Part shown: positions 1 to 64,000 of the stretch, one piece after another
How positions within the stretch are numbered: the first letter of the stretch is position 1
How the letters are laid out: every line of letters starts with the position of its first letter
DNA from: Escherichia coli
GTDB taxonomy: Bacteria; Pseudomonadota; Gammaproteobacteria; Enterobacterales; Enterobacteriaceae
Assembly: GCF_003018235.1 (NCBI RefSeq)
Contig: NZ_CP027437.1
Strand: one strand, 5' to 3'
Length of the DNA stretch: 64,000 nt
The notes under the pieces: generated by a model
What the model saw: the letters and a program-made list of their open reading frames with translations, nothing else
Database searches by the model: none
What the model was told of the DNA's origin: nothing
Made by a program: the position numbers and the translations under genes

Positions 1-21780: not shown

Positions 21781-24444
21781 TCAGAACTTATATTTCAGGC
21801 CCACCATCACTGCGGTGTCATTGTAGCCATTATCACCCAGCTGCACGCCCACATTACCCCAGACGCTGGCCGCCGGATTCAGATTGCCATTTACGCCAAG
21901 TTTAATTTCCCCCAGATTACGCGCCCCGTCTTGTTCGACTTTCACACCGTTCATTGAGACAGCAAAATCTTTACTGTTATGGATCCAGTTCATTTCAACA
22001 AAAGGTTCAAAGTCGTCACCGTGCGGACCGCTGTTTTTCTCCTGAGTACGAATAAAGGAGCGGAAACCAAGTCGGGTCTGGATGTTGTTATTTGCGTCAT
22101 TCTCAATACGTGAGCCATTGGCTTCCGTGTGCGCATTATGATCGACGCCCATCCAGATAGCCTGTGCCTGTGGCTGGAAGATCCACGTATATTTCGCCGC
22201 TTCCAGACCAAAGGATTTATTCAGGGCAAAACCGTAACCCGCTTCCAGCGAGACGGTTGCACCTTTCGCGCTATAGGATTCATAGGCTAATTCATCTCCT
22301 TTCACCGAGTTTTTAAACCAGCTATATTGCGCCCAGGCGTCAATGTATGCGCCTTTTTTACTGATGTCATCGGCAAACCAGGTGGCATACAGCCCTGCGC
22401 TATAGCCTCTGACACTCCCTTTCGAACGATAATCCGACACGCTGGAATGAGTTGAGTTGTAGTCGCGGGCATAACCAGCCATCACTCCCAAACGCCAACT
22501 GTCACTGTCGGTAAAACCACCGGTTAACAGATCCGCCCCTAACTGCGAGACGTAGCGATGCGAGGTCGTTCTCAACTGTCCGTTGCTGTCACGCCAGGCA
22601 TTATGCCCGCCAATTTGACGTAGCCAAAGTCGGCTTGAACGCTCCTGTTCAGTTACAGGATCGATGTAGCGCGTTTCACCTGCACGATCGTTCAGACGCA
22701 TAACAAAAAGAGTGTTAGCGGCTGCCAGGTTGGCGACGTAACTTCCAGCTTCGGGGCGCAGGACGGGGGTAGGCGTTTCTGTTGATTCTGAATTTCCCTC
22801 TGAGCTGTTATCCTCCTCATTCACTGACTGATAACTTGTCAAATACCAGTTTTTGCCTTGTTGTTTTAGTTGATATTCGAAAGCTCCAGCTGCAATCCTT
22901 GCATCACCTTGTCTGAAGGCATCTGCTGGAGATTCATCGCCATTCACAGTTATGAGTTCGATCCCATTTAGCGTGGCCGCGCCGCTTCCTCCAGCATTTT
23001 TCACATAGACGGTAGTTGACCCCGAAGTATTACCCTCAACAATCAGTCTGTCCGTAGCCGATTTATCATCACCTAATACGGTGCGGATATTAAGCTGACC
23101 ATTATCACCGACATAATTACCTTTTACGGTTAACGTTTTTCCCTGGGTAAATGTTTGACCATCATCATACGAAAGATTGATAATACTGTCTGAATTAGTC
23201 AGATGGGTAACAACGGAGTCATCTTTCATATTCCAGATTGTGTTTTCTGAAAGCTTCAGTGTGGTTGTGCCGCTAACGAGTTTAGTCGCTCCATTTAGAG
23301 TAGAGTCGGACGAAATTATGTTTAAGCCACCTCCAGTATTATTAACCAGAATATTATTACCAGGCGTGATAATACTTCGATTAAGGATGCTTACATCCGT
23401 TGTAGTTTTGTTAACATCAATACTATCCAAAGCACTTGAAAGTTCGACACTTGATAGTGCTATTTTGGCTTGAGAATCGATATTTGATGCATCAATTGAT
23501 ATTCCTTTATCTTGTTCTGATACCGCGGTGACATTGGAAAAAAATAACTCTCCACCATTGTATATTTTTGCAATGGGGGCTTTAGTGCCTTTTGTTGTAA
23601 TAGAACTATTTTTTATATCAATGTTACCTTGTCGAATAGCAACTGTATAACTTCCATGCTCCCCGGTTTCAAGTGCCACATAATCTAAATTAATATATGC
23701 TTTTTCCCCATTAGCATAAGCACCATAGCTATTAGTGCCATTAGTTGTTATGGAACCACCATTCATTTTTAAATCAGCACGGCTAATAACTTCGTAACTG
23801 TTAGAATCACTAACTTCATCATCTACAGCATCGACACATGTTCGAGACTCTCCAGGACTTGAACATGCAAGAACACCTACTGCATTTTCCCCATAGGTAA
23901 CAATGTTCGTTTTATCTGTGGTTTCAAGACGGGTGTTATTTTCCACAATCCCAGAATCATTAACCTGACTTAAAAGTCCCGCTGAATATGCCCCCCTCGT
24001 CTCGACTGAATTATCACCATTCATAACGATGGTGCCACCAAATTCACTGACTACTGCGCTGGCTGTTATCCCTCCATTAACATCTTGGTTATTTCCTTTG
24101 TCAGATACGCTTCCAGAGGTCTTAATATCGCTATCGCTTATATATAATACTTTGTTATGACTATCAACAGAAATACCATAAGATCCATCACCACTAGTCA
24201 TCACACTGGCATTATTTATATATCCAGTTACACCGTCATCCACTTTCACAGCATGGCTTTCGTCTTTAGTGGTTAGATACTCTCCATTACTTATCGAATT
24301 ATTATCTTTGATTTCAATCGGAGATTCTTCATCAGTTATATAGGAAAGTATACTATAATCATCCAACAATTGTGTTGCATATGCATTACCCACCGCCAGA
24401 GCAATAAGTCCCAAACTAAACCCGGGGAGTTTTTTCAGTTTCAT
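21781..24444 (-). CDS. Autotransporter (full length; sits where I recall K-12 having the ycgH pseudogene)
   Basis: 887-aa ORF with signal peptide MKLKKLPGFSLGLIALAVGNAYA, Ser/Thr/Asn/Gly-rich passenger, C-terminal beta-barrel ending ...VGLKYKF. Confidence 0.8.
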   Translation of the reverse strand: MKLKKLPGFSLGLIALAVGNAYATQLLDDYSILSYITDEESPIEIKDNNSISNGEYLTTKDESHAVKVDDGVTGYINNASVMTSGDGSYGISVDSHNKVLYISDSDIKTSGSVSDKGNNQDVNGGITASAVVSEFGGTIVMNGDNSVETRGAYSAGLLSQVNDSGIVENNTRLETTDKTNIVTYGENAVGVLACSSPGESRTCVDAVDDEVSDSNSYEVISRADLKMNGGSITTNGTNSYGAYANGEKAYINLDYVALETGEHGSYTVAIRQGNIDIKNSSITTKGTKAPIAKIYNGGELFFSNVTAVSEQDKGISIDASNIDSQAKIALSSVELSSALDSIDVNKTTTDVSILNRSIITPGNNILVNNTGGGLNIISSDSTLNGATKLVSGTTTLKLSENTIWNMKDDSVVTHLTNSDSIINLSYDDGQTFTQGKTLTVKGNYVGDNGQLNIRTVLGDDKSATDRLIVEGNTSGSTTVYVKNAGGSGAATLNGIELITVNGDESPADAFRQGDARIAAGAFEYQLKQQGKNWYLTSYQSVNEEDNSSEGNSESTETPTPVLRPEAGSYVANLAAANTLFVMRLNDRAGETRYIDPVTEQERSSRLWLRQIGGHNAWRDSNGQLRTTSHRYVSQLGADLLTGGFTDSDSWRLGVMAGYARDYNSTHSSVSDYRSKGSVRGYSAGLYATWFADDISKKGAYIDAWAQYSWFKNSVKGDELAYESYSAKGATVSLEAGYGFALNKSFGLEAAKYTWIFQPQAQAIWMGVDHNAHTEANGSRIENDANNNIQTRLGFRSFIRTQEKNSGPHGDDFEPFVEMNWIHNSKDFAVSMNGVKVEQDGARNLGEIKLGVNGNLNPAASVWGNVGVQLGDNGYNDTAVMVGLKYKF

Positions 24445-24843
24445 AGATTAACCATCCATTCATTGGATTAACAAACATTCCTGGTCAAATAACCTATGAG
24501 TTCAGATTACCAAAACAGAGGGTAAAGACAAAAACAAAAGCACAAAAAATTTAAATAGATAAACAGCGACAATATATAAATGATAAATAAGGCGGCATTA
24601 TCATTTTTCACCTTATTTTCATGACATTGATCACTTTGGGGTGACGATTTTGTTTAACAAATAACTCTTCGACATCAAAATTATTAATAGTTGCCATAGA
24701 AATTATTTCGGTGATATATAAAACCAACTGTGATAACACCAGGGTTGACAACTATTTGCGCAAAAATTCCTTTCCTTCAATGATCCAGGCGTTCACTGTC
24801 AGCACCCCATTCAGCCGCATACTGACAGTGAGAAACTGAAAGA

Positions 24844-25062
24844 TTATTGCTGATCCCTGTGGCTGACGAGTCTTTCCCTTAATCGATTAATCAGATTGAT
24901 CGCCAGCCAAACAAGGGCATTAAGCAAATTTATCGTCACAAGCACTTCTCCCAGCCCGGTACTGGGTTTTGCAATAAGGATGACCAGGAGAGTGATCAGC
25001 ATAAATGCAATGGAAAAGATGATATAGAGAGTGAAATAATCCAGATTATTACTATTTTTCAT
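24844..25062 (-). CDS. ymgF: Small inner-membrane protein YmgF
   Basis: ORF 24844..25098; ATG at 25062 gives MKNSNNLDYFTLYIIFSIAFMLITLLV... Confidence 0.8.
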   Translation of the reverse strand: MKNSNNLDYFTLYIIFSIAFMLITLLVILIAKPSTGLGEVLVTINLLNALVWLAINLINRLRERLVSHRDQQ

Positions 25063-25193
25063 GCTACTAATGGCAATCCTGTCAAAACTTTCAAACAATT
25101 ATAGCAAACAAAATAATGAACAATAGTAACAAGAGGCAACGAGCTAATTAGCTGTCTATAATTACACCGCACCATGGCCTTGCTGATCAATTT

Positions 25194-26717
25194 TCACTCA
25201 ACCACAACCTTCACCTTCGGTTTAGAAAGGATAATTTTGACCAGGTCGATATATGTAACAGGTTTATAGAAATAATAACCCTGCTGAAATGTGATATTAT
25301 TTTTATTCAGATAGTCAAGTTGTTCTTTCGTTTCGACACCTTCAGCGACGATACTGATCGAAAGTTTACGCGCCAGATCCAATACACAATCCAGAATTCG
25401 GGTTGATTCTCGGTCTGCGTTGACGCGGCCAACGAAACTGTGATCAATTTTGATATAATCAATATGCAGGTCATGCAGATAAGAAAGCCCTGAGTAGCCA
25501 GTACCGAAATCATCCAGCGCGATGACAAAACCATTTTCATGCAGAATGTTCAACCGCTGAACCAGACTTTCATCAACATTTAATGGCTCACGCTCGGTAA
25601 CTTCCAGAACGAGGTTTAAATCGCGGCGGGTAAAACTGTCACGGTAATTTAAGCACTCGTCGACAAACGTCGGCGAAATAATATGCGAGGCGCTAAAATT
25701 AATTCCAATATGAAAACCTTCCGGCAGTTTACTCGAGATAGCGTTCATCTGTCTGGCAACCTGATTCATCAGGCTTTGCGTAAGCGGAACGATTAATCCG
25801 GATTTTTCAGCAAGTGGAATAAATGCCGCGGGTGATATATATCCACCGTGAGGTTGTTTCCAGCGGGCTAACACCTCAACTCCCCGCAATGTCCCTTCCC
25901 GACCATTTACCACAGGTTGGTAAAAAGGGACGATCTCACCATTATTTATAGCCCGTCGCAAGATCTCTTCAGGCGTTGCGCTTTTATTGAAATACCTATC
26001 AAGCAGGAAGGCAGCGGCGCAGGCGATTAACAGAATAAATATCAAAATCCCAAAGCCTTTATCGATTAGTCTGTAGAAGCTAAAGAGTGGCGGCGGGTTA
26101 AAGATAATAGTGAAATGATATTTTGTGGAGTGAACCTTCTCGGTATAGGGATAATGTCCATTAAGCGTCATCACATCACCCGTTGGTCCAATAATGTCAT
26201 CCGCCACGCGTAATACATACCTTACCCCTTTCAAGGGTACATTAAGCGCCCCGCGAATATGCTGATCACTTATCGTAACCAAAATGCGCGTATCTGCAAA
26301 TTGGCTCTGATAGAGCAGGATAGGTAATCTATTAACGGTGTCGATTGCCGGAGCCAACAGTAAATTACTGTCCGGGAAAACAGGAATACGAGACAGCAGG
26401 ACCCGATTCCCCGGTAAGGATGTACACCAGACCGTTCCCTGTTTGAGAATGATGATTGTGCGCAGGTGAGGTTTCAGAGCTGCTTCAGTGCCAAGCTGAT
26501 ATTGCTCCTCGAGGTCGCATTCCTTCCCGGCAATGTTAACCGCCGTTTGAGTCGCCTGTGACGCTTCTTCAAGTATATGATTGATATTGTTGGCGGCATA
26601 TCTTGCTCCCGCCAGGTACTCTGCTTTTGCGGAATACCAGAGCTGGATGTTCAAAATAGCGACACCGGTTATAAACAAGCATATCGCAATGAGGATGGGT
26701 ATGAGTGTATTGCGCAT
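25194..26717 (-). CDS. pdeG: c-di-GMP phosphodiesterase PdeG (CSS-motif sensor plus EAL domain)
   Basis: 507-aa ORF with N-terminal TM/CSS domain and C-terminal EAL domain; synteny with ycgG. Confidence 0.9.
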   Translation of the reverse strand: MRNTLIPILIAICLFITGVAILNIQLWYSAKAEYLAGARYAANNINHILEEASQATQTAVNIAGKECDLEEQYQLGTEAALKPHLRTIIILKQGTVWCTSLPGNRVLLSRIPVFPDSNLLLAPAIDTVNRLPILLYQSQFADTRILVTISDQHIRGALNVPLKGVRYVLRVADDIIGPTGDVMTLNGHYPYTEKVHSTKYHFTIIFNPPPLFSFYRLIDKGFGILIFILLIACAAAFLLDRYFNKSATPEEILRRAINNGEIVPFYQPVVNGREGTLRGVEVLARWKQPHGGYISPAAFIPLAEKSGLIVPLTQSLMNQVARQMNAISSKLPEGFHIGINFSASHIISPTFVDECLNYRDSFTRRDLNLVLEVTEREPLNVDESLVQRLNILHENGFVIALDDFGTGYSGLSYLHDLHIDYIKIDHSFVGRVNADRESTRILDCVLDLARKLSISIVAEGVETKEQLDYLNKNNITFQQGYYFYKPVTYIDLVKIILSKPKVKVVVE

Positions 26718-27052
26718 TCACTTGTCCCGGCCAAAGGGTTTAATACATAAAAATGACATTCATTCGCTCGCGCTGGCGTCTACAGAGAGCATGGTAGAGA
26801 GCATCACAAATATCCACGCCGAAGATAAAATTTTCTCCATCTTCATCTAACCTATTAATTATTAAGCATAATGTAGGCAGAATTAAACAAATTAGGCGGG
26901 ATATCAGGCGTCAAGAATGGAAAACGAGCGCTCTCCATTCTTGTTGGCTCCCTGATATTGCGGATATATTAAGAAAGCATAACGCCTGAAATACTCACTT
27001 TGCACCAGCATGGTGATACATCTGATCTTTATTCTAAAGCCTTCCACAAGTT

Positions 27053-27301
27053 TTAAGAGAGCACGGATTCCCTGTCATTAATAATGATATCCGTTAGTGT
27101 AGTCTTATGCATTTCAATGTACTGCAAGATTTGCAGATAGAGATCAGAAAGAATCACACTGGTTTCATCTTTTAAACGCAAGCGTAAAGCCTGATCAATA
27201 ATATGACTATCAACATATCCATGCGTCATGAACACCTCCCTCTCGAGATTTTTAAACAACGCACATTGAAAAATAAATCTCTCTGGGATTGAATTATTCA
27301 T
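27053..27301 (-). CDS. ymgC: Protein YmgC
   Basis: ORF 27053..27328; ATG at 27301 gives MNNSIPERFIFQCALFKN... Confidence 0.85.
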   Translation of the reverse strand: MNNSIPERFIFQCALFKNLEREVFMTHGYVDSHIIDQALRLRLKDETSVILSDLYLQILQYIEMHKTTLTDIIINDRESVLS

Positions 27302-27413
27302 GTCAGCCTCGTAGGAATAGTGACCCAATAAAATTATGCTGTGTATAGTCTAAAGCGACAGACAAAAATAAGATGACTGAGTTTTCTATAAACTTATACT
27401 CAATAATTGAAAG

Positions 27414-27680
27414 TTACATATCATCCGCTGTGTATCGCAACACGATTTCCAGTGTTTTTCTAATCACATCAGCTTTGAGAATATCACTTGTTGTTTCCAG
27501 AGAGTGTATCAGACTTAAGATAATATTTTTATTATTAACATTATCGCCTGAAAGCATTAAATTGGTCACAGCCTGCCCTAACACAGCTGACTCTTCTTCT
27601 AACAAATTACCTGAACTACGAAAGTAGCTTGATAACGCTTTATCAGTTATTGCATTATGAATTGTAGTATCTTCAAGCAT
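27414..27680 (-). CDS. ariR: Biofilm/acid-resistance regulator AriR (YmgB)
   Basis: 88-aa ORF; part of the ycgZ-ymgA-ariR-ymgC operon. Confidence 0.9.
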
Positions 27681-27708
27681 AGTAACCTCTCATCTTACTT
27701 ATGAAATT

Positions 27709-27981
27709 TTAATGTATTCTGTTTATTTTCTTACCATTGAACATACTTTTATTGTCAGCTATCGCTGTTCTTCTGTTTGGCTCTCCTGTATCACTGTTGC
27801 TAAAATCACGAATTATGCTGTCAATTAAATCTCGTCGGAAAGCATTTTCCTCAGCCGATTTCATTACGAGTAATTGCTTAATAAGAGTCTGTAACGAAAA
27901 ATTTATCTTCATGCGCAGTATATGGAGCACCGCCTGGCCAGTAATTTCATATTTTGTACTTTCATTATCAGATGTCTTCAT
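27709..27981 (-). CDS. ymgA: RcsB connector protein YmgA
   Basis: 90-aa ORF; operon synteny. Confidence 0.88.
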   Translation of the reverse strand: MKTSDNESTKYEITGQAVLHILRMKINFSLQTLIKQLLVMKSAEENAFRRDLIDSIIRDFSNSDTGEPNRRTAIADNKSMFNGKKINRIH

Positions 27982-28023
27982 AACGACTTCATAGCTAACC
28001 TGTTAAATAATCAGGCTGTTGCA

Positions 28024-28260
28024 TTATTCAAAAAGCAACCCAATTAGTGCATTATAATGTTTCTGTTCCTCTTCCCCTGTCGCTTGTTCCAGTCGGCATA
28101 GAAGTTTGGCACAAAGCGACTTTCGACTCAGATTACGTCCATCTTTCAAAATCTCAGTCACAATTTCCCCGAGAGTTTCCTGCTGAGTAGGCAAGTTAGC
28201 TTTTGCAAAGTAACGAGTGATTGCTCCCGCAGAATCTAAAGTCACTGAATTTTGATGCAT
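28024..28260 (-). CDS. ycgZ: Protein YcgZ
   Basis: 78-aa ORF; first gene of the ycgZ-ymgA-ariR-ymgC operon, divergent from bluF. Confidence 0.88.
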   Translation of the reverse strand: MHQNSVTLDSAGAITRYFAKANLPTQQETLGEIVTEILKDGRNLSRKSLCAKLLCRLEQATGEEEQKHYNALIGLLFE

Positions 28261-28573
28261 GCTACGCCTCTGTTAAAAATGTTAATCAATGTTAAGTGAG
28301 GTAACAATAGCAAACTTGTACGAAATATGTGTACAGAATGATAAATTAATTTTTTGCATTTAGTGCTAATACATATAAAACAACAGGTTATGATAAAAAA
28401 TATTGCATCATTTAAATGACAACCTATACAAGAATTTTCGCCAACTCATCTTCAACTTTTTCCATTTTTTATCAATGTAAAGAAACAGTTATGTTTTGGT
28501 ATTAAAAGAAAGACACCGGAAGATATGTCTGTTACCGTCTTACTCTCGCCTCTCCCATTACCCTGGACAGTTA

Positions 28574-29785
28574 ATGCTTACCACCCTTATTTATCGTAGC
28601 CATATACGTGACGACGAACCTGTCAAAAAAATCGAAGAAATGGTTTCGATAGCAAATCGCAGGAACATGCAGTCTGACGTAACAGGGATCTTACTGTTTA
28701 ATGGTTCTCATTTTTTCCAGCTTCTGGAAGGTCCGGAAGAACAGGTTAAAATGATATATCGGGCTATATGCCAGGATCCACGGCACTATAATATTGTTGA
28801 GCTGCTGTGCGATTACGCGCCTGCTCGCCGTTTTGGCAAAGCGGGAATGGAATTATTTGATTTGCGCCTGCACGAGCGAGATGACGTTTTACAGGCCGTA
28901 TTCGACAAAGGCACATCAAAATTTCAGCTAACTTATGATGACAGAGCGCTACAATTTTTTCGTACTTTTGTCCTTGCAACCGAACAAGCAACCTATTTCG
29001 AGATCCCTGCCGAAGACTCCTGGCTTTTTATCGCTGACGGATCTGATAAAGAACTTGATTCCTGTACCCTTTCACCAACTATAAACGACCACTTTGCCTT
29101 TCATCCTATTGTCGATCCCTTATCGCGGCGGATAATCGCTTTTGAAGCCATTGTGCAAAAAAATGAAGACAGCCCGTCAGCTATAGCGGTTGGGCAGCGT
29201 AAAGAAGGGGAAATCTATACAGCGGATCTCAAAAGTAAGGCGCTTGCATTCGCGATGGCACACGCACTTGACCTCGGTGATAAAATGATTTCAATCAATC
29301 TATTACCTATGACCCTGGTTAACGAACCTGACGCAGTCTCTTTTTTACTTGATGAAATAAAGGCCAATGCTCTGGTGCCTGAACAAATCATCGTTGAATT
29401 TACTGAAAGTGAAGTCATATCTCGGTTTGATGAGTTTGCAGAAGCGATTAAATCGCTTAAGGCTGCCGGTATCAGTGTAGCAATTGATCATTTTGGCGCA
29501 GGTTTTGCCGGTTTGTTACTCCTGTCACGCTTCCAGCCTGACAGAATTAAAATCAGTCAGGAATTGATTACCAATGTTCATAAAAGCGGGCCACGGCAGG
29601 CAATTATTCAAGCGATCATAAAATGCTGTACATCACTTGAAATTCAAGTCAGTGCTATGGGCGTGGCAACACCAGAAGAGTGGATGTGGCTTGAATCCGC
29701 AGGAATTGAGATGTTTCAGGGAGATCTGTTTGCTAAAGCTAAATTGAATGGTATCCCTTCCATAGCGTGGCCAGAGAAAAAATAA
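28574..29785 (+). CDS. bluF: Blue-light sensor BluF (BLUF plus degenerate EAL)
   Basis: ORF 28496..29785 (TTG); ATG at 28574 gives MLTTLIYRSHIRDDEPVKKIEEMV... matching recalled BluF (403 aa). Confidence 0.9.
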   Translation: MLTTLIYRSHIRDDEPVKKIEEMVSIANRRNMQSDVTGILLFNGSHFFQLLEGPEEQVKMIYRAICQDPRHYNIVELLCDYAPARRFGKAGMELFDLRLHERDDVLQAVFDKGTSKFQLTYDDRALQFFRTFVLATEQATYFEIPAEDSWLFIADGSDKELDSCTLSPTINDHFAFHPIVDPLSRRIIAFEAIVQKNEDSPSAIAVGQRKEGEIYTADLKSKALAFAMAHALDLGDKMISINLLPMTLVNEPDAVSFLLDEIKANALVPEQIIVEFTESEVISRFDEFAEAIKSLKAAGISVAIDHFGAGFAGLLLLSRFQPDRIKISQELITNVHKSGPRQAIIQAIIKCCTSLEIQVSAMGVATPEEWMWLESAGIEMFQGDLFAKAKLNGIPSIAWPEKK

Positions 29786-29989
29786 TTTTCAGCACATTCT
29801 TTCACATGATTTCAGTAAATCATCGTGAAAATGAATACGTTATGTTTAAATTTAATCCACATTAAAAATAATGTTTCATCCAATTTAGCTGAAATCTTAT
29901 TTATACTTTGTACAATTTTAGCGTATATTGTACAAAGTATTATTGGGTCGTGTACAGGCGACGGAGATTTGTGACCGCAAGGAGGAATT

Positions 29990-30721
29990 GTGGCTTATTA
30001 CAGCATTGGTGATGTTGCTGAACGTTGCGGGATTAATCCTGTCACTCTCCGGGCCTGGCAACGCCGCTACGGTTTGTTAAAACCACAGCGCAGTGAAGGC
30101 GGACACCGACTCTTTGATGAAGAAGACATACAACGCATCGAAGAGATCAAGCGTTGGATAAGTAATGGCGTCCCTGTAGGCAAAGTTAAAGCATTACTGG
30201 AAACCACCAGCCAGGATACGGAAGATGACTGGAGCCGCCTGCAAGAAGAGATGATGTCAATTCTTCGTATGGCTAATCCTGCCAAACTACGCGCGAGAAT
30301 TATTTCACTGGGTCGAGAGTACCCAGTAGATCAATTGATTAATCATGTTTACCTTCCTGTTCGCCAGCGTCTCGTGCTTGATCACAACACCTCCCGCATT
30401 ATGAGCAGTATGTTTGACGGCGCATTAATTGAATACGCAGCAGCCTCGCTTTTCGAAATGCGCCGTAAGCCCGGTAAAGAAGCCATTCTGATGGCGTGGA
30501 ATGTTGAAGAGAGAGCACGATTGTGGCTGGAAGCATGGCGTTTATCATTGTCAGGATGGCACATTTCTGTTCTTGCTGATCCCATTGAAGCGCCGCGCCC
30601 GGAACTGTTCCCAACGCAAACATTGATTGTCTGGACAGGCATGGCACCAACGAGAAGGCAAAACGAACTTTTACAACACTGGGGTGAGCAAGGTTATAAA
30701 GTCATCTTTCATGCCCCCTAA
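29990..30721 (+). CDS. bluR: MerR-family repressor BluR (YcgE)
   Basis: 243-aa ORF with N-terminal MerR HTH ([26 protein letters not shown]). Confidence 0.9.
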
Positions 30722-30941
30722 TTTCACCTTTATCCCGCCCCTTAGACAGAATCTTATAATCTGAACCCACAATAGCGTTTGTACCGGAGCTGGTCCGTTG
30801 CAAAATGCTCACCGGGAGAATTCAGGTAATCCCCCTTTCACACTTTGTACATATCACAGCCAAAGGACAGACCAGATTGAAGTGGTAAAACCGATCGTGC
30901 ACACTACGCAGTCTCACAACTAACAAGAGGTTATTATCCTG

Positions 30942-31346
30942 ATGGATCAGGTTGTTGTTTTTCAAAAGATGTTTGAGCAAGTGAGAAAAGAGCAAAACTT
31001 CTCCTGGTTTTATTCAGAATTAAAACATCACCGTATTGCACATTACATTTATTATCTGGCTACGGATAACATCAGAATTATTACTCACGATGACACGGTT
31101 TTGTTATTAAGAGGAACCAGGAACCTGTTAAAAGTTAGTACGACCAAGAACCCTGCTAAAATAAAAGAGGCCGCATTGCTTCATATTTGCGGAAAATCAA
31201 CATTTCGGGAATACTGTTCAACACTGGCAGACGCGGGCGTTTTCCGGTGGGTTACTGATGTTAATCATAACAAACGCAGTTACTACGCCATTGATAATAC
31301 GCTTTTATATATTGAAGATGTAGAAAATAATAAACCATTAATCTAG
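30942..31346 (+). CDS. ycgX: Protein YcgX
   Basis: 134-aa ORF; synteny. Confidence 0.85.
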   Translation: MDQVVVFQKMFEQVRKEQNFSWFYSELKHHRIAHYIYYLATDNIRIITHDDTVLLLRGTRNLLKVSTTKNPAKIKEAALLHICGKSTFREYCSTLADAGVFRWVTDVNHNKRSYYAIDNTLLYIEDVENNKPLI

Positions 31347-31553
31347 CTAAAGTTGGATGCTTAAAAAATGCTTCATAATTCAGTAAGGCATTAGCATAAT
31401 GGAAATAAAAGTGCAGAGACTATTCATATGGATGAGTAATACTATCTTTTTATTGCCACCCATAAATAATCACCAGATCAATACTATCAACTTGATATTT
31501 GAAATGTGATCACTTGACTTTTGATACGTTATTTTATAGCGGTTAACATATTT

Positions 31554-31606
31554 ATAAAAAACAACGGGCGTGCCATACGCCCGTTTCAATACTTAACGCA
31601 CATGTG
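31554..31606. repeat. Orphan copy of the icd 3'-flanking terminator region
   Basis: About 90% identical over ~53 bp to 32414..32466; includes hairpin aacgggcg-tgccata-cgcccgtt. Confidence 0.7.
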
Positions 31607-32043
31607 TTTTGGTTTAGTCATCATCCGGTTATATGTATTTTAGCCAGGAATGGGTTAAACCATTCCTATATAACTAAAAAATTGAAACCTTATTCTCATG
31701 TCATGCTTATATTCGTCATTATCGTTATATAAAAAGGCCAACCATAATGTTTAGCAAATTGGCACAAAGTAGTATAAAGGCTATGTTTTAATTACAGGAT
31801 GTTCAGTCATTTGAATGTATAACATTTTAGCTAAACAAATCTAAAACGAAGTGAATAATTTATTGTTTTCACTAAATCTCATTTTGTTTAACATCCATTG
31901 AGATTCCTTGCTTTAAATTTTGTTTTATATAAGCAATCGTTTTAATTAATTTATTTTTTTGAAGGGTAATATACTCATATGCAATATAAAGAAATGAACA
32001 TCCAAATGAACTATATTAAATACCGTGGGATAAGACATAACAA

Positions 32044-32367
32044 ATGAAGTGGGTAGTAATTGACACGGTAATTCAACCTACATGCGGCATATCTTTTTCA
32101 GCCATATGGGGTGATATGAAAATGATCATCTGGTATCAATCTACTATATTTCTCCCTCCTGGAAGTATATTTACACCGGTTAAGCCTGGTATTATCCTTA
32201 AGGATAAAGAATACCCTATTACTATTTATAACATCACACCATTCAACAAGAATTTATGGAGTTTACTCAAAAGCAGTCAAGAGTGTCCTCCAGGAGAAAG
32301 CGAAATAACAAATAAATGTTTGCATAAGAGTTGTATTATAAAAATATGCCCATATGGGCTCAAATAA
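32044..32367 (+). CDS. iraM: Anti-adaptor protein IraM (stabilises RpoS)
   Basis: 107-aa [26 protein letters not shown]... matching recalled IraM; long AT-rich upstream region. Confidence 0.75.
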
Positions 32368-32413
32368 TGGGTTTTATATAAATATGCTCGATATGCTATT
32401 AATAATATCCACA

Positions 32414-32466
32414 TAAATAAAACAACGGGCGTGTTATACGCCCGTTTCAATATTTAACACATGTAG
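32414..32466 (-). terminator. icd intrinsic terminator
   Basis: Hairpin aacgggcg-tgttata-cgcccgtt followed on the minus strand by a T-run immediately after the icd stop. Confidence 0.7.
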
Positions 32467-32469
32467 AGA

Positions 32470-33720
32470 TTACATGTTCTTGATGATCGCATCACCAAAC
32501 TCGCTGCATTTCAGCAGTTTAGCGCCTTCCATCAGACGTTCGAAGTCATAGGTTACAGTCTTGGCGTTGATTGCGCCTTCCATACCTTTAACAATCAGGT
32601 CTGCGGCTTCAGTCCAGCCCATATGGCGCAGCATCATCTCAGCGGAGAGAATAATAGAGCCTGGGTTTACTTTGTCCTGACCGGCATATTTCGGCGCAGT
32701 ACCGTGGGTGGCTTCAAACAGGGCGCATTCGTCACCGATGTTTGCGCCTGGGGCGATACCGATACCGCCGACCTGTGCAGCCAGAGCGTCAGAAATGTAG
32801 TCACCGTTCAGGTTCATACAGGCGATAACATCATATTCAGCCGGACGCAGCAGGATCTGTTGCAGGAATGCATCAGCAATCACATCTTTAATGACGATCT
32901 CTTTGCCGGTATTCGGGTTTTTAACTTTCATCCACGGGCCGCCGTCGATCAGTTCACCGCCAAACTCTTCACGCGCCAGCTGGTAGCCCCAGTCTTTAAA
33001 CGCGCCTTCGGTGAACTTCATGATGTTGCCTTTGTGCACCAGGGTCACAGAGTCACGATCGTTAGCAATTGCGTATTCGATCGCTGCACGAACCAGACGT
33101 TTGGTGCCTTCTTCCGAACACGGCTTAATACCGATACCGCAATGTTCCGGGAAGCGAATTTTCTTCACGCCCATCTCTTCACGCAGGAATTTAATCACTT
33201 TCTCGGCGTCGGCAGAGTCAGCTTTCCATTCGATACCCGCATAAATGTCTTCCGAGTTTTCACGGAAGATAACCATATCGGTCAGTTCAGGGTGTTTAAC
33301 CGGGCTTGGAGTGCCCTGATAGTAACGTACCGGACGCAGGCAGATGTAGAGATCCAGTTCCTGACGCAGGGCAACGTTCAGAGAGCGAATACCGCCACCT
33401 ACTGGAGTGGTCAGCGGGCCTTTAATGGCAACGCGATATTCACGAATCAGATCAAGGGTTTCAGCAGGCAGCCAGACATCCTGACCATAAACCTGTGTGG
33501 ATTTTTCACCGGTGTAAATTTCCATCCAGGAGATTTTACGCTCGCCTTTATAGGCTTTCTCGACTGCAGCGTCGACCACTTTCAGCATGGCTGGGGTTAC
33601 ATCTACACCGATTCCATCACCTTCAATGTAAGGGATAATCGGATTTTCAGGAACGTTGAGTTTGCCGTTTTGCAGGGTGATCTTCTTGCCTTGTGCCGGA
33701 ACAACTACTTTACTTTCCAT
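32470..33720 (-). CDS. icd: NADP-dependent isocitrate dehydrogenase
   Basis: 416-aa [41 protein letters not shown]... matching recalled Icd; intact 3' end. Confidence 0.97.
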
Positions 33721-33891
33721 TCACCTCTCCTTCGAGCGCTACTGGTTTGCTCGTCTGCCACCACGTTGCATATGCGTTTGCGTCCTGCGATACGGATGCT
33801 TTAGAGCAATTTTTTGTTAATGATTTGTAATTGGCTTGTCAATACTACCCTATTGTTTGCCGTCATGAAAGATGCGCGTTATTAGGCTATA

Positions 33892-33942
33892 ATGCGGCAA
33901 TTCATAATCTCTGAAAATACCATGCAAAAAACTTCTTTTAGA
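33892..33942 (+). pseudogene. rluE: Displaced native 5' fragment of rluE (first 17 codons, MRQFIISENTMQKTSFR)
   Basis: Matches recalled RluE N-terminus, then diverges after the 11-bp repeat and stops at 34036..34038; TATAAT just upstream. Confidence 0.6.
33932..33942. repeat. Left copy of the 11-bp direct repeat CTTCTTTTAGA flanking the rluE insertion
   Basis: Identical 11-mer at 35429..35439, in the same reading frame (S-F-R) in both copies. Confidence 0.7.
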
Positions 33943-34180
33943 CCAAAGACAGTATTTTCCCGACATTCAAATAAAGTATTAAATATCAATTATTTACACC
34001 AGATTTTAAGCAATAAAAAAACCACCAGAGATAACTAACAGGGTGCTATTTGGTCAAAATTTGACATTACTCGATTCAGCGACTATCTCACTTTGAGCAC
34101 TATTGGGAAAATTATCAAAAGTCATGGTTGAAGCGACAAGCAACGAGTAAATTATGGCATCCCCCCTTTTTGAGGTTCAC

Positions 34181-34267
34181 ATGAAACGCTTTGCACTGAT
34201 AGCTGTGAAACTCGTTGCCTTTACTGGTTCTGCATCTGCTGCAACCGAAGAAATCAACTTCAAGTAA
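34181..34267 (+). CDS. 28-aa micro-ORF with signal-peptide-like sequence (MKRFALIAVKLVAFTGSASA/ATEEINFK)
   Basis: ATG preceded by gagg; hydrophobic core plus A-x-A cleavage motif; absent from the ORF track (below length cutoff). Confidence 0.35.
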   Translation: MKRFALIAVKLVAFTGSASAATEEINFK

Positions 34268-34300
34268 CAGAAACACTATATAACAATGGAGTGTTGACAA

Positions 34301-34588
34301 ATGGATACTACCGAAGAACGCAATGGAACATATTTCTACAGAGGACACCCGAACCTGTCCAAAATAGAACTACTCAACGTCATATTCCTTGAAGAATTCT
34401 GTAAGGAATTGGGGATTGATTCGGTATCAGGTGCAGCAATCTTATCTGGTCAACCGTGGCTGGGTACAAGAGCGAAGCCGCAAGGGGCAACCCTGGGAAC
34501 AAGTGTTGTCTCAAAGTATGCGCGTATACTGATGAGAGATGCACGCATGCCTTTTGGTATTTGTGGGTGTAAGGATGCAGAAATCTAA
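34301..34588 (+). CDS. Hypothetical protein (95 aa)
   Basis: ORF in the rluE-inserted cassette; no recognisable domain. Confidence 0.4.
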   Translation: MDTTEERNGTYFYRGHPNLSKIELLNVIFLEEFCKELGIDSVSGAAILSGQPWLGTRAKPQGATLGTSVVSKYARILMRDARMPFGICGCKDAEI

Positions 34589-34736
34589 TAAGCTTGCTGC
34601 AATTATCGCTCGTTGGGTCCCGTGGATTGGTTGGGCTTCACTGTCGATGAGTCTTTACAGGGTTTCGACTCGTACCCAGGAAAAATACAATCTGATTGCC
34701 AAACCTCAAGACCGTATTAAGTGGACTTCCTTCTAA
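34575..34736 (+). CDS. Small hydrophobic protein (53 aa, Trp-rich putative membrane segment)
   Basis: ATG at 34575 with aagga RBS; AAIIARWVPWIGWASLSMSL hydrophobic stretch; stop overlaps the start of the next ORF (TAATG). Confidence 0.4.
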   Translation: MQKSNKLAAIIARWVPWIGWASLSMSLYRVSTRTQEKYNLIAKPQDRIKWTSF

Positions 34737-35071
34737 TGGCGACAACAATCACAGACGAAGTTTTAGCACTGTTCCGTGATGAGATTCCAGGTTATCAGGA
34801 TGACCACGGGAAGGAAATTCCGTTAGAACTGGACTCTGATTTGTTCGACTATCCACGAGATGATTTAGAGGACGCTATACGGAAATACAAAGAGAGGTTT
34901 GGGATTAACCTGGATAATCTGGACTGGTCTTTGTACCTTCCATGGGAGTCTGCACCATTGCTTCAACGATGGTTCAAGCTCAAGCGGGAAGAGGTAGAAA
35001 CAACACGTTTACCGTTAACTGTACGGATGTTTGCAGAATCAGCAGAAGCGGGAAAATGGCTGTATCAGTAG
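34736..35071 (+). CDS. Hypothetical acidic cytoplasmic protein (111 aa)
   Basis: ORF 34721..35071 with ATG at 34736 translationally coupled to the upstream small ORF; resembles small enterobacterial proteins of unknown function (family not verified). Confidence 0.55.
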   Translation: MATTITDEVLALFRDEIPGYQDDHGKEIPLELDSDLFDYPRDDLEDAIRKYKERFGINLDNLDWSLYLPWESAPLLQRWFKLKREEVETTRLPLTVRMFAESAEAGKWLYQ

Positions 35072-35403
35072 AATAAAAAAGAAGGCTGCGATGCCCCTCT
35101 TATTACTGCTGATGATAGTAGTGGTAAAGCATCATCCTAAACTTGAACAGTGAAGTGCTGTCACCCATCAGTAATACAGAAACACTATTTTTCATACCAG
35201 TATTTATTCAATTCATCAATGTAAAATGTGTTCATTGGGCCATATTTATCACCATGCAGCCACACAACCGCTGCTCACTAACCCAGGTATTGATGAAACC
35301 GCGCTGAAGAGCCTGAACCCTGAACCTCTAACGAGTACCTTAAAAGTCCAATGCAATCCGACACTGTGCTACCCTCTGCGTATAGCTCTATTTGGAATTT
35401 ACC

Positions 35404-36042
35404 ATGAAATACTTTAGCGATTCTAAATCTTCTTTTAGAAAAAAACAGGTTAGTCGACTAAACTCGCAACACTCCACTAAGCGTAAACCTGAAAATCAGC
35501 CCACGCGCGTGATCCTGTTCAATAAACCCTACGATGTTCTTCCGCAGTTCACCGATGAAGCCGGACGCAAAACATTAAAAGAATTCATCCCGGTTCAGGG
35601 CGTTTATGCAGCAGGTCGTCTTGACCGCGATAGCGAAGGGTTACTGGTGCTGACCAATAACGGCGCGTTGCAGGCGCGTTTAACCCAGCCGGGTAAACGC
35701 ACCGGAAAAATCTATTATGTGCAGGTGGAAGGTATTCCCACACAAGACGCACTTGAAGCCTTGCGCAATGGCGTAACCTTAAATGATGGCCCTACCCTGC
35801 CCGCAGGCGTAGAGCTGGTTGACGAACCCGCGTGGTTATGGCCGCGGAATCCACCAATTCGTGAACGCAAAAGTATTCCCACCAGCTGGCTGAAGATCAC
35901 CTTATATGAAGGACGTAATCGCCAGGTGCGCCGCATGACCGCCCATGTTGGTTTCCCCACGCTGCGACTGATTCGCTATGCGATGGGTGATTACTCTTTG
36001 GATAATCTTGCCAACGGCGAATGGCGAGAAGCGACAGATTAA
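35404..36042 (+). CDS. rluE: 23S rRNA pseudouridine synthase RluE with cassette-supplied replacement N-terminus
   Basis: ORF 35392..36042; ATG at 35404 gives [49 protein letters not shown]...; the body matches recalled RluE. Confidence 0.88.
35429..35439. repeat. Right copy of the 11-bp direct repeat CTTCTTTTAGA
   Basis: Identical to 33932..33942. Confidence 0.7.
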
Positions 36043-36051
36043 GGACGCAAA

Positions 36052-37673
<1,622 letters not shown>

Positions 37674-37708
37674 TTATTATCTTTACTTAAAACAAGGAAG
37701 CAGTGAAC

Positions 37709-38350
37709 GTGGCAAAGAATTACTATGACATCACCCTCGCCCTGGCCGGTATTTGTCAGTCGGCACGCCTGGTGCAACAACTCGCTCACCAGGGGCATTG
37801 TGATGCCGATGCGCTACACGTCTCACTCAACAGTATTATTGATATGAACCCCAGCTCGACGCTGGCGGTTTTTGGCGGCAGCGAAGCCAACCTGCGCGTC
37901 GGGCTGGAAACCTTGCTCGGCGTGCTCAATGCCAGCAGTCGCCAGGGCTTAAACGCTGAGTTAACCCGCTACACACTCAGCCTGATGGTGCTTGAGCGCA
38001 AACTCTCCTCAGCGAAAGGTGCGCTCGACACTCTGGGCAACCGGATCAACGGCCTGCAACGCCAGCTCGAACACTTCGATTTACAGTCCGAAACGCTGAT
38101 GAGCGCGATGGCTGCTATCTATGTTGATGTGATTAGCCCGCTTGGCCCGCGCATTCAGGTAACCGGTTCCCCTGCTGTACTGCAAAGCCCACAAGTGCAG
38201 GCGAAAGTTCGCGCAACCCTGCTGGCAGGCATTCGCGCCGCCGTGCTCTGGCACCAGGTTGGCGGCGGACGTCTGCAACTGATGTTTTCTCGTAATCGCC
38301 TGACCACTCAGGCAAAACAAATTCTTGCTCATTTAACCCCGGAGTTGTGA
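37709..38350 (+). CDS. hflD: High-frequency-lysogenisation protein HflD
   Basis: ORF 37703..38350; GTG at 37709 gives [21 protein letters not shown]... Confidence 0.9.
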
Positions 38351-39724
<1,374 letters not shown>

Positions 39725-39738
39725 GCCTCAAAACAGTG

Positions 39739-39765
39739 CCGGATGGCGATGCTGTCCGGCCTGCT
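39739..39765. repeat. REP-like palindromic element / terminator after purB
   Basis: gccggatggcgatgctgtccggcctgc imperfect palindrome. Confidence 0.4.
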
Positions 39766-39815
39766 TATTAAGATTATCCACTTTTTCTTTTTTCACTTTA
39801 CCTCCCCTCCCCGCT

Positions 39816-39832
39816 GGTTTATTTAATGTTTA
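39816..39832 (+). promoter_or_regulatory. PhoP box (direct repeat GGTTTA-N5-TGTTTA) of the phoPQ promoter
   Basis: ggtttatttaatgttta about 60 bp upstream of the phoP start. Confidence 0.7.
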
Positions 39833-39892
39833 CCCCCATAACCACATAATCGCGTTACACTATTTTAATAATTAAGACAGGGAGAAATAAAA

Positions 39893-40564
39893 ATGCGCGT
39901 ACTGGTTGTTGAAGACAATGCGTTGTTACGTCACCACCTTAAAGTTCAGATTCAGGATGCTGGTCATCAGGTCGATGATGCAGAAGATGCCAAAGAAGCC
40001 GATTATTATCTCAATGAACATTTACCGGATATTGCGATTGTCGATCTGGGATTGCCAGACGAGGACGGTCTGTCACTGATTCGCCGCTGGCGTAGCAATG
40101 ATGTTTCACTGCCGATTCTGGTATTAACCGCCCGTGAAAGCTGGCAGGACAAAGTCGAAGTATTAAGTGCCGGTGCTGATGATTACGTGACTAAACCATT
40201 TCATATTGAAGAGGTGATGGCGCGAATGCAGGCATTAATGCGGCGTAATAGCGGTCTGGCTTCACAGGTCATTTCGCTACCCCCGTTTCAGGTTGATCTC
40301 TCCCGCCGTGAATTATCTATTAATGACGAAGTGATCAAACTGACCGCGTTCGAATACACCATCATGGAAACGTTGATACGCAATAATGGCAAAGTGGTCA
40401 GCAAAGATTCGTTAATGCTACAACTCTACCCGGATGCGGAGCTGCGGGAAAGTCATACCATAGATGTACTGATGGGACGTCTGCGCAAAAAAATACAGGC
40501 ACAATATCCGCAAGAAGTGATTACCACCGTTCGCGGCCAGGGCTATCTGTTCGAATTGCGCTGA
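39893..40564 (+). CDS. phoP: Response regulator PhoP
   Basis: 223-aa OmpR-family [31 protein letters not shown]... Confidence 0.95.
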
Positions 40565-42024
40565 TGAAAAAATTACTGCGTCTTTTTTTCCCGCTCTCGC
40601 TGCGGGTACGTTTTCTGTTAGCAACGGCAGCAGTAGTATTGGTGCTTTCGCTTGCCTACGGAATGGTTGCGCTGATCGGTTATAGCGTCAGTTTCGATAA
40701 AACCACGTTTCGGCTGTTACGTGGCGAGAGCAATCTGTTCTATACCCTTGCGAAGTGGGAAAACAATAAGTTGCATGTCGAGTTACCCGAAAATATCGAC
40801 AAGCAAAGCCCCACTATGACGCTAATTTATGATGAGAACGGGCAGCTTTTATGGGCGCAACGTGACGTGCCCTGGCTGATGAAGATGATCCAGCCTGACT
40901 GGCTGAAATCGAATGGTTTTCATGAAATTGAAGCGGATGTTAACGATACCAGCCTCTTGCTGAGTGGAGATCATTCGATACAGCAACAGTTGCAGGAAGT
41001 GCGGGAAGATGATGACGACGCGGAGATGACCCACTCGGTGGCGGTAAACGTCTACCCGGCAACATCGCGGATGCCAAAGTTGACCATTGTGGTGGTGGAT
41101 ACCATTCCGGTGGAGCTAAAAAGTTCCTATATGGTCTGGAGCTGGTTTATCTATGTGCTCTCAGCCAATCTGCTGTTAGTGATCCCGCTGCTGTGGGTCG
41201 CCGCCTGGTGGAGTTTACGCCCCATCGAAGCCCTGGCAAAAGAAGTCCGCGAACTGGAAGAACATAACCGCGAATTGCTCAATCCAGCCACAACGCGAGA
41301 ACTGACCAGTCTGGTACGAAACCTGAACCGATTGTTAAAAAGTGAACGCGAACGTTACGACAAATACCGTACGACGCTCACCGACCTGACCCATAGTCTG
41401 AAAACGCCACTGGCGGTGCTGCAAAGTACGCTGCGTTCTCTGCGTAGTGAAAAGATGAGCGTCAGTGATGCTGAACCGGTAATGCTGGAGCAAATCAGCC
41501 GCATTTCACAGCAAATTGGCTACTACCTGCATCGTGCCAGTATGCGCGGCGGGACATTGCTCAGCCGCGAGCTGCATCCGGTCGCCCCACTGCTGGACAA
41601 TCTCACCTCGGCGCTGAACAAAGTGTATCAACGCAAAGGGGTCAATATCTCTCTCGATATTTCGCCAGAGATCAGCTTTGTCGGTGAGCAGAACGATTTT
41701 GTCGAGGTGATGGGCAACGTGCTGGATAATGCCTGTAAATATTGCCTCGAGTTTGTCGAAATATCTGCAAGGCAAACCGACGAGCATCTCTATATTGTGG
41801 TCGAGGATGATGGCCCCGGTATTCCATTAAGCAAGCGAGAGGTCATTTTCGACCGTGGTCAACGGGTTGATACTTTACGCCCTGGGCAAGGTGTAGGGCT
41901 GGCGGTAGCCCGCGAAATCACCGAGCAATATGAGGGTAAAATCGTCGCCGGAGAGAGCATGCTGGGCGGTGCGCGGATGGAGGTGATTTTTGGTCGCCAG
42001 CATTCTGCGCCGAAAGATGAATAA
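40564..42024 (+). CDS. phoQ: Sensor histidine kinase PhoQ
   Basis: 486-aa ORF with two TM segments, H-box and ATPase domain; overlaps the phoP stop. Confidence 0.95.
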
Positions 42025-42110
42025 ATATGTCCTTTTATCATTAAACACAACCAACCAATTGATTTAATTAAATAAATCTCACTACAGAAAGTGCCAAAAA
42101 TCGCAAATTG

Positions 42111-42131
42111 ACTACACCATTAACTACACCG
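42111..42131. repeat. 21-bp direct repeat ACTACACCATTAACTACACCG (candidate att core, left copy)
   Basis: Perfect copy at 53485..53505; imperfect similarity continues for ~40 bp to the right of both copies. Confidence 0.7.
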
Positions 42132-42286
42132 TTCGGTGCACTGTATGAAACAACGTGGAACAAATAGACACAAGAAATATATGGGCGGGTAATTTATCTA
42201 TGTGAAAGCGTGCCGACTAATAGGGCGTTAATGTCGATATGGGGATCCCCATATCGGGAACCATACCGGAATTTTTGCCAGGTTAA

Positions 42287-42409
42287 ATGTTAACCGCTGC
42301 CCTGTTAACATTTTTACCAAAAAGGTAGTTAACATTTTTTGCACGCAACCATATGAATCATAAAGACAAAATCAACAACAACGCTTCATCAGGCAGTTAA
42401 CATGTTAAC
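42287..42409. promoter_or_regulatory. Cluster of GTTAACAT / ATGTTAAC half-sites, including the 14-bp palindrome GTTAACATGTTAAC (candidate iterons/operators or packaging site)
   Basis: Motif at 42287..42294, 42304..42311, 42328..42335 and 42396..42409 in a gene-free ~0.8-kb terminal region. Confidence 0.4.
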
Positions 42410-42833
42410 TACTACAAAACGGTAATTTTTTCTCTGCGTGAGAGTGGGCGCGGTGTCCGAATTGTTCGTTGTTCGTGGCTAACCGCTCCCCCCCCTATAC
42501 CGGATTTTTTTCCGGTTAATCTTTAATCAGGCTGGTGGGGGTTACATACCCTTGATCACCGTAATGATGATTCAGGTATGCACCTTTCCCCCCGATGGGG
42601 TAAAAGCATCAACCGTAACGGTAATATCTGCCTTGATGGTCTGCGTGGTCATTATGACCATTCAGCCAATGACCTTAATCAGAATTTTTCGCTAAAAAAT
42701 GATGTTGGCCACGTCGTCCGGAAAGCACAAAATCCCGTCGATTTTTAATTAACGGTTAAACCGCCTTTTTGTCACGGTGTGTCACTGGTTGCCACTCACC
42801 GTCACGATGTCCGCTCGCCTGGCTGTAAATTAA

Positions 42834-42852
42834 ACTACGAAAATTTCGTAGT
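42834..42852. promoter_or_regulatory. 19-bp perfect palindrome ACTACGAAAATTTCGTAGT (followed by GGGACTACAAGTCCC palindrome)
   Basis: Read directly; lies upstream of the left-end hypothetical gene. Confidence 0.4.
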
Positions 42853-42925
42853 TGTGAGGGACTACAAGTCCCGCGCAAATTTCCCCCGGTCCCCTCAAAT
42901 TGAGGTTGCCGGAAATATCAACCAG

Positions 42926-43207
42926 TTACCGCCGTAACCGCTCCAGCTTCTTCCAGTGGTACGTAATTTTCTCTTTCTCCCGGTACATCTCAACGCGGCG
43001 ATTGTAGGCCAGCATTTCCAGAACGCGGATCCGTATGTCGCGCATATCTACATCGTTAAGCTGGATACCATCACGGCGCATCACCTCAGCAACCACACGC
43101 GCATAATTTTCAGCGGTCACGCTGTCCGGCTGCGTTGCCTGTTCGTCAGCCTGCTGGCTGATTCCTGCAACGCGGTGGATTAATCGCAGTATTTCGGCTT
43201 CTGTCAT
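42926..43207 (-). CDS. Hypothetical protein (93 aa)
   Basis: ORF 42926..43219; probable start ATG 43207 (MTEAEILRLIHRVAG...) with G-rich SD. Confidence 0.5.
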   Translation of the reverse strand: MTEAEILRLIHRVAGISQQADEQATQPDSVTAENYARVVAEVMRRDGIQLNDVDMRDIRIRVLEMLAYNRRVEMYREKEKITYHWKKLERLRR

Positions 43208-43241
43208 TGTGCCCCCCATCGTTCTAATCGTCTGGTGTCGT

Positions 43242-43295
43242 CGGGTCCTTCCTGGAATTATGGCCCGTTACGGGGCGGCGACCTCGCGGTTTTTC
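43242..43295. repeat. Inverted repeat, left arm (terminator-like hairpin plus T-run)
   Basis: Reverse complement of 43887..43940; the inner 32 bp are identical. Confidence 0.75.
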
Positions 43296-43521
43296 ACTAT
43301 TTATGAGATTTTTTAGGGGGTGGTTGTTGTTTAATTGTTTGTCATATCTATTTGATAACTAAGTAAAAATAGAGAGCAATACAACAACCTGATAGTGTTT
43401 TTTGATGCTACAAATAAAAAAAATGCTAATTGAATCAAATAGTTTTACAAAAATACGTGGTTGTTGTATTGCGTATTTGATGGCGTAACAGAAAGTGATT
43501 TTGAACTTTGCTGTTCTGTGA

Positions 43522-43731
43522 CTACTGATTGTTCCATGCTGGCGCGGCGAACGCTTCGGCATGACGCCCCCCAGCCAGAAAACCAGCCATTTTATTTCGT
43601 GCTTTGCTCACATCTTCCGGTGAGTAGCCGTAAATCTGTAAACCTTCATTGAATCGATGTTCTGTTTCTTCACTTGAGTACTCGTCGCTCTCCGATGAAA
43701 TCAGCCTGGCAACTTCAGTCTGCGTAGCCAC
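43522..43731 (-). CDS. Hypothetical acidic protein (69 aa)
   Basis: ORF inside the inverted-repeat-bounded cassette, downstream of CATGTCCGG repeats. Confidence 0.4.
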   Translation of the reverse strand: MATQTEVARLISSESDEYSSEETEHRFNEGLQIYGYSPEDVSKARNKMAGFLAGGRHAEAFAAPAWNNQ

Positions 43732-43753
43732 TCCTCACCTCACAATCACGACA

Positions 43754-43860
43754 AAACCGGTCATGTCCGGTTTACATGTCTATTTTTTGCGCATGTCCGG
43801 TTCATGGAAAGCCTATTTTTATATTTTTCATATAGTTAACTTGCAGAGAAACCGGACATG
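43754..43860. promoter_or_regulatory. Three copies of the CATGTCCGGTT(T) motif, including the 20-bp palindrome AAACCGGTCATGTCCGGTTT (candidate operators)
   Basis: 43754..43773, 43792..43806 and 43848..43860 (inverted). Confidence 0.45.
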
Positions 43861-43886
43861 GATCCCGGAAAATTTTCATAAATAGC

Positions 43887-43940
43887 GAAAAACCGCGAGG
43901 TCGCCGCCCCGTAACGGGTCCATATGCCGGAAAGGACCCG
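43887..43940. repeat. Inverted repeat, right arm; acts as minus-strand intrinsic terminator of the capsid operon
   Basis: Hairpins followed (on the minus strand) by a T-run, 30 bp after the stop of the 137-aa gene. Confidence 0.75.
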
Positions 43941-43969
43941 TAAAAAAGCCGGATTTCTCCGGCCTTGTC

Positions 43970-44383
43970 TCAGATGGTTTTCAGTATGCGATCGATGTCG
44001 CCGTCATCGCCCGGGTTTCTGCCATCGTATGCCATGCCAGCTGATACGGCTTGCGGGCTGTGCATGTCCATAAAGTTTTCAAAGGCTGCGGTAAGCTCTG
44101 GTGCAACCTTCAGGCGTTCCTGCTCTATGGTCATGCTAAGGATGCTTTTAGCCGTACCAACATCGATACAAGGCACGTTTGCCATTGCACGTAACAGCGG
44201 CTGATAGTCGCCAGATTCATCAAGCGCCATAATCGCATCAGAGCGCGGCTTGTCCTTCTCTTCCAGGCTGTTAAGTTGATATACGGCCTCGTAGGTTGAT
44301 AAACCTCTGTCAGCCATTGCCCGCGCTTCGGCCTTAAATTTACTCGCCAGCGGTAGCGTCATGATGCTTTCATTCGTTGCCAT
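43970..44383 (-). CDS. Hypothetical protein (137 aa), capsid-module associated
   Basis: ORF directly downstream of the decoration-like gene. Confidence 0.5.
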   Translation of the reverse strand: MATNESIMTLPLASKFKAEARAMADRGLSTYEAVYQLNSLEEKDKPRSDAIMALDESGDYQPLLRAMANVPCIDVGTAKSILSMTIEQERLKVAPELTAAFENFMDMHSPQAVSAGMAYDGRNPGDDGDIDRILKTI

Positions 44384-44395
44384 CGTTACCCCTGC

Positions 44396-44731
44396 TTATC
44401 GCGCCAGCGGCTGAACGGATACGCCAGAACCCGCAAAGGCGGCGCATTTTTTCGCGTCGGTGTCGACGCTCTCAGGCCAGTTTACAGCGGCGATATTGAA
44501 TATCCCCGCCTTGTAGCACTGTGCTGATTTCTGCTTTGACGTGTCCACGGGGTACGACGTCAGGTAAACAGCCTTGCCCGATTCCTGACCATCCCACGGT
44601 TTAAACTCGCCATTGTCCGCCAGCATCAGCGGGGTAAATTCCTGAATAACGCCAGCATCAGCGGCAAAATGTACCAGCGTCGTGGCGACCTGCTGACTGC
44701 CTGCAAATAACTCAATGTATGGAGTGTCCAT
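44396..44731 (-). CDS. Lambda gpD-like head decoration protein
   Basis: 111 aa; aligns to recalled lambda gpD (TPLMLxxxxxxxxxWDG..., xYKxGxF, WPE, KKxxAFAGxxxS). Confidence 0.7.
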   Translation of the reverse strand: MDTPYIELFAGSQQVATTLVHFAADAGVIQEFTPLMLADNGEFKPWDGQESGKAVYLTSYPVDTSKQKSAQCYKAGIFNIAAVNWPESVDTDAKKCAAFAGSGVSVQPLAR

Positions 44732-44742
44732 AGAATTCCCCG

Positions 44743-45798
44743 TTAACCAATTTTGACGGTAACAAATTTGCGAATATCTGCCGGTACCGGCTGCGGTGCG
44801 CTGTGTGTCTGCACGTACTCAATCGCCGGATCGCCGTCTTCAATCCAGTTTTTCGGGTAGAACATGTTTTGCGTTGCGCCCGTTCTTACCGCTTCCTGAT
44901 CCATAATCGCACCATAGGCCACCAGCCCTTTATTGTTGGTGTTACCCAGGACCAGCAAATCAGGCTCAAGGAAATATTTTTCGGTGCCGTCGCTGTCAGT
45001 GTATTTGCCGGAATAGACGATAAGGGCCAGATCACCAAGATAGCCTTTAAAGCTCACCACTTCGCCCAGGTTTTTACAGGCCAGTTCGGCGGCGGATTCT
45101 GAACCACGGGAAAGATCGTACAGCTCACGGAATTTTTTAAAGCTGCGTAATGTGCGCCATACCTCAGCGCCCATAATCATGACGTTTGCGGGGCAACCAG
45201 CCTGATCAGCATAAAGCTCGATGTCATAGATTGGGTCGTGCATGTCTTTATCCTGCTCGGACCATTTTTTACCATTGGCCTGCTCTATGATGCAGTTTTC
45301 CGGTATTTTCCAGTCGATTTCATAGCGTTCTATGCCTTCGCCCTCAATGATGTTTTTTCCGGTCGTTACCGCATTCACCGCCAGCCATTCCACGCGTGCC
45401 TTAATGGCGTTTATCTGGCGGCGCACGTTGCCAGTAATCAGGCGCATGCGTCGGTATGTAGGGTCGTTAAGCTGTGCCGGATCTTCTCCAGCCATGCGCA
45501 TGATGGTTTTTGTTGGATCGATTTCATGCTTTGGCTTCATGTAGCCGGGTTTAATCGTGCTGGTTTCGTACCCTTTATCGCGCTGGACATGGCTACCCAC
45601 CATAGGCGAACAGAACGCTGACATCGTAACCTCTTCAATGTCCAGGGTGTCCAGCATGATGCTTTGGGTGTTGAAGGTCGCCACGTTCGGGAAAAACAGC
45701 GTGGTAAACAGCGGACTGAATTTAAATTCAGCAATATCCCCGCGATTCAGGTACGCGAAAAGCTGGTTAGTGTTAAGTGCCGTTGCTTTTCCTGCCAT
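44743..45798 (-). CDS. Lambda gpE-like major capsid protein
   Basis: 351 aa; conserved blocks KFxFxPLF, TPGYxKPKHE, DPxYRRxR, YPKNWxxxGDP relative to recalled lambda gpE. Confidence 0.8.
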   Translation of the reverse strand: MAGKATALNTNQLFAYLNRGDIAEFKFSPLFTTLFFPNVATFNTQSIMLDTLDIEEVTMSAFCSPMVGSHVQRDKGYETSTIKPGYMKPKHEIDPTKTIMRMAGEDPAQLNDPTYRRMRLITGNVRRQINAIKARVEWLAVNAVTTGKNIIEGEGIERYEIDWKIPENCIIEQANGKKWSEQDKDMHDPIYDIELYADQAGCPANVMIMGAEVWRTLRSFKKFRELYDLSRGSESAAELACKNLGEVVSFKGYLGDLALIVYSGKYTDSDGTEKYFLEPDLLVLGNTNNKGLVAYGAIMDQEAVRTGATQNMFYPKNWIEDGDPAIEYVQTHSAPQPVPADIRKFVTVKIG

Positions 45799-46004
45799 TA
45801 TTCACCCCCATGAGTCTGATTCATGCCCAGCGCCGCGCGTAAATAGGCGCGTACCTGCCAGCCTGTTGACGGCTCAACCATCGCCAGCGGATCAAGTCCT
45901 GCCGCAATGCCTGCTTTTACGTTCTGCTGGTGGCGTTCCTTGAGCGCCTCCACGATGTCGGGGCTTATGTACACCGAAACACCGCCTTTTTTCTCTTCTG
46001 CCAT
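45798..46004 (-). CDS. Hypothetical protein (68 aa) upstream of the capsid gene
   Basis: ORF with start/stop overlap with the capsid gene. Confidence 0.4.
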   Translation of the reverse strand: MAEEKKGGVSVYISPDIVEALKERHQQNVKAGIAAGLDPLAMVEPSTGWQVRAYLRAALGMNQTHGGE

Positions 46005-46166
46005 TGGTTGAAATTCCTCTTTAACAAAAAAAACATAACTGGATGAAAATCCAGTTGTGATTATAATTGTGATTGCACTTTGTGCAACGATATTGAGTTA
46101 TATTGCAAATTATGAAATGATTATCCCGATCATGTGTGTCAGTGCACCAAAAAAAACTCATATGCA

Positions 46167-46207
46167 AAAGCCCGATAAGACCCCTCTGACCTTATCGGGC
46201 TTTTTTA
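46167..46207. terminator. Bidirectional intrinsic terminator between replication and capsid modules
   Basis: Stem gcccgataag/cttatcgggc with TTTTTT on the plus strand and a T-run on the minus strand. Confidence 0.55.
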
Positions 46208-46409
46208 TCTGTCGGCAAAGACATCGAACAAAAATTAATCACAATCATCATCTTTTTTTCATCAATGCGATTAAAAACAATAAATTACGCTCATGATGAT
46301 GATGACGATAAAACCACAAAAATGCGCTTTTTTCCGCGCCACCCGTCCCGTGGATGGTCCCGCCAGCCAGGAGGACCCATAAAAAAGCCGGATTGCTCCG
46401 GCTCTGCTC

Positions 46410-46682
46410 TCACTTCTGCGGGTAGTTGCGCCATATTGTTTTCCCTATACCATCTATCCCCATTTGTTTTTCAGTGCGATCAACCGACCGTTTCAGCGCG
46501 CCAAAACCATCCGGCGGCTCCGGTGGCCTCTGTGCCTTCCTGGAACATTCCAGCCGTCGCATTGCCACCTGTGCGCGTTCCTTGTCTGTCTCCACCAGCT
46601 GCATGACTTCACCCCATCGCGCGGCCGCCCTCCGGTAAAAGCCTTTCGACTCGAGTTCCTCCGCTATGCGGTCATGTACCAT
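46410..46682 (-). CDS. PerC-like transcriptional activator
   Basis: ORF 46410..46802; probable start ATG 46682 (strong SD, 10 nt after the SSB stop); motif GFYRRAAARWGEVM resembles the PerC RGLWRRAADLW motif. Confidence 0.5.
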   Translation of the reverse strand: MVHDRIAEELESKGFYRRAAARWGEVMQLVETDKERAQVAMRRLECSRKAQRPPEPPDGFGALKRSVDRTEKQMGIDGIGKTIWRNYPQK

Positions 46683-46692
46683 CCTCACCCCC

Positions 46693-47103
46693 TCAGAACG
46701 GAATACCATCACCGTAAGGGTCATCGCCTCCCGCTGGTGGCTGATTACCCTGTGTGCCTGTGGTTGTGCGTCGGCTCCCGCCAGGACGTGCCGTACGGGC
46801 ACTGATTACGCTGTCTGCAATGACCTGATAACCCTGCCGCGTTTCGCCGTTCTGTCCGGTCCACTGGCTTACCTGCATGTTACCCGCCACGCTCACCAGT
46901 TCGCCTTTGTGGTGTTTTGCCAGTGCGTCGGCCTGTCTGCCAAACGCCAGGACGGATAACCACATCGTCGCCGTTCCGTCATCTGTCTGGCTGCATGGCA
47001 GGGGAACCGCCATACTCGCCATCGCCATTTGTGTCCCTTTGCTGGTGGTCTTTAACTGCGGGTCAGCCACCAGCCGTCCGTAAGCCGCTATCTGTGCTGT
47101 CAT
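46693..47103 (-). CDS. Single-stranded DNA-binding protein (SSB-like)
   Basis: 136 aa; OB-fold-like N-terminus and C-terminal acidic tail ...DDPYGDGIPF (SSB signature DDDIPF). Confidence 0.7.
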   Translation of the reverse strand: MTAQIAAYGRLVADPQLKTTSKGTQMAMASMAVPLPCSQTDDGTATMWLSVLAFGRQADALAKHHKGELVSVAGNMQVSQWTGQNGETRQGYQVIADSVISARTARPGGSRRTTTGTQGNQPPAGGDDPYGDGIPF

Positions 47104-47342
47104 GCTGTCTGCTCTCCGGTTTTAACGTTGATGGTTGTTACCTGTTCCGCTTCGGCAATCTCCCGTTCTGTCAGCGTGGCAAAGTTTGCGGCCGCTGTGG
47201 TCATGAATGCGCTTATCAGTTCTGGATGTTCCTTCGCGTATCCTTCCCGCGTGTGGCGGTCGATGATTTTTATCGCCACCCTCAGCCAGTGTTCTGTAAG
47301 GTCAATGGCGCGGTGATCTGTCTTTTTGTGGCTTACCTTCAT
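47100..47342 (-). CDS. Hypothetical protein (80 aa)
   Basis: 4-nt overlap with the SSB start. Confidence 0.45.
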   Translation of the reverse strand: MKVSHKKTDHRAIDLTEHWLRVAIKIIDRHTREGYAKEHPELISAFMTTAAANFATLTEREIAEAEQVTTINVKTGEQTA

Positions 47343-47345
47343 GAT

Positions 47346-47669
47346 TTACTCCAGGGTACCGCTATTGCTGCAGTCGTTAACCGGATACCAGGCAAATACC
47401 CATGACTCACCGCAGTGAACAAACTTCTTATCTGGCAGATAAAGGCACTCGAACATTCCCTCATCAGGACTATGCGGACTCACGCCAAGCTCACTGGTCA
47501 GCACGGGTAAGATTTCGCGGTAAGTATCCCCAGTGCCGAAATGGTTGACCTCACAAAGCGCCCATGCAGCAATTGGGCTATACCATTCCGTGCCGTCGTC
47601 GTCTTTGAACTTCGCCCACCAGCCAGGAAGGGCGGTTGATAAGCTCAGTGTTTCAATTTCAGATTTCAT
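47346..47669 (-). CDS. Hypothetical protein (about 107 aa)
   Basis: ORF 47346..47714; start placed at MKSEIETL. Confidence 0.45.
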   Translation of the reverse strand: MKSEIETLSLSTALPGWWAKFKDDDGTEWYSPIAAWALCEVNHFGTGDTYREILPVLTSELGVSPHSPDEGMFECLYLPDKKFVHCGESWVFAWYPVNDCSNSGTLE

Positions 47670-47915
47670 AAATTCACCTTCTGTATTTTGTCCTGCTGTT
47701 CGATTTTTATTCATTACTCACCACTCCTCACTTTTACTCCTCACTTTTTAAGTTGCCTCACTTCGTCTCACTTGAGATTTTCGTGTTTTCTATTAATTTG
47801 TTTTATAAGATTTTTTTCACTCCTCACTTTTGAGGATGTATACAGGTGAGAAAGTGAGTAATTGTGTTAATATTTTGTAAAAACCTCACCGTTACTCACT
47901 TTTGCTACTCACTTT

Positions 47916-49325
47916 TTACAGTGGTCCTACATCATCACCATCAATGTAAATCACGGCGTCTTTTTCCAGTTTGGCTAACCATCGCCGCATATTTTTCACG
48001 TCATACCCAAGCCGTTTCATGTCATCACGTAACAGCGCAATAGTGCACTTGTCGCCGTTCTGTGTGCGTGAACGTATGCACCCCCATAGCGCGGTATGGT
48101 TTTCCGTCTTGTTGCCTGCCTCCTCGATGCGCTCCAGTTCAACAGGAGGACGCGGCTTATCCACCACCACCAGCGACGTGATTAATTCGCCGTCAGCGTC
48201 GGTAAAAAGCTCCACTACCCGCAAATCGTAGGCGGCTTCTTTGAGTTCCTCTGCGTCCTTCATTTTTGTGCATGAGATAACCAGGGCTTCGCTTCCTGCG
48301 TCCTCTCTGCGTATCCGGTATTCAGCGTCCAGTGATGCACGGAATGCACTGGAACCACGCGCGCCCTTTGTTTCATCTTTGCCGGAATGGTGAACCACCA
48401 GCACCGTGGACCCTGTGCGTCGTTTCAGTTCGTCACATCCACGGATAAACGCCCCCATGTCACGGGAGTCATTTTCATCATTGCCGCCAAAGCAACGCGC
48501 CAGCGTATCCAGAATAATCATTCGAACAGGTTTACCCGTTTCCCGCTCCACCTGGCTGGCTGCGATAACCATTTCATCAACATCAAGCGGGGCCGCCGGA
48601 AAGACCGGACGGTTTACCAGATACAGATTTTTCACCTGTACATCGTGCACAACCTCCCAGGCTTTTATGCGACGCGGAACGCCTATACCACCTTCACCAA
48701 CCACATAGAGAACAGAACCATGTGCAACCCTGCGGCCTCCCCAGTGGCGGCCCGTTGAAATGTGACACGCCCACGAACCAGCAAGAAACGATTTATAGGA
48801 TCCGCTCGCTCCGTATATGCTGCACAGCGACGCCGCCGGAATAATGCCCTTAACCACGTAATCCAGTTGCGTGTCATATCCGGTAGATCCAACGCTCATC
48901 GGTAGCGTGGTGTTTCGTTGGGGGTTTTTTGCCATTACCAGGCTTTCCCCTCTCTCCCATGTCTCCCGCAACCGTGGTAGCTGGTCGGTCCATTTCTCCA
49001 GCAATTCGAAATTTTCAGAAAGCAGTCGCGCTTCCCTGACTCCGGCAATCGCCAGTTTCGTCGCGATGGTTAGCAACTGCTCTTCGTCAATATTTCCGGC
49101 GCGTATCACTGTGACCCTGTGCCGCCCCTCATCAACAATTTGCAGATTATCCAGTTCGCTTAACTGATAACGGCCCAGGTAAACGGGAGGCGTCGGGTCT
49201 CCCGCCTTTTTGGCCTGTGCAACGATGTAATGCTCTGCAAATGAGTGAGCATCAACACCCGCGAAAATAATCGCGTCGGTGTACTTATCTTTCGGTAATA
49301 GTTTTACGTTCGGTGCCAGTTTCAT
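47916..49325 (-). CDS. Replication protein with RecA-fold (RepA/AAA_25-type) helicase core, Pri-Rep-like
   Basis: 469 aa; Walker A-like GASGSYKS, Walker B-like MIILDTLAR, SGKDETKGARGSSA motif typical of RepA-type helicases of satellites and plasmids. Confidence 0.7.
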   Translation of the reverse strand: MKLAPNVKLLPKDKYTDAIIFAGVDAHSFAEHYIVAQAKKAGDPTPPVYLGRYQLSELDNLQIVDEGRHRVTVIRAGNIDEEQLLTIATKLAIAGVREARLLSENFELLEKWTDQLPRLRETWERGESLVMAKNPQRNTTLPMSVGSTGYDTQLDYVVKGIIPAASLCSIYGASGSYKSFLAGSWACHISTGRHWGGRRVAHGSVLYVVGEGGIGVPRRIKAWEVVHDVQVKNLYLVNRPVFPAAPLDVDEMVIAASQVERETGKPVRMIILDTLARCFGGNDENDSRDMGAFIRGCDELKRRTGSTVLVVHHSGKDETKGARGSSAFRASLDAEYRIRREDAGSEALVISCTKMKDAEELKEAAYDLRVVELFTDADGELITSLVVVDKPRPPVELERIEEAGNKTENHTALWGCIRSRTQNGDKCTIALLRDDMKRLGYDVKNMRRWLAKLEKDAVIYIDGDDVGPL

Positions 49326-49621
49326 TTTTTACCCCTGAATCCGTTAATCATGTTTTTCATCTTCTGAATATTGGCGCGGGCCTTCTCCCTGCTGGTGGGC
49401 TGGCTGCGTTGCGCTGCCTGTACCAGAGAAAAATCACGCCGGAACTGATAAACAGGCATCACGCAGTCATATTCGTAGCCTTCACGGCGGTAGGTTACGC
49501 GCCGTTCCTCCACGCCCTTGATCATTACCGTGCCGCCGTACTGGTCGCGGTAAATATCCCCGCGCATGAATTTAGTGCGAGTTTTGCCGCTGGCAGTTAA
49601 GCCAGAATATTTAAGTTTCAT
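49322..49621 (-). CDS. Hypothetical basic protein (99 aa)
   Basis: 4-nt overlap with the replication gene start. Confidence 0.45.
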   Translation of the reverse strand: MKLKYSGLTASGKTRTKFMRGDIYRDQYGGTVMIKGVEERRVTYRREGYEYDCVMPVYQFRRDFSLVQAAQRSQPTSREKARANIQKMKNMINGFRGKK

Positions 49622-49626
49622 TATTT

Positions 49627-50109
49627 TTATTCTCCGGTGTGGGGCGTTTTATTCTGTTCGCGTAATAACTCTTTTTCTCTTAAATTGAATTCAGCTACGT
49701 AATCGGCATAATCAGCGGTAATATTCAGTACATCCACTCCCGTTGCTTTATATTCTTTCATACCAAGTAAGAAAAAAGATGCCCTTATCAGTTCCGATAT
49801 TGATGAAAGCGCATCAGTCGCATCATCGGATAATCCTGAAAATTCCTGTTTCAGGGCATTAAAACGATCATCACGCATAACCCCCCCATTTTCACAATCA
49901 GCAATCAGGATAGCTTTGGCCTCATTCAGTGCCATATCAGCGGTAAGCTGTGCGTATGCCAGTGAATGCGGGATTATTGCCCCGGTATATTCCGTCTCTC
50001 TGGTAATGTGTTTTTCTGCGGTTGCTGCCGTGCATGAAATATCAATCAGCGCGTGCATTAGCGTTCTGATAGCTTCGGCGGCTGCGTCCGGACGGATGTT
50101 ATTGCACAT
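49627..50109 (-). CDS. Hypothetical protein (160 aa)
   Basis: ORF in the leftward operon. Confidence 0.45.
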   Translation of the reverse strand: MCNNIRPDAAAEAIRTLMHALIDISCTAATAEKHITRETEYTGAIIPHSLAYAQLTADMALNEAKAILIADCENGGVMRDDRFNALKQEFSGLSDDATDALSSISELIRASFFLLGMKEYKATGVDVLNITADYADYVAEFNLREKELLREQNKTPHTGE

Positions 50110-50716
50110 GTATCACCCCCTGACGAATACGGGCGGCGAATACAGCAACACAACCAGACGGGCAACGGCTACGCGCTTCGCGTTCCGTCCAGGCGGTGAC
50201 GTGGATGATTTGGGATTCTGACGCGCAAAAGATGATAAAGCGCCAGATAAAGGCAGTTTGAGAATGTACGAGGGTAGGGATAGTAGCCATGTTGGCAGCC
50301 TCCTTTATCGTTGGGATAACCCCACCGCCGGAGGTGGTAAGCTCGCTGGCGGTGGACTGTACGGAGTTACCACAACTGGCGATAAAGGAAACCAGCCCGA
50401 CCGAAGTCGGCCCCGTACAGCCCACCATTGTAAAGGTGTGCGTGTGCGCCGATACAAAAAAAGACGCGTGCGGCGTCTGTATCGCCTTTATCTCCAGCGG
50501 GGTGGTAATCCCGGCACCCGTTTTATGAGGTGCACGGGAATCATAGCCATTTCCACCAGTGGCGATCAACTGGTTTTTCTGGCGAGCTTCCTGTTCGCTG
50601 GTGGCCTCAATGGTAATCACGCGCGGTTGTGCCGTGCTCAGGGCGATAAAACGCCAGATGTATTTATTCAGGTTGTACGAGCCCCGCCCTTGCGGGTGTG
50701 TGGTATGATTTCTCAT
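50099..50716 (-). CDS. Uncertain ORF spanning a tandemly duplicated ~0.4-kb module
   Basis: Frame open from ATG 50716 (GAGG SD) to stop 50099; a second SD plus ATG at 50290 inside; DNA-level paralogy between ~50221..50340 and ~50619..50750. Confidence 0.3.
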   Translation of the reverse strand: MRNHTTHPQGRGSYNLNKYIWRFIALSTAQPRVITIEATSEQEARQKNQLIATGGNGYDSRAPHKTGAGITTPLEIKAIQTPHASFFVSAHTHTFTMVGCTGPTSVGLVSFIASCGNSVQSTASELTTSGGGVIPTIKEAANMATIPTLVHSQTAFIWRFIIFCASESQIIHVTAWTEREARSRCPSGCVAVFAARIRQGVIHVQ

Positions 50717-50813
50717 AGCTACCTCGATACTCTGGTTATCGTTGGTGGTTAGACGCCCTGCATGTGTTGCGAGCACTGCGGGGCGTTGCTTAATTTGAGT
50801 AACACCACTCAAA

Positions 50814-50895
50814 CTGTGCGCACAGATTAAAATTATGTATGCGCACACATCAATACTTAACATCTCGTTTTTTTTGCTGTATTGTGTGCGCCCAT
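50814..50895. promoter_or_regulatory. Operator cluster between divergent operons: palindrome CTGTGCGCACAG plus two related TGTGCGC sites
   Basis: 50814..50825 perfect 12-bp palindrome; 50835..50850 near-palindrome; about 50883..50893 third copy. Confidence 0.5.
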
Positions 50896-50921
50896 AAAGT
50901 CCATTTAAGTAAGGTGCATCA

Positions 50922-51119
50922 ATGTCTAGCGGTAACACAAACAACAAATCAGCAAAGAAAAATATTCGATTCCCACATGAGCTTATAGATGGAATTGATG
51001 CCAGCGTTGAACAAGAAAAATTAACTAATCCTAGTGCTAATTTTTCCGCATGGGTCTTGGATGCCTGTGGACGCAAATTAAAATATGAACAGCGCCGCAA
51101 GGCCAAAGAATCAGAATAA
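50922..51119 (+). CDS. Small ribbon-helix-helix-type DNA-binding protein (candidate island repressor)
   Basis: 65 aa; KKNIRFPHELIDGIDA...FSAWVLDACGRKL pattern; divergent from the replication operon. Confidence 0.5.
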   Translation: MSSGNTNNKSAKKNIRFPHELIDGIDASVEQEKLTNPSANFSAWVLDACGRKLKYEQRRKAKESE

Positions 51120-51176
51120 TTACTATCAGCGCCGTGGTGTGAGGTACTCCGGCGCATTGCTTTACAGGTACACACA

Positions 51177-51401
51177 ATGACCAAAGGCACATCATCACCG
51201 GAAAACGGCGAAATTACGCCAACATATGAAATTATCCGGCAAAGGCAGTCAGAAGCCTGCGCCAGACTTGAGGAAGAACTAACCAGAACAAAAATACCAC
51301 CAGCGCCGCGCTTAGCGCCACCAGAAAAATTTGCCCTTGAAGATTTTGTCGAGAAATACCCACGGCGGCTTAAATCTGGTAAAAACCGCCCGCCAGGCTG
51401 A
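51177..51401 (+). CDS. Hypothetical protein (74 aa)
   Basis: ORF downstream of the RHH gene. Confidence 0.4.
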   Translation: MTKGTSSPENGEITPTYEIIRQRQSEACARLEEELTRTKIPPAPRLAPPEKFALEDFVEKYPRRLKSGKNRPPG

Positions 51402-51665
51402 TAGCATTGTCCACCAGCAATAGAACGGTTATCATGCTCTGGCTTATGTTTGGGATCACATACACATAAGGTGCAGCGGGTTAATTGTTCAGAAAGGCGG
51501 TTCCATTTCGGGGCCGCTTTTTTTATGCCTGAAAAACCCCAATTTTGTTGTTTTCCAGTCTCACCAGGGCGAACGAATCCCCGCCCACATTCGGGCGCAT
51601 ATTCAATCTTCATGGTTATATCTCTGTATTAGTGGATGTGTGGCGGCTGCGTGCCGCCAGCGTGA

Positions 51666-51854
51666 TTAATGAACTGCCTTGCAGCTATCCTTCCAGGCCA
51701 GAACCTCGGATAAAGACCAGCCAACGGAACGACCGCCAAGTTTACGACGTGATGGGAATTGTCCGGCCTTTTCCAGGCGGTAGCGGCATGAGCGGCTAAG
51801 GCCTGTTAGCTTTTCGCATTCTTTTTCACGTATAAACCGATCAGTGCTTAACAC
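51666..51854 (-). CDS. AlpA-family excisionase / transcriptional activator
   Basis: 62 aa; LTGLSRSCRYRLEKAGQFPSRRKLGGRSVGWSLSEVLAW matches the AlpA helix-turn-helix pattern. Confidence 0.7.
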   Translation of the reverse strand: MLSTDRFIREKECEKLTGLSRSCRYRLEKAGQFPSRRKLGGRSVGWSLSEVLAWKDSCKAVH

Positions 51855-52228
51855 TATTGCCCCCTTTCGTTTCTTAAAGAGTTATTTCGTGTTCTATTGC
51901 GTTGGGATGTGTCTGATTGTGTCAGGATGATTCAGAGTTGGCAAATGTTGAGGTCGTATGGTTTACAGAAAGAGGAACAATCAGGATAAAATCATTTAAA
52001 TTCATGTTAATACAAAGGCATAAAATCTCGTTTTATGCCTTTTTTCTCACGTGTTAAAGCGTTATTCGCTAATGTATAAAAAACCAGTCACACAAATAAA
52101 ATCAGTCACTTATAAACCTGCGTACTTTTTCGCCTCTTGTTCGTGGTTGTTCCACGTTGTTTCACATTGTTCGCCGTTGTATCTGTGTGCTTATCCAGTA
52201 TGCGCATACTGAAAAAACACGAAAAAAA

Positions 52229-53476
52229 TTATTTTCTTCTGGCTGCTGGTAGTGCGGTTACGTTTTCTTGTGTTCCCGCCAGTATCCCTAACCGCTCCGT
52301 CCACATATCCAGCGCATTGCGTTTAGCATCCAGATAACGGGAATGATTATAAACTCGCTGCATTCCTGGCATCTGGTGGCCTGTAAGCTGCTCCACGACG
52401 TGAGGATCCACGCCTAAATCGTTCAGCATCGTTGTAAAGGTGCGCCGGATGTCATGTAGTGACCAGTGAGGGTGATTTAGCCTCCTGTGCGCTAATCTGC
52501 CGTACTGCGACACGCTTGTTTCCTGTTTCACTTCCCCCAGCAATAAGCCCGTGTTCCTGTTCTGCTCCACCAGCTGCGTGACGAACGGCAGTATTGCTTC
52601 CGGTATGGGCCGGAATATTGCCACCTTCGTTTTGCTGTGTTCTTTCGGCACGGTCCAGAGCATTTCGGTAAAATCCCACTCTCTGATCTCCGATAACCTC
52701 AGTTCTACCGTCCGGCATCCGAACACAATCAGGAGGCGGATTAACGCGATGTAGTAAGGGGAAAATATTTTTTTGTCCAGTGCCTGCAATAATTCGCCCA
52801 GTTCTTTGGTGCTTAAGACACGCTCGCTTATATCCGGTTTTTTCCCAACGTCCGCCACACTCATATCATCAAGAACGTTGCTGATTGCATAGCGCCGCCT
52901 CCTGCAGAACTTAAGCGCCTGTTTGCACGTCTGTAGCAAGAATCCGGCAGTAACAGGCGTTCGCTTTGCCACCTGGTCAAAACAGGCCAGCCAGTGCCGT
53001 AGCTCGCATTTATCCAGCGGCATAGCACCAATGTGCTGTATTACGTGATTATTAAGGCGCTTTTTCAGGGCGGCATAATCCACGCGATTTTCCTTTGCGT
53101 ACGACTCAAGCCAGTAGGTGAGCGCATCGCCAACCGTTACCGGCTTTAACGCTTCCTGTACGGTGTAATTCATTTCATGACGTGGATTTTTCCCCTCTGC
53201 CAGCCATGCGCGACACTGGGCGGCTTTTTCCCTGGCTGATTTCAGGCTCAGATCAGGATAATTTCCCAGCTTAATGCGTTCCGGTGGTGCCCCCCTTCCC
53301 GTTCCGGCCCTGTAAGTGAAATACCAGGTTAAAAGGCCACTGGTTGAATGCCTGACGCTCAGGTTTCCACCGTCATTAAGAAAGGCTGTTTTTTGGGCGG
53401 GTGTGCCGTTGATTTTCCTCAGCTGTGTATCGCTCAGTTTGTTAAGTGCTCTGCTCATAATTTTGATTCCGGTCAT
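52229..53476 (-). CDS. Tyrosine site-specific integrase (P4-type)
   Basis: ORF 52229..53479; R...HxxR...Y catalytic-region motifs (HDIRRTF, GHQMPGMQRVYNHSRY); adjacent to the right repeat. Confidence 0.8.
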   Translation of the reverse strand: MTGIKIMSRALNKLSDTQLRKINGTPAQKTAFLNDGGNLSVRHSTSGLLTWYFTYRAGTGRGAPPERIKLGNYPDLSLKSAREKAAQCRAWLAEGKNPRHEMNYTVQEALKPVTVGDALTYWLESYAKENRVDYAALKKRLNNHVIQHIGAMPLDKCELRHWLACFDQVAKRTPVTAGFLLQTCKQALKFCRRRRYAISNVLDDMSVADVGKKPDISERVLSTKELGELLQALDKKIFSPYYIALIRLLIVFGCRTVELRLSEIREWDFTEMLWTVPKEHSKTKVAIFRPIPEAILPFVTQLVEQNRNTGLLLGEVKQETSVSQYGRLAHRRLNHPHWSLHDIRRTFTTMLNDLGVDPHVVEQLTGHQMPGMQRVYNHSRYLDAKRNALDMWTERLGILAGTQENVTALPAARRK

Positions 53477-53484
53477 CACAATTA

Positions 53485-53505
53485 ACTACACCATTAACTA
53501 CACCG
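53485..53505. repeat. 21-bp direct repeat ACTACACCATTAACTACACCG (candidate att core, right copy)
   Basis: Identical to 42111..42131; preceded by an extra ATTAACTACACC unit. Confidence 0.7.

Positions 53506-64000: not shown

Follow-up and report, generated by a model that had tools for sequence, protein, structure and literature searches.

An Escherichia coli chromosomal bluR-bluF and ycgZ-ymgA-ariR-ymgC locus with intact reading frames and a neighbouring pdeG

Results

Gene content and alignment to K-12

The window analysed here is a 64,000-nucleotide stretch of Escherichia coli DNA. At its positions 26718-30721, the minus strand encodes ymgC, ariR, ymgA and ycgZ, and the plus strand bluF and bluR, in the gene order of K-12 MG1655 but inverted. 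A preliminary description had assigned a complete BluR/BluF and PdeG module to this range; this held for bluR, bluF and the four operon genes, whereas pdeG lies just outside, the range beginning one base past the pdeG start codon. The seven genes are:

25194..26717, minus strand, pdeG (ycgG), CSS-motif and EAL membrane protein, putative c-di-GMP phosphodiesterase, 507 aa
27053..27301, minus strand, ymgC, last gene of the operon, 82 aa, protein identical to K-12 b1167
27414..27680, minus strand, ariR (ymgB), biofilm and acid-resistance regulator, 88 aa
27709..27981, minus strand, ymgA, small Rcs connector protein, 90 aa
28024..28260, minus strand, ycgZ, first gene of the BluR-repressed operon, 78 aa
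28574..29785, plus strand, bluF (ycgF), BLUF photoreceptor domain and degenerate EAL domain, BluR anti-repressor, 403 aa
29990..30721, plus strand, bluR (ycgE), MerR-family repressor and MlrA paralogue, GTG start as in K-12, 243 aa

For comparison with K-12 (b1162-b1168, NC_000913.3 1213328-1218851), positions 24445-32469 of the window were taken into a global alignment. All seven genes aligned without gaps at 95.6-99.5% nucleotide identity, and start codons, stop positions and lengths were the same as in K-12. The alignment, which had been proposed as a check for frameshifts, revealed neither frameshifts nor truncations or altered starts in the seven genes, and no internal stops were present, so that the earlier statement of an intact cluster with full-length frames was borne out. 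Altogether, the seven proteins differ from their K-12 counterparts at 27 amino acids. The only indel within 26718-30721 is non-coding: four nucleotides (GCTC on the plus strand, at about 26947) in the ymgC-pdeG spacer, which are present in the window and missing from K-12. Likewise, the window and K-12 share relative strands, domain architectures, ycgZ promoter hexamers and BluR operator. Further differences were observed beyond the locus, where the window, unlike K-12, is devoid of the e14 prophage at icd, has an intact ycgH and contains a full-length gene in the place where K-12 keeps only the ycgI remnant.

BluF and BluR

The bluF gene was 98.7% identical to K-12 b1163 at the nucleotide level and its product 98.5% identical. 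Pfam placed the BLUF domain (PF04940), a blue-light sensor with FAD, at residues 2-92 (E 2.8e-24) and the EAL domain at 173-388. The six amino acid differences from K-12 are all located at residue 139 or later and thus outside the BLUF domain, residues 1-138 being identical. The EAL domain is degenerate, with DHFGAG and AMGVAT in place of the DDFGTG and AEGVET seen in PdeG, exactly as in K-12 BluF, for which degeneracy of catalytic and c-di-GMP-binding residues and lack of action on c-di-GMP have been described (PMC3509220). A 429-aa bluF frame starting from TTG 28496 was considered to be a mechanical extension of the open reading frame; it was rejected on the basis of the K-12 annotation, in which the start corresponds to ATG 28574, and of the mapped bluF transcript start, which lies 30 nt upstream of this ATG (PMC3509220).

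The bluR gene follows bluF in the same orientation after 204 bp and was 99.5% identical to K-12 b1162, with 241 of the 243 residues conserved (T152A and S201A being the exceptions). Its product contains the Pfam domains MerR_1 (4-71, MerR-type HTH), MlrA_helical (81-154) and MlrA_C (162-238). In addition to the last two, a full-length match to the MlrA equivalog model reveals the likeness to MlrA, but since its score of 268 bits remained below the cut-off of 417, BluR is regarded as a paralogue of MlrA and not as MlrA itself.

The ycgZ-ymgA-ariR-ymgC operon

The four small genes are co-directional and separated, in the order ycgZ, ymgA, ariR, ymgC, by spacers of 42, 28 and 112 bp. In K-12, they are transcribed as one polycistronic mRNA according to Northern blots (PMC3509220). 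Compared with K-12, ycgZ (b1164) showed 98.3% nucleotide identity and 2 amino acid differences, ymgA (b1165) 95.6% with 7 of 90 residues differing, and ariR (b1166) 96.3% with a single difference (A17S). The ymgC gene has four nucleotide differences, all synonymous, one of which turns the stop codon TAG into TAA. In the list of open reading frames the ymgC frame extends to TTG 27328; the K-12 start is ATG 27301.

YcgZ passed the cut-off of the NCBIfam equivalog YcgZ_fam (123.8 bits versus 80) and also matched Pfam YmgB, the family that AriR matched at 6.8e-26. No curated family model was matched by YmgA or YmgC in the Pfam and NCBIfam scans, so these two were identified by K-12 orthology alone. 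Antisense open reading frames of 84-85 aa are found opposite ariR and ymgA, in DNA of 34-36% GC where long spurious frames are expected; they were without annotation in any record compared.

The divergent control region

The following elements were located between ycgZ and bluF:

28261..28573, no strand assigned, control region with ycgZ promoter, BluR operator, MarA box and bluF promoter
28335-28330 and 28312-28304, minus strand, ycgZ promoter, -35 element TGTACA and extended -10 element TGCTATTGT, identical to K-12
28317-28335, minus strand, BluR operator TGTACACATATTTCGTACA, unique in the window and identical to K-12
28352-28366, MarA box GCACTAAATGCAAAA, one mismatch to the consensus (PMC6900184)

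The operator combines a direct repeat of GTACA with an overlapping TGTAC/GTACA palindrome and covers the ycgZ -35 element and spacer. The sequence corresponds to the GTACA...GTACA / TGTAC...GTACA site mapped by footprinting, and the promoter elements fit the mutational data from the same study (PMC3509220). That study also agrees with where the operator is placed with respect to the -10 element and to the start of transcription, 36 nt ahead of ycgZ. The surrounding positions 28301-28358 are identical to K-12. In the marbox, the single difference from K-12 is a T to A exchange in the W tract, by which the match to the consensus is kept; its centre is found about 62-63 bp upstream of the inferred ycgZ transcript start (PMC6900184).

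Over its whole length the ycgZ-bluF region was 93.9% identical to K-12. The 19 substitutions among its 313 positions are mostly located on the bluF side, and two of them (28517-28518) in the presumed spacer of the bluF promoter. A consensus scan returned 22 promoter-like sites (20.8 expected) and 6 terminator-like sites (5.8 expected). It was uninformative, as both the real ycgZ promoter and the hairpin distal to ymgC were missed.

Occurrence in public sequences and expected conservation of function

All 4004 bases of 26718-30721 were 100.000% identical to an E. coli draft assembly (GCA_012810615.1, contig AATHQV010000030.1), and the same assembly was 100.000% identical over 24445-32469 as well, with the same gene calls and no difference in that range. 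RefSeq names bluF, bluR, pdeG, ycgZ, ymgA, ariR and ymgC in loci that are 99.4% identical, and all seven protein sequences were already deposited under these names; exact copies of BluR (as 'repressor BluR'), YcgZ, YmgA (as YmgA), AriR and YmgC each occur on at least 1000 public contigs. As K-12 alignment, RefSeq annotation of near-identical loci, domain scans and exact protein look-ups all agree, the locus is identified as the known BluR/BluF cluster. It is ordinary and already known, in line with the earlier judgement of an established biofilm and acid-resistance control cluster without novelty.

Intact frames might still hide a locus that has decayed functionally, with amino acid or promoter substitutions silencing the switch as in some host-adapted lineages. 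The unit is indeed not universal: 5096 of 5426 complete E. coli genomes have the locus and about 330 gave no match, and classical O157:H7, Salmonella and Yersinia are among the lineages from which the whole unit is missing (PMC3509220). The 19 divergent positions of the control region and the 7 exchanged residues of YmgA would also suit such decay. However, no gene has a broken frame, K-12 has the same operator, -35 and -10 elements and BLUF domain, and the alleles are widespread. Moreover, synonymous codon changes outnumber amino acid changes relative to K-12 in bluF (10 versus 6), pdeG (29 versus 9) and ariR (9 versus 1), a pattern that points to continued purifying selection. We therefore regard silencing as extremely improbable. 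The locus is almost certainly the intact chromosomal E. coli bluR-bluF / ycgZ-ymgA-ariR-ymgC system with flanking pdeG, and should work as established for K-12.

pdeG and the hairpin in the ymgC-pdeG spacer

The pdeG gene showed 97.4% nucleotide identity to K-12 b1168 and 9 amino acid differences in its product, in which Pfam recognized the periplasmic CSS-motif domain (PF12792) at residues 31-217 and the cytoplasmic EAL domain at 251-486. The catalytic motifs of EAL domains, EVL, DDFGTG, KID, EGVE and QQG, are all canonical in PdeG, and none of the 9 differences falls inside them. [quoted passage not shown] The preliminary description had joined it to BluR/BluF in one module; PdeG is a neighbour and intact, but its grouping with the switch is supported by position alone.

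The spacer between ymgC and pdeG contains one further feature:

26903..26959, minus strand, long hairpin some 95 nt past the ymgC stop codon

This is probably the 3' hairpin of the operon transcript. RNA folding gave -29.4 kcal/mol (z -5.4) and a stem with an internal loop for the allele of the window, compared with -44.5 kcal/mol (z -10.9) and a perfect 25-bp stem for K-12; the weaker fold results from the 4-nt insertion together with 31 substitutions in this spacer. Two allele classes exist in E. coli genomes, that of the window being present in about a third of hairpin carriers. The hairpin was without annotation in the records examined. A dispersed repeat (REP or MITE) was ruled out, as each genome has one chromosomal locus; the median count of '2 places' in a genome probably reflects a palindrome that matches on both strands. 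When 21000-34500 was scanned against Rfam (E<=1), no structured RNA was detected, and just two sub-threshold chance matches were returned (an archaeal snoRNA model and tpke11, the latter with 22 bits where the gathering score is 43).

If transcription from the ycgZ promoter read through this hairpin, PdeG would belong to the same regulatory unit and light and cold would also lower c-di-GMP. The location of pdeG, on the operon strand 335 bp downstream of ymgC, would allow this, as would a hairpin that has no canonical U tract and that, in the allele of the window, is much weaker than in K-12. Against this, pdeG goes unmentioned in the Northern blot analysis of the K-12 ycgZ-ymgABC mRNA, and the unit that other enterobacteria conserve does not include ymgC, ycgG or ymgF (PMC3509220); nor was a link between PdeG and BluR found in the literature consulted on the locus. 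Co-regulation of pdeG thus seems unlikely. We consider it a still more doubtful idea that the hairpin is a functional RNA element setting the amount of BluR-controlled transcription that enters pdeG, in which case the two alleles could vary the coupling of light and cold to c-di-GMP turnover between strains.

Discussion

For the intact BluR/BluF switch, we infer every step of the mechanism in this strain from the literature. The MerR-like repressor BluR would sit on the GTACA-repeat operator, overlapping the ycgZ -35 element and spacer. Blue light, mainly at low temperature, would activate BluF via its BLUF domain, and BluF would then bind BluR directly through the degenerate, non-catalytic EAL domain and pull it off the DNA; light-dependent binding and release are expected here from the 98.5% identity to the tested K-12 protein (PMC3509220). 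The derepressed operon would supply the small proteins YcgZ, YmgA and AriR to act on the RcsC/RcsB phosphorelay, with colanic acid and acid resistance going up and CsgD and curli going down as the likely output. MarA may add σ70-dependent activation from its box about 62 bp upstream of the ycgZ transcript start. The neighbouring CSS-EAL protein PdeG, whose catalytic motifs are intact, would probably stand beside this BluR/BluF pathway.

A paralogous pairing of a MerR-like regulator with an EAL protein operates in E. coli in the control of csgD by MlrA, PdeR (YciR) and DgcM (YdaM). GTACA-containing sites are recognized by BluR and MlrA alike, and each regulator is contacted by an EAL-domain protein; however, MlrA is an activator with an active phosphodiesterase, PdeR, as its partner, whereas BluR acts as a repressor and is released by an EAL protein that senses light and is catalytically dead (PMC3509220).

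The strain keeps a complete switch from blue light and cold to Rcs-dependent biofilm control, which has little import beyond annotation and implies no new biology. For studies of surface and biofilm phenotypes in this lineage it is useful context, as the autotransporter genes next to the switch, which have been lost from K-12, are also intact here.

Identity and integrity of the locus

Judged by its six-frame ORF list and megablast, the window is E. coli chromosome. Megablast against 5426 complete E. coli genomes matched window 26000-31500 in 5096 of them, with 99.4% identity for the top match and 95-99% for the majority; annotations under these matches were bluF, bluR, pdeG, ycgX, ymgA and their neighbours. 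Positions 1208000-1228000 of K-12 MG1655 (NC_000913.3) and the best-match region of strain NY1601 served as reference gene models. Compared with K-12, the locus is inverted in the window. The K-12 genes were aligned to the window by BLASTN and subsequently compared codon by codon.

Genes of the locus, with nucleotide identity and amino acid differences relative to K-12
25194-26717, minus strand, pdeG, 507 aa, 97.4%, 9 differences
27053-27301, minus strand, ymgC, 82 aa, 98.4%, 0 differences
27414-27680, minus strand, ariR, 88 aa, 96.3%, 1 difference
27709-27981, minus strand, ymgA, 90 aa, 95.6%, 7 differences
28024-28260, minus strand, ycgZ, 78 aa, 98.3%, 2 differences
28574-29785, plus strand, bluF, 403 aa, 98.7%, 6 differences
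29990-30721, plus strand, bluR, 243 aa, 99.5%, 2 differences

All seven genes aligned without gaps and at exact K-12 length; start codons (including the GTG of bluR) and stop positions were as in K-12, and the codon comparison revealed no internal stop in any of them. Global MAFFT alignment of window 24445-32469 with K-12 showed one indel only within 26718-30721, 4 nt at about 26947 in the non-coding ymgC-pdeG spacer. Because the genes are gapless and full length and the sole indel is non-coding, no frameshift relative to K-12 was found by BLASTN, codon comparison or MAFFT, and the intact, full-length reading frames claimed in the preliminary description were borne out. The intactness of PdeG likewise held, but not its placement within 26718-30721: this range starts one base past the pdeG start codon (26717), and the gene therefore lies outside the range, directly adjoining it. 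A 429-aa ORF from TTG 28496 is a mechanical extension of bluF, which in the K-12 annotation starts at ATG 28574; the TTG start was rejected because the mapped bluF transcript start lies just 30 nt upstream of this ATG (PMC3509220).

The exact sequences of all seven proteins and of the neighbouring YcgH are already public under the same names. Among contigs fetched for encoding the exact YcgH, AATHQV010000030.1 (GCA_012810615.1) was 100.000% identical to the 4004-base range, and a second assembly 99.975%. Altogether, the observation is confirmed and its interpretation supported: the locus is an already known cluster, as had been stated, and there is nothing new at it.

Regulatory DNA between ycgZ and bluF

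The published BluR footprint consists of a GTACA...GTACA direct repeat overlapping a TGTAC...GTACA palindrome; within the ycgZ promoter it spans the spacer together with the -35 element. Transcript starts were mapped 36 nt (ycgZ), 30 nt (bluF) and 54 nt (bluR) ahead of the respective coding starts (Tschowri et al. 2012; PMC3509220). A MarA box with the consensus GCAHWWWWTGYYAAA was described 62 bp upstream of the transcript start (Kettles et al. 2019; PMC6900184). The following elements were located in the window by sequence matching.

28317-28335, minus strand, BluR operator TGTACACATATTTCGTACA, matched to the published footprint, single occurrence in the window
ycgZ -35 element, TGTACA
28312-28304, extended -10 element of ycgZ, TGCTATTGT
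28352-28366, MarA box, GCACTAAATGCAAAA

The segment 28301-28358 is 100% K-12 sequence; the closest difference affects a single base, 28300, which separates neither element but falls past the -10 element, before the transcript start. The sole departure of the MarA box from K-12 is a T-to-A change that falls within the W tract and thus leaves the consensus match unchanged. The other 17 differences in the 313-bp ycgZ-bluF spacer are on the bluF side. They include positions 28517-28518, where the window has CG and K-12 AA; these two bases fall in what is presumed to be the spacer of the bluF promoter, some 26-27 nt upstream of where the bluF transcript was mapped to start. The CG allele is common to the window and NY1601.

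Hairpin downstream of ymgC

No other part of the locus diverges as far from K-12 as the ymgC-pdeG spacer (26718-27052; 89.6% identity, MAFFT), which contains the following feature.

26903-26959, minus strand (operon strand), long RNA hairpin some 95 nt past the ymgC stop codon

In K-12 the stem comprises 25 bp and the hairpin reaches -44.5 kcal/mol (z -10.9); the window form, which carries the 4-nt insertion as well as an internal loop, reaches -29.4 kcal/mol (z -5.4). Changes in the apical stem keep pairing (G-C to G.U twice, U.G to C-G once). Two allele classes occur among E. coli genomes: in 3227 the hairpin is at least 95% identical to that of K-12, and in 1701 (window-like) the identity is 80-90%. 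A dispersed repeat was ruled out, as the hairpin is found at a single locus, and the database records examined carry no annotation of it. The simplest reading is a hairpin at the 3' end of the operon transcript.

Protein domains and motifs

Pfam assigned BLUF (2-92) and EAL (173-388) domains to BluF, MerR_1, MlrA_helical and MlrA_C to BluR, and CSS-motif (31-217) and EAL (251-486) domains to PdeG; AriR and YcgZ fell into the YmgB family, and the Pfam scan gave no match for YmgA and YmgC. In NCBIfam, YcgZ scored above its equivalog cut-off, and BluR reached 268 bits with the MlrA model, under the cut-off of 417, as expected for a paralogue of MlrA. When the window and K-12 proteins were aligned, degenerate motifs were seen in BluF (DHFGAG, AMGVAT) and canonical ones in PdeG (DDFGTG, AEGVET), in both cases unchanged from K-12. 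All six BluF substitutions are at residue 139 or later, which leaves the BLUF photosensor domain without any difference from K-12.

Divergence, base composition and flanking genes

Relative to K-12, 12 nucleotide differences cause 7 amino acid changes in YmgA, and 10 cause 1 in the adjacent paralogue AriR. In YmgL (area 31399-32367) 8 differences, none of them synonymous, yield 6 changes; in IraM, 8 of 107 residues are changed. This uneven divergence suggests that some small proteins are under relaxed or diversifying selection, or that the alleles are recombinant. GC content is 34-44% throughout the locus versus about 51% in flanking housekeeping genes; from 23000 to 32500 (5' end of ycgH, ymgF, pdeG and ymgC through iraM) most 500-nt windows have 29-46%, and icd and other flanks about 51%. 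The low-GC block fits an H-NS-type, horizontally assembled region.

21781-24444, minus strand, ycgH, intact 887-aa autotransporter with Pertactin, autochaperone and beta-barrel domains
17044-20565, minus strand, 1173-aa ORF, called mechanically with GTG as start codon
32044-32367, iraM
32470-33720, minus strand, icd, 416 aa

Unlike the intact window copy, ycgH is a pseudogene in K-12 (15-nt deletion, plus 1 nt lost at gene position 2589); the annotation of NY1601, the closest complete genome, gives it as frameshifted. The exact YcgH protein is recorded on 21 public contigs; a separate look-up by gene position gave 35 blocks, and 24 contigs were read from it. The last 345 nt of the 1173-aa ORF correspond, at 94.8% identity, to the K-12 ycgI pseudogene, the only remnant of this gene kept in K-12; PGAP annotates relatives as YpjA/EhaD-like adhesin autotransporters. 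Two indels, lying somewhere in 17000-24444, separate the window from a pair of near-identical public assemblies, in which the gene at 17044-20565 is called at 1120-1122 aa, which may reflect a different start codon rather than a real length difference. The e14 cryptic prophage, which interrupts the icd-iraM junction in K-12, is absent from this junction in the window, where icd directly adjoins iraM.

Proposed regulatory role

According to the literature, a conserved bluR-bluF-ycgZ-ymgAB unit is supplemented specifically in E. coli by ymgC, ycgG (pdeG) and ymgF, and PdeG is a likely phosphodiesterase of unknown function (PMC3509220). As ycgG is outside the conserved unit and described as a likely phosphodiesterase, calling PdeG a member of the module is a positional statement.

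By analogy with the published system, BluR would repress the ycgZ promoter, and MarA would provide additional sigma-70-dependent activation (PMC3509220, PMC6900184). Under blue light, mainly at low temperature, activated BluF would contact BluR by protein-protein interaction and free the operator. YcgZ, YmgA and AriR would then act on the RcsC/RcsB phosphorelay (PMC3509220, PMC6900184), which would enhance colanic acid production and acid resistance and lower CsgD and curli.

Follow-up and report, generated by a model that had tools for sequence, protein, structure and literature searches.

We analysed a 64,000-nt stretch of the Escherichia coli contig NZ_CP027437.1 (hereafter, the window), in which a short AT-rich segment carrying iraM lies between ycgX and icd. 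The segment is bracketed by two copies of the icd 3′ untranslated region (3′UTR) and terminator, designated copy 1 on the ycgX side and copy 2 on the icd side (Table 1). The 807-bp segment between the copies had a GC content of 30% compared with 50% in icd, and its composition is therefore not host-like. The first-pass annotation, which was made from the sequence of the window, had described icd as intact and the site as free of a prophage. This description held, as icd is a complete ORF, neither an integrase nor a prophage adjoins it in the window, and no integrase or excisionase ORF was found between 31346 and 32470.

Table 1. Features of the iraM locus in the window and, in the lower rows, of the corresponding island in strain WL297 (contig L015), the latter listed in order from the ycgX side to the icd side.
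Feature	Position	Strand	Remarks
bluF	28496-29785	+	
bluR	29990-30721	+	
ycgX (DUF1398)	30942..31346	+	36.5% GC; PF07166, E = 1e-47; phrog_413, E = 1e-41
ymgL	31399-31509	+	small ORF after ycgX
Putative arm relic resembling the e14 attL P-arm	31507..31548		degenerate TTTTGATA-type repeats; directly outside copy 1
Copy 1, fossil icd 3′UTR and terminator	31553..31605	-	hairpin 31563-31585; 861 bp away from icd
iraM upstream region	31607..32043	+	27% GC; homologous (72-75%) to the long-allele region leading into a complete YmgB-family gene (PF10798)
ymgK	31747-31791	+	14-codon ORF within the iraM upstream region
5′ stub of a lost ymgB/ariR-like gene	ATG 31979 to ~32015	+	within the iraM upstream region
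iraM, 107-aa RssB anti-adaptor (predicted)	32044..32367	+	35% GC; convergent with icd; between both copies
Copy 2, icd 3′UTR and intrinsic terminator	32414..32464	-	hairpin 32424-32446; U-tract on the - strand
icd	32470..33720	-	intact 416-aa ORF; target gene of the integration hotspot
WL297 copy 1	14177-14242 of L015		ycgX side of the island
WL297 complete YmgB/AriR-family gene (PF10798)			second item from the ycgX side, after copy 1
WL297 iraM variant			after the YmgB/AriR-family gene
WL297 trkG and ~70 nt of the Rz 3′ end			after the iraM variant; 89.5% identical to Rac-like phages with contiguous Rz-trkG
WL297 IS relic			after trkG/Rz
WL297 458-aa orphan protein	18792-20168 of L015		between the IS relic and an e14-like arm
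WL297 copy 2	20493-20559 of L015		icd side

A repeat search of the window returned the two copies as a direct repeat of 48 nt with 88% identity (31553-31600 versus 32414-32461; spacing, 861), and the alignment could be extended with one 2-nt indel as far as ACATGT, giving 47 identical positions in 54 columns. The repeat unit of about 52 nt (88% identical when ungapped; chance matches expected, 0) bore out the pair of terminator copies that the first-pass annotation had placed on either side of iraM. Because copy 2 stops 5 nt short of the icd stop codon (32470-32472), the unit corresponds exactly to the icd 3′UTR plus terminator. Both copies are predicted intrinsic terminators on the minus strand, that is, in the direction of icd. 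Copy 2 (fold z = -5.4) probably acts as the working icd terminator, facing the convergent iraM, and its core is identical in the O157 prophage at icd, in phage 21, in Escherichia whittamii and in the E. coli strains with an empty site described below. Copy 1 differs from copy 2 in a CC rather than a TT loop, one T>C change and the 2-nt indel. In K-12, copy 1 has two stem-breaking changes and its hairpin no longer folds; copy 1 is probably a decaying by-product without a conserved role.

The first-pass annotation had raised the possibility that the second copy belongs to a common REP or terminator family. The 23-nt hairpin (AACGGGCGTG-NN-ATACGCCCGTT) was found at two places only in the 64-kb window, with 0 matches in 100 shuffles, and a profile scan of the window revealed neither a third terminator copy nor an older fossil; the arm columns of this profile included empty-site flanks, and its extension into the flank of copy 1 was therefore circular and was set aside. 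Among 5420 E. coli genomes, a 191-nt probe containing the repeat unit matched a median of 2 and a maximum of 4 places per genome, and an Rfam search of the unit found no family near the gathering score. The idea that copy 1 is an independent member of such a family, or a convergent terminator of ycgX/ymgL unrelated to icd, agrees with the terminator prediction for copy 1 in the window, but it is effectively refuted and retains almost no probability, given the low copy number, the extension of the similarity across the unpaired 3′UTR and, in the long allele described below, into icd codons, the U-tract on the minus strand, which is wrong for ycgX/ymgL, and the failure of the hairpin to be conserved in K-12. 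An integron attC reading of the hairpin was also discarded, as inspection showed no RYYYAAC/GTTRRRY cores.

The window IraM is 91-94% identical over its full length of 107 aa to clusters named IraM by NCBI, and on this similarity its product is assigned as an RssB anti-adaptor. A Pfam hmmscan of the protein (32044-32364) returned no family at E ≤ 0.01, and its homologues carry a precomputed PF11183 (PmrD) match. The gene iraM encodes a PhoP-activated RssB anti-adaptor (PMC11825808, citing Bougdour et al. 2008) of the IraM/IraL/RssC family, and it is variably present, being absent from CFT073 (PMC4045071). IraM also matched the phage family phrog_4407 (E = 1e-50), and homologues with 64-66% amino acid identity were present in lambdoid prophages of E. 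coli and E. albertii, Stx2 prophages among them. As in the window, the phage gene is small, AT-rich and antisense to its neighbours; in contrast to the window, it occupies a moron slot between Q/stx2AB and nanS-p/holin and not an att site. The DNA similarity to these phage homologues (72% nt) is confined to the iraM CDS, with no homology outside it.

The presence of the segment among E. coli strains is not universal. Its 781-bp interior was found in 3939 of 5426 complete E. coli genomes (~73%) and is missing from ~27%, and in nearly all genomes the iraM segment is located at one place (median 1). A contiguous ymgL-terminator-icd arrangement, the empty site, was present as a precise single-copy site in 1037 of the 5426 (~19%), including Nissle and the type strain DSM 30083. 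In two genomes aligned across the site, the flank on the copy 1 side was joined to a copy-2-type core, with one copy and no scar. All six empty-site strains sampled, which fall into four identity classes, had the same YcgX protein (WP_000373104.1) and the TT loop, and none of them had a hybrid single copy with the CC loop.

Integration of e14 and phage 21 into icd has been documented (Hill et al. 1989 J Bacteriol 171:4083; Wang et al. 1997 J Bacteriol 179:5705; both listed in PMC12803456) and summarised (PMC6379469). Our comparison showed that the terminator and icd 3′ end of the window are also carried by phage 21, by the O157 prophage with int and xis beside icd and by ~28 other lambdoid phages. 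The homology between phages and window starts at 32417, within 3 nt of the outer edge of the repeat (32414), and extends as far as the attB core (32628-32634), which lies ~165 nt inside icd. The annotated Int arm sites of phage 21 are immediately adjacent to its terminator. The link of the repeat to the icd hotspot was therefore upheld as to the target gene, but the known 21/e14 crossover lies at that core and thus outside the repeat. This position also bears on the proposal that the repeats are live recombination sites of a non-autonomous cassette moved in trans by the integrase of an icd phage. The precise, scar-free presence and absence of the segment is what such a cassette would produce, and integrases acting at icd are common in E. 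coli prophages. However, the repeats exclude the core and differ from each other at several positions, copy 1 decays in K-12, the segment stays at one place, and the sampled empty sites lie on one flanking haplotype, which argues against frequent movement. We consider the cassette proposal very improbable.

Phages also exchange the terminator with their hosts. In strain PAR (contig L017, 1521-1661), the displaced host-side terminator/icdC, located beside a sitA-bearing 21-like prophage, has a phage-21-specific variant, and this variant shows phages overwriting the host icd 3′ end. Such overwriting explains why copy 2 shares its sequence type with the phages, the single copies and E. whittamii, and why copy 1, once cut off, has drifted. 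The C in AATACTTAA is common to copy 1 of the long and short alleles and absent from every copy-2, single-copy and phage version. We also looked for a phage-borne terminator nearer to copy 1 than copy 2 is and found none, the best phage match being 89.6%. In the O157 strain 180-PT54 (contig L004), a 21-type int/xis prophage is located at icd, and no match to ycgX or iraM was found; the whole relic region seems to be missing in O157 strains.

In K-12, both copies are present and are followed by icdC (168 nt) and e14 mcrA; the duplicated icd fragment beside e14, to which the first-pass annotation had referred, was thus seen. A third, diverged terminator with TTTTGATAA arm repeats is located at the e14-icd junction. 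K-12 holds three terminator copies because e14 carries this diverged homologous terminator together with the arm repeats. The iraM structure, located outside e14 in K-12 and also found in e14-free strains, therefore predates e14 and does not depend on it. The suggestion that the iraM segment is the footprint of an event at the e14 hotspot was accordingly supported, with corrections: the hotspot is the same, but the structure is not peculiar to e14-free strains and the event predates e14. A published report locates iraM "on the e14 prophage" (PMC4045071). This placement is inaccurate, as iraM lies outside e14 attR, beyond icdC, and is also present in the e14-free window. The text of that report mentions icd 0 times and does not mention the flanking terminator repeat, the empty site or the long allele.

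A 72%-identical IraM (P0003) led through contig L014 to a long allele of the locus, which is present in 19 complete genomes. In WL297, a 6.3-kb island is situated between ycgX and icd (Table 1), and the repeat measures 66 nt with a spacing of 6316 nt. Copy 1 of WL297 is followed by TTAACATATTCTTGAT, the equivalent of the icd stop codon and the last ~4 codons (~15 nt of the ORF); past the shared 3′UTR, 19 of 27 positions match icd, in register and without gaps. Copy 2 of WL297 is abutted by an e14-type arm (z = 17.6 versus e14), and the comparison with e14 that the first-pass annotation had proposed thus revealed both a homologous terminator in e14 and an e14-like arm beside the long-allele copy. 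Arm-type repeats were absent beside copy 2 of the window (z = 1.6-1.8). No integrase is annotated in the long allele. The 458-aa orphan protein has two internal repeats of ~155 aa, no Pfam match and weak PHROG matches (phrog_11707).

Compared with the long allele, the window lacks ~215 bp after copy 1, a 460-bp ymgB-like stretch and the iraM 3′ flank through to copy 2. Because arm and terminator are directly adjacent in phages, the right junction of the long allele is primary and that of the window is derived. The two haplotypes differ strongly around the island (88% identity in ycgX, 65% in the ymgL spacer and 79% nt in iraM), against 98.6% in bluR. The C in AATACTTAA in copy 1 of both alleles argues for a common origin, and the long and short alleles would then derive from one integration event; alternatively, they could be independent insertions of related elements. 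The order of iraM and trkG is unlike that of a single lambdoid late region, and hence the island may be composite.

We consider it probable that the locus consists of stacked integrations at the icd attB and that the iraM segment is what erosion has left of a lambdoid-type integrative element. Phages such as 21 and e14 carry their own last ~165 nt of icd together with the 52-nt 3′UTR/terminator. On integration, the phage copy would become the working icd end, and the previous end with its terminator would be pushed to the far side of the prophage, a displacement that is directly visible in the K-12 icdC beside e14. Copy 2 would then be the terminator now serving icd, and copy 1 the terminator displaced by an earlier integration. 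Later deletions would have taken away the integrase, the body of the phage and the piece of icd coding sequence that had been displaced, and the host-useful moron iraM would have survived them. We infer a single integration behind the short and long alleles, the order of these deletions and the integrase that acted; we observed the repeat, the empty site, a phage-borne terminator with the outer edge of the repeat, IraM homologues in phages, and a long allele that retains relics. The view of the first-pass annotation that the duplicated flank is the footprint of an integration event thus gained support from the empty sites, the phage-borne terminator and the long allele.

The resemblance to e14 and phage 21 lies in the target gene, the replacement of the icd 3′ end and terminator, the displacement of the old end as a direct repeat, and the identity in sequence of the outer boundary of the repeat and the phage-borne terminator. 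The iraM event differs from them in being older than e14 and outside it, e14 forming a third layer in K-12, which has both. It differs further in that the window repeat comprises 52 nt of non-coding DNA (66 nt in the long allele) and not ~217 nt, with no integrase or phage body. As an integration of the 21/e14 type should duplicate ~217 nt, the complete loss of ~165 nt of icdC must be assumed for the window, and even the long allele keeps only ~15 nt of it. Several further points count against a phage-scar origin. The window has no integrase, and in it copy 2 is not accompanied by arm repeats nor copy 1 by a remnant of icd coding sequence. The long and short alleles have diverged widely, and no phage with iraM or its upstream region beside the icd att site was found among sequenced phages, the matches of phage records to the island being confined to the iraM CDS, trkG/Rz and the IS pieces.

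Taken alone, the short allele also fits a simple local duplication. A tandem duplication of the icd terminator followed or accompanied by illegitimate insertion of an AT-rich iraM fragment would require no phage integration. It would be in keeping with a window repeat made up of non-coding sequence only, without integrase, arm sites or icdC, and with local alignments in which the sequence on the right of the window copy 1 matched icd no better than shuffles did. Yet it leaves unexplained the coincidence of the edges of the repeat and the phage segment, the icd coding relic and the e14-type arm beside copy 2 in the long allele, and the phage-family cargo with its Rz fragment. We therefore regard a purely local duplication as unlikely.

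A separate question concerns the polarity of the empty site. The iraM segment may be ancestral, and B2-type strains (Nissle, DSM 30083 and GN02050) may have lost it by recombination or slippage between the 52-nt repeats; we hold this proposal to be evenly balanced between true and false, and it is compatible with the phage-scar origin. An exchange confined to the 15 identical nt at the start of the repeat would yield exactly the empty site, and the shared YcgX protein of the six sampled strains fits a single event. The ST648-type strains IMT16316 and MS6198, which we take to be phylogroup F and close to B2, carry iraM. Moreover, the divergence between the long and short haplotypes in ycgX and iraM is far above that of normal E. 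coli alleles, suggesting that the island predates the diversification of the species. On the other side, all sampled empty-site copies have the TT loop and a copy-2-type 3′UTR, a state equally expected if the insert was never present. Since terminator types are overwritten by phages, as in PAR, the sequence type cannot decide between gain and loss. E. whittamii, the only outgroup obtained from a hairpin scan of genome contigs, has a single TT-type terminator with a different icd neighbour and therefore does not polarise the change either.

Traces of a still earlier event may lie outside copy 1. The arm relic listed in Table 1 aligned in register with the e14 arm and with the arm beside WL297 copy 2 in local alignments. 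With the shared A-run excluded, its score was reached by 2-3 of 1000 mononucleotide shuffles (p ~ 0.002-0.003), which constitutes moderate evidence. In empty-site strains, the single copy is flanked by the same DNA as these ~40 nt outside copy 1, and the single terminator of E. whittamii is followed by an e14-like arm motif. These alignments provide moderate evidence that even the empty configuration may be an old attL whose interior survives as ymgL and ycgX, and ycgX probably came in as cargo of a prophage layer that is older still and lies outside copy 1. The layers would then have been deposited in the order ycgX, iraM and, in K-12, e14.

By extension, serial integrations at the icd attB might have built an AT-rich stress/biofilm regulatory neighbourhood comprising ycgX, the ymgB-like gene with iraM (and trkG), and e14, each incoming phage driving the earlier icd end, terminator and arm outward and leaving a domesticated moron; we put this forward tentatively and think it rather doubtful. 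The nearby bluRF-ycgZ-ymgA-ariR module might also be such a deposit. The ymgB/ariR-like gene of the long allele is a paralogue of ariR, which is located ~4.5 kb away.

Further differences were observed elsewhere in the window. Identity to WL297 is ~93% on the ymgF-ycgX side and ~96.5-97% on the icd-phoQ side, and ~3 kb of the window in the ymgD/ymgF area (~21764-24837) are not in WL297. A 1.5-kb insert between the icd promoter region and rluE (33943-35424) contains an STM2901-family/DUF1493 gene pair. It was present in 370 of 5426 complete E. coli genomes, including IMT16316 and MS6198, a distribution that hints at the lineage of the window. Between phoQ and roxA, a stretch of ~11.6 kb (42033-53629) is absent from WL297 and E. 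whittamii and encodes a tyrosine integrase with an arm-binding domain (52229-53479), an Ash-family protein, an AAA_25 primase/helicase-like protein and a Phage_cap_E capsid protein. From these predicted products, it looks like a P4-like or capsid-forming PICI-type phage satellite.

A scan of IMG/VR with a conserved 19-base motif from the iraM upstream region gave 19 matches, of which 17 belong to prophages called at icd with the host iraM flank included. These 17 calls (within L024-L041) span icdC, copy 2, iraM and copy 1 and end exactly at the start of ycgX. The other two matches (L028 and L042) were rejected as chance AT-rich hits with no IraM, YmgB or YcgX. Automated prophage callers thus over-extend e14/21-type prophages through iraM to ycgX, counting host-side relics as prophage.

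So-called grounded cryptic prophages retain morons that benefit the host (reviewed in PMC6379469). The iraM locus resembles them in that mobility and structural genes are lost and AT-rich cargo is kept (iraM and, in the long allele, trkG with the ymgB-like gene), with an Rz fragment and an IS relic remaining as debris in the long allele. It differs in the extreme degree of reduction, to one 324-bp gene in 861 bp, and in that the iraM relic is not among the K-12 cryptic prophages named in that review (DLP12, e14, Rac, Qin and CPZ-55, of nine). It was already known that icd is a hotspot, that phages carry an icd end and that iraM is variably present. In the literature searched, we found neither the terminator repeat around iraM and its precise empty site nor the long allele and the layered reading.

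Collectively, the iraM locus opens no new mechanism and belongs to fairly ordinary E. coli genome history. An origin by stacked integrations would explain how a PhoP-controlled stabiliser of RpoS came to adjoin icd, and the analysis of the empty site would explain why iraM is missing, with a precise junction, from roughly one in four E. coli strains, Nissle and the type strain among them. The 52-nt direct repeat could delete iraM. The locus may serve to illustrate how prophages decay in layers at a single attachment site, the terminator copies being the markers. If the serial-layer reading is true, such terminator fossils would be datable stratigraphic markers, and phage homologues of IraM, such as those beside stx2, would be tools for manipulating host RpoS turnover.

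Follow-up and report, generated by a model that had tools for sequence, protein, structure and literature searches.

How does a gene come to begin twice? In the window analysed here, a 64,000-nt stretch of the Escherichia coli contig NZ_CP027437.1 (assembly GCF_003018235.1), rluE starts beside icd, breaks off after a few codons and resumes about 1.5 kb further on behind another start codon. The initial annotation regarded the intervening DNA as an integrative cassette that replaces the N-terminus of RluE. Our analysis indicates instead that the segment at 33943-35428, together with a short block running on to 35481, is probably what is left of a genomic island that has decayed and can no longer move. 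The features on which this reading is built are collected in Table 1.

Table 1. Features of the insert and of the rluE sequences around it (window positions).
Feature	Position	Strand	Evidence or remark
Native rluE promoter-like site, ATGAAA-17 nt-TATAAT	33865..33893	+	Consensus scan, 10/12
Orphaned native rluE 5' end (MQKTSFR), ending in the left 11-mer	33922..33942	+	Annotated start is ATG 33892
Left 11-nt direct repeat CTTCTTTTAGA, attL-like core	33932..33942	+	Repeat search, empty-site alignments
Left island end, homologous to that of the island in Enterobacter cloacae M-7	33943..34266	+	Alignment
Palindrome GTCAAAATTTGAC, contains TTGACA	34053..34065	+	Within island left end
Truncated remnant of first island gene, signal peptide only	34181..34267	+	Listed ORF 34154-34267
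13-nt perfect direct repeat ACAGAAACACTAT, left copy	34267..34279	+	Brackets the putative toxin/immunity pair
DUF8209/STM2901-family gene, putative polymorphic toxin, pseudogene here	34301..34736	+	Both halves match NCBIfam NF045926
DUF1493 gene, 111 aa, intact, putative cognate immunity protein	34736..35071	+	
Right-end spacer, no recognisable gene	35072..35403	+	Resembles neither the other DUF8209 loci nor the M-7 island
13-nt repeat ACAGAAACACTAT, right copy	35176..35188	+	Repeat search
Substitute rluE start	35404..35439	+	Holds an inverted repeat and the right 11-mer
Chimeric but intact rluE, 212 aa	35404..36042	+	NCBIfam RluE equivalog
Right copy of the 11-mer CTTCTTTTAGA	35429..35439	+	In frame with ATG 35404
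Divergent 41-nt rluE block	35440..35481	+	Travels with the cassette though outside the repeat

Sequence and alignments place a foreign segment of about 1.5 kb, bounded by two 11-mers, in the first codons of rluE. Comparison with genomes whose icd-rluE junction is uninterrupted, a check that had been set beforehand, revealed an insertion polymorphism: the segment is missing from most E. coli genomes, and in alignments to the empty sites of K-12 TG1, O157:H7 TR01 and HS-02 both points of divergence fall at the 11-mer. The flanking repeats thereby coincide with the insertion boundaries, as attL and attR would, and the 11-bp direct repeats described at the edges are borne out. They form part of an imperfect 20-nt repeat with 17/20 identical positions, whose copies lie 1,497 nt apart (left copy 33928-33947). 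Up to the junction, the sequence left of the 11-mer is 100% native to E. coli when compared with the empty-site genomes. The span first proposed for the insertion, 33892-35439, was right in assigning it to the 5' coding end of rluE, but its left limit is the annotated ATG of the gene and not the left 11-mer. As originally noted, the ORFs of the segment include no recombinase, and its non-coding parts gave no Rfam match to a structured RNA at E <= 1.

The annotated rluE start itself is probably wrong. ATG 33892 overlaps the -10 element TATAAT (33888-33893), a stop codon separates the two rluE ATGs in Citrobacter, and the NCBIfam RluE profile starts at MQK; because of these three observations, we consider ATG 33922 the probable conserved start. 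The junction would therefore lie at codons 5-7, and not at codons 15-17 as was counted from the upstream ATG. The native promoter-like site is 100% identical to that of the empty-site genomes and is now separated from the body of the gene.

On the far side of the insert, an inverted repeat, TCTAAAT-CTTC-TTTTAGA (35422-35439), lies within the substitute start, and the chimeric RluE scores 469.5 bits on the NCBIfam RluE equivalog, for which the cut-off is 284. The insert had been credited with both a surrogate promoter and a surrogate start for its host gene. The start is indeed there, in frame and opening an intact protein, but a consensus scan found no promoter in 35072-35403; by eye only, a weak candidate can be picked out, CCGACA (35358-35363)-17 nt-TATAGC (35381-35386). 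We infer that rluE would be transcribed from inside the insert.

Non-native DNA does not end at the right repeat but continues for 41 nt, to about 35481. This block carries 15 mismatches to K-12, against about 2% divergence in the rest of rluE, and alters an RFSS motif that is kept at 80 of 80 enterobacterial loci. Among some 4,990 E. coli genomes with an empty site, only 2 have the block without the cassette. Crossing over within the 11-mer fails to account for the linkage of the block to the insert.

The cargo had been described as four small genes of unknown function. We find instead a 37-aa remnant, one broken gene of the DUF8209/STM2901 family and one DUF1493 gene, so that the genuine genes of the insert number two, one of them a pseudogene in this strain. 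Owing to a 14-bp deletion that follows position 34562, the DUF8209 gene falls into ORFs 34301-34588 and 34539-34736; LH85-a has an intact gene of 149 aa. The 13-nt repeat around the pair, for which 0.11 matches would be expected in the whole window, is kept in the E. coli cassettes. No anti-phage defence system was recognised by PADLOC.

We read the two genes, on sequence and genomic context, as a putative polymorphic toxin/immunity pair. Five of the ten longer homologues tested carry DUF8209 at the C-terminal side of an RHS repeat-associated core (TIGR03696), and DUF1493 lies directly downstream of DUF8209 in 11/11 distinct loci, two of which are outside Enterobacteriaceae. Between these loci, DNA homology is confined to the two ORFs. 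An orphan hcp precedes DUF8209 by 10-12 nt in four of nine enterobacterial loci and is absent from the E. coli rluE locus and four others. The DUF1493 product is predicted to be soluble, acidic, helical and carrier-protein-like, and the DUF8209 structure model is of low confidence (pLDDT 69) and matches no fold. Toxin activity of DUF8209 and immunity activity of DUF1493 would fit this arrangement. Members of both families occur commonly in Salmonella, where they lie next to SPI-1, and in Klebsiella, Citrobacter and E. coli; in the literature, DUF8209 goes unmentioned and DUF1493 appears only in passing.

The origin of the insert is illuminated by Enterobacter cloacae M-7, in which a 13.3-kb island separates icd from rluE, its first nucleotide directly following the same TTTTAGA. 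Over about 310 nt its left end shows homology to that of the E. coli insert (33943-34255; 66.9% identity over 308 columns), in a stretch that takes in the palindrome and the beginning of the first island gene. In M-7 this first gene encodes a secreted protein of 143 aa, whose relatives form a single cluster. M-7 has TCTAAAACTTCTTTTAGA, which forms a perfect 7-4-7 inverted repeat, as well as a substitute start, MSNTRKYHNNSKTSFRK; both the TCTAAAnCTTCTTTTAGA motif and the substitute start are similar in the two genera. The cargo of the M-7 island differs, comprising a YadA-type adhesin, Bor, a primase fragment and RHH/Aca2-like regulators.

When two genera share conserved ends at one and the same nucleotide but differ in the cargo between them, this is the signature of a family of integrative elements; the family has two members, as no more than two variants of the island are known. 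A metagenome scan with the left-end motif for further variants returned eight contigs, all with the same E. coli cassette in the icd-rluE arrangement, and the motif had no match in IMG/VR. The left ends of the two genera are 67% identical, which is of the same order as the 78% found for core intergenic DNA; on this divergence alone, independent integration cannot be told apart from ancient common descent with homologous exchange. We found no integrase or integrase remnant among the ORFs of the E. coli cassette or among the called and uncalled ORFs of the 13.3-kb M-7 island. A 54-aa ORF with a DRxSR-like motif at the M-7 right junction was considered as a serine-recombinase remnant and rejected, having no support from Pfam, PHROG or PADLOC.

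The initial annotation had seen in the anatomy of the locus a hallmark of site-specific integrative elements. The M-7 island, with other cargo at the same nucleotide, agrees with this, but neither island has an integrase; because M-7 lacks one too, it is the anatomy alone that points to site-specific integration. We tentatively suggest, with confidence just short of an even call, that the first codons of rluE are a dedicated attachment site, with TCTAAAnCTTCTTTTAGA as its core, for undescribed integrative elements of Enterobacteriaceae of which only recombinase-less relics have been sampled. One such relic would preserve an undescribed family of polymorphic toxins, DUF8209, and its immunity protein DUF1493 with an acyl-carrier-protein-like fold.

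Taken together, the history we consider probable would be as follows. An island integrated into the first codons of rluE, most probably via site-specific recombination, and its right end provided a substitute ribosome-binding region and start codon; rluE would therefore have stayed intact, while its original promoter and first seven codons were left stranded beside icd. The recombinase and most of the cargo would then have been lost, leaving the two island ends, the stump of the first gene and a two-gene module of DUF8209 toxin and DUF1493 immunity protein, which in the window strain the 14-bp deletion cut down to an orphan immunity gene. For such a remnant, the only routes of spread would now be vertical inheritance and homologous recombination at icd-rluE, with occasional loss through recombination across the imperfect 20-nt repeats.

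The distribution of the segment bears on this history. We found it in 373 of 5,426 complete E. coli genomes, never more than once per genome and without exception at the icd-rluE junction; the remaining genomes, about 5,050, do not carry it and have the junction uninterrupted. The uninterrupted K-12-type allele also occurs in E. albertii and at two further Escherichia loci and is similar to that of all other Enterobacteriaceae, and 78 of 80 species loci have no insert; for these reasons we regard the empty site as ancestral. Outside E. coli, Escherichia sp. E1V33 has the same cassette with identical junctions, at a divergence of about 2.3% that is similar to that of its left flank. Two empty sites are singletons and look, by their sequence, like deletion scars: that of O157:H7 TR01 retains an element-derived CC within a 3.5-kb tract that is most closely related to a cassette carrier, and that of HS-02 is the exact precise-excision sequence. 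The TR01 allele had also been considered as a common pre-insertion site of the O157 type, and was rejected as a singleton inside an imported tract.

Could the segment still be mobile, or owe its repeats to another kind of mobile DNA? A minimal cassette moved in trans by a recombinase encoded elsewhere would explain why the att-like repeats and the dyad symmetry of the right junction are intact, as well as the precise excision in HS-02. We nevertheless judge it quite unlikely, since the predicted circular (attP) junction was absent in silico from all 5,426 E. coli genomes and from IMG/VR, the 373 carriers have no second copy or other location, the excision-type alleles number only two among about 4,990 empty sites, with TR01 an imprecise hybrid, and a partner integrase is not known. 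The single copy at a single locus, the missing attP-type junction and the Enterobacter relative that also lacks an integrase argue against the word cassette if it is taken to imply a mobile unit. Insertion of a transposon or IS, with the 11-mer as target-site duplication, is extremely unlikely: an exact 11-nt direct repeat does flank the insert, but terminal inverted repeats are absent among the inverted pairs found, no transposase is present in the insert, and in 373 genomes it occupies the same site once, with its ends found nowhere else in the chromosome. Moreover, the repeat extends imperfectly past 11 nt, and its right copy belongs to a duplicate of the gene start that the element brought with it; target duplication does not create such a duplicate.

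Two further readings concern how E. coli came by the segment. It is very unlikely that the segment was ancestral to Escherichia and was deleted through the 11-mers in most lineages, leaving derived empty sites. The presence of the cassette in E1V33, diverged to the same extent as its flank, is what such descent would give, and deletion across the repeats evidently occurs, as TR01 and HS-02 indicate; however, the reading is for the most part refuted by the sequence after the 11-mer, which is of the K-12 type: empty genomes, bar the two mentioned above, lack the block there that deletion would leave. The sharing of this allele with E. albertii, its resemblance to other genera, the many species without an insert and the stranded duplicate of the native start on the left likewise speak against it. 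It is about as plausible as not, if anything slightly less so, that the cassette never integrated in E. coli and was imported ready-made with its flank, repeats included, by icd-rluE homologous recombination from another enterobacterial lineage. The strict linkage of the 41-nt block to the cassette suggests this, as do a weaker clustering of differences private to Enterobacter M-7 in the matching 40 nt, the identical junctions in E1V33, the movement of multi-kb tracts of the locus between lineages seen in TR01, and the window's own cassette, a mosaic of two cassette types. On the other hand, no donor flank is visible on the left because the sequence is native up to the junction, and a plausible donor rluE was not found, because the block breaks a motif kept in all 80 enterobacterial loci. 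Import of this kind would describe the route by which E. coli acquired the segment and not the first origin of the island, and is complementary to the island-remnant reading.

A phage origin was considered and rejected. The only phage record with the cargo, ON470584.1 (100% identity), is a prophage-at-icd prediction that spans icd, the cassette, rluE and hflD; it holds this chromosomal segment only because the prediction overran the prophage boundary. The M-7 island had no DNA match in 50,697 phage records.

A second case of a diverged duplicate of a gene end that keeps the target functional lies close by: e14 and phage 21 carry such a duplicate and replace the 3' end of icd. They differ from the rluE insert in the end and the gene that they occupy and in carrying an integrase. 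The window has no prophage at icd, where the order is ycgX-iraM-ymgL-ymgK-icd, and the rluE insert is independent of the e14/phage 21 site.

The closest parallel to the remnant is provided by the dusA-specific islands and prophages with DAI integrases (Farrugia et al. 2015; PMC4482086), in which the island replaces the 5' end of the gene and is flanked by imperfect direct repeats of 21 nt; many members are remnants with variable cargo, and a non-cognate insertion in the pseudouridine synthase gene rluA was noted in the same study. At both dusA and rluE, the 5' end of a housekeeping RNA-modification gene is targeted, a new 5' end is supplied so that the gene stays intact, and the original 5' end remains on the opposite side of the island, with imperfect direct repeats of 21 nt in the former and 11-20 nt in the latter. 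The two differ in their target, in the integrase, which neither known rluE member has, and in the extra 41-nt block outside the repeat. Since neither rluE island has an integrase, we cannot assign them to the DAI integrase family. In the literature, rluE has not been reported as an integration site.

As for the cargo, orphan hcp-effector-immunity islets of type VI secretion have been described as the context of Ssp6-like effectors (PMC6889166). The DUF8209/DUF1493 loci resemble them in having a small effector-like gene followed by a small immunity-like gene, often directly after an orphan hcp, and in being scattered over chromosomal sites in only some strains; they also resemble Rhs C-terminal polymorphic toxins, in that the DUF8209 domain occurs fused after the Rhs core. 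Identity with the Ssp6/Sip6 family was rejected on the immunity proteins, which are of different kinds: Sip6 has two transmembrane helices, whereas DUF1493 is predicted to be a soluble carrier-like protein. The E. coli rluE copy departs from the hcp islets in having no adjoining hcp and, in the window, an inactivated toxin gene.

Altogether, with these findings rluE joins the few genes in which an integrating island has replaced the 5' end, and the insert would show such an island after the loss of nearly everything except its ends. In practical terms, the start annotation of rluE is probably in need of correction. DUF8209 and DUF1493 gain a functional reading as a putative Rhs/Hcp-linked toxin and its immunity protein, and the broken toxin beside an intact immunity gene in the window strain is the state to be expected if immunity were kept for defence after the weapon had been lost.

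An identical 11-mer sits at both points where the window departs from uninterrupted rluE loci, full RluE lies beyond it, and the intervening segment is polymorphic for presence and absence, which bears out the insertion in rluE proposed in the initial annotation. The native reading frame leaves at the left 11-mer and soon reaches a stop codon, while a complete RluE of 212 aa runs from ATG 35404 (469 bits against the NCBIfam RluE equivalog, cut-off 284). A repeat search extended the pair to 20 nt, identical at 17 positions, with the copies 1,497 nt apart. The repeat does not lie off the divergence points, as alignments to the uninterrupted loci of K-12 TG1, O157:H7 TR01 and HS-02 agree in placing both at the 11-mer. 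Nor is the segment present in essentially all E. coli: we found the cassette in 373 of 5,426 complete genomes, each time as one copy at icd-rluE, and the junction is contiguous in the remaining genomes. Downstream of icd, the window (30900-32470) carries ycgX-iraM-ymgL-ymgK and no e14-type prophage; its best E. coli match reaches only 98%, indicating that the lineage of this strain is sparsely represented among complete genomes.

Coordinates of the features at the rluE island and at related loci
Feature	Record	Position	Strand	Remark
icd	window	32470-33720	minus	
rluE-nudJ-mnmA	window		plus	
Left 11-mer CTTCTTTTAGA	window	33932-33942		native rluE 5' end, with its promoter-like site, runs to here
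Right 11-mer CTTCTTTTAGA	window	35429-35439		identical copy, in frame with ATG 35404
13-nt perfect direct repeat ACAGAAACACTAT	window	34267-34279 and 35176-35188		brackets DUF8209-DUF1493 pair; 0.11 matches expected in window
Enterobacter cloacae M-7 island, 13.3 kb, between icd and rluE	L088 (JAALCJ010000004.1)	3904-17432		
hcp-DUF8209-DUF1493 islet	comparison locus L098	5510-6785		
hcp-DUF8209-DUF1493 islet	comparison locus L099	5506-6782		
hcp-DUF8209-DUF1493 islet	comparison locus L102	5507-6809		
hcp-DUF8209-DUF1493 islet	comparison locus L106	4507-5788		

The conserved RluE start is probably ATG 33922 (MQKTSFR), since the annotated upstream ATG (33892) overlaps the -10 hexamer TATAAT (33888-33893), the sole good promoter match there, a stop codon separates the two ATGs in several Citrobacter species, and MQK is where the RluE family profile begins. 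With this start the junction falls at codons 5-7, and the 217-aa E. coli RluE annotation probably begins 10 codons too early.

An RluE scan with one genome per species yielded 80 loci, in 78 of which icd and rluE are adjacent or the flank covered holds no insert. Identical junctions flank the same cassette in Escherichia sp. E1V33. In Enterobacter cloacae M-7, the native rluE start is stranded beside icd and a different island starts directly after TTTTAGA; three substitutions in the stranded start suggest that this insertion is old. Homology to window 33943-34255 covers its first ~310 nt, at 66.9% identity, and both left ends share the string TTATCAAAAGTCATGG, a TTGACA-containing palindrome and the beginning of a 143-aa secreted protein, of which the E. 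coli cassette retains the signal peptide only. The right end of the M-7 island brings a substitute start of its own, MSNTRKYHNNSKTSFRK, and a perfect 7-4-7 inverted repeat, TCTAAAACTTCTTTTAGA, whose E. coli counterpart is TCTAAATCTTCTTTTAGA. The M-7 cargo is unlike that of E. coli, comprising a 1,075-aa YadA-type adhesin, a Bor-like lipoprotein, small regulators (RHH- and Aca2-like) and a primase fragment that matches the C-terminal portion of the phage enzyme. The absence of a recombinase, already claimed for the cassette, holds when uncalled ORFs are included, and M-7 likewise has no recombinase or integrase.

The ancestral element would have integrated by site-specific recombination, with the crossover within the 11-mer or at its margin. 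Such an event is the most likely joint account of four features seen in sequence: the same target nucleotide, imperfect flanking repeats, conserved ends with differing cargo in two genera, and an element-borne gene start. Since no recombinase survives, this step is one that we infer. The same pattern is established for islands in the dusA 5' end (PMC4482086). A transposon is contradicted by the single insertion site and by the lack of terminal inverted repeats and of a transposase in the cassette. Both the outgroups and the K-12-type sequence that follows the 11-mer contradict an ancestral cassette later deleted in most lineages. Phage record ON470584.1 (Escherichia phage vB_EcoM-689R6; record L087, 37404-43299) is a prophage-at-icd prediction. 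We rejected it as evidence of phage origin: the prediction overruns through icd, the cassette, rluE, nudJ, mnmA and hflD, so that host genes were entered as phage genes. This misfiling may account for the PHROG entries of the cargo families.

As for present behaviour, a live cassette mobilised in trans has one precise-excision-like allele as its sole support. The remnant instead appears immobile today, given its single locus and copy number, the lack of any attP-type (circular-form) junction in the 5,426 genomes and in IMG/VR, and a metagenome scan returning contigs with the same arrangement only. The cassette travels as part of the chromosome and is occasionally lost. The HS-02 empty site is the exact product of a crossover inside the 11-mer; that of O157:H7 TR01 is a hybrid retaining the element-derived CC after the 11-mer, within a 3.5-kb icd-mnmA tract whose closest relative is a cassette carrier. 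The window cassette is itself a recombinant mosaic of two types, as 10 substitutions against the common E. coli type cluster at 33959-34075, inside the initial 130 nt of the insert, where the sequence matches E1V33 instead; window-like versions occur in ~15 of 374 genomes.

Foreign sequence extends past the right repeat through a 41-nt block (35440-35481), which departs from the K-12/E. albertii-type allele at 15 positions, against ~2% in the remainder of rluE. The block is linked to the cassette except in two of ~4,990 empty sites (HS-02 and TR01), and it changes an RFSS motif kept in 80 of 80 sampled RluE loci; over the same 40 nt, M-7 has its own, less pronounced cluster of private changes. 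The block may be left over from the first integration host's rluE allele, brought along by homologous recombination, or be part of a longer substitute 5' region on the ancestral element. Both readings are at odds with part of the data, in that the flank on the left consists of native sequence alone as far as the junction.

The four genes of the initial annotation reduce to fewer. An intact copy (strain LH85-a) has two annotated genes, an STM2901-family protein (149 aa; Pfam DUF8209) and a DUF1493 protein (111 aa). The window copy of the former has lost 14 bp after 34562 and so falls into two ORFs that had been counted separately. The fourth gene (34154-34267) is a remnant of a longer gene, cut down to its signal peptide. 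The split-gene stretch has a best identity of 97.1% among 374 matching RefSeq genomes. The perfect 13-nt repeat on both sides of the pair, kept across E. coli cassettes (one copy with a mismatch in E1V33), suggests that the pair may have entered an older island as a unit.

Among 1.84 billion representative proteins searched, 179 were DUF8209 relatives. In many, DUF8209 occupies the C-terminal end (~135 residues) of a longer protein, and 5 of 10 such proteins carry an 'RHS repeat-associated core' domain N-terminal to it. An Rhs core with a C-terminal domain is standard polymorphic toxin tip architecture. A DUF1493 gene lies directly 3' of DUF8209 at all 11 distinct loci (E. coli rluE; Salmonella beside invH/SPI-1; Klebsiella beside mutS; Citrobacter yajR-cyoE; Cronobacter; Enterobacter hormaechei; two other Enterobacteriaceae; one metagenome contig; two outside Enterobacteriaceae), among which DNA similarity is limited to the two ORFs. 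An orphan hcp gene stands 10-12 nt upstream in 4 of 9 enterobacterial loci. These three-gene islets (Klebsiella, Citrobacter, E. hormaechei and one further enterobacterium) lie between unrelated housekeeping genes with no mobility gene nearby. The DUF8209 structure was poorly predicted (pLDDT 69), and the model matched no structure. From the Rhs-core fusions and the gene neighbourhood, we read the pair as a putative Rhs/T6SS-type toxin/immunity module, cut down in the window strain to an orphan putative immunity gene.

We found no literature reports of rluE as an island target. By sequence comparison, the segment is a degraded 5'-end-replacing island at rluE, and the cargo families of its putative toxin/immunity pair are still classed as domains of unknown function.

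Follow-up and report, generated by a model that had tools for sequence, protein, structure and literature searches.

The locus lies on the Escherichia coli chromosome between icd (32470-33720, minus strand) and the series rluE-nudJ-mnmA-hflD-purB, which runs from 35392 onward on the plus strand, within a stretch of 64,000 nucleotides that is called the window here. In K-12, icd and rluE are spaced 171 bp apart, versus 1671 bp in the window. K-12 lacks a cassette of 1497 bp (33943..35439) that is inserted here within the 5′ end of rluE and supplies the functional rluE gene (35404..36042, plus strand) with an alternative N-terminus. The cassette boundaries are marked by a 20-nt imperfect direct repeat, AAAACTTCTTTTAGACCAAA (repeat family D2), whose copies are spaced 1497 bp apart: the left copy (33928..33947, plus strand) falls in an orphaned K-12-type rluE start (33892-33942), and the right copy (35425..35444, plus strand) lies within the 5′ end of the functional rluE. 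A perfect 13-nt direct repeat, ACAGAAACACTAT (repeat family D3; 34267..34279 and 35176..35188, both on the plus strand), brackets a two-gene core. Across genera, DNA similarity reaches no further than the two genes themselves (34300-35078); for the cassette flanks outside them, no homology was found. When the intergenic region was used as a megablast query, the full-length icd-rluE cassette was found in 374 of the 5426 complete E. coli genomes, whose annotation gives it two genes, "STM2901 family protein" and "DUF1493 family protein." No hcp remnant was found in the cassette, and neither hcp nor any other type VI secretion system (T6SS) gene was found anywhere in the 64-kb window.

The first-pass annotation had described the core as a translationally coupled trio of small proteins, and its ORFs are present exactly as it gave them: a 95-aa ORF (34301..34588, plus strand), a 53-aa ORF (MQKSNKLAAIIARWVPWIGWASLSMSL...; 34575..34736, plus strand) that overlaps the first by 14 nt, and a 111-aa ORF whose start overlaps the stop of the second in the sequence TAATG. 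The trio itself dissolves on comparison with an intact allele. Aligned over 850 bases with E. coli FDAARGOS_497, the window differs solely by a 14-bp deletion of CTGTTCATACACCA after base 34562, and the FDAARGOS_497 allele translates to a single 149-aa protein, WP_000381622.1, that scores 156 bits against the NCBIfam model NF045926, for which the curated cut-off is 110 bits over the whole protein. Both halves of the window gene are matched by this one family profile, the 95-aa ORF at model positions 1-80 with 92.4 bits and the 53-aa ORF at model positions 96-140 with 51.5 bits, each alone falling below the 110-bit cut-off. The 95-aa ORF thus consists of residues 1-87 of the intact protein followed by eight out-of-frame residues, CGCKDAEI, and the 53-aa ORF of residues 97-149, its start being an internal Met. 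The two ORFs are two halves of one gene of the STM2901 family (NF045926; Pfam PF26636/DUF8209), and the window copy (34301..34736, plus strand) is a pseudogene of that family, interrupted by the deletion and the resulting frameshift between 34562 and 34563; unlike STM2901 family members, it is not a single uninterrupted ORF of about 147-155 aa. Because both ORFs match one NF045926 model, their 14-nt overlap arises from the frameshift and is no conserved coupling. The deletion takes out a nearly invariant residue, Thr91, and no microhomology was seen at its junction when this was checked by eye.

Nor does a separate small Trp-rich membrane protein remain, the 53-aa ORF being the C-terminal part of the longer protein. 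It bears the family's conserved amphipathic helix, GRxxPxxGW, and the hydrophobic helix is borderline as a membrane span, with a best 19-residue Kyte-Doolittle mean of about 1.2-1.3 here and a family median of 1.52. All 374 complete RefSeq genomes with the cassette have the gene intact and lack the deletion. The exact 95-aa product is nevertheless recorded on 26 contigs, which shows the deletion allele to be real, lineage-borne, and not confined to the window. Other E. coli strains have broken the same gene in other ways. Counting the window deletion, at least six independent lesions were identified, at least five of them elsewhere in the public collection; these comprise three frameshifts at different positions (P0058, P0051, and P0016), an in-frame loss of 11 residues from a conserved loop (P0005), and disruptions by insertion sequences (P0052, and IS1 and IS3 insertions in H1 and H2). 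Several unrelated lesions in the same gene are the signature of decay and not of a new architecture.

The second gene of the core (34736..35071, plus strand) is intact and encodes an acidic protein of 111 aa, whose residues 4-110 match profile positions 3-107 of the 108 in Pfam PF07377 (DUF1493) with 103.6 bits and E = 1.1e-29, against a gathering threshold of 21 bits. The protein has neither a signal peptide nor a membrane span, and its C-terminal motif PLTVRMFAESAKAGKWLYD is conserved. Its exact sequence occurs on at least 1000 contigs. An intact DUF1493 gene so widely carried, set against the lesions in the gene upstream, is what one would expect if the upstream gene encoded an orphan toxin that is dispensable or costly and DUF1493 an immunity protein that is still useful. 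That DUF1493 is the cognate immunity protein of the STM2901-family protein is a prediction that draws on the behavior of the pair in other bacteria.

Outside E. coli, the two genes are rarely found apart. Among 80 Enterobacterales loci gathered by a pattern scan, one genome per species and with neighboring genes called by a crude ORF finder, DUF1493 lies directly downstream of the predicted toxin gene in 79, the exception being a contig of 675 bp, and in 80 loci from other taxa the predicted toxin gene is a single ORF. Of the 84 gene pairs, 79 have a stop codon that overlaps the next start; two conserved junction types occur, T[AG]ATG in 33 pairs and ATGGTAG/ATGGTGA in 43. Members of the family that stand alone have lengths of 147-155 aa and, in E. 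coli and other Enterobacterales, share an N-terminus of their own, MDT[TV]EELNGTYFY. The partners have diversified in step: their pairwise identities correlate in a mirror-tree comparison with r = 0.85, the maximum after shuffling being 0.10, and DUF1493 diverges faster than its partner (mean identity of 0.37 versus 0.49). They carry complementary charges, with a median pI of 9.75 for the basic upstream protein and of 4.66 for acidic DUF1493. Strict pairing together with co-diversification is as expected for a toxin and its immunity protein. Several loci hold tandem pairs and extra orphan DUF1493 genes, and several genomes have multiple paralogous pairs. The pair is also found on IncFII plasmids of Serratia and Pantoea and in the P2-like Erwinia phage EtG, between the tail-fiber assembly and sheath genes.

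These surveys bear on what had been concluded from the window alone. Translational coupling, first proposed for all three ORFs, holds at the TAATG junction with DUF1493, which belongs to a conserved type, and fails at the 14-nt overlap upstream. The proteins had been thought to have no assignable function; both genes belong to named families, NF045926/DUF8209 and PF07377/DUF1493, and these families are indeed uncharacterized. Homologues occurring as isolated housekeeping genes, which the first-pass annotation had named as grounds for giving up a module of this kind, were not seen; the homologues occur in small mobile islets, on plasmids, and in one phage.

An indication of what the pair may do comes from its neighbors. 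Of the 148 nearest-neighbor ORFs, 43 encode Hcp (PF05638; best E = 5.7e-35), and in 43 of 81 loci hcp is adjacent to the pair, on the same strand and with a gap of 4-22 nt, upstream of it in 24 cases and downstream in the other 19. Of the remaining loci, 11 carry hcp elsewhere in the sequence that was retrieved and 27 lack it there. The nearest relatives of the E. coli pair, at 64-88% identity, are mostly found in operons of hcp with the predicted toxin and immunity genes. Strains of Enterobacter, Citrobacter, and Klebsiella michiganensis are among those that carry such an operon. Next to the hcp operons lie housekeeping genes, among them transporters and LysR regulators, and no other T6SS component; the operons are therefore small orphan hcp islets at varied sites. 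The Hcp lumen takes cargo of roughly 20 kDa or less, and the stand-alone proteins, at 147-155 aa, are small enough to fit it.

A second mode of delivery is suggested by homologues in other bacteria. A profile search of 1.84 billion representative proteins gave 675 matches, in many of which the domain, called DUF8209 in Pfam, sits at the extreme C-terminus of proteins of 220-612 aa. It is preceded by the Rhs-associated core (TIGR03696, which ends in a DPxG motif) in 19 of the 43 long homologues, some of which also have RHS/YD repeats, and by unrelated Cys-rich or Gly-rich regions in others; none of the 43 is a direct fusion to Hcp, VgrG, or PAAR. The C-terminal position in Rhs proteins, after the core cleavage motif, is one that holds toxins. 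DUF1493 is the next gene in four of the six Rhs or long fusions checked, all from other bacteria, and once occurs there as a tandem pair; the small genes downstream of two Rhs fusions have no DUF1493 match. The domain is thus found both alone and at the C-terminus of different delivery proteins, and the small downstream partner travels with it whatever the delivery module, two features of polymorphic toxins. Such swapping between a stand-alone, hcp-linked form and an Rhs tip, with the partner unchanged, is how a polymorphic toxin and its immunity protein behave.

Structure prediction and database searches offer fewer clues. From an alignment of 80 sequences, AlphaFold2 gave a moderately confident model of the predicted toxin (pLDDT 76) that runs through a β-hairpin, two helices, a conserved loop, a short helix, a second hairpin, and a long helix that carries the invariant GRxxPxxGW. 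The loop, TRxKPxxAxxGTSxxSxxxR, is highly conserved and modeled with low confidence. Residues T67, S68, S71, R75, and R109 of the predicted toxin are invariant. The predicted fold matches no solved structure, those of toxin-antitoxin toxins included; searches of both proteins against all PDB chains, as single sequences and as profiles, gave only chance-level matches, and a Foldseek search of the PDB with a model of the fused pair gave nothing at E ≤ 0.001. The fused-pair model itself (pTM 0.51) contains no usable interface evidence. Modeling suggests for DUF1493 the four-helix fold of a carrier protein, resembling that of acyl carrier protein (ACP), and its profile comparison with E. coli AcpP is not significant (hhalign probability 0.8%). 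In Pfam and NCBIfam the two proteins match only DUF1493 and STM2901_fam, with no known toxin-antitoxin family and no DNA-binding domain, although the Pfam copy used in hmmscan did not return PF26636 for the predicted toxin; a sub-threshold match of that protein to a KELAA motif in the same search was rejected as noise. PADLOC (PADLOC-DB v2) gave no match for either protein at E ≤ 1, and in PHROGs both match only families of unknown function.

The locus is likely, in our view, to be what remains of an orphan effector/immunity module of the polymorphic-toxin type, decayed in that the toxin gene is dead while the immunity gene is intact. On this reading, the first gene (34301-34736) would originally have specified a basic STM2901/DUF8209 toxin of 149 aa, and the second (34736-35071) would encode the acidic, cytoplasmic DUF1493 protein that confers immunity to it, translational coupling ensuring that immunity is made whenever the toxin is made. 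In other Enterobacterales the pair forms, together with hcp, a self-contained three-gene islet, an arrangement suggesting that a T6SS fires the small toxin, carried inside the Hcp tube, into neighboring bacteria; in other phyla the domain would be delivered as the C-terminal tip of an Rhs protein. Judging from this genomic linkage, the protein is probably an Hcp-loaded T6SS cargo effector in the relatives and an Rhs tip elsewhere. From sequence and gene context we infer its toxicity, its neutralization by DUF1493, and its Hcp- and T6SS-dependent delivery. The toxin would act in the cytoplasm or at the inner-membrane face, given that its presumed immunity protein lacks both a signal peptide and a membrane span. 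In this E. coli, the 14-bp deletion would have abolished the toxin while the immunity gene was kept, and the retained protein would shield the strain from related strains still armed with the toxin.

Toxin/immunity had been one of several options raised by the first-pass annotation, and the DUF1493 pairing and the linkage to hcp and Rhs suggest that it was right in kind; the anti-phage and toxin-antitoxin options raised beside it find little support. A toxin-antitoxin, addiction, or abortive-infection module, whose toxin would act in its own producer with DUF1493 as a labile antitoxin, could stabilize plasmids and prophages or kill infected cells, and would be in line with the location of the pair near parA and integrase genes on IncFII plasmids and, in phage EtG, at the Z/fun cargo hotspot of P2-like phages. 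The assignment of both proteins to PHROG families and the cytoplasmic, acidic nature of the downstream protein are in keeping with such a module. Phage and plasmid carriage, however, also fits polymorphic toxin pairs, and interbacterial toxins typically come with orphan immunity genes and tandem arrays. The family is chiefly associated with devices for export to other cells, namely hcp (adjacent at 43 loci) and Rhs C-termini (19 of the 43 long homologues); given also that PADLOC has no match and that neither a DNA-binding domain nor a known antitoxin domain is present in the downstream protein, we consider this alternative unlikely. An improbable role for DUF1493, again within a delivered system, is that of a chaperone or adaptor which shields the hydrophobic helix of the toxin and passes the toxin on to Hcp; any immunity would then be encoded elsewhere. 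A small helical protein with a predicted ACP-like fold could serve as a binding scaffold, DUF1493 itself has no signal peptide or membrane span whereas the toxin has a hydrophobic helix, and for an immunity protein the conservation of the motif PLTVRMFAESAKAGKWLYD is unusual. But DUF1493 also lies 3′ of the Rhs-delivered domain, where an Hcp adaptor is irrelevant; orphan and duplicated copies exist without toxin genes; E. coli retains the gene as the toxin decays; and the protein diversifies in step with the toxin, being the faster-diverging of the two.

That the pair is not toxic at all, and instead is an accessory or virulence-associated unit of the pigA/pigB kind, co-regulated with invasion genes or partnering Hcp as, for example, a structural or regulatory T6SS factor, is suggested by the position of the Salmonella homologues next to invH of SPI-1. 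The placement of the domain at Rhs C-termini, after the core cleavage motif, argues against this, as does the fit of a strict and co-diversifying downstream partner to toxin and immunity, and we regard it as very improbable. The original picture of a functional three-component module, made up of a separate 95-aa protein, a 53-aa membrane peptide, and the 111-aa acidic protein, can point to the ORFs and overlaps themselves, to the 26 contigs with the 95-aa product, to a past annotation of the 53-aa ORF as "putative membrane protein," and to the internal ATG, which could in principle yield a C-terminal fragment. The split is nonetheless due to a deletion that none of the 374 complete cassette genomes has and that costs the protein its nearly invariant Thr91, the gene is a single ORF in the 80 loci of other taxa, and the unrelated lesions of other E. 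coli strains speak of decay; we give this picture hardly any credence.

As a decayed effector/immunity module, the locus would belong to a well-known kind of system. Tse2/Tsi2 and Tse4/Tsi4 of Pseudomonas aeruginosa are reportedly Hcp-dependent pairs of a small T6SS cargo effector and its immunity protein, and the hcp-linked relatives of the E. coli locus resemble them in having a small predicted effector, its gene adjacent to hcp, and a coupled candidate immunity gene downstream. DUF1493 resembles the Tse2/Tsi2 system in being a cytoplasmic, acidic candidate immunity protein, and the predicted toxin recalls Tse4 in its hydrophobic helix. The differences are that the DUF8209 protein resembles no solved protein in sequence or fold, that its toxicity and its role as Hcp cargo are predictions, and that the window copy is frameshifted and has no hcp. 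Rhs C-terminal polymorphic toxin domains have downstream immunity genes of the RhsI type, and the long homologues reproduce this order, with DUF8209 directly after the TIGR03696 core in 19 of the 43 and then, in most of those checked for it, DUF1493. The E. coli and Enterobacterales proteins, in contrast, stand alone, and a conserved N-terminus of their own replaces the Rhs shell. The PIX effectors Pse3 and Pse4 of Pantoea are likewise encoded in orphan bicistronic effector/immunity operons that lie away from the main T6SS cluster, and Pantoea also belongs to the Enterobacterales. They are two-domain proteins of about 350 aa that bind a specialized VgrG, whereas the predicted DUF8209 toxin is a single 149-aa domain linked to hcp; identity with the Pantoea PIX delivery domain was rejected on these grounds.

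The gene's family takes its name from STM2901 of Salmonella, pigA, which adjoins pigB (STM2902) beside SPI-1 and for which the function is listed as unknown. Several pig genes are regulated by HilC and make no apparent contribution to virulence. Like the E. coli pair, pigA/pigB is a laterally acquired islet, but at a different chromosomal site. In the literature searched, the kind of system is well known and the two families are named, and no functional assignment was found for either: DUF1493 is mentioned only incidentally, STM2901 appears only in genome-comparison and cloning contexts, and DUF8209 was not found. The supplements of a 2026 survey of Salmonella T6SS effectors contain none of the identifiers searched, and the family goes unmentioned in the papers on hcp islands of Pantoea and Erwinia and in a large preprint on effector discovery.

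What the toxin might attack is a matter for speculation, and we offer one candidate that we rate as decidedly unlikely. DUF8209 could be a toxin of new fold and new mode of action, and DUF1493, if it is indeed an ACP look-alike, may protect by acting as a decoy of the target, in which case the toxin would be directed, at the inner-membrane face, against ACP itself or against a step in the synthesis of lipids or lipid A that depends on ACP. Acyl carrier proteins are the structural neighbors of the predicted DUF1493 fold; DUF1493 differs from them in its additional conserved C-terminal helix motif and in a genomic context that is toxin-linked rather than biosynthetic. We know of no T6SS or Rhs toxin described with a target of this class. 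Even apart from the decoy, the combination of an unmatched toxin fold with an immunity protein modeled as ACP-like makes the pair a reasonable candidate for a new toxic activity.

The immediate consequence is that the window locus should be annotated as a pseudogene followed by an intact immunity gene and not as a three-gene module. More broadly, the analysis proposes a concrete, testable function for DUF8209/STM2901 and DUF1493, families that are widespread in Enterobacterales and are carried on plasmids and by at least one phage. These families include pigA and, presumably, pigB next to SPI-1, and the decoy reading, if true, would give them their first function. For E. coli itself, the pattern seen here would mean that lineages lose the weapon and keep the shield, which bears on predicting the outcome of competition among strains in the gut.

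The 1497-bp cassette is inserted in the 5′ coding end of rluE (window 33892-33947 and 35404-35460), and both of its ends bear a 20-nt direct repeat whose copies are 85% identical. The K-12-type rluE start (MRQFIISENTMQKTSFR) is stranded as an orphan at 33892-33942, and the present rluE gene starts at 35404 with an N-terminus unlike that of the K-12 type. The left flank of the cassette is 100% identical to K-12, whereas the right flank reaches just 94.4% identity over its first 180 nt; this difference points to import of the rluE 5′ end along with the cassette. Past the icd 3′ end, window 30942-32367 holds the genes that E. coli FDAARGOS_497 annotates as ycgX (DUF1398), ymgL, ymgK and iraM; these come next after icd, and therefore the e14 prophage, which occupies that icd site in K-12, is absent.

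Within the cassette, a perfect 13-nt direct repeat (ACAGAAACACTAT), with copies at 34267-34279 and 35176-35188, encloses exactly the two-gene core that has homology to other genera. Roughly estimated, chance alone would yield about 0.02 repeats of this kind in 1.8 kb, and the repeat may be a scar of the entry of the toxin/DUF1493 pair into the cassette. Upstream of the core, a 37-aa ORF (34154-34267) has a signal-peptide-like core (MKRFALIAVKLVAFTGSASA/ATEEINFK) and no Pfam match; its exact sequence is found on at least 1000 contigs, under no annotation other than hypothetical. The ORF could encode a small peptide that is secreted, or be what is left of an exported protein.

The E. coli toxin gene has suffered at least six independent inactivating lesions, seen in the toxin-family alleles P0005, P0016, P0051, P0052 and P0058, in the E. 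coli DNA matches H1 and H2, and in the window, whose own 14-bp deletion is counted among them. The others are three frameshifts at positions other than the window's, an in-frame loss of 11 aa from a conserved loop, and IS1/IS3 insertions; beside these lesions the DUF1493 (immunity) gene remains intact. Beyond this cassette, eight loci from other genomes (L032, L034, L058, L067, L079, L083, L085 and L088) carry toxin/immunity pairs in tandem, as well as additional orphan DUF1493 genes, among them one Rhs-type toxin followed by two DUF1493 genes, an arrangement resembling the immunity-gene arrays of other polymorphic toxins. In the P2-like temperate Erwinia phage EtG (L003), the pair (5001-5761) is flanked by the genes for tail-fibre assembly and for the tail sheath and lies on the opposite strand to the genes around it, at the position of the Z/fun cargo locus of P2. 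Either the phage would thus carry the pair as an interbacterial toxin with its immunity gene, or the pair would serve a second role, in phage exclusion.

Two Rhs-DUF8209 fusions, in which the toxin domain is the C-terminal tip of an Rhs protein, are followed by small genes with no DUF1493 match, encoding 175 aa (L086, 3805-4332) and 131 aa (L089, 3574-3969); neighbours of the latter match the DUF2380 and Gmx_para_CXXCG families. These small genes may represent an alternative immunity family for the DUF8209 toxin domain. In four long DUF8209 proteins (P0207, P0212, P0226 and P0235), the Rhs core is replaced by an N-terminal region that is rich in Cys and matches nothing in Pfam or NCBIfam, and at the P0207 locus (L091) a T9SS sorting domain (Por_Secre_tail) is encoded by a neighbour gene. 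These Cys-rich proteins may involve a delivery or pre-toxin module of another, undescribed kind.

Follow-up and report, generated by a model that had tools for sequence, protein, structure and literature searches.

Satellites that are packaged through a cos site copied from their helper phage are already known, as in EcCICFT073 and SaPIbov5 (PMC6092414). The two lambda-type sites of EcCICFT073, cos1 and cos2 (Fillol-Salom 2018, PMC6092414; Fillol-Salom 2019, PMC6739421), combine a 12-nt cosN, GGGCGGCGACCT, with a private cosB that is read by an Rpp-TerS heterodimer (PMC6092414, PMC6739421). SaPIbov5, from S. aureus, carries a copy of the cos of HNH-dependent cos phages (PMC6092414), which is what we propose here for an island of E. 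coli; the two differ in host phylum and have no sequence relation. Among the phages themselves, HK97 leaves a 10-nt 3' overhang after a cut that HNH stimulates. SaPIbov5 is said, in the 2014 work of Quiles-Puchalt et al., to be packaged by the TerS, TerL and HNH of its helper (phi12/phiSLT). We take SaPIbov5 to have one cos type, whereas the island described here appears to combine two unrelated types. A satellite with a helper cos site is thus known; what would be new is that a single island holds packaging sites of two types.

Judged by its sequence, the interval 42132-42925 of our window (the whole 64,000-nucleotide stretch of E. coli DNA that was analysed) forms the non-coding end of a phage-parasitic PICI, 11.4 kb in size and a member of the EcCICFT073 family. 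The island is inserted between phoQ and roxA, measures 11,373 bp, and matches EcCICFT073 of strain CFT073 in gene order and att site; related islands align to 74-81% of its length with an identity of about 90%. Its tyrosine integrase (52229-53479) and AlpA (51666-51854, Pfam 5e-18) lie together at one end, and this arrangement, the att repeats and the size are those expected of a PICI of the family, which measures about 10-15 kb. The lambda gpE-like gene (Phage_cap_E, 4e-50) and gpD-like gene (HDPD, 1.9e-17) correspond to c1499 and c1500 of EcCICFT073, and an ORF and Pfam survey of the island revealed no terminase, portal or tail genes. The last island gene (42926-43219, minus strand, 97 aa) corresponds to the terminal gene of EcCICFT073, which encodes 93 aa and lies beside phoQ; no Pfam family was found for the island gene.

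The terminal position proposed for the interval by the original prediction was borne out, since it adjoins the attL repeat at 42107-42142 (two copies of ATTrACTACACC plus about 12 bp, the same junction as in CFT073), which recurs as attR at 53480-53515. The recurrence of ACTAC in these att repeats, to which attention had also been drawn, is meaningless, as this pentamer is present 45 times across the window. That the interval is gene-free was likewise upheld: it holds only ORFs of 40-56 aa, none of them conserved, the CFT073 counterpart when compared by eye does not preserve the reading frame of the 56-aa one, the longest, and RefSeq annotation places nothing in the corresponding region of homologous islands. 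When the island was searched against Rfam at E<=1, no hit fell in 42132-42925; the sole real hits in the island are C4 and isrK, at 50345-50533.

Treating these 0.8 kb as one feature proved untenable, as at least three can be told apart: an att-proximal arm, a cassette of ~210 bp (42285-42495) and a mosaic, palindrome-rich trailer that runs from the cassette to the last gene (42517-42925). The arm (42143-42262), presumed to be an attP arm, is common to EcCICFT073 in a by-eye comparison with CFT073, and it holds a previously overlooked 22-bp perfect palindrome, CGATATGGGGATCCCCATATCG, at 42235-42256, of which a symmetric variant, GGTGATCACC, occurs in another locus (L007). The cassette reads on the minus strand, so that the phage orientation is the minus strand of the window and the terS-proximal side has the low coordinates.

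The cassette contains the GTTAAC repeats that first drew notice. Four copies within 125 bp had been claimed; the cluster is real and comprises five hexamers in 121 bp, at 42289, 42304, 42328, 42396 and 42404, against 0.07 expected per 125 bp from the window-wide frequency. None of 20,000 shuffles of 42277-42500 held five, the maximum being two, and only three more GTTAAC hexamers occur elsewhere in the whole island. Within the cluster GTTAACAT is present three times and ATGTTAAC twice, and the 14-bp GTTAACATGTTAAC at 42396 lies within a 16-bp perfect palindrome (42395-42410).

Over its length the cassette shares 78% identity with an intergenic region of BP-4795/Stx-type lambdoid phages, the one that separates the gene for the HNH endonuclease from that for the small terminase. 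The 189 bp from 42285 to 42473 find matches of about 78% identity in 93 phage records, and every inspected phage match sits between the HNH and terS genes; this phage class probably keeps its cos site there. The source phages have an HNH endonuclease, a Terminase_2-type TerS and a TerL related to those of the Burkholderia phages Bcep176 and phiBt-TXDOH, and include BP-4795 and many Stx1/Stx2 phages. From these comparisons it seems likely that the GTTAAC cluster is the cosB of a cos site acquired from, and kept like, HNH lambdoid phages. The suggestion of a cos or pac-like packaging site for the region as a whole thus survives in part: it agrees with the homology of the GTTAAC cluster to the cos of lambdoid phages with HNH, TerS and TerL, and it does not extend to the other palindromes.

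The individual elements support this reading. Putative cosB repeat R1 (42285-42294, AAATGTTAAC) forms a 10-bp inverted repeat with R2 (42304-42313, GTTAACATTT) across a 9-bp spacer; R2 and R3 (42328-42337, again GTTAACATTT) each match the phage consensus at 10 of 10 positions, and the putative R4/R5, the 16-bp palindrome AGTTAACATGTTAACT mentioned above, is identical to phage at 17 of 18. Next comes a cosN-proximal conserved block on the minus strand (42418-42459; AAACGGTAATTTTTTCTCTGCGTGAGAG-TGGGCGCGGT-GTCC), with 42 of 43 positions identical to phage over 42418-42460. A C8 run at 42488-42495 (minus strand), which reads as a G-run in the orientation of the phages and is separated by about 45 nt from the predicted cut, would be a candidate cosQ-like element, and a comparable C/G-run is present in all relatives and in HK97. 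Taken together, we are reasonably inclined to see in the cassette a complete cos site of the HNH-dependent type, which is Bcep176/phiE125/HK97-like and has a 10-nt 3' overhang. The cos regions of Bcep176, phiE125, phi644-2 and HK97 share its layout: HNH gene, G-run, about 45 nt, a 10-nt 3' end, conserved block, TerS sites, terS. In the Burkholderia phages and HK97 the terminase genes are present in cis, whereas the island site stands alone in a satellite, and HK97 TerS has a single 15-bp site as against the four or five repeats of the cassette. The cosB of lambda (R3, R2 and R1 for gpNu1) resembles the cassette in having short repeats, some of them inverted, between cut and terS, but it has no sequence similarity, another TerS family and a 12-nt cohesive end.

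The 10-nt cohesive end is predicted at 42443-42452 on the minus strand (AGTGGGCGCG on the plus strand; consensus of island and phages, AGGGGGCGCG), to within about 2 nt in either direction. These positions align with the terminal 10 nt of Bcep176 and the right end of phiE125. The Bcep176 record has the same 10 nt, GGAACGTGCG, at both ends, directly after TTTTCTGCGCGTGAG, and the phiE125 record closes with the 10 nt CGCCCGCTTC, identical to the 10-nt 3' overhang published for this phage (PMC2920897). The cut position is thus placed by alignment to phages, and the TerL of Bcep176 is only 58% identical to that of BP-4795; of the two Burkholderia phages used for their ends, one is TerL-related and the other comes from the same genus. 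Records of vB_Pae_CF121c, vB_E354, phi330 and phiBt-TXDOH, which start at or within terS and not at a mapped end, were left out; those of phi330 and phiBt-TXDOH are flagged as circularly permuted. Contig ends in IMG/VR gave no cut map, the ends at 120 motif loci lying at scattered distances from the motif, and a literature search for cos experiments on the BP-4795 group (packaging, cleavage, TerS binding) found no report. The GTTAAC repeats fall on the terS side of the predicted cut, as expected of cosB. In keeping with their proposed role as TerS sites, the TerS of BP-4795, which has a Terminase_2 N-terminal domain, is 36% identical to that of Bcep176 (E = 3e-22), and Bcep176 has TGTTAA/TTAACA repeats at terS; phiE125, whose TerS is unrelated to that of BP-4795, is without such repeats.

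Could the cassette instead be a non-functional relic, a scar left when the island once recombined with a lambdoid prophage, and no longer able to direct packaging? Its distribution lends this some weight. Among 5426 complete genomes searched, a cos sequence of the cassette type occurs in 1282: the phage-type copy alone in 1233 E. coli genomes and the island-type copy in 49 complete E. coli genomes (49/5426), as against about 1000 genomes with the surrounding trailer. Since most islands of the family, in these roughly 1000 genomes, do without it, the cassette is dispensable. It is also marked as an indel by the direct CCGG/T-run repeats of ~25 bp on its flanks. The left copy (42263-42279, plus strand, ATACCGGAATTTTTGCC) is a degenerate CCGG hairpin 88% identical to the right one (42497-42516, plus strand), which contains the hairpin ACCGGA-TTTTT-TCCGGT (42499-42516) and is terminator-like on the plus strand. 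CFT073 and another locus (L241) have one copy of the repeat and no cassette. Of the CCGG hairpins in the original prediction, then, the one at 42499-42516 is perfect and the one at 42266-42283 is only a degenerate copy. A relic would further accord with the mosaic nature of the whole trailer and with a substitution in the predicted cohesive end of the window copy, G to T at 42445, relative to other island copies and phages.

The pattern of divergence argues against decay, which should hit elements and spacers evenly. At 22% divergence, substitutions between the island and the phage consensus keep clear of the elements: repeats, cosN block and C-run together are identical at 95 of 102 positions (93%), compared with 64 of 107 (60%) in the spacers (Fisher p = 1e-8). 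Apart from the GTTAAC hexamers, the limits of these elements were drawn once the alignment was in view. The hexamers, fixed beforehand by the original prediction, are identical between island and phage at 30 of 30 positions. Spacing is kept to 1 nt, with one 1-nt indel across the whole cassette. We consequently consider a relic unlikely and prefer a cos site that is still maintained.

Comparison with more distant phages bears on another explanation, namely that the GTTAAC palindromes are an operator array bound by AlpA, PerC, an RHH protein or a phage late regulator. Their dyad symmetry, with a 10-bp inverted repeat around a 9-bp spacer and a 16-bp palindrome, is typical of sites for dimeric HTH proteins. 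But the cassette has no promoter-like site and no gene downstream within the island, and in phages without the island regulators the same sites precede terS. In high-GC phages with different cosB repeats the 19-mer TTTTTTCTCTGCGTGAGAG is unchanged and a C-run lies about 50 nt from it, while the terS-side repeats differ (GTTCGCA or ATTAACAA); the repeat motif changes with the TerS type among relatives, and the cut-site block stays constant. As read from these alignments, swapped repeats beside a constant cut block are the modularity expected of cos. A BLAST search of a phage collection with the cos regions of two high-GC relatives gave no match. The earlier proposal of binding sites for AlpA-like, PerC-like or RHH proteins found no support here, with the same repeats preceding phage terS and three other GTTAAC hexamers in the island, and we hold an operator array to be very improbable.

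Least probable of all, in our judgement, is a replication origin or cis replication region in which the repeats serve as iterons for the RepA-like helicase, an idea also raised at the outset. It is true that they lie in non-coding DNA of moderately low GC (about 41-43%), that a second, distant cis replication site is known from P4 (PMC6092414), and that four GTCAC units at 42771-42810 loosely resemble the iteron core CTCAC. A full iteron/AT-rich origin is nonetheless found at 47715-47925 (minus strand), where at least eight iterons (ACTCCTCACTTTT and variants, CTCACTT-type) flank an AT-rich core, in a region of 33% GC directly 3' of the RepA-type helicase gene (47916-49325; AAA_25, 9e-42), in the layout described for E. 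coli PICIs (PMC6092414). The GTTAAC repeats, 5 kb away from rep and with dyad symmetry, bear no likeness to these iterons. Moreover, both the cassette and the GTCAC block occur in an island (L001) whose replication gene is of a different, primase-type kind.

If the cassette is the cos site we favour, its use would follow that of the helper. On induction of a helper in the same cell, its TerS would bind the GTTAACAT repeats, TerL and HNH would cut at 42443-42452 to leave 10-nt 3' overhangs, and island concatemers would be packaged leftward, from 42442 through att to int. Because the helper cosB is copied unchanged, this should need no adaptor protein. No helper prophage of the BP-4795/Stx type was found within the window. 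An 11.4-kb genome requires multimer packaging in a capsid for about 50-60 kb, which is known only for the lambda-type helpers of EcCICFT073. The site might alternatively act only as a decoy that titrates or misdirects the helper terminase rather than serving mainly for island transfer. Interference with helper packaging is characteristic of PICIs (PMC6739421), and a replicating island at high copy with a perfect cosB would sequester TerS; yet a complete cos is kept, with cosB, cut-site block and G-run, which exceeds the needs of a TerS sink, and titration is compatible with packaging, to which cos cutting on a concatemer leads. A purely decoy function thus strikes us as improbable.

The packaging route through the cassette would be a second, Rpp-independent one beside two lambda-type cos sites. 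Both of these, overlooked by the original prediction, are exact cosN sites located outside 42132-42925, at 43273-43284 (plus strand, GGGCGGCGACCT; PMC6092414, PMC6739421) and, inverted, at 43898-43909 (minus strand), and a lambda-type cos inside the interval was accordingly rejected. To the right of the first is an island-specific cosB with three copies of GGTTGTTGT (43319-43472); the second has a cosB with three copies of CCGGACATG (about 43740-43890) that matches the CCGGACAT-repeat cosB beside rppA in CFT073 (L002, 8120-8297). That CCGGACAT-repeat cosB next to CFT073 rppA is presumably the published cos1. Like EcCICFT073, then, the island has helper-type cos sites without a terminase of its own, and it shares both lambda-type cosN sites. 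Unlike those sites, the cassette would represent an HNH-dependent system with a predicted 10-nt 3' overhang and the helper's own cosB unchanged, and EcCICFT073 itself is without it. All six cassette-bearing islands examined, that of the window included, have a lambda cosN as well.

The island is therefore probably packageable by two unrelated classes of helper phage, to judge from these sites. In the window copy the rpp gene is truncated to a 69-aa ORF (43522-43731, minus strand) whose match to RppA (144 aa) is confined to residues 78-128; these 51 C-terminal residues are retained and the N-terminal, DNA-binding-like half is missing. RppA in turn matches RppC (PDB 6hlk). Because rpp is truncated, the cassette route is possibly the main one in this copy. 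In 19 of the 49 genomes the island-type copy is accompanied by a phage-type one; about 20 of these 49, however, belong to a single clonal lineage, and since clonal genomes confound the comparison we do not count this co-occurrence as evidence.

Should the cassette work, two packaging machines with unrelated mechanisms could mobilise one 11-kb island, a lambda/phi80-type terminase via Rpp and a BP-4795/Stx HNH-dependent terminase via cosB mimicry. The helper range of E. coli PICIs would widen to the prophages that dominate Shiga-toxin-producing strains, and satellite transfer would be linked to Stx-phage induction. For the Stx phages, whose cos is so far unmapped, the comparison predicts where the cut falls, that the cohesive end has 10 nt, and that the GTTAACAT repeats act as cosB. 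Literature searches for the motif strings, and for PICI together with HNH or Stx cos, found no report.

Beyond the cassette, palindromes abound in the trailer. We counted nine perfect inverted repeats in 42132-42925 (stem >=6, loop <=5), compared with 1.26 +/- 1.17 and a maximum of six in 500 dinucleotide shuffles, and the 794-nt tile that starts at 42083, and thus takes in most of the interval, tops the window with eight, against a median of one. The palindromes reported earlier, ACTACGAAAATTTCGTAGT at 42834 (19 bp) and GGGACTACAAGTCCC at 42858 (15 bp), are present as described; both belong to the trailer, outside cos. The trailer includes palindromes at 42646-42660 (TGGTCATTATGACCA), 42833-42853 (AACTACGAAAATTTCGTAGTT), 42858-42872 (GGGACTACAAGTCCC) and 42893-42905 (CCTCAAATTGAGG), and its four GTCAC/CTCAC units (about 42771-42810) are spaced at about 10 bp. 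LexA boxes, IHF sites and integron attC were considered for these palindromes and dropped by eye for misfits in spacing or consensus. Three hairpins lie just past the last stop codon, and it would seem most likely, tentatively, that they end or stabilise the late transcript; mismatches in the trailer hairpins, 3 of the G.U and 2 of the A.C kind, were uninformative as to the strand. Scanning viral contigs with the 14-mer CCGAAAATATCAAC for further trailers gave mostly chance matches and only five more islands.

A broader and rather doubtful possibility is that the PICI tail is a modular 'adaptor' region that collects cos modules from unrelated helpers, in this island an HNH-type cos beside two of lambda type, and maintains the palindrome array, the symmetry of which would suggest selection for a hairpin or cruciform. 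In that case the array would represent a kind of satellite cis element that has not been described before, acting for example where the first end of the DNA enters the cell or in the termination of packaging. Among the copies compared, the palindrome sequence varies from one to the next and the dyad symmetry and flanks stay, as in GCGT-GGTCATTATGACC/GGTGATTATCACC/AATCATAATGATT-ATTCAG and in a hairpin followed by TTTCCGAAAATATCAACGGGTTAGG.

The region at 42132-42925 forms the tail of an island, 11,373 bp in length, that lies between phoQ and roxA, is bounded by att repeats at 42107-42142 and 53480-53515, and encodes a tyrosine integrase, AlpA, DUF3950 and DUF4222 proteins, an AAA_25 RepA-type helicase, SSB, PerC, and lambda gpE-like and gpD-like proteins. 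In E. coli CFT073 this site is occupied by the published PICI EcCICFT073, whose genes follow the same order, and related islands cover 74-81% of the window's island at ~90% identity. The tail had been described as a gene-free stretch dense in GTTAAC repeats and palindromes, and most of that description is borne out: its longest ORF is 56 aa, five GTTAAC hexamers fall within 42289-42409 where 0.07 are expected (a count reached in 0 of 20,000 shuffles), and palindromes of 19 and 15 bp are located at 42834 and 42858. Two CCGG/T-run hairpins had also been claimed; one is perfect (42499-42516), but the second is a degenerate copy. RefSeq annotates no feature where other genomes carry the homologous sequence, and an Rfam search of the region gave no match. 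Perfect inverted repeats with stems of at least 6 number nine, compared with 1.26 +/- 1.17 in 500 dinucleotide shuffles, and the richest 794-nt tile of the window for such repeats, starting at 42083, spans most of the region. A 22-bp perfect palindrome near att (42235-42256, CGATATGGGGATCCCCATATCG) was overlooked in the original prediction; among related islands, L007 carries a symmetric variant, ...GGTGATCACC..., that extends to a 26-bp palindrome, and L001 a one-sided intermediate, GGGGATCACC.

The GTTAAC repeats lie in a ~210-bp cassette (42285-42495) that resembles the cos site of HNH-dependent phages. The cassette is bracketed by a ~25-bp direct repeat, and in a by-eye comparison with CFT073, ~234 bp (42280-42496) are missing from EcCICFT073. 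It matches 93 phage records at ~78% identity. In BP-4795 and an O157:H7 prophage the match falls in the intergenic stretch that separates the HNH endonuclease gene from terS; Stx1, Stx2, and related prophage records place it there too, and this is the position at which HNH-dependent cos phages such as HK97 carry cos. A four-way alignment shows no variation in any GTTAAC repeat or in the block AAACGGnAATTTTTTCTCTGCGTGAGAGnGGGnGCGGTGTCC, and only one 1-nt indel separates island from phage across the cassette. When the consensus of 6 island-type sequences is compared with that of 65 distinct phage-type sequences, 95 of 102 positions agree across the repeats, the cut-site block, and the C-run versus 64 of 107 in the spacers (Fisher p = 1e-8), a test that is partly circular because element boundaries other than the hexamers were drawn after viewing the alignment. 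The hexamers, which were defined beforehand by the original prediction, are identical at 30 of 30 positions. This element-specific conservation, together with the preserved spacing, fits poorly with the cassette being a dead relic.

Phages with mapped ends point to a cut site within the cassette. Searching IMG/VR for TTTTTTCTCTGCGTGAGAG gave 120 loci, among them E. coli prophages, four more islands, and several high-GC phages; the high-GC phages keep the 19-mer TTTTTTCTCTGCGTGAGAG and a C-run ~50 nt away, while their terS-side repeats differ (GTTCGCA or ATTAACAA). The record of Bcep176, whose TerL shares 58% identity with the BP-4795 TerL, has the same 10 nt, GGAACGTGCG, at its start and end, placed after ...AAAATTTTCTGCGCGTGAG and before GTCTAGG...C-run. 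The phiE125 record terminates with CGCCCGCTTC; according to PMC2920897, phi644-2 has these 10 nt as its 3' single-stranded extension and phiE125 uses them as its cos site. Aligned with the cassette, both ends map to 42443-42452, AGTGGGCGCG, directly before an invariant GCGGT. In HK97, too, cutting is stimulated by HNH and leaves a 10-nt 3' overhang. A G-run with GATC after it (GGGGGGGGGATC) lies ~40-50 nt upstream of the cut site in both HK97 and the BP-4795 group (L003 3929-4218, L006 680-700) and is possibly a common cosQ-like signal; their cos regions are otherwise not alignable.

The GTTAACAT repeats sit between the cut and terS, as cosB does in lambda, and are read as putative cosB. At its N terminus the BP-4795 TerS carries a Terminase_2 domain, and it is related to the TerS of Bcep176 (36% identity, E = 3e-22). 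In Bcep176 an inverted repeat, TGTTAA-N5-TTAACA, is found where the terS gene starts. The TerS of phiE125 is unrelated, and no TGTTAA-type repeats were seen at the phiE125 cos/terS region. The repeat motif thus tracks TerS type and the cut-site block TerL, which supports the cosB reading. A shared cut site with a conserved TerL, combined with a private cosB for each TerS, is the modular pattern expected of cos.

Packaging, replication, or regulator binding had all been proposed for this region, and the homology to phage cos favors the first. The replication origin lies elsewhere, at 47715-47925, immediately 3' to the helicase gene, where at least eight CTCACTT-type iterons flank an AT-rich core (33% GC) on both sides in agreement with the published PICI origin layout. 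These iterons (ACTCCTCACTTTT and variants) occur in both orientations. CFT073 has a primase-type initiator in place of the RepA-type helicase, and thus replication modules appear to have been exchanged within the EcCICFT073 family. An operator for AlpA or PerC is without support because only three other GTTAAC hexamers occur in the island; the cassette contains no promoter-like site.

Exact lambda-type cosN sites lie outside the region at 43273 (+) and 43898 (-). In EcCICFT073, which lambda and phi80 package, two lambda-type cos sites flank rppA (PMC6092414, PMC6739421). In the window, rpp is a 69-aa ORF (43522-43731, -) that matches only RppA residues 78-128 (92% identity), and the Rpp-dependent packaging route may therefore be impaired in this island. 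The place of the missing N-terminal half (43732-43897) holds a cosB of three CCGGACATG copies, like that next to rppA in CFT073, adjoining the inverted cosN at 43898. The cosB at 43285-43472, beside the cosN at 43273, is unlike that of CFT073 and may serve another Rpp type. Its three GGTTGTTGT/ACAACAACC repeats include a perfect inverted repeat of 14 bp (43376-43389 / 43459-43472) and are set in sequence of 28% GC.

A lambda cosN lies within 1-2 kb of the cassette in all six cassette-bearing islands examined, including the window's, so the combination is recurrent. Of 5426 complete E. coli genomes, 49 carry an island-type copy (at least 92% identity to the window's) and ~1230 have the phage-type copy alone; the window's whole region is in no genome of the collection searched. 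That satellites copy a helper's cos is already known, from EcCICFT073 with its lambda-type site and from SaPIbov5 (PMC6092414). The literature we searched describes neither an E. coli PICI with an HNH-type cos nor a mapped cos for phages of the BP-4795/Stx group. The copied cos of SaPIbov5, from S. aureus, is reportedly of the HNH type. What is added here is the pairing of two unrelated types of cos within a single island, along with a prediction of the BP-4795/Stx phage cos site that can be tested.

Between the cassette and the last island gene (42926-43219, -) lies a mosaic trailer starting at 42517, parts of which occur in 279 genomes, none covering 80%. It consists of perfect palindromes that vary in sequence from copy to copy between conserved flanks, a recurrent one being a hairpin plus TTTCCGAAAATATCAACGGGTTAGG, and it measures 298-755 nt in related islands. 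In several variants, matched changes on the two arms preserve the dyad symmetry, as in GGTCATTATGACC, GGTGATTATCACC, and AATCATAATGATT, each flanked by GCGT and ATTCAG. Length-variable palindrome arrays are found across family trailers (window 42517-42925, L030 579-1334, L007, L241, L002 8655-8960), and some related islands have at least 13 perfect inverted repeats (stem of at least 6) in the 1.1 kb upstream of their last gene. In the window, the palindromes of 19 and 15 bp make three adjoining hairpins with CCTCAAATTGAGG, directly after the stop codon of the last island gene. They fold well on either strand (z = -4.2 and -5.5), mismatches did not indicate which strand is transcribed (3 G.U against 2 A.C), and we regard them only tentatively as transcript-end structures. 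GTCAC/CTCAC occurs four times at ~10-bp spacing, an iteron-like pattern, at 42771-42810 (TGTCACGGTGTGTCACTGGTTGCCACTCACCGTCACG); L007 has these motifs, and L001 matches the same stretch.

Elsewhere in the island, a C4 antisense RNA (50345-50432, -; Rfam 78 bits, E = 2e-14) adjoins an isrK RNA (50457-50533, -; 63.5 bits, E = 5.5e-12), both above gathering threshold, as a P1/P4-style RNA immunity module within a PICI. A 504-aa ORF spanning both (50099-51613) looks spurious. Copy-number arithmetic bears on multimer packaging of the island: as numerology only, five copies (56.9 kb) come near the 57.9-kb BP-4795 record, and four (45.5 kb) to ~94% of the ~48.5-kb lambda genome.

Follow-up and report, generated by a model that had tools for sequence, protein, structure and literature searches.

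The island between phoQ and roxA

The window, by which we mean the whole 64-kb stretch of Escherichia coli DNA that was analysed, carries a phage-inducible chromosomal island (PICI), a kind of phage satellite, of the EcCICFT073 family with its whole gene set on the minus strand. Its chromosomal site and gene order are those of the CFT073 type element, and its genes encode an integrase, AlpA, an Ash/Icd-like protein, a RepA-like helicase/primase, SSB, and homologues of a capsid protein E and a decoration protein D. The assignment to the PICIs is further supported by the size of about 11.4 kb, within the 10-15 kb usual for the family, the co-orientation of int and alpA at one end, the presence of a replication module, the lack of lysis and tail genes, a specific att site, and homologues of the capsid (c1499) and decoration (c1500) proteins, after which come two cos sites. 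The features outside the cos region are listed below.

42111-53505, minus strand: EcCICFT073-family PICI, about 11.4 kb, phoQ/roxA insertion
42111-42131 (phoQ side), partner at 53485-53505: att direct repeat ACTACACCATTAACTACACCG, 21 bp
42926-43219, minus strand: conserved small ORF, 97 codons here and 93 aa as annotated in relatives; phrog_1561, E = 3e-54
43970-44383, minus strand: 137-aa protein; phrog_1999, E = 2e-62; phrog_53 (head maturation protease), profile positions 494-567
44396-44731, minus strand: gpD-like head decoration protein, c1500 of EcCICFT073
44743-45798, minus strand: gpE-like major capsid protein, c1499 of EcCICFT073
51666-51854, minus strand: AlpA-type regulator
52229-53479, minus strand: tyrosine integrase

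The repeat ACTACACCATTAACTACACCG is the longest exact direct repeat linking both island borders. AlpA and the integrase are co-oriented with the rest of the island, an arrangement also seen in related islands, and phrog_49 and phrog_29 matches extend across the D/E pair, whose CFT073 counterparts c1499 and c1500 have been described (PMC6092414). The conserved small ORF is the last gene of the island; it flanks the left cos on its cosQ side, and its homologue adjoins the cos pair in every related island. The 137-aa protein is called a 'head-tail connector' in some RefSeq records, resembles the C-terminal scaffold part of a lambda-type head protease/Nu3, and has tblastn matches (35% identity) in the G-class phages defined below, where they lie several kb downstream of TerL. 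A 504-aa ORF at 50099-51613 was not accepted as a novel large accessory gene, since similarity to satellite Ash/Icd-type regulators is confined to its last ~160 residues and the remainder looks like read-through of non-coding sequence.

The inverted arms and their cosB elements

The cos of phage lambda and of phage 21 is organized as cosQ, cosN and cosB, the last containing R3, the IHF site I1, R2 and R1, and its specificity is set by the Nu1 wHTH together with the R sequences. Two regions of this kind, accompanied by one terminator, are found between the conserved small ORF and the gene of the 137-aa protein.

43242-43472, plus strand: left cos, in the published cos2 position, with a G-class cosB
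43243-43249, plus strand: left cos, cosQ core GGGTCCT
43322-43330 (R3), 43381-43389 (R2, inverted) and 43459-43467 (R1): left cos, R elements GGTTGTTGT
43755-43940, minus strand: right cos, in the published cos1 position, with a P-class phage cosB; 140/148 identity to the PhiR12_1 cos-cosB
43933-43939, minus strand: right cos, cosQ core
43850-43860 (R3), 43792-43802 (R2, inverted) and 43762-43772 (R1, inverted): right cos, R elements CATGTCCGGTT
43942-43966, minus strand: intrinsic terminator GGCCGGAGAAATCCGGC followed by TTTTTT; dG -17.7 kcal/mol, z = -4.68

A sequence-only reading of this DNA had reported a pair of 54-bp inverted repeats sharing 32 identical bp. The pair is real and its identical core does measure 32 nt, but the arms (43242-43318 and 43864-43940) are 77 nt long rather than 54; they are 84% complementary and spaced by 545 nt. 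Both arms align with lambda cos. The 12-nt cohesive-end sequence GGGCGGCGACCT is exact in each (43273-43284, plus strand; 43898-43909, minus strand), and the surrounding 32 nt, identical between arms, match lambda/DE3, where the cohesive-end site is annotated as 'cos site' (EU078592). In both arms the cosQ core GGGTCCT precedes cosN by ~30 nt and shares its orientation, giving the cosQ-cosN layout of lambda, phi80, PhiR12 and CFT073 cos1 and cos2 (definitions of cosQ, cosN and R, as well as the two CFT073 sequences, were taken from the supplement of PMC6092414). At both sites three R elements follow cosN, with R3 and R2 in opposite orientation, and each cosB has homologues among the phage cosBs that lie ahead of nu1. 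Each arm is thus predicted to be a lambda-type cosQ, cosN and start of cosB, and the pair appears to consist of two complete sites, placed head to head with their cosB sides facing each other. Cleavage and packaging have been shown by experiment for the CFT073 cos1 and cos2 alleles only (PMC6092414, PMC6739421).

The likeness to the cos of lambda and phage 21 extends to an identical 12-nt cohesive end and cosQ core, the same distances of R3 and R2 from cosN, and the arrangement of a forward R3 and an inverted R2; in the phages nu1 starts ~180-240 nt after cosN. The window sites differ in context, since no terminase genes follow here and the sites face each other, and in the R sequences themselves, CATGTCCGGTT (P) and GGTTGTTGT (G) as against CGTTTCC(T/G)TTCT in lambda and the CATGTCGG-type in a 21-like CFT073 prophage.

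At the right cos, a scan of the window bore out the three copies of CATGTCCGGTT and the 20-bp palindrome noticed earlier. Exact copies lie at 43762-43772 (plus), 43792-43802 (plus) and 43850-43860 (minus), and a one-mismatch copy at 43755-43765 overlaps R1, creating the palindrome; these four are the only matches in the 64-kb window, where 1.3 are expected at one mismatch allowed, and all fall within 106 bp. Their offsets from cosN (+50 forward, +108 inverted, +138 inverted) resemble those of lambda R3, R2 and R1 (+53, +109, +154); the copies are cosB R elements, not an operator, and putative small-terminase binding elements R3, R2 and R1 of a P-class cosB. The match to PhiR12 phages continues into an annotated 'terminase subunit Nu1', and 1154 of 5426 complete E. 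coli genomes (~21%) contain a P-type cos-nu1. Between R3 and R2 the P cosB has an A/T-rich tract only, with no IHF-like match of at least 8/9.

The left cos carries a second triplet, GGTTGTTGT at 43322, 43381 (inverted) and 43459, which had been overlooked. The 11-mer GGTTGTTGTWT has four matches in the window, three at the left cos and a stray one at 30950, against 0.08 expected. The R offsets from cosN are +50 forward, +109 inverted and +187 forward, and the A/T-rich block between R3 and R2 contains an IHF-like match of 8/9 at +73, where lambda has I1 (+79). A blastn search of INPHARED phage genomes (low-complexity filter on) matched this cosB over no more than its first 34 cosN-proximal bases; the G class was found through a pattern scan of IMG/VR. 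The left cosB aligns element for element with cosBs of lambdoid prophages that precede nu1 and gpA homologues, diverging right after R1, and in the comparison with one phage locus (L014) only 171 of 208 positions are identical (82%), though with all three R cores exact. In ~55 of the 80 viral contigs with the G motif a Nu1 homologue starts ~240 nt downstream and is followed by gpA; the gpA is up to 97-99% identical to PhiR12 TerL, while the Nu1 N-terminus differs. A G-type cos-nu1 occurs in 244 of the 5426 complete genomes (~4.5%). The papers on EcCICFT073 recognized no phage cosB in the island (PMC6092414, PMC6739421). With the phage and prophage sequences currently available, both the P and the G cosB can now be matched to phages, and sites of the cos2 type look like faithful copies of cosB from other common lambdoid terminase classes, P and G.

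These assignments also bear on the earlier proposal that the arms are outward-facing terminators enclosing a transcriptionally insulated, autoregulated defence or anti-defence cassette, a model in which CATGTCCGGTT would be the operator. The permissive consensus terminator scan gave each arm only a 5-bp, G-T-tolerant stem plus a T-run, and this is what the proposal has in its favour; the folding of the arms is no more stable than that of dinucleotide shuffles (z = -0.02, +0.90 and +0.72; best stems 3-4 bp). The genuine terminator, at 43942-43966, lies just outside the right arm and directly abuts the right-cos cosQ. None of 200 shuffles was as stable. The transcript of the capsid module ends at this hairpin, and every relative has kept the 3' half and the T-run upstream of its connector-side cos. 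Because the arms and repeats are base-for-base homologous to phage cos and cosB, and the enclosed ORF is a gene fragment (see below), the insulated cassette is refuted as a model and keeps practically no probability.

The chimeric ORF between the cos sites

The interior of the cos pair contains the remnant of a gene.

43522-43731, minus strand: 69-aa chimeric ORF, GTG start, 69 codons
43704-43712, minus strand: recombination junction, 9-bp microhomology TTGCCAGGC

The 69-aa acidic ORF seen previously is present as described, if only mildly acidic (pI 4.8; 11 D+E versus 6 K+R). It has no match in PHROG, and its candidacy as a new small protein family was abandoned in favour of a nu1'::rpp' chimera. 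Translations and a three-way DNA alignment derive codons 1-9 and the ribosome-binding site from a P-class phage nu1, and the remainder corresponds to the 3' half of rpp, residues ~78-128 (tblastn; protein alignment with three intact Rpps), in which a 1-nt deletion shifts the frame and alters the last ~15 residues. The sequence TTGCCAGGC, common to phage nu1 (codons 7-9) and rpp (codons ~77-79), is the only invariant block at the switch point of the three-way alignment. In relatives the protein encoded between the cos sites is Rpp, as judged from the match to RppC (PDB 6HLK, E = 2.4e-31). The suggestion of a defence or anti-defence factor accordingly gives way to a truncated, frameshifted gene fragment.

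When compared with the Rpp family, the ORF is missing the N-terminal wHTH (residues 1-64), including R21-T22, the mimic of the TerS DNA-binding domain. The nu1'/rpp' join removed both the Rpp-type cosB and the Rpp DNA-binding domain, and the allele therefore probably no longer redirects TerS of the lambda/phi80 type via Rpp. No Rpp-type cosB, intact rpp, Nu1 or TerL was found elsewhere in the 64-kb window. The island consequently has no functional Rpp (wHTH plus C-terminal dimerisation domain) with a cognate cosB, and the window allele is best described, as far as its sequence indicates, as a member of the island family that has parted with the family's signature packaging-redirection mechanism.

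It is conceivable that the 69-aa product acts as a mini-Rpp, expressed from the nu1 translation signals and binding TerS or full-length Rpp through its C-terminal helices. The nu1 ribosome-binding site and GTG start have been kept, Rpp residues ~78-128 belong to the dimerisation region (a4-a6), which also contacts TerS helix a3, and the same ORF is intact in two relatives (GB089 and L039). Such a protein would, however, be deprived of the wHTH, which is the main TerS-mimicking interface and the reader of cosB; comparison with the three intact Rpps places the frameshift of its tail inside the coiled-coil helix, a strong terminator lies upstream with no promoter-like site between it and the ORF, and in the 535-bp relatives almost the whole of rpp is gone. 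We therefore regard a functional mini-Rpp as very improbable; the ORF would rather be a decaying by-product.

Helper use, relatives and orientation

EcCICFT073 carries two functional cos sites, cos1 and cos2, which flank rppA (c1503) (Fillol-Salom et al. 2018, ISME J, PMC6092414; 2019, Mol Cell, PMC6739421), and the window island shares with it the chromosomal site, gene order, cosQ arms specific to each flank and a head-to-head pair of lambda-type cos sites. The two differ in what the arms enclose. In CFT073 the connector-side cos1 with its Rpp-specific cosB is followed by intact rppA, and a P cosB lies on the other side; in the window a P cosB and nu1' replace the cos1 cosB and the 5' half of rpp, and a G-class cosB lies opposite. 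The P cosB of the window's right cos is that of CFT073 cos2 (91% over 179 nt) in inverted position, each being at least 94% identical to PhiR12_1. The cos1-rpp-cos2 type of module was thus already known, and the new part is the Rpp-less P+G allele; some islands, that of the window included, seem to have given up Rpp altogether and to carry two phage-type cos sites.

Packaging signals decide which phages can mobilise PICIs, and PICIs of the EcCICFT073 family transfer virulence and defence genes at high frequency within E. coli. In the published model cos1 is used via an Rpp-TerS heterodimer and cos2 is left unexplained (PMC6092414, PMC6739421). We propose, with a probability of roughly 0.7, that the region is the packaging-signal module of an EcCICFT073-family PICI and that the island is packaged directly by the terminase of a P- or G-class helper without Rpp. 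After induction and replication, the Nu1-type small terminase of such a helper would bind its cognate R elements, assisted by DNA bending, and position the large subunit, so that cosN is nicked and the island concatemer is packaged, with a direction that depends on the cos used. The second cos, inverted and only ~0.6 kb away, would be ignored for termination. The allele would then rely on direct mimicry of two helper packaging sites, and the inverted arms might also let the interior flip and exchange cosB modules with phages. If this is true, helper range could be read from cosB sequence, and satellites would switch helpers via short recombination events with the phages they parasitise.

Alternatively, only one cos may matter, the other being a neutral scar of satellite-phage recombination without selective benefit. 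The P-type cos2 of CFT073 is dispensable for transfer by lambda and phi80, and its deletion raised lambda-mediated transfer (PMC6092414), so that a second cos is costly and its benefit can only be inferred; the region is also a recombination hot spot with chimeric junctions. Against a scar, all of the ~24 related satellites examined, which represent at least four configurations and occupy several integration sites, retain a complete pair of cos sites in which cosQ, cosN and R cores are intact, and each cosB class has a counterpart among the terminase classes common in E. coli prophages. We consider a neutral scar unlikely. The phage-type cos could also serve mainly as a decoy that titrates or misdirects helper terminase, through abortive cutting and inward packaging, and so lowers phage yield. 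PICIs generally interfere with helper packaging, the usual factor, Rpp, is lost in the window allele, and inward-facing cos sites would be expected to make simultaneous initiations collide. The satellite nevertheless needs a functional cos for its own transfer, and decoy and packaging roles are not mutually exclusive; as the main function, a decoy seems improbable.

The direct use of helper cos sites that we favour has parallels in the cos-type SaPIs (SaPIbov5 and SaPIbov4) and the HE-PICI 11capE, satellites that carry a copy of a helper cos and have no small terminase of their own. In 11capE 258 bp are 90% identical to the cos region of its helper, and SaPIbov4 has two putative cos sites (PMC6092414). 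The SaPIs differ from the window island in belonging to other phage and host lineages, and in the literature searched neither they nor 11capE are described with two cosB classes for two helper types or with inversion between cos sites. Of the literature on later cos2 work, Rpp-less variants, satellite cosB classes and PhiR12, only the 2018/2019 papers and the 11capE remark were relevant.

The same inverted-repeat pair around different cargo, for which the sequence-only reading had suggested a search, does occur in other genomes: related islands enclose an intact rpp, a chimeric remnant or almost nothing, and combine Rpp+G, Rpp+P or P+G, in frequencies that are biased because the sample was ascertained through the G motif. 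The 535-bp Rpp-less interior is found in both orientations between identical flanks. Two islands (L086 and L007) have identical flanks and 600 nt inverted at 97.8% identity. Six elements of the 535/541-bp class are oriented one way and four the other, and the split in complete genomes is 3 versus 8. The segment is therefore invertible at least on evolutionary time-scales, which upholds the earlier idea of an invertible segment, but not by way of a dedicated invertase: no serine invertase or Fim-type gene was found in the island, where the att-specific integrase, 8 kb away, is the sole recombinase. Simple inversion was rejected as the sole difference between the window and the 535-bp class, since the P-to-rpp junctions differ too.

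Short inverted repeats around a segment found both ways round recall the Hin/Gin/Cin and FimB/E switches. Unlike these, the window has no invertase gene and no promoter or gene that changes expression, and its repeats are predicted terminase substrates; inversion of the cos pair is functionally symmetric, as both cosBs keep a complete cosQ-cosN attached. The exchange interval maps to -8 to +16 around the nicks, which fits the re-annealing of terminase-cut ends and RecA/Red recombination within the 25-32-bp identical core equally well. If both cosN were cut, the two ends of the released interior would carry an identical 12-nt 5' overhang, GGGCGGCGACCT, and the interior could therefore re-anneal to the flanks in either orientation. 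A broader reading, in which the head-to-head pair is a self-contained, terminase-operated module with a combinatorial set of swappable helper specificities (Rpp-type, P, G and possibly others) and an undescribed cos-inversion mechanism, is speculative and in our view rather unlikely. The orientation polymorphism itself calls for caution in annotation and hints at recombination or terminase activity on the cos sites in vivo.

Two head-to-head cos sites in a satellite island

An 11.4-kb island, bordered by 21-bp direct repeats, lies between phoQ and roxA on the E. coli chromosome, to which the window is assigned by phoQ at 40564-42024 and an icd-sized ORF upstream of it. The island's genes, all on the minus strand, encode a tyrosine integrase, AlpA, an Ash/Icd-like regulator, a RepA-like helicase/primase and SSB, as well as a gpE-like capsid, a gpD-like decoration and a Nu3-like 137-aa protein. 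Strain CFT073 has the identical gene order at the identical site, where the island is EcCICFT073, the model Gram-negative PICI (phage satellite), whose capsid and decoration homologues are c1499 and c1500 (PMC6092414). EcCICFT073 carries cos1 and cos2, both functional, and its RppA (c1503) heterodimerises with the helper small terminase, redirecting it to the cosB of cos1 (PMC6092414, PMC6739421). Comparison of the CFT073 locus with the published sequences (PMC6092414 supplement) places cos1 directly 5' of rppA and cos2, inverted, 3' of it.

Features of the island (window coordinates)
42111-42131 and 53485-53505: att repeats ACTACACCATTAACTACACCG, 21 bp, direct
43242-43318 and 43864-43940: arms of the inverted repeat
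43273, plus strand: cosN +1 of the putative left cos
43522-43731, minus strand: 69-codon ORF, GTG start
43909, minus strand: cosN +1 of the putative right cos
43942-43966, minus strand: intrinsic terminator (z = -4.68), abutting cosQ of the connector-side cos (that is, on the side of the 137-aa gene)
43970-44383, minus strand: gene of the 137-aa protein

The att repeat is internally tandem (ACTACACC-ATTA-ACTACACC), and the sequences immediately inside its two copies are alike (CGTTCGGTGCAC and CGATCGTTGCAC). The 137-aa protein, named 'phage head-tail connector protein' by RefSeq in some relatives, is instead similar to the C-terminal, scaffold/Nu3-like region of the lambda-type head maturation protease (phrog_53, profile positions 494-567), so that the island has a trio of scaffold-like, decoration and capsid proteins; tblastn places its homologues several kb 3' of TerL (the large terminase subunit) in the G-class phages described below. 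A 504-codon ORF (50099-51613, minus strand) was considered as a large novel gene and rejected, as its last ~160 residues alone match satellite Ash/Icd-type regulators (phrog_29966, NF033153); its N-terminal 340 codons look like an open non-coding stretch.

The sequence-only reading described 43242-43940 as a cassette insulated by terminator-like inverted repeats facing outward. The inverted repeat is confirmed and exceeds the proposed length, with 77-nt arms, 84% complementary, spaced 545 nt apart and sharing an identical core of 32 nt. The terminator assignment does not hold: shuffled sequence folds at least as well as the arms (z = -0.02, +0.90 and +0.72), and a consensus scan yields a 5-bp stem at most. 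A true hairpin with a T-run (dG -17.7 kcal/mol) lies just beyond the right arm, 3' of the upstream gene. Its 3' half and T-run are kept in all relatives next to the connector-side cosQ, and transcription of the capsid module is therefore probably halted ahead of cos.

Judged by sequence, each arm is a lambda-type cos site. In both, the cosQ core GGGTCCT precedes the 12-nt cohesive-end sequence GGGCGGCGACCT, which leads into the conserved beginning of cosB, and blastn of the region matches, on both strands, the cos of lambda, HK629/630, DE3 and many lambdoid phages; the DE3 counterpart is annotated 'cos site', immediately 5' of nu1. From the positions and strands of cosN +1, the cosB sides face inward and the sites stand head-to-head.

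Two classes of phage cosB

The CATGTCCGGTT repeats noted in the sequence-only reading stand, as three exact copies, and a further copy has a single mismatch; all four matches in the 64-kb window fall inside 106 bp. Counted from the right cosN, these P-class elements lie at +50 (forward), +108 and +138 (both inverted), positions identical to those in the lambdoid phage locus PhiR12_1; lambda R3, R2 and R1 lie at +53, +109 and +154. From cosN +1 to +148, the window and PhiR12_1 are identical at 140/148 positions; for the cosB of CFT073 cos2 (3160-3309 of the CFT073 locus), identity to the PhiR12-type cosB is 143/148. The third R element of CFT073 cos2 is shortened (AAAACCGGACAT/CG). Of 5426 complete E. 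coli genomes, 1154 contain the P-type cos-nu1 segment, annotated 'terminase small subunit'. The lambdoid prophage resident in CFT073 ('phi4' in PMC6092414; 39745-39933 of the locus) has a phage-21-like cosB with CATGTCGG-type elements at +53, +112 and +153, unlike either cos1 or cos2 of that strain's own island.

A second triplet, GGTTGTTGT, at 43322, 43381 (inverted) and 43459, had been overlooked. By chance, 0.08 matches to the 11-mer GGTTGTTGTWT would be expected in the window; there are four, three in the triplet and one at 30950. This G-class cosB has no counterpart by blastn in deposited phage genomes; a pattern scan of IMG/VR for the motif returned 80 loci, about 55 of which have a Nu1 homologue ~240 nt 3' of the motif-bearing cos, followed by gpA. 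The Nu1 homologue is 71% identical to PhiR12 Nu1 from residue 26 on only, with a different N-terminal wHTH, and the identity of gpA to PhiR12 TerL reaches 97-99%. Island and phage versions align over R3, an IHF-like TTGATAA block, R2 and R1, and diverge immediately past R1. G-type cos-nu1 is present in 244/5426 complete E. coli genomes. The two repeat families are thus assigned as the cosB R elements of two phage classes and, since both cosBs match phage cos-nu1 segments, the island cos sites are copies of real phage packaging sites of differing specificity.

Two cos sites in the EcCICFT073 family are already published, and the feature as such is known. The original papers recognised no phage cosB in the island (PMC6092414, PMC6739421). 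In the searchable literature we found no work equating the cosBs of cos2 type with particular, common classes of phage terminase, no islands with cos1/rpp replaced by a phage cos, and no orientation polymorphism between cos sites. One paper reports 258 bp of cos region common to a related helper-embedded PICI and its helper, a partial precedent for direct cos mimicry.

A nu1-rpp chimera and its expected consequences

The 69-codon ORF is present as proposed, its product mildly acidic (pI 4.8). A close relative, in strain 2014C-3338, occupies the same site; the 146-aa protein encoded between its cos sites matches RppC (PDB 6HLK, E = 2.4e-31). In a three-way DNA alignment of the window, PhiR12_1 and rpp, the minus strand from the right cos tracks PhiR12_1 through cosQ, cosN, all three R elements and the nu1 leader, ribosome-binding site included, as far as nu1 codon 9, then switches at a common TTGCCAGGC (43704-43712) to rpp from about codon 78. 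The ORF thus reads as Nu1(1-9) fused to Rpp(~78-128). It is without the wHTH domain (residues 1-64), with which Rpp reads cosB and imitates the DNA-binding domain of TerS, and a 1-nt deletion gives it a tail different from that of three intact Rpps. Intact rpp, Rpp-type cosB, nu1 and gpA were found nowhere else in the 64-kb window. Only 2/5426 complete E. coli genomes and one IMG/VR contig carry the chimera; one of the two genomes, GB089, has it at another att site (tRNA-Pro/yejM).

In lambda and phage 21, the Nu1 wHTH binds the R elements, IHF bends cosB and gpA nicks cosN; translocation runs from cosN through cosB, and termination, in a nearly filled head, requires a cosQ-cosN of the same orientation. 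With the anatomy, homology and modularity of the window module, and its loss of Rpp, established, a P-class helper terminase would start at the right cos and a G-class one at the left. The inverted partner, 0.6 kb off, would go unused for termination, concatemers being packaged up to the next cos of the same orientation, and Rpp-mediated redirection of lambda/phi80-type TerS would be lost with the linked interference. In CFT073, cos2 is not needed for transfer by lambda or phi80, and its deletion raises lambda-mediated transfer (PMC6092414), which suggests that a second cos is costly; access to another helper class would offset this cost.

Configurations and inversion in relatives

The module is combinatorial: four configurations were distinguished among the satellites compared, a set ascertained through the G motif, with each element oriented by its flanking genes.

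Configurations, from the 137-aa gene side to the orf97 side
Rpp-type cosB, intact rpp, G: 9-10 loci
Rpp-type cosB, rppA, P: CFT073
P, nu1'::rpp', G (636 bp between cosN sites): window, GB089 and locus L039
P and G, Rpp-less, 535/541 bp: P connector-side in six loci, G connector-side in four

The suggestion that the segment is invertible is borne out, at least over evolutionary time, by SCU-172 and a second locus (L007), whose flanks are identical and whose interiors, inverted relative to each other, are 97.8% identical over 600 nt; in complete genomes, the L007 orientation occurs in three and the flipped one in eight. Polymorphisms on the cosQ side are always flank-linked, whereas those at +17 and +24 mostly follow the cosB class, placing the exchange points between -8 and +16. 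This interval fits homologous recombination (RecA or phage Red) inside the identical core; it also fits cleavage of the two cosN sites with subsequent religation, because the excised interior would have identical cohesive ends. The crossover by which the window acquired P lies further in, between +24 and about +33, which suggests that this event, at least, was one of homologous recombination.

In the island of E. coli Ch1 (cosN at 1572, plus strand, and 2343, minus strand), both arms carry one variant cohesive-end sequence, GGGCGTCGACCT, a concerted change that suggests gene conversion from one arm to the other, or adaptation to a helper whose cosN has this sequence; the Rpp of this island, 137 aa long, is divergent as well (MNNKDCFVSQQEIAEH...). 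On contig IMGVR_UViG_3300028982_000003 (469-1446), a cos is followed by a Nu1-like 181-aa gene (product 38% identical to lambda Nu1) and directly by an orf97 homologue (75% identical to the island's), with a G-class phage terminase cluster 10 kb away; this may be a satellite variant with a full-length TerS-like gene in the rpp position.

Follow-up and report, generated by a model that had tools for sequence, protein, structure and literature searches.

A conserved lambda-type capsid cassette in an EcCICFT073-type satellite of Escherichia coli

Four tightly packed minus-strand genes fill positions 43970-46004 of the window (the whole 64,000-nt stretch of E. coli DNA analysed here) and constitute the conserved late (morphogenesis) cassette of a Gram-negative PICI of the EcCICFT073 type. 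They encode a gpE-family shell protein, a gpD-family cementing protein, a protein with the Nu3/gpC C-terminal domain and a 68-aa protein. Both the element and its capsid/decoration cassette have already been described, and the present case is the correct recognition of a known satellite feature rather than a new system.

The capsid cassette and its proteins

The cassette comprises the following genes, the stop codon of the 68-aa ORF and the ATG of the capsid gene overlapping by 1 nt.

45798-46004, minus strand: 68-aa ORF (PHROG 3255, E=5e-38)
44743-45798, minus strand: 351-aa lambda gpE-type major capsid protein (MCP), orthologue of c1499
44396-44731, minus strand: 111-aa head decoration protein of gpD/SHP type (Dec), orthologue of c1500
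43970-44383, minus strand: 137-aa protein, equivalent of c1501, homologue of the Nu3/gpC C-terminal domain

The 351-aa protein matches Pfam Phage_cap_E (PF03864) nearly end to end (E=4.4e-50) and PHROG 29, "major head protein" (E=1e-107). With lambda gpE it shares 43% identity over 328 residues with just 2 gaps, and it also matches the lambda gpE structure 7VI9 (E=4e-80). It is ~97% identical to the crystallised capsid protein of CFT073 (PDB 3BQW; E=9e-231), which serves in the literature as an HK97-type representative. The best phage match reaches 47% amino acid identity. The 111-aa protein falls in PHROG 49 ("head decoration") and matches Pfam HDPD (PF02924; E=2.3e-17), the phage 21 SHP structure 1TD0 (E=1.5e-13) and the lambda gpD structure 1C5E (E=3.5e-9), with 36% identity to lambda gpD over 76 residues.

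A sequence-only reading of this DNA had proposed a gpE-like capsid protein of HK97 fold followed by a gpD-like decoration protein, both carried by a satellite. These assignments hold, as does the order E then D, which is reversed relative to lambda and to the closest phage relative, PhiR12_2; the pair lies within a complete PICI. The same reading had called the pair an orphan flanked only by small unknown ORFs and terminators, which is not the case: the two genes belong to the late cassette of EcCICFT073-type Gram-negative PICIs, inside a whole satellite, the 137-aa neighbour is scaffold-related, and two of the supposed terminators are lambda cosN sites. Portal and protease are indeed absent beside the pair, as had been stated, and so is a large terminase, but the claimed absence of a scaffold does not stand.

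Profile and BLASTP evidence shows the 137-aa protein to be homologous to the C-terminal domain of the lambda scaffold Nu3/gpC, a relationship that is new here and that places a scaffold-like gene in the cassette. The protein matches PHROG 1999 (E=2e-62) and the C-terminus of PHROG 53 (E=6e-8); conversely, residues 117-200 of lambda Nu3 match PHROG 1999, the family of the 137-aa protein, with E=2.7e-26. BLASTP aligns it with residues 416-493 of PhiR12_2 C/Nu3 (37% identity, E=4e-10), and a Nu3-like homologue (P0041) bridges the 137-aa protein and Nu3/gpC. The aligned part spans residues ~45-130 only and covers the C-terminal ~85 residues of Nu3/gpC; the N-terminal ~45 residues are unique, and the N-terminal two-thirds of Nu3 are absent. 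We found no Pfam domain, no S49 protease domain and no full-length Nu3 architecture in the protein. The family is narrow, since a search of 1.84 billion representatives returned 9 matches in all.

Several other assignments were set aside. One further match (P0042) is a repeat-protein artefact. Lambda FI, a DNA-packaging chaperone alike in size and position, shows no similarity to the 137-aa protein, and neither does PhiR12_2 FI. The name "head-tail connector", which PGAP gives to some orthologues, has no Pfam or PDB support, and the profile and BLAST links point instead to Nu3/gpC. A single-sequence AlphaFold2 model of the protein is all-helical, unreliable (pLDDT 40) and unusable for a fold search. 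For the 68-aa protein, AlphaFold2 predicts a beta-alpha-alpha fold (pLDDT 74), and no significant match emerged in Pfam, in PDB by phmmer or by Foldseek against PDB (none at E<1). It does not align with lambda gpW, its family HMM matches none of the lambda head proteins, and a ribbon-helix-helix assignment was rejected (Pfam RHH_1 at E=5 only).

The host satellite

The cassette resides in an 11.4-kb PICI (42106-53554) inserted between phoQ and roxA, with the following features outside the late region.

42106-42180, no strand: left att direct repeat adjoining phoQ, a 75-nt repeat shared with 53480-53554
42926-43219, minus strand: 97-aa conserved PICI ORF, the last gene of the island (PHROG 1561, E=3e-54)
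46410-46802, minus strand: PerC-family regulator gene (PHROG 994 and 10396; orthologues named "PerC family transcriptional regulator" by PGAP)
46693-47103, minus strand: single-stranded DNA-binding protein, SSB (PHROG 44, E=3e-38)
47732-47923, no strand: three iterons of ~24 nt at 83-85 nt spacing, a putative PICI ori, directly 3' of the replication gene
47916-49325, minus strand: RepA-family helicase/replication initiator, 469 aa (PGAP name of orthologues; weak RadA-type ATPase match)
51666-51854, minus strand: AlpA-family regulator (Pfam Phage_AlpA, E=5.6e-18)
52229-53479, minus strand: tyrosine integrase at the roxA-proximal end (NCBIfam integrase domain; PGAP name of orthologues)
53480-53554, no strand: right att direct repeat, the pair of 42106-42180

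The first ~36 of the 75 nt are almost identical between the att repeats, and the same repeat borders two related islands (L001 and L002). Genes for 93-aa hypothetical proteins are the positional equivalents of the 97-aa ORF in CFT073 and other islands, and the PerC ORF as listed exceeds the ~90-aa gene annotated in relatives. The AlpA-family gene neighbours int in the same orientation, and the position of the iterons agrees with the ori described for PICIs (PMC6092414). Neither the ORF inventory nor PHROG and NCBIfam scans revealed lysis or tail genes in the 11.4 kb, and the inventory holds no large terminase, portal, protease or head-tail adaptor/connector gene of the island's own. A 504-aa ORF at 50099-51613 is a chance reading frame across remnants of Icd-like genes. 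There are no tRNAs in the window that could have served as integration site. Nor does the window contain a helper prophage: the low-GC region at 9-32 kb is core chromosome (umuC, minD-like, autotransporters, hlyE, bluF), found in most E. coli.

cos sites and a truncated rpp gene

Between the cassette and the last gene of the island lie two packaging sites and a gene remnant.

43864-43909, minus strand: cos site 1 (cosN and adjacent sequence); 45 of the first 46 nt match the lambda left end
43522-43731, minus strand: remnant of rpp (redirecting phage packaging), 69 aa, matching residues 83-126 only of RppC (PDB 6HLK)
43273-43284, plus strand: second lambda cosN, GGGCGGCGACCT, an exact match inverted relative to the first

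The terminator-like hairpins at 43896-43911 and 43271-43286 are exact lambda cosN sites, a result new here. Similarity of the first site to the lambda left end ceases where cosB lies, and around the second it extends beyond cosN. EcCICFT073 likewise has two functional cos sites (PMC6092414). Compared with the 146-aa L002 protein, the rpp remnant retains residues 77-146, spread across two frames; it lacks the N-terminal wHTH DNA-binding domain and carries a 3' frameshift. Among 5426 complete genomes, just 2 show this truncated arrangement. RppA is essential to EcCICFT073 transfer. Although its capsid cassette is intact, this copy of the island can probably be packaged only poorly, its rpp being truncated.

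Transcription of the cassette

Four elements on the minus strand surround the transcription unit; the promoter and terminator assignments given here are consensus and fold predictions.

46372-46402, minus strand: terminator-like hairpin past the perC-like gene, 94% identical to the 43933-43963 copy
46166-46200, minus strand: strong intrinsic-terminator-like hairpin (13-bp stem, -22.6 kcal/mol, z=-3.7) followed by UUUU
46026-46130, minus strand: conserved regulatory block 5' of the cassette, from alignments of upstream regions (7, then 57 distinct)
43933-43963, minus strand: terminator-like hairpin and T-run closing the capsid operon, GCCGGAGAAATCCGGCTTTTTT

The regulatory block contains a near-invariant TATAAT (46060-46065), a palindrome TTGCA-N5-TGCAA (46072-46087) and a hairpin with a U-run (46026-46059; z-score -3.3). 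Covariation in this leader hairpin is modest, pair 4 being mismatched in about half of the sequences. The hairpin at 46166-46200 is kept in related islands, and the ribosome-binding region is conserved together with the promoter region. Taken together, the cassette appears to be an insulated transcription unit with its own conserved predicted promoter and three upstream hairpin/T-run elements, an organisation new here. A late promoter borrowed from a phage was considered and rejected: 50,697 phage records contain nothing that meaningfully resembles the upstream block.

Conservation and selection

Also new here is the finding that purifying selection acts strongly on the cassette (omega about 0.1). 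At synonymous divergences of up to ~1, mean dN/dS is 0.13 for the MCP (estimates of about 0.10-0.13) and 0.095 (~0.10) for Dec; the corresponding values are 0.24 for the 68-aa and 0.27 for the 137-aa gene (estimates of about 0.27-0.32). Open reading frames are intact for the MCP in 79 of 80 IMG/VR loci, for the 68-aa protein in 79, for Dec in 77 and for the 137-aa protein in 68. Of 5426 complete E. coli genomes, 597 (roughly one in nine) carry the cassette at >90% nucleotide identity, 591 of them in full length. Among the 29 reference Gram-negative PICIs, 21 have a capsid gene (PMC10111431). Homologues of lambda A, B and C are absent from the cassette and were found in only 1-3 of the 80 related loci. 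At the DNA level, the only match to the cassette query in phage records is a single stretch of 47 nt at its cos end. This lack of phage DNA matches, the 47% identity of the best phage capsid protein and the permuted E-D-Nu3' order indicate a satellite lineage long separate from phages.

Possible roles of the cassette

Published experiments concern EcCICFT073, the only island of this kind for which helper-dependent excision, replication and high-frequency transfer have been shown experimentally, and whose c1499 and c1500 were described as capsid and decoration homologues (PMC6092414). When lambda was the helper, only DNA of phage size was packaged; deletion of c1499 or c1500 neither relieved interference with lambda nor altered transfer by the resident helper, and c1499::cat islands were still transferred, from 1e3 (lambda) to 1e6 (phage 80) (PMC6092414). 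Of the island genes that were cloned, none but c1503 (rppA) inhibited lambda; the c1503 clone was also tried on phages 80 and HK97 (PMC6739421).

The explanation we lean towards, with belief and doubt about evenly balanced, is a lambda-type shell kit of the satellite's own, duplicating under laboratory conditions what helper gpE and gpD already provide. Such redundancy would explain the published lack of phenotype, and purifying selection, a Nu3-type scaffold domain and an insulated unit with a conserved promoter argue for a role outside the published assays. A lambdoid helper would induce the island, and the operon would be transcribed from its own promoter, the terminators insulating it from the replication module. 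The cassette proteins might then form lambda-type shells, or join shells already forming, on the helper portal, with the helper protease, terminase, head-completion proteins and tails used for satellite shells. The 137-aa protein would act as the cognate interior partner, or mini-scaffold, of the diverged satellite capsid protein, and the gpD homologue would cement the expanded, full shell. Finally, the helper terminase would cut and package DNA at the lambda-type cos sites of the island, and in intact islands Rpp or a Nu1-like TerS would redirect packaging.

Redirection of capsid identity by the cassette is possible, and a cognate scaffold domain beside a capsid protein 43-47% identical to helper capsids would favour a separately assembling shell over chance retention. 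We consider it unlikely that the E-D-Nu3' genes and the 68-aa gene form a minimal kit building shells of the satellite's own MCP, with its own mini-scaffold and gpD on the helper portal, so that particles would differ from the helper's in shell identity and, with some helpers, perhaps in size. Counted against a shell kit are the absence of a role in the published genetics of the orthologues and the missing N-terminal two-thirds of Nu3 in the 137-aa protein. If such distinct shells exist, any benefit would arise only with helpers or host defences beyond those tried. These common PICIs would then stand, in evolution and mechanism, between cf-PICIs, which take only tails from the helper, and classical PICIs, which take complete capsids.

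An alternative that we consider rather unlikely is that the cassette is insurance, supplying capsid and cement only when the helper copies are missing, interrupted or blocked. This could happen where a helper-embedded PICI has inserted into gene E of its helper, where the helper is a defective prophage, or where the helper's capsid protein sets off a host defence. HE-PICIs do integrate mostly in the helper capsid gene E and carry their own capsid gene, for which a back-up role was proposed (PMC10111431); one related locus (L005) sits within a prophage tail-gene cluster, and strong purifying selection without a phenotype under intact helpers fits this view. However, most copies, including this one, are not helper-embedded, and at 43-47% identity to helper capsid proteins the satellite capsid protein may not be compatible with the helper's portal, protease and FI. 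The insurance and shell-kit explanations have much in common, the main difference being when the proteins matter.

It is decidedly unlikely, in our view, that the MCP, Dec and the truncated scaffold domain poison or remodel the capsids of certain lambdoid phages by co-assembling with their scaffold, protease or capsid proteins or competing for them, yielding aberrant or small capsids. The capsid homologue Ccm of SaPIbov5 makes small capsids, as does PmCI172, which also encodes a capsid homologue (both PMC6092414); a protein with the Nu3/gpC C-terminal domain alone could in principle vie with the scaffold or protease of the helper for binding to the shell, and an 11.4-kb genome would probably suit a shell far below T=7. 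Yet the EcCICFT073 DNA packaged with lambda was all of phage size, and interference persisted without c1499 or c1500 (PMC6092414), whereas cloned c1503 alone inhibited lambda and its deletion restored plaques almost fully (PMC6739421). Nine island proteins gave no match to PADLOC defence families, which speaks against interference as well as against a defence system. The sequence-only reading had suggested redirection of capsid size or identity by a route different from P4 Sid or PICI Cpm-type remodelling; size redirection by a capsid homologue is not new, SaPIbov5 Ccm being the cited precedent, and the published tests of the EcCICFT073 cassette were negative. It is very improbable that the genes have lost their function and merely survive from a late-gene cluster taken from a helper or from a PICI that once formed its own capsids. 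Deletion without phenotype (PMC6092414) and the degraded rpp of this copy would agree with decay. The data on selection and intactness already contradict such decay: premature stops or frameshifts in orthologues would mark decay, and the cassette is intact in ~95% of the 80 related loci, with dN/dS ~0.1. Conservation of the promoter and ribosome-binding region, the full-length alignment of the MCP to gpE and an orthologue soluble and ordered enough to crystallise (3BQW) also speak against decay.

Comparison with known systems

The cf-PICIs (e.g., EcCIEDL933) resemble this island in encoding their own capsid protein, in a clade apart from phage homologues, and in the int-alpA-rep type of backbone. 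In contrast, they encode capsid, protease, portal, head-tail connectors, HNH, TerS and TerL and make their own small capsids, whereas the present cassette provides shell, cement and scaffold domain only. In P4, Psu is a decoration protein, and Sid and Psu bind the outside of a helper-type shell. The likeness here is one of functional analogy, between Psu as decoration and the gpD homologue; the P2 shells on which Sid and Psu act are made by the helper, and neither protein is homologous to a capsid protein. P4 and the E. coli PICIs have been treated as unrelated in gene content (PMC6092414). In SaPIbov5 (Ccm) and PmCI172, as in our cassette, the satellite encodes a protein homologous to the major capsid protein of its helper, but small capsids are made in those cases, whereas the EcCICFT073 orthologue with lambda gave none (PMC6092414).

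Relative to the C/Nu3-D-E region of lambda, the shell protein (43%), the cement protein (36% over 76 aa) and the C-terminal scaffold domain are homologous and cosN is identical. Here, however, the order is permuted to E-D-Nu3', Nu3/gpC has a counterpart for no more than its last ~85 residues, the protease domain, portal, terminase, W, FI and FII are missing from the cassette, and a 68-aa gene without lambda counterpart stands before E. The closest known relative is EcCICFT073. It differs in having a primase where this island has a RepA-family helicase as replication module, in the block between the cassette and perC, and in its rpp, which is here cut to a 69-aa C-terminal remnant. The two islands nevertheless share the roxA/phoQ site, two lambda-type cosN sites, an MCP ~97% identical and the same gene order of PerC, 68 aa, MCP, Dec, 137 aa, rpp and an ORF of ~93-97 aa.

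Cassette Genes and Protein Identities

The four ORFs that the sequence-only reading had described are confirmed exactly by our ORF inventory.

Cassette genes
45798-46004, minus strand: 68-aa protein
44743-45798, minus strand: 351-aa major capsid protein (MCP); its ATG shares one base with the preceding 68-aa stop
44396-44731, minus strand: 111-aa decoration protein (Dec)
43970-44383, minus strand: 137-aa protein

Homology places the 351-aa protein in the gpE family of lambda-type capsid proteins: it matches Pfam Phage_cap_E (E=4.4e-50, model positions 14-328/329) and PHROG 29 "major head protein" (E=1e-107), and aligns with lambda gpE over 328 residues at 43% identity, with two gaps. It is also ~97% identical (E=9e-231) to PDB 3BQW, a "putative capsid protein of prophage" that has served in the literature as an HK97-type representative of the Phage_cap_E family and, in solving another phage capsid protein, as a molecular-replacement model. 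The 111-aa protein is likewise assigned to the gpD family of decoration proteins, with matches to Pfam HDPD (E=2.3e-17) and to the solved structures of the phage 21 (SHP, 1TD0) and lambda (gpD, 1C5E) decoration proteins. Together with the ORF positions, these concordant Pfam, PHROG and PDB matches bear out the capsid and decoration pair, including its E-then-D order, which is permuted with respect to the C/Nu3-D-E order of lambda and of the closest phage relative, PhiR12_2. The 68-aa protein gave no significant match in structure and profile searches; its AlphaFold2 model (pLDDT 74) predicts a beta-alpha-alpha fold.

The pair had been thought to lack a scaffold, but its 137-aa neighbor is scaffold-related. 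This protein belongs to PHROG 1999 (E=2e-62), which lambda Nu3 residues 117-200 also match (E=2.7e-26), and it aligns directly with residues 416-493 of the 501-aa PhiR12_2 C/Nu3 protein (37% identity, E=4e-10) and weakly with lambda gpC residues 349-437. PHROG 53 "head maturation protease" is matched as well, at its C-terminal end (E=6e-8), and a 195-aa protein from a deep search (P0041), with three Nu3-type repeats, bridges the 137-aa protein to Nu3. The homology is confined to the Nu3/gpC C-terminal domain, with ~45 unique residues ahead of it and no protease domain in a Pfam search; by this measure, the protein is a member of that domain family only.

Satellite Island and Chromosomal Setting

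Nor is the pair an orphan, as had been proposed: the four genes are part of an 11.4-kb island with integrase, AlpA, RepA helicase, and cos. The window is E. coli chromosome, in which hflD, purB, phoP, and phoQ (plus strand) finish at 42024 and roxA, pepT, and potABCD (plus strand) begin at 53698.

Other island features
42106-42180 and 53480-53554: direct repeat copies marking the island ends
43522-43731: rpp remnant, 69 aa, C-terminal part only
47732-47923: three ~24-nt iterons, 83-85 nt spacing, directly downstream of the RepA-family helicase gene; likely the satellite replication origin
Tyrosine integrase gene
AlpA regulator gene (Pfam E=5.6e-18)
RepA-family helicase gene
SSB gene and PerC-family gene (PHROG-based scan)
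Icd-like remnants

Of the defining features of a Gram-negative phage-inducible chromosomal island (PICI), the island shows all that are testable except an intact packaging-redirection gene. A 504-aa ORF (50099-51613, minus strand) crossing two Icd-like (host cell division inhibitor) segments is almost certainly spurious; this region is occupied by several small genes and pseudogenes in related islands, and a YlcI/YnfO-family ORF (50922-51119) lies on the opposite strand. Elsewhere in the window, the low-GC region 9000-32400 has phage-family matches (UmuC-type polymerase, ParA/MinD-like, "tail fibre"-like autotransporters). It was ruled out as a helper prophage, being core chromosome found in most E. 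coli (ycgH, ypjA-like autotransporters, hlyE, bluF, pdeG).

Packaging and Transcription Signals

The lambda cohesive-end sequence GGGCGGCGACCT occurs in two exact, inverted copies, at 43898-43909 (minus) and 43273-43284 (plus). In the first, 45 of the 46 initial nucleotides agree with the lambda left end, divergence beginning where cosB lies. The two cosN copies flank the rpp remnant; EcCICFT073, the PICI of E. coli CFT073, is likewise reported to have two cos sites, both functional. The remnant matches RppC residues 83-126 only; the wHTH domain, which spans residues 1-64 of RppC, is missing, and a frameshift affects the end; packaging of this island is therefore probably impaired, while the capsid cassette is intact. 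Among 5426 complete E. coli genomes, only 2 show this exact arrangement. Ahead of the remnant lies a possible ribosome-binding site rich in GAGG, and the 150 nt between the remnant and cos (43713-43863) hold three CCGGACATG-like repeats, possibly elements of cosB type.

Of the terminators that had been described as flanking the genes, two nearby hairpins are in fact the cosN sites, both scored as terminators by a simple scan; other hairpin/U-run elements are terminator-like by prediction. A near-invariant TATAAT is common to 57 distinct sequences from upstream of the 68-aa gene, as are a TTGCA-N5-TGCAA palindrome and a hairpin with a U-run after it; covariation in the leader hairpin is modest. 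Two more hairpin/U-run elements lie further upstream, one of -22.6 kcal/mol. We infer that these act as promoter, operator, and terminators, and that the cassette would form its own transcription unit. A 31-nt terminator-like sequence occurs on each side of the cassette in copies 94% identical, one directly after the 137-aa gene, the last of the cassette (43933-43963), and the other after perC, upstream of the promoter block (46372-46402).

Conservation, Lineage, and Module Exchange

At >90% nucleotide identity the cassette is carried by 597 of the 5426 complete E. coli genomes, 591 of them with a full-length copy. Among 80 IMG/VR loci, intact ORFs number 79 for MCP, 79 for the 68-aa protein, 77 for Dec and 68 for the 137-aa protein, whose remaining cases are mostly contig-end positions or variants. 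Mean pairwise dN/dS is 0.13 for MCP (69 alleles), 0.095 for Dec, 0.24 for the 68-aa and 0.27 for the 137-aa protein, and eight annotated loci agree, with dS up to ~1. Decayed orthologs, which would have marked these genes as remnants, were looked for; the intactness and purifying dN/dS contradict that explanation, and selection maintains the cassette. Against phage records its DNA has no match, apart from a 47-nt stretch at the query's cos end. Judging from this, from the 43-47% identity of the best phage capsid proteins and from the permuted gene order, the cassette represents an old satellite lineage.

The modules that accompany the cassette are interchangeable: some islands replicate with a primase and others with a RepA helicase, and packaging relies on Rpp in some and on a Nu1-like TerS in others (39/80 IMG/VR loci); in L001, L006, L007, and L008, four related annotated islands, a 180-aa lambda Nu1-like "terminase small subunit" takes Rpp's place downstream of the same cassette. 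Such islands make up about half of those related. Exchange of the packaging module is therefore independent of the cassette. Among the related islands the most divergent, L005 (NZ_CM143727.1 4642748-4658249; 82% nucleotide identity in the cassette), adjoins a prophage tail-gene cluster (baseplate, tail fibre, tail sheath) and may be helper-embedded; its Nu3-like protein, at 115 aa, is shorter, and no PerC gene is annotated.

Proposed Function and Comparison with Known PICIs

Beyond the observed protein identities, satellite context, conservation, and cos sites, we put forward that the satellite would make a lambda-type shell, cement, and cognate interior partner in the helper late phase. Its proteins would either build T=7-type shells or enter such shells on the helper portal, to be filled by helper terminase at the island cos site, and in the helpers tested the cassette would duplicate what helper gpE and gpD supply. 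A separately assembling shell would be a better fit than occasional co-assembly, because MCP is just 43-47% identical to helper proteins and is retained with its own scaffold domain and cement.

Alternatively, the cassette might serve interference or size redirection, aimed at helpers beyond those in published tests. With lambda these tests are negative: deleting c1499 or c1500, the EcCICFT073 orthologs of MCP and Dec, neither relieved interference with lambda nor affected transfer, and DNA packaged with lambda was all phage-sized (Fillol-Salom et al. 2018, PMC6092414). When genes downstream of ori were cloned singly, only c1503 (rppA), whose product is required for island packaging, inhibited lambda (Fillol-Salom et al. 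2019, PMC6739421). In another scenario, the cassette would be insurance against interruption or blockage of helper capsid genes, a role whose equivalent has been proposed for helper-embedded PICIs (PMC10111431). The same survey reports a major capsid gene in 21/29 reference Gram-negative PICIs, dispensable for helper-assisted transfer. Our literature search found no later paper assigning the cassette a function. The scaffold homology, selection data, and regulatory anatomy are modest additions, which make it easier to test why a capsid gene is kept by most Gram-negative PICIs.

The island falls outside the definition of capsid-forming PICIs, as it is without TerL, portal, protease, and connectors. 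Its counterpart is EcCICFT073, the model Gram-negative PICI, which occupies the same roxA/phoQ site and has its genes arranged likewise, from PerC and 68 aa through major capsid, head decoration and 137 aa to 144 aa and 93 aa. Given this likeness, and the assignment of a putative capsid identity to c1499 and of head decoration to c1500 by Fillol-Salom et al. 2018 (PMC6092414), the cassette that the sequence-only reading correctly recognized is an already known PICI feature.

Follow-up and report, generated by a model that had tools for sequence, protein, structure and literature searches.

Two adjacent genes in the window, which is the whole stretch of 64,000 nucleotides of Escherichia coli DNA analysed here, are with good confidence the ssb and the pchE-type perC of a PICI of the EcCICFT073 family located at phoQ-roxA, with the SSB serving replication of the island and the PerC-like protein acting as an accessory regulator. 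Family membership, orthology, synteny and purifying selection were computed here; the roles of the SSB and of the PerC-like protein are those that we infer. As a discovery the ssb/perC pair matters little, and its practical use lies in the corrections that follow for PchE, for RgdR and for the mosaic island. The two genes are as follows:

46693..47103, minus strand: ssb, single-stranded-DNA-binding protein of 136 aa (Pfam SSB, TIGR00621 and PDB matches)
46410..46682, minus strand: perC-like gene, pchE orthologue (group-3 PerC homologue) of 90 aa (Pfam PerC, full profile)

The island and its ori-proximal operon

A sequence-only reading had described both genes as island-encoded, and both were indeed found inside an island of 11.4 kb, whose main features are the following:

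42106..53505, no strand assigned: whole island, ~11.4 kb, with the imperfect direct repeat AATTRACTACACCATTAACTACACCG at 42106 and 53480, between phoQ and roxA
52229..53479, minus strand: tyrosine integrase (Pfam Phage_integrase and Arm-DNA-bind_3)
51666..51854, minus strand: alpA regulator (Pfam Phage_AlpA, E=5e-18)
49322..49621, minus strand: RgdR orthologue (DUF4222, E=2.4e-24; 90% identical to ECs1581)
47916..49325, minus strand: replication protein of 469 aa, RepA-type helicase (AAA_25) without a primase domain (Pfam AAA_25, E=9e-42)
47717..47923, no strand assigned: iterated repeats of the direct-repeat families D3 and D4, presumed island origin, adjoining the replication gene
47346..47714, minus strand: 122-aa gene (ORF list; phrog_27268)
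47100..47342, minus strand: 80-aa gene, ECs1586 homologue (phrog_1231)
46381..46402, minus strand: intrinsic terminator, GCCGG-AGCAAT-CCGGC then T6, read from the sequence
43970..46004, minus strand: morphogenesis operon with a 68-aa gene, lambda E-like major capsid, D-like decoration and 137-aa protein (Pfam Phage_cap_E, HDPD)

The flanks of the island are E. coli core chromosome, with phoP, phoQ and purB on one side and roxA and pepT on the other, and the first 25 kb of the window were 99.3% identical to E. coli chromosomes. All main island genes are on the minus strand, where they run in the order integrase, AlpA, C4/isrK region, DUF4222, AAA_25 helicase, iterons, 122-aa gene, 80-aa gene, ssb and perC, followed past perC by the terminator, an AT-rich gap, the 68-aa gene, capsid, decoration, the 137-aa gene and two cosN sites. 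The hallmarks of a PICI were thus present, namely integrase and AlpA at one end, an own replication gene with adjacent iterons, a size within the usual ~10–15 kb and a specific att site. Homologues of the replication protein are named 'helicase RepA family protein' in RefSeq, and the position of the repeats fits the PICI ori described in PMC6092414. The morphogenesis proteins were 95–98% identical to c1499/c1500 of CFT073 and the products of neighbouring genes, and the lambda cosN 12-mer GGGCGGCGACCT was found in two exact, inverted copies, 43273-43284 (+) and 43898-43909 (−), which correspond to cos1 and cos2 of EcCICFT073. Surveys of ORFs and Pfam domains found no tail or lysis genes in the island. 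Judged by its sequence, the island can be assigned as an allelic variant of the prototype PICI EcCICFT073, at the same site as Sp7/OI-51 (EcCIEDL933) of O157.

Helper-phage induction, replication and high-frequency transfer were demonstrated for EcCICFT073 with lambda and phage 80 (PMC6092414, PMC6739421), and RppA redirects the helper terminase, Rpp proteins being ~139–145 aa long, with an N-terminal wHTH that the published structure requires (PMC6739421). The RppA homologue in the window (43506-43731, −) is N-terminally truncated, with only residues ~78–144 of the 145-aa CFT073 c1503 detectable by tblastn; its wHTH domain is missing and the region between the cos sites is rearranged as compared with CFT073. 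Since the homologue is without this N-terminal domain, the island is perhaps impaired in packaging redirection, and may be defective in packaging hijack. A mosaic PICI of this kind, in which the replication module has been swapped and Rpp is truncated, may be poorly mobilisable. Assignment of Rpp to 42926-43219 was discarded, because RppA corresponds to the 145-aa CFT073 gene according to both the description in PMC6739421 and tblastn.

Above the Rfam gathering score, we found a C4 antisense RNA (50345-50432, −, 78 bits) and isrK (50457-50533, −, 63.5 bits), both inside a spurious 504-aa ORF (50099-51613) that also has an Ash-family Pfam match. The C4 and isrK matches suggest that the island has an RNA immunity region like those of P1/P4.

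The genes ssb and perC are the last two of a compact operon made up of the 122-aa gene, the 80-aa gene, ssb and perC, which runs from beside the presumed replication origin of the island to an intrinsic terminator. The stop of the 80-aa gene overlaps the ssb start (ATGA), and its product was 82% identical to Sakai ECs1586 and 86% to that of the CFT073 gene. A gap of 3 nt separates the 122-aa gene from the 80-aa gene downstream of it, an order that recurs in three related islands (L005, L007 and L008), and in this island the 122-aa gene probably belongs to the same operon. The terminator lies 8 nt past the perC stop, where it closes the ori-proximal operon, and it is conserved in relatives, including one without perC; it was not reported by a consensus scan. 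The terminators of the capsid operon (43933-43963) and of the ssb-perC operon (46372-46402) are 31-nt copies with 94% identity. In O157, RACE and RNA-seq showed that pchE is co-transcribed with the upstream ECs1586, the first gene, and ECs1587, the ssb (PMC7369912); uninduced cells make this ECs1586-ssb-pchE transcript, and SOS induction lowers its level. The pchE transcription start mapped in Sakai was not carried over to the window, because the upstream regions are not homologous.

Just downstream of perC, the intergenic block has a GC content of 36%, as compared with ~50–60% in the flanking genes. The non-coding block 46010-46210, which comprises ~200 nt and lies upstream of the capsid operon, was nearly invariant in four islands and contains a perfect TATAAT (46060-46065), TTGcac (46082-46087) and the palindrome TTGCACaaaGTGCAA. 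The inverted repeat AACTGGAT/ATCCAGTT surrounds the place where transcription would be expected to start, and 46170-46200 can form a bidirectional hairpin. This candidate promoter of the capsid operon was read by eye and was not reported by the consensus promoter scan, because its −35 element fits only 3 of 6 positions. The plus strand of 46050-46215 folds with z=-3.5 and gave a weak Rfam match to STnc50 (E=0.053), and an antisense sRNA from this strand is possible.

The SSB and PerC-like proteins

The identification of the first gene as an SSB was borne out by profile searches, in which its product matched Pfam SSB (PF00436) over residues 5–99 with E=8.4e-17 (61.6 bits, cut-off 26) and TIGR00621 with 57.9 bits, above the cut-off of 53.95. 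A PDB sequence search returned 25 solved SSB sequences, among them E. coli SSB (1eqq). The OB fold covers ~residues 1–100, and a short linker rich in Arg, Gly and Pro then leads to the tip DDPYGDGIPF; over the OB fold, the pairwise alignment with E. coli SSB gave 26% identity. Residues W48, F54 and W80 align with the E. coli stacking residues W54, F60 and W88, while W40 of E. coli SSB has no counterpart, the loop at this place being shortened. In E. coli SSB the IPF tip recruits partner proteins. The C-terminal tail of the island SSB reads ...GGDDPYGDGIPF, and IPF forms the C-terminal end of 104 of the 110 full-length SSB homologues, the most frequent tail among them being GGDDPYGDDIPF (54/110). 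The sequence-only reading had called this a canonical acidic tail, which holds for the terminal IPF, canonical and conserved as it is, but less so for the acidic run, which is weaker and has fewer acidic residues than the DFDDDIPF of E. coli.

The island SSB was 82% identical to both the CFT073 SSB and Sakai ECs1587. Close relatives were absent from 50,697 phage records, where the best match was an uncultured phage contig from human faeces with 37% identity and the remaining top matches were mostly Firmicute phages. In comparison with three homologous islands, both the ssb and the perC-like gene are under purifying selection (dN/dS 0.16–0.47), with values of 0.16–0.22 for ssb.

For the second gene, the listed ORF (46410-46802, −) has a GTG start and 130 aa, and Pfam PerC (PF06069) matched only residues 41–129 of it, with E=1.1e-37 (128.6 bits, cut-off 22.6), spanning profile positions 1–89 of 90. 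Because the profile covers only these residues, the true start is placed at the ATG at 46682, which lies 10 nt past the ssb stop, with GGGGGTGAGG in front of it. The RefSeq homologues (AR_0085, Sakai) are annotated from the same ATG and have 90 aa, and the 130-aa GTG ORF was rejected as an over-extension on both grounds. Positions 46410 and 47103, between which the sequence-only reading had placed its SSB and PerC-like protein, coincide exactly with the perC stop and the ssb start, and the match to the whole profile upheld its PerC assignment.

The PerC-like protein also matched phrog_994 (E=3e-42) and was 81% identical to Sakai PchE (ECs1588), 73% to the CFT073 copy, 40% to EPEC PerC and 41% to PchA. 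By identity and by its same position after ssb at roxA-phoQ, it is assigned to group 3 of the PerC homologues as the orthologue of PchE. The predicted structure (AF2) is all-helical with a pLDDT of 85.7, and a recognisable DNA-binding fold is absent from this small protein. It keeps the N-terminal motif D..A..LE..G.(Y/W)RRAA.RW, common to the PerC-family activators. The family is small, for when 1.84 billion proteins were clustered at 50%, 238 representatives belonged to it, and PerC was present in seven of the 50,697 phage records, in all of them with at most 40% identity. No NCBIfam model matched the PerC-like protein, and the PDB sequence search with it returned nothing meaningful. The ANR-family identity proposed for EcCIMP1_025 found no support here, Pfam giving only PerC at E up to 0.1. 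Inside the ssb and perC-like genes Rfam gave nothing credible, the sole match being a snoRNA at chance level (E=0.39).

Roles of the two proteins and alternative explanations

Of 5426 complete E. coli genomes, 1782 contain SSB-like DNA and 808 contain perC-like DNA of the clade seen here, and the stretch comprising the perC-distal intergenic region, perC, ssb and the 80-aa gene was contiguous at a coverage of at least 80% in 524 genomes. At the operon end, perC behaves as an accessory cassette, because the modules assort: in L005 a 99%-identical PerC comes after the same helicase-SSB module and before a protease-capsid fusion gene, in L006 a 99%-identical PerC comes after a primase and a homologue of the 80-aa gene, without ssb, and in RM10466 ssb is followed directly by the terminator, without perC.

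The ssb gene lies just downstream of the presumed origin and the replication gene, and family membership together with this position indicates that the SSB most likely supports replication of the island. It would coat the single strands that arise once the island helicase, upon induction by a helper phage, has opened the iteron origin and, via its conserved ...D-x-I-P-F tip, would borrow primase, polymerase or other partners of the host SSB, which would matter especially here, because the replication protein is without a primase domain. The O157 transcript, on in uninduced cells and down on SOS, behaves otherwise than a pure replication function would lead one to expect. In the literature searched, we found no experimental study on this island or on the role of any PICI SSB.

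The PerC-like protein would be the product of an accessory gene, not of a core satellite gene, and most likely acts as an accessory anti-silencing regulator. Over-expression of PchE represses csgD, curli, biofilm and HEp-2 adhesion and induces the flagellar regulon and motility, and ler and eae are among the genes under its control (PMC7369912, PMC6265319). Like PchE, the island protein probably alters host transcription of surface and motility genes instead of activating the LEE. The likely route would be a disturbance of H-NS-type silencing complexes, by analogy with the paralogue PchA (41% identical), which acts by H-NS anti-silencing, displacing H-NS/StpA/Hha complexes (PMC4764244), a mechanism demonstrated for PchA and not for PchE. 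Host effects of the PerC-like protein are plausible, and activation of the LEE is unlikely.

Seven distant representatives of the PerC family, with 34–49% identity, were compared by genomic context. Two of the seven genes lie directly after an SSB gene in P4/PICI-like elements (PerC 34–43% identical), and three (L014, L018 and L019; 37–49% identical) close chaperone-usher fimbrial operons at their 3' end, which fits a family-wide link of PerC to the regulation of adhesins and surface structures. At two of these fimbrial loci (L018 and L019) the PerC-family gene follows an EAL-domain gene, and in L018 it adjoins a CaiF/GrlA-family gene. The adjacency of SSB and PerC in very distant relatives hints at a functional link that reading perC as an accessory gene leaves unexplained. 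Because this adjacency survives where PerC is only 34–43% identical, the 80-aa gene, ssb and perC might form an ancient, co-inherited satellite module, with the home function of the PerC family in satellite biology, coupled to replication, and the EPEC/EHEC activators as later co-options; PerC would then, for example, anti-silence the satellite's own AT-rich late promoter, or helper or host genes. We consider this rather unlikely.

It is likewise unlikely that the PerC-like protein has primarily a satellite function, relieving the silencing of the AT-rich capsid/packaging promoter or activating it, with the host phenotypes as side effects. In all related islands examined, no gene stands between perC and the morphogenesis operon, whether this codes for an E-like capsid, a protease-capsid fusion or a full cfPICI head module, and the downstream block, with its 36% GC, high conservation, perfect −10 element and palindromes, together with the anti-silencing activity of PchA on H-NS and the SSB-PerC adjacency in the P4/PICI-like elements, would agree with such a function. 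However, RM10466 shares the conserved promoter block and the capsid operon but lacks perC, in elements of the P0177 type perC closes the island and no capsid operon follows, pchE mRNA falls and does not rise on SOS and prophage induction in O157, and other members of the family are found in fimbrial operons and not in satellites.

The sequence-only reading had proposed that an island-borne PerC homologue could cross-activate chromosomal virulence regulons and so rewire host gene expression. Rewiring of host expression is a reasonable expectation, but its expected direction is not activation of a virulence regulon, and we regard it as very unlikely that the island protein activates the LEE as EPEC PerC and PchA/B/C do. 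It is a true PerC-family member that keeps the N-terminal motif of the activators, and some PICI-coded PerC homologues do activate the LEE (PMC6092414). On the other side, it stands at 81% identity to PchE as against 40–41% to PerC/PchA; PchE opposes the LEE-activating group 1 (PMC7369912, PMC6265319); and EcCIMP1_025, a related PICI PerC-like protein ~40% identical to those of CFT073 and EDL933, represses LEE1 in C. rodentium (PMC11773190). As far as the work of Porter 2005 is cited in PMC11773190, LEE1-lacZ fusions did not respond to the PerC-like genes of EcCIEDL933 and EcCICFT073, and there is no LEE in the 64-kb window. Counting a PchE-type allele among the LEE activators would hence be a mistake.

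Within the island, it is instead the RgdR homologue near the PerC-like gene whose orthologues are documented activators of LEE1. RgdR of OI-51 activates LEE1 and type III secretion, while the R20C variant does not (Flockhart et al., PMC3378721), and the R20-G21-D22 motif is intact in the orthologue at 49322-49621. As far as homology can tell, the link of the island to a virulence regulon is this gene and not the PerC-like gene.

It is highly improbable that the SSB works in interference or counter-defence, by itself or jointly with the 80-aa protein, for instance as a decoy titrating host or phage SSB partners. Although it belongs to a distinct lineage (best match 37% among the 50,697 phage records), keeps the partner-binding IPF tip at only 26% identity to host SSB and is reported as transcribed in uninduced O157 cells, only c1503 (rppA) inhibited lambda or phage 80 when the post-ori genes of EcCICFT073 were cloned singly (PMC6739421), ssb is absent from some islands, and PADLOC gave zero matches among eight island proteins.

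Comparison with known systems

A replication SSB and an accessory PchE-type regulator, the reading that we prefer, can be set beside the known proteins and islands. Like the SSB of the island, the chromosomal SSB of E. coli has an OB fold, the W54/F60/W88 equivalents, a flexible linker and a C-terminal ...IPF tip. They differ in length (178 aa in E. coli, 136 aa in the island), in the linker, which is much shorter and Arg-rich in the island protein, in the tip (DFDDDIPF as compared with DDPYGDGIPF) and in the L23-loop region (W40), shortened in the island protein. EPEC PerC (pMAR2) and EHEC PchA/B/C belong to the same Pfam family as the PerC-like protein and have the same conserved N-terminal helix motif, but they are 40–41% identical to it and are group 1 activators of LEE1 carried by a plasmid or lambdoid prophages, whereas the island protein belongs by homology to group 3, whose members are reported not to activate the LEE, and is carried by a satellite.

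Among the islands, EcCICFT073 (E. coli CFT073, NC_004431 1377930-1388654) shares the site, the overall gene order and the two lambda-type cos sites, with identities of 96% for the capsid, 98% for the decoration protein, 97% for the integrase, 82% for the SSB and 73% for PerC. It has a D5-type primase where the window has the RepA-type helicase, the replication module having been swapped; its PerC copy has only 82 aa and diverges over the C-terminal third; and its c1503 (RppA) has 145 aa, while the homologue in the window is truncated. Swapping of the replication module between islands that are otherwise nearly identical and share the att site was seen on comparing 47916-49325 (−) of the window with 7242-8996 of L004 and 5101-7233 of L009, CFT073 and Sakai having D5/primase-type proteins, and the ssb-perC module is common to classical PICIs, cfPICIs and the protease-capsid-fusion type.

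The ssb/perC pair was already known, from OI-51/Sp7 in 2012 and from PICIs in 2018, and RefSeq names both genes in hundreds of genomes. Flockhart et al. 2012 (PMC3378721) listed a putative ssDNA-binding protein and PerC (PchE) in OI-51, the ssDNA-binding gene being conserved in CFT073 and ED1a, and Fillol-Salom et al. 2018 (PMC6092414) reported PerC alleles in E. coli PICIs and, in EcCICFT073, the capsid c1499 and the decoration protein c1500. The Sakai annotation gives ECs1587 as 'single stranded DNA-binding protein' and ECs1588 as 'transcriptional regulator PchE'. Sp7 (OI-51, CP-933C or EcCIEDL933, a capsid-forming PICI of O157:H7 Sakai) occupies the same roxA-phoQ site with an integrase 98.5% identical, and its order of 80-aa gene (ECs1586), ssb (ECs1587) and pchE (ECs1588) is that of the window, with identities of 82%, 82% and 81%, respectively, and equal lengths of 136 aa for the SSB and 90 aa for PerC. 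In Sp7 the replication gene is of the primase type and the head/terminase module is complete (portal, protease, TerS and TerL), unlike in the window, which has the RepA-type helicase and only the E-like capsid, the decoration protein and a few small genes.

Follow-up and report, generated by a model that had tools for sequence, protein, structure and literature searches.

A probable P4-style antisense-RNA immunity switch lying in frame within the first small gene of a satellite replication operon in Escherichia coli

Gram-negative phage-inducible chromosomal islands (PICIs) of the capsid-forming type are recognised by int, alpA, a replication module and a few capsid or packaging genes within about 10–15 kb. 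Such a set occupies roughly 42.9–53.5 kb of the 64,000-nucleotide stretch of Escherichia coli contig NZ_CP027437.1 analysed here (the window), with int, alpA, a RepA-like helicase/primase, SSB, a PerC-like regulator, and major head and decoration genes. The integrase gene is flanked by roxA, and no tRNA gene was found near the island. Table 1 lists the features around the start of the replication operon. The first small gene, icd2, matches the Icd-like profile NF033153 over its full length (positions 1–48; 59.7 bits, NCBIfam curated cut-off 25 bits), and as read from the sequence its stop codon overlaps ATG 50109 of the next gene, which is followed by a DUF4222-like gene and then the RepA-like helicase/primase, the same order as in the sibling annotation. 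A second icd-like segment upstream, module 1, matches the same profile with 39.9 bits but is a truncated icd copy, because the match covers only positions 1–32 of 48. Both segments lie in the 504-aa minus-strand ORF named in the original prediction, which is present and starts 52 nt after the alpA stop.

Table 1 Features of the region between alpA and the replication genes (window coordinates).
Feature	Position	Strand	Description
alpA/vis-like excisionase-regulator gene	51666..51854	-	PHROG 2790, E=1.7e-17; directly upstream of the through-ORF
Through-ORF, 504 codons	50099..51613	-	ORF-L (alpA-proximal), eta-like 205-codon part (ATG 50716) and kil-like icd (ATG 50290) in one frame
74-aa ORF	51177..51401	+	downstream of ylcI, antisense to the through-ORF; homologues with 55-75% aa identity in other loci
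YlcI/YnfO-family gene, divergent	50922..51119	+	NF041551, 59 bits; PHROG 949; Pfam DUF3950; antisense to the through-ORF
P_up, candidate promoter overlapped by operators	50814..50856	-	-35 TTGATG 50853-50848, 16-nt spacer, -10 TTTAAT 50831-50826
GC-rich hairpin in P_up leader	50754..50785	-	CGCCCCGCA...TGCAGGGCG, then TCTAACCACCAACGATAA
Module 1	50576..50716	-	SD GAGG, ATG 50716 and 47 codons; truncated icd-like; translation start of the eta-like ORF
In-frame block, 414 nt (138 codons)	50162..50575	-	without counterpart in single-icd sibling islands; blastn breakpoints against L004/L005
P_LE-like promoter (predicted, constitutive)	50540..50569	-	TTGATC-N18-TATGAT; ends 7 nt before the isrK 5' end
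isrK / P4 seqA-like RNA	50457..50533	-	Rfam RF01394, 63.5 bits (gathering score 50)
isrK site a1	50502-50508	-	UUACCAC
isrK site b1	50485-50493	-	AGAUAAAGG
isrK intrinsic terminator	50462-50478, then U7 to 50457	-	terminator scan
C4 / P4 CI-like antisense RNA	50345..50432	-	Rfam RF01695, 78.4 bits, full length (gathering score 45)
C4 loop b'	50380-50388	-	CCUUUAUCG
C4 loop a'	50367-50373	-	GUGGUAA
Downstream target (P4 seqC equivalent)	50299..50340	-	complementary to the C4 loops
Target a2	50334-50340	-	UUACCAC
Target b2	50302-50310	-	CGAUAAAGG; overlaps SD AAGGAGG 50299-50305, upstream of ATG 50290
icd2	50099..50290	-	complete 63-aa Icd-like gene; P4 kil / P1 icd equivalent
Next operon gene, 160 aa	49627..50109	-	putatively coupled translationally to icd2 (stop/ATG overlap)

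Two RNA genes overlooked in the original prediction, isrK and C4, lie between the icd-like segments, and their Rfam matches, like those to NF033153, all exceed the gathering or curated cut-offs. IsrK has been equated with P4 seqA and C4 with CI (PMC3632133), the c4 RNA acts at the ribosome binding site to block translation (PMC12197685), and the C4 and CI RNAs are substrates of RNase P (PMC5499578). Upstream of both genes is a conserved predicted sigma-70 promoter, called at the level of consensus, in which the -35 TTG and the -10 TA...T are invariant across 52 unique relatives including P4. The two loops of C4 are each complementary to two sites, one in isrK and one at the icd2 ribosome binding site; in the window the pairings are 8/9 for b1:b', 9/9 to 10/10 for b':b2, and 7/7 for both a1:a' and a':a2.

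This complementarity covaries among islands, as the original prediction had proposed to check. Among 52 unique cassettes, a biased and phylogenetically related sample gathered with an exact DNA 19-mer at the SD–ATG, the three C4 stems show pairing of 100%, 99.6% and 100%, and both sides have changed at 14 pairs. In the same 52 sequences the long-range helices are 93.6–98.4% paired (a':a2 98.4%, b':b2 95.5%) with 6–7 pairs per helix changed on both sides, a level reached by 0 of 500 shuffles and compared with 33–50% in slid controls. The cassettes fall into 21 configurations or specificity types, with 13 different b' loops and 12 a' loops; the b' loop of the window is unique among them, its a' loop is common to loci L009 and L010, and the L001-type C4 loops are CCUUGAUUG and GUGAGAA. 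Used as the sole query for related loci, the translated cassette found no match in viral contigs.

The logic of eta, kil, PLE and PLL in P4 has been described together with C4 and isrK matches in Gram-negative PICIs (PMC10111431). That paper's Gram-negative and helper-embedded PICIs share with the window int, alpA, a replication module and late genes, and C4 and isrK Rfam matches inside a long ORF that was likened there to P4 eta, whereas the matches are noted in passing, without an in-frame icd insertion, a truncated upstream icd or specificity covariation, and an open frame back to alpA is undescribed there. The suggested parallel with the P4 immunity leader (PLL-vis-eta; PLE-seqA-cI-seqC-kil) was borne out, and the kinship is one of homology, beyond analogy, because Rfam matches isrK/seqA and C4/CI both here and in P4, there at the known cI and seqA positions. 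The two loci have the RNA genes in the same order behind an internal constitutive promoter (predicted here), two-site complementarity upstream and downstream of C4, and a downstream target at the conserved leader AGGAGGCTGCCAwCATGGC. In both, the first translated gene is Icd-like, about 65 aa long and the nested end part of a longer ORF crossing the RNAs, and an AlpA/Vis gene lies just upstream, alpA standing to the through-ORF as vis does to eta. The P4 eta ORF (8812..8168, 214 aa) crosses both RNA genes and ends in the 65 Icd-like aa of kil (76 bits, NF033153); the layout in the window is the same, with icd2 forming the 3' end of an ORF that crosses both RNAs from near alpA. Eta, however, begins inside vis, whereas in the window about 1 kb separates alpA from the cassette and holds a divergent ylcI-like gene pair and a candidate operator-controlled promoter. 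The loci further differ in their specificity loops, in the isrK–C4 spacer (26 nt in the window vs. 109 nt in P4) and in the truncated second icd start before the cassette, which P4 lacks; a possible Icd-like fragment upstream in P4 eta was non-significant (E=3.4), NCBIfam seeing one stretch only.

In the immI region of P1 and P7 (c4–icd–ant), the genes downstream of icd are translationally coupled. An antisense RNA of the C4 family, with a' and b' loops, masks the icd ribosome binding site there (PMC12197685), as is predicted for the window, and in P1-like phages the same frame extends from the C4 region into icd (tblastn). The regulated output is an antirepressor in P1 but a satellite replication operon in the window, which unlike P1 also has an isrK-type terminator element and an upstream icd fragment. 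The Salmonella Gifsy-1 isrK-orf45-anrP locus is similar in that it has an isrK RNA whose terminator is read through, yields a C4-like RNA (STnc1160) by processing of the longer transcript, and has a small ORF coupled to a downstream gene; there, however, the short form of IsrK acts in trans to activate translation, the regulated output is a cascade of antirepressor and antiterminator, and no Icd-like gene takes part.

The original prediction took the two icd-like segments for paralogous parts of a tandemly duplicated module of about 0.4 kb. ATG 50716 with its upstream GAGG and ATG 50290 with its upstream AAGGAGG are both there, short DNA repeats do lie 409–431 nt apart (start to start), and the peptides are related, both matching NF033153 and sharing 11 of 31 residues (BLASTP, E=5e-8). 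Paralogy at the DNA level was not confirmed, and the segments are not a recent tandem duplication: ungapped identity is 52.7% over 93 nt, and the best local match, one 14/15-nt stretch (ATCTGGCGyTTTATC), has a score that shuffled sequence also reaches. The claim that TGTGCGC operator motifs recur inside the module comes down to one 12/13 match between isrK and C4 (50442-50454 vs. 50884-50896), with an estimated 0.4 or so such matches expected by chance in this region, and it was rejected as an operator. The double-icd arrangement is, on these comparisons, best described as a mosaic junction and not an in-situ duplication, because the upstream copy resembles the single icd of sibling islands (92–94% identity to the 5' part of the intact gene in L004 and L005) and the downstream copy a different island type (91% identity). 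Within the 414-nt block that sets the window apart from these siblings lie the promoter, both RNA genes, the C4 target, the icd2 SD and a new 5' end for icd; the block is 91% identical to L001 and 80% to L002. Relatives show at least five different icd-fragment junction variants, all in frame; other islands retain merely 18–26 codons of the upstream fragment, and its SD and ATG are kept in all variants.

The through-frame itself is unusually open. From the alpA stop to module 1 it contains 1 stop, vs. 19 and 24 in the other two frames, and dinucleotide shuffles of the same stretch have a mean of 13.8 stops, none of 2000 having one or fewer. Part of this has a simple origin: synonymous shuffling of ylcI and the 74-aa ORF in the window gives probabilities of zero antisense stops of 0.88 and 0.46, so that the open frame over these two genes is largely expected from their amino-acid sequences, and all that remains surprising about the alpA-to-icd openness is the shared phase and the ~158 codons outside the overlaps. 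Across the RNAs, 99 of 100 unique loci have an uninterrupted stretch of at least 77 codons in the icd phase, an openness that is partly inherited together with the conserved RNA sequence. The length from isrK to the ATG is a multiple of three, with zero stops, in six of seven classes; the frame is not indispensable, since the remaining class (L035/L038) has lost it, and about half of the island-type relatives have it open back to the alpA stop. The verdict that the 504-aa ORF "cannot be a real protein" was thus probably wrong as regards translatability, given the 99 of 100 loci, the six of seven indel classes and the at least five junctions that keep the frame, although nothing suggests a folded protein: AlphaFold2 gives the through-ORF a mean pLDDT of 42, with only the Icd-like parts above 55 and the Ash region below 50. 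Between mosaic blocks dN/dS is 0.5–1.0 in all six frames, with few differences, and gives no strand call.

The Ash region is the match to Pfam Phage_ASH (PF10554) at aa 58–152, or nt 50545–50261, which coincides with the promoter, isrK, C4 and the leader; in P4 the match (aa 37–161) likewise falls on the RNA cassette. Because of this coincidence in both elements, the Phage_ASH profile appears to be a translation of RNA genes, and the RNA overlap and low pLDDT here do not fit an encoded protein domain. Database protein clusters that match the through-ORF number at least 1,939; those listed are 295–629 aa long and named 'Icd-like' or 'ash family'. Among these clusters, the carriers of PF10554 span the RNA genes, and many of the rest are long ORFs from alpA to icd in which the cassette is absent. 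The Ash and long 'Icd-like' entries are an annotation problem worth flagging.

Upstream of module 1, P_up is a candidate promoter at the level of consensus. It carries TGTGCGCAyACA palindromes (repeats D1, I10 and I18), locus L001 has TTGACA at the corresponding position, and the hairpin in its leader retains pairing with differing sequences in other loci (alignment A2, columns ~15–50). The divergent YlcI-like protein is a candidate repressor of P_up. A ribbon-helix-helix fold for this protein was considered and is unsupported (Pfam DUF3950 only, HicB-like E=0.25, no PDB relative). The 74-aa ORF has no family match in NCBIfam and PHROG searches and a dN/dS of 0.67–0.86, and a weak ctRNA_p42d match at 51493-51528 stays under the threshold (22 bits, E=0.23).

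Taken together, we consider it likely that the region at 50099-50760 is a phage-P4-style antisense-RNA immunity switch of a capsid-encoding PICI-like satellite, and likewise that the switch sits in frame within icd, the first small gene of the island replication operon. Of this, the membership of the RNA families, the covarying complementarity, the conservation of promoter and frame, and the in-frame block are shown by the sequences. In the quiescent state, the constitutive promoter inside the reading frame would give a short IsrK/seqA-like RNA ending at the intrinsic terminator, and read-through transcripts would give the C4/CI-like RNA, processed, by homology, as its relatives are. Loops a' and b' would then pair with a1 and b1 in the IsrK-like RNA and with a2 and b2 covering the icd2 SD. 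Pairing with a2 and b2 would block translation of icd2, the kil equivalent, and the replication genes behind it would also be silenced via translational coupling and polarity; the island would therefore stay quiescent and exclude homo-immune elements, an immunity phenotype argued from its relatives. On induction, transcripts would start upstream, from the operator-controlled promoter near 50830 or the alpA promoter, and on these an eta-equivalent frame, with ATG 50716 as its start or else, in this island, ATG 51613 directly behind alpA, would cross both RNA genes in phase with icd. By the P4 precedent, translating ribosomes would prevent the terminator and C4 from folding and occupy the target site, making such transcripts insensitive to immunity. 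Module 1 would descend from the 5' 47 codons of an icd that received the 414-nt cassette by in-frame recombination, and its SD and ATG may now serve the through-frame. In Salmonella Gifsy-1 IsrK activates translation instead of repressing it, so regulation here could have the opposite sign to that of this model.

The cassette might work in just this way with module 1 being a recombination scar only, the upstream fragment and the continuity having no function and the frame staying open by inheritance or chance. The truncation of module 1, the even shorter fragments of other islands, the loss of the frame in L035/L038, an in-phase join to the alpA-proximal ORF in no more than about half of the island-type loci and a dN/dS of about 0.5–1 in every frame would all fit. 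We nevertheless regard a mere scar as unlikely: the frame survives at five or more independent junctions and in five of the six spacer-length classes that differ from the reference, the SD and ATG of the fragment persist throughout, the leader directly upstream closes the other two frames while leaving the through-frame open, and a translated through-ORF has experimental precedent in P4 (PMC10111431).

The 205-aa product could be a genuine two-domain Icd protein, a tandem cell-division inhibitor with Ash as the linker and the RNA matches secondary, as two NF033153 stretches within one ORF, hundreds of long 'Icd-like' or 'ash family' database proteins and the existence of Ash as a Pfam protein family might suggest. 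This is very improbable, however, when the supposed linker contains two RNA genes with extensive covariation, an internal predicted promoter and an intrinsic terminator, when its amino acids change radically along with the RNA specificity loops and have a pLDDT below 50, and when the first copy lacks the C-terminal third. An even smaller chance attaches to an untranslated leader in which the repeated modules are themselves the regulatory RNA elements, a reading already largely refuted. The motif CCAACGAUAA does occur in both modules, and module 1 agrees in part with the C4 target, at 6 of the 9 b2 positions; its sequence is, however, explained by coding ancestry, since it is 92–94% identical to the coding 5' end of intact icd in islands without C4, both modules have an SD and ATG and match a protein profile, and the RNA elements recognised by Rfam lie not in the modules but between them. 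The original choice between a duplicated fused gene and a P4-like untranslated RNA leader was half right on each side, as the RNAs and the through-frame coexist.

A broader reading, which we put forward tentatively, is that in Gram-negative PICI-type satellites selection may hold open a long frame from alpA to icd, with or without the cassette, whose product would not be a folded protein and whose translation would act in cis as a 'ribosome escort', taking transcripts past Rho, past terminators and past the RNA immunity module as far as the replication genes. Translation might begin at an SD and ATG 10–57 nt after the alpA stop and run for ~1 kb antisense to divergent repressor-type genes, and the frame would either fuse in phase to icd or stop within the leader just before the icd start. 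It may be AlpA-activated transcripts that are carried in this way, the repressor possibly being silenced by convergent transcription. If true, this would extend P4 eta to the whole satellite family and would bear on a question in the literature, namely whether Gram-negative PICIs have a global repressor.

The type of control system is already known, and the locus is an unusually clear example of it. The comparison of junctions shows the immunity cassette moving between islands via recombination within the conserved icd core. For the biology of these elements, the finding would mean that the switch behind quiescence and immunity in a PICI-type satellite is a two-site antisense RNA system like that of P4, and it offers two testable candidates at one locus: an RNA of the C4 type, and the product of the divergent YlcI-like gene together with its palindromic operators.

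The original prediction had read this region either as a duplicated small gene fused in frame or as an untranslated RNA leader like that of phage P4. Its observations were partly confirmed and its interpretation is partly supported, as both P4-like immunity RNA genes and an in-frame ORF are present. An Rfam scan over the entire window, with curated thresholds as cut-off, identifies isrK and C4, which had been overlooked, between an upstream, truncated Icd-like stretch (module 1) and a downstream Icd-like gene (icd2). IsrK corresponds to P4 seqA and C4 to the P4 CI immunity RNA (PMC3632133; PMC4825925); in P4 itself, Rfam places the pair at 8615-8692 and 8420-8507. The 504-aa minus-strand ORF is real, and each module does carry the SD and ATG ascribed to it.

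Features of the icd/RNA region (window coordinates)
Feature	Position	Strand	Evidence or detail
504-aa ORF	50099..51613	-	ORF search
205-codon stretch	start ATG 50716	-	SD GAGG; within 504-aa ORF
icd2, 63-codon gene	start ATG 50290	-	SD AAGGAGG; within 504-aa ORF
Candidate sigma-70-like promoter	last base 7 nt upstream of isrK 5' end	-	consensus, TTGATC-N18-TATGAT
isrK (RF01394)	50457-50533	-	Rfam 63.5 bits, above curated threshold
Intrinsic terminator, canonical	3' end of isrK	-	AGACGC-CGCAC-GCGUCU + U7
C4 antisense RNA (RF01695)	50345-50432	-	Rfam 78.4 bits, above curated threshold
C4 loop b' UCCUUUAUCG	50389-50380		isrK site CUGGAGAUAAAGG, 12/13; downstream CGAUAAAGGA at icd2 SD, 10/10
C4 loop a' GUGGUAA	50373-50367		isrK UUACCAC 50508-50502, 7/7; downstream UUACCAC 50340-50334, 7/7

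Each of the two C4 loops has two complementary sites, the first within isrK and the second downstream of C4. A covariation analysis over related islands, proposed with the original prediction, bears out these long-range helices. A conserved SD-ATG 19-mer retrieved 120 IMG/VR loci, and 52 unique cassettes (promoter, isrK, C4 and leader) were aligned. These represent 21 configurations; b' occurs in 13 variants and a' in 12. Pairing across the 52 amounts to 93.6-98.4% in the four long-range helices, each of which has 6-7 pairs altered on both sides, and to 99.6-100% in the C4 stems; these values were attained by none of 500 shuffles, and slid controls reach 33-50%. Cognate pairing exceeds non-cognate pairing for both loops (8.6 vs. 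6.1 of 9 for b', 6.7 vs. 4.1 of 7 for a'), and the b' loop of the window has no second instance among the 52 cassettes. The -35 TTG and -10 TA...T of the promoter are invariant in 52/52 sequences, P4 included. Since the icd2 stop overlaps the ATG (50109) of the next gene, a block of icd2 translation would be expected to be polar on the operon. Such a block with downstream polarity is the published logic of P1 c4 and P4 CI (PMC10111431; PMC12197685), and RNase P cleaves C4 and CI RNAs as substrates (PMC5499578).

The first gene behind the same promoter-isrK-C4-leader cassette differs among loci L006-L125 (alignment A2): it is Icd-like (PICI and P4 types), Rha/antirepressor-like or of a 77-aa type, and always starts MAT(V/I/T)(P/L), encoded in the conserved leader. 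The leader RNA of the window (50286-50533, minus strand) folds at -109.7 kcal/mol (z = -5.1 vs. shuffles), and its minimum-free-energy fold has the region of the second isrK hairpin and a' target base-paired in cis to sequence 3' of the downstream a' target, recalling the alternative folds reported for isrK of Gifsy-1. An E. coli EH41 island (L001) has a second C4 gene (4922-5009, 71.5 bits) that lacks an isrK partner and lies within a 154-aa CDS labelled 'Icd-like' downstream of icd. The window also holds a perfect full-length Rfam match to the C0299 sRNA (10252-10330, minus strand, 111.9 bits), unrelated to the island.

How did two Icd-like stretches come to flank the RNA genes? The modules had been described as paralogous at the DNA level. 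Their peptides are indeed related: against NCBIfam NF033153 ('host cell division inhibitor Icd-like') icd2 scores 59.7 bits over the whole profile and module 1 39.9 bits over positions 1-32 of 48 only, and BLASTP aligns the two with 11/31 identities (E=5e-8). The DNA-level likeness does not stand, as identity is only 52.7% and shuffled sequence attains the best local-match score, so the paralogy is old and detectable at the protein level only; a recent tandem duplication is ruled out on the same figures. Two sibling E. coli islands (L004, L005) carry a single intact icd of 67-68 aa, which immediately follows the divergent YlcI/YnfO gene; isrK and C4 are absent from both. They match the window at 92-94% over 50790-50576 and at 91% over 50161-49900. 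The surplus in the window is 414 nt (50575-50162), exactly 138 codons, with 91% identity to L001 and 80% to another island, L002; it comprises promoter, isrK, C4, downstream target, SD and ATG, plus ~43 codons from the 5' end of a second icd allele, and both breakpoints lie at equivalent icd codons, just after EAR. Because other islands, such as L118, join the cassette leader to a module-1-type icd body, the conserved icd core seems to be a recombination joint by which the cassette passes from island to island. Among complete E. coli genomes, none contains 80% or more of the 951-nt query at a single locus (best 79%); draft assemblies P0002 and P0010 do have this arrangement, with the same specificity.

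The layout of the frame running through isrK and C4 into icd2 is the same as that of the nested eta/kil pair of P4, where a 214-aa ORF (8812..8168) starts inside vis, passes through isrK and C4, and ends as the 65-aa, Icd-like kil (76 bits, NCBIfam). P4 eta is translated from an upstream late promoter only, and its translation prevents termination (PMC10111431). In the 205-aa ORF, the match to the Pfam family Phage_ASH (PF10554) covers aa 58-152 (nt 50545-50261), exactly promoter, isrK, C4 and leader, and in P4 eta it covers aa 37-161 (8704-8330), likewise RNA-cassette translation; 'Ash' therefore appears to be a conceptual translation of the RNA cassette. PGAP labels such ORFs 'ash family protein' or pseudo 'Icd-like' genes. 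In 99/100 unique loci, no stop interrupts the downstream ATG's frame for at least 77 codons (usually 105-222), vs. open runs of only 4-91 codons in the other two frames. Six of seven isrK-to-ATG length classes (240, 243, 282, 285, 288 and 327 nt) are multiples of three with zero stops, the single broken class being 242 nt (L035/L038). Many islands have a truncated icd start of 18, 22, 26, 43 or 47 codons with its own SD and ATG ahead of the cassette, joined in frame to promoter/isrK sequence in every case. Together, the open frame, the length classes and these joins argue that translation from an upstream start through the RNA genes may be under selection, although the protein product need have no role of its own. 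For the through-ORF product, the mean pLDDT from AlphaFold2 with 76 homologues is 42, exceeding 55 in the two Icd-like parts only.

Between the alpA stop and module 1, a single stop occurs in the in-phase frame, upstream of the ORF's ATG, vs. 19 and 24 in the other frames; dinucleotide shuffles average 13.8, with one or none in 0/2000. Among related, mosaic loci (the window, L001, L009, L010, L039/L049, L077, L104, L123 and L125), this frame has 0-2 stops over 800-1250 nt and the others 13-27. Elsewhere a different frame is nearly open (frame 1 in L002, L017 and L044; frame 2 in L029, L037, L072 and L115). The start of the long ORF is always an ATG that follows the alpA stop by 10-57 nt, often preceded by a strong SD (TAAaggggagcatATG); when out of phase, the ORF ends at TAA/TAG in the conserved leader, 8-26 nt upstream of the module-1 ATG. 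It lies antisense to divergent regulator genes, shares the icd phase in roughly half of the islands, and in L039 crosses an unrelated, different small regulator gene; in island P0001 and many database proteins it is fused to a single icd without the cassette. Where it runs antisense to ylcI and the 74-aa ORF, its openness is for the most part a compatible shadow of these two (P(zero stops) 0.88 and 0.46). Given this shadow, an uninformative dN/dS on the long ORF region and the relatedness and mosaicism of the loci, the ORF is only likely to be kept open for translation. We hypothesise that its translation might have a cis-acting anti-polarity role, and that it might represent a family-wide, alpA-coupled 'escort' ORF.

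Soon after its start lies a hairpin (~51497-51522, minus strand, aaaaaaaGCGGCcccgaaatggaaCCGCCtttctg), with a different one at the matching place in other alpA types (GGCGACCGggggCGGTCGCC in L001); a plus-strand ctRNA_p42d Rfam match nearby is sub-threshold (22 bits, E=0.23). A GC-rich hairpin (50754-50785, minus strand) in the leader of a candidate operator-controlled promoter keeps its pairing with differing sequences elsewhere (GCCCCGCA/TGCGGGGC, CCCGG/CCGGG, GGCTG/CAGCC) and is followed by a conserved TCTAACCAcCAACGaTAA. The intergenic region from ylcI to the 74-aa ORF is a 93-nt block (51090-51182) with an inverted repeat (GCGCCG...CGGCGC), 73-97% conserved in almost all PICI-type loci despite mosaic flanks.

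The host element (~42.9-53.5 kb) is, judging from its gene content, probably a capsid-encoding satellite resembling phage-inducible chromosomal islands (PICIs), with integrase, alpA, a divergent ylcI-like pair, the icd/RNA cassette, DUF4222-like, RepA-like helicase/primase, SSB, PerC-like regulator, and major head and decoration genes. In an Escherichia chromosome (98.8% identity), it adjoins roxA. PICI-type islands are activated by helper-induced AlpA, and published work names no global repressor (PMC6092414); C4 and isrK matches in Gram-negative PICIs are mentioned once in the literature (PMC10111431). On sequence grounds, the cassette would belong, well preserved and with a specificity of its own, to the P4/P1-type antisense-RNA immunity family; it is embedded in frame in an icd gene of a PICI-type satellite.
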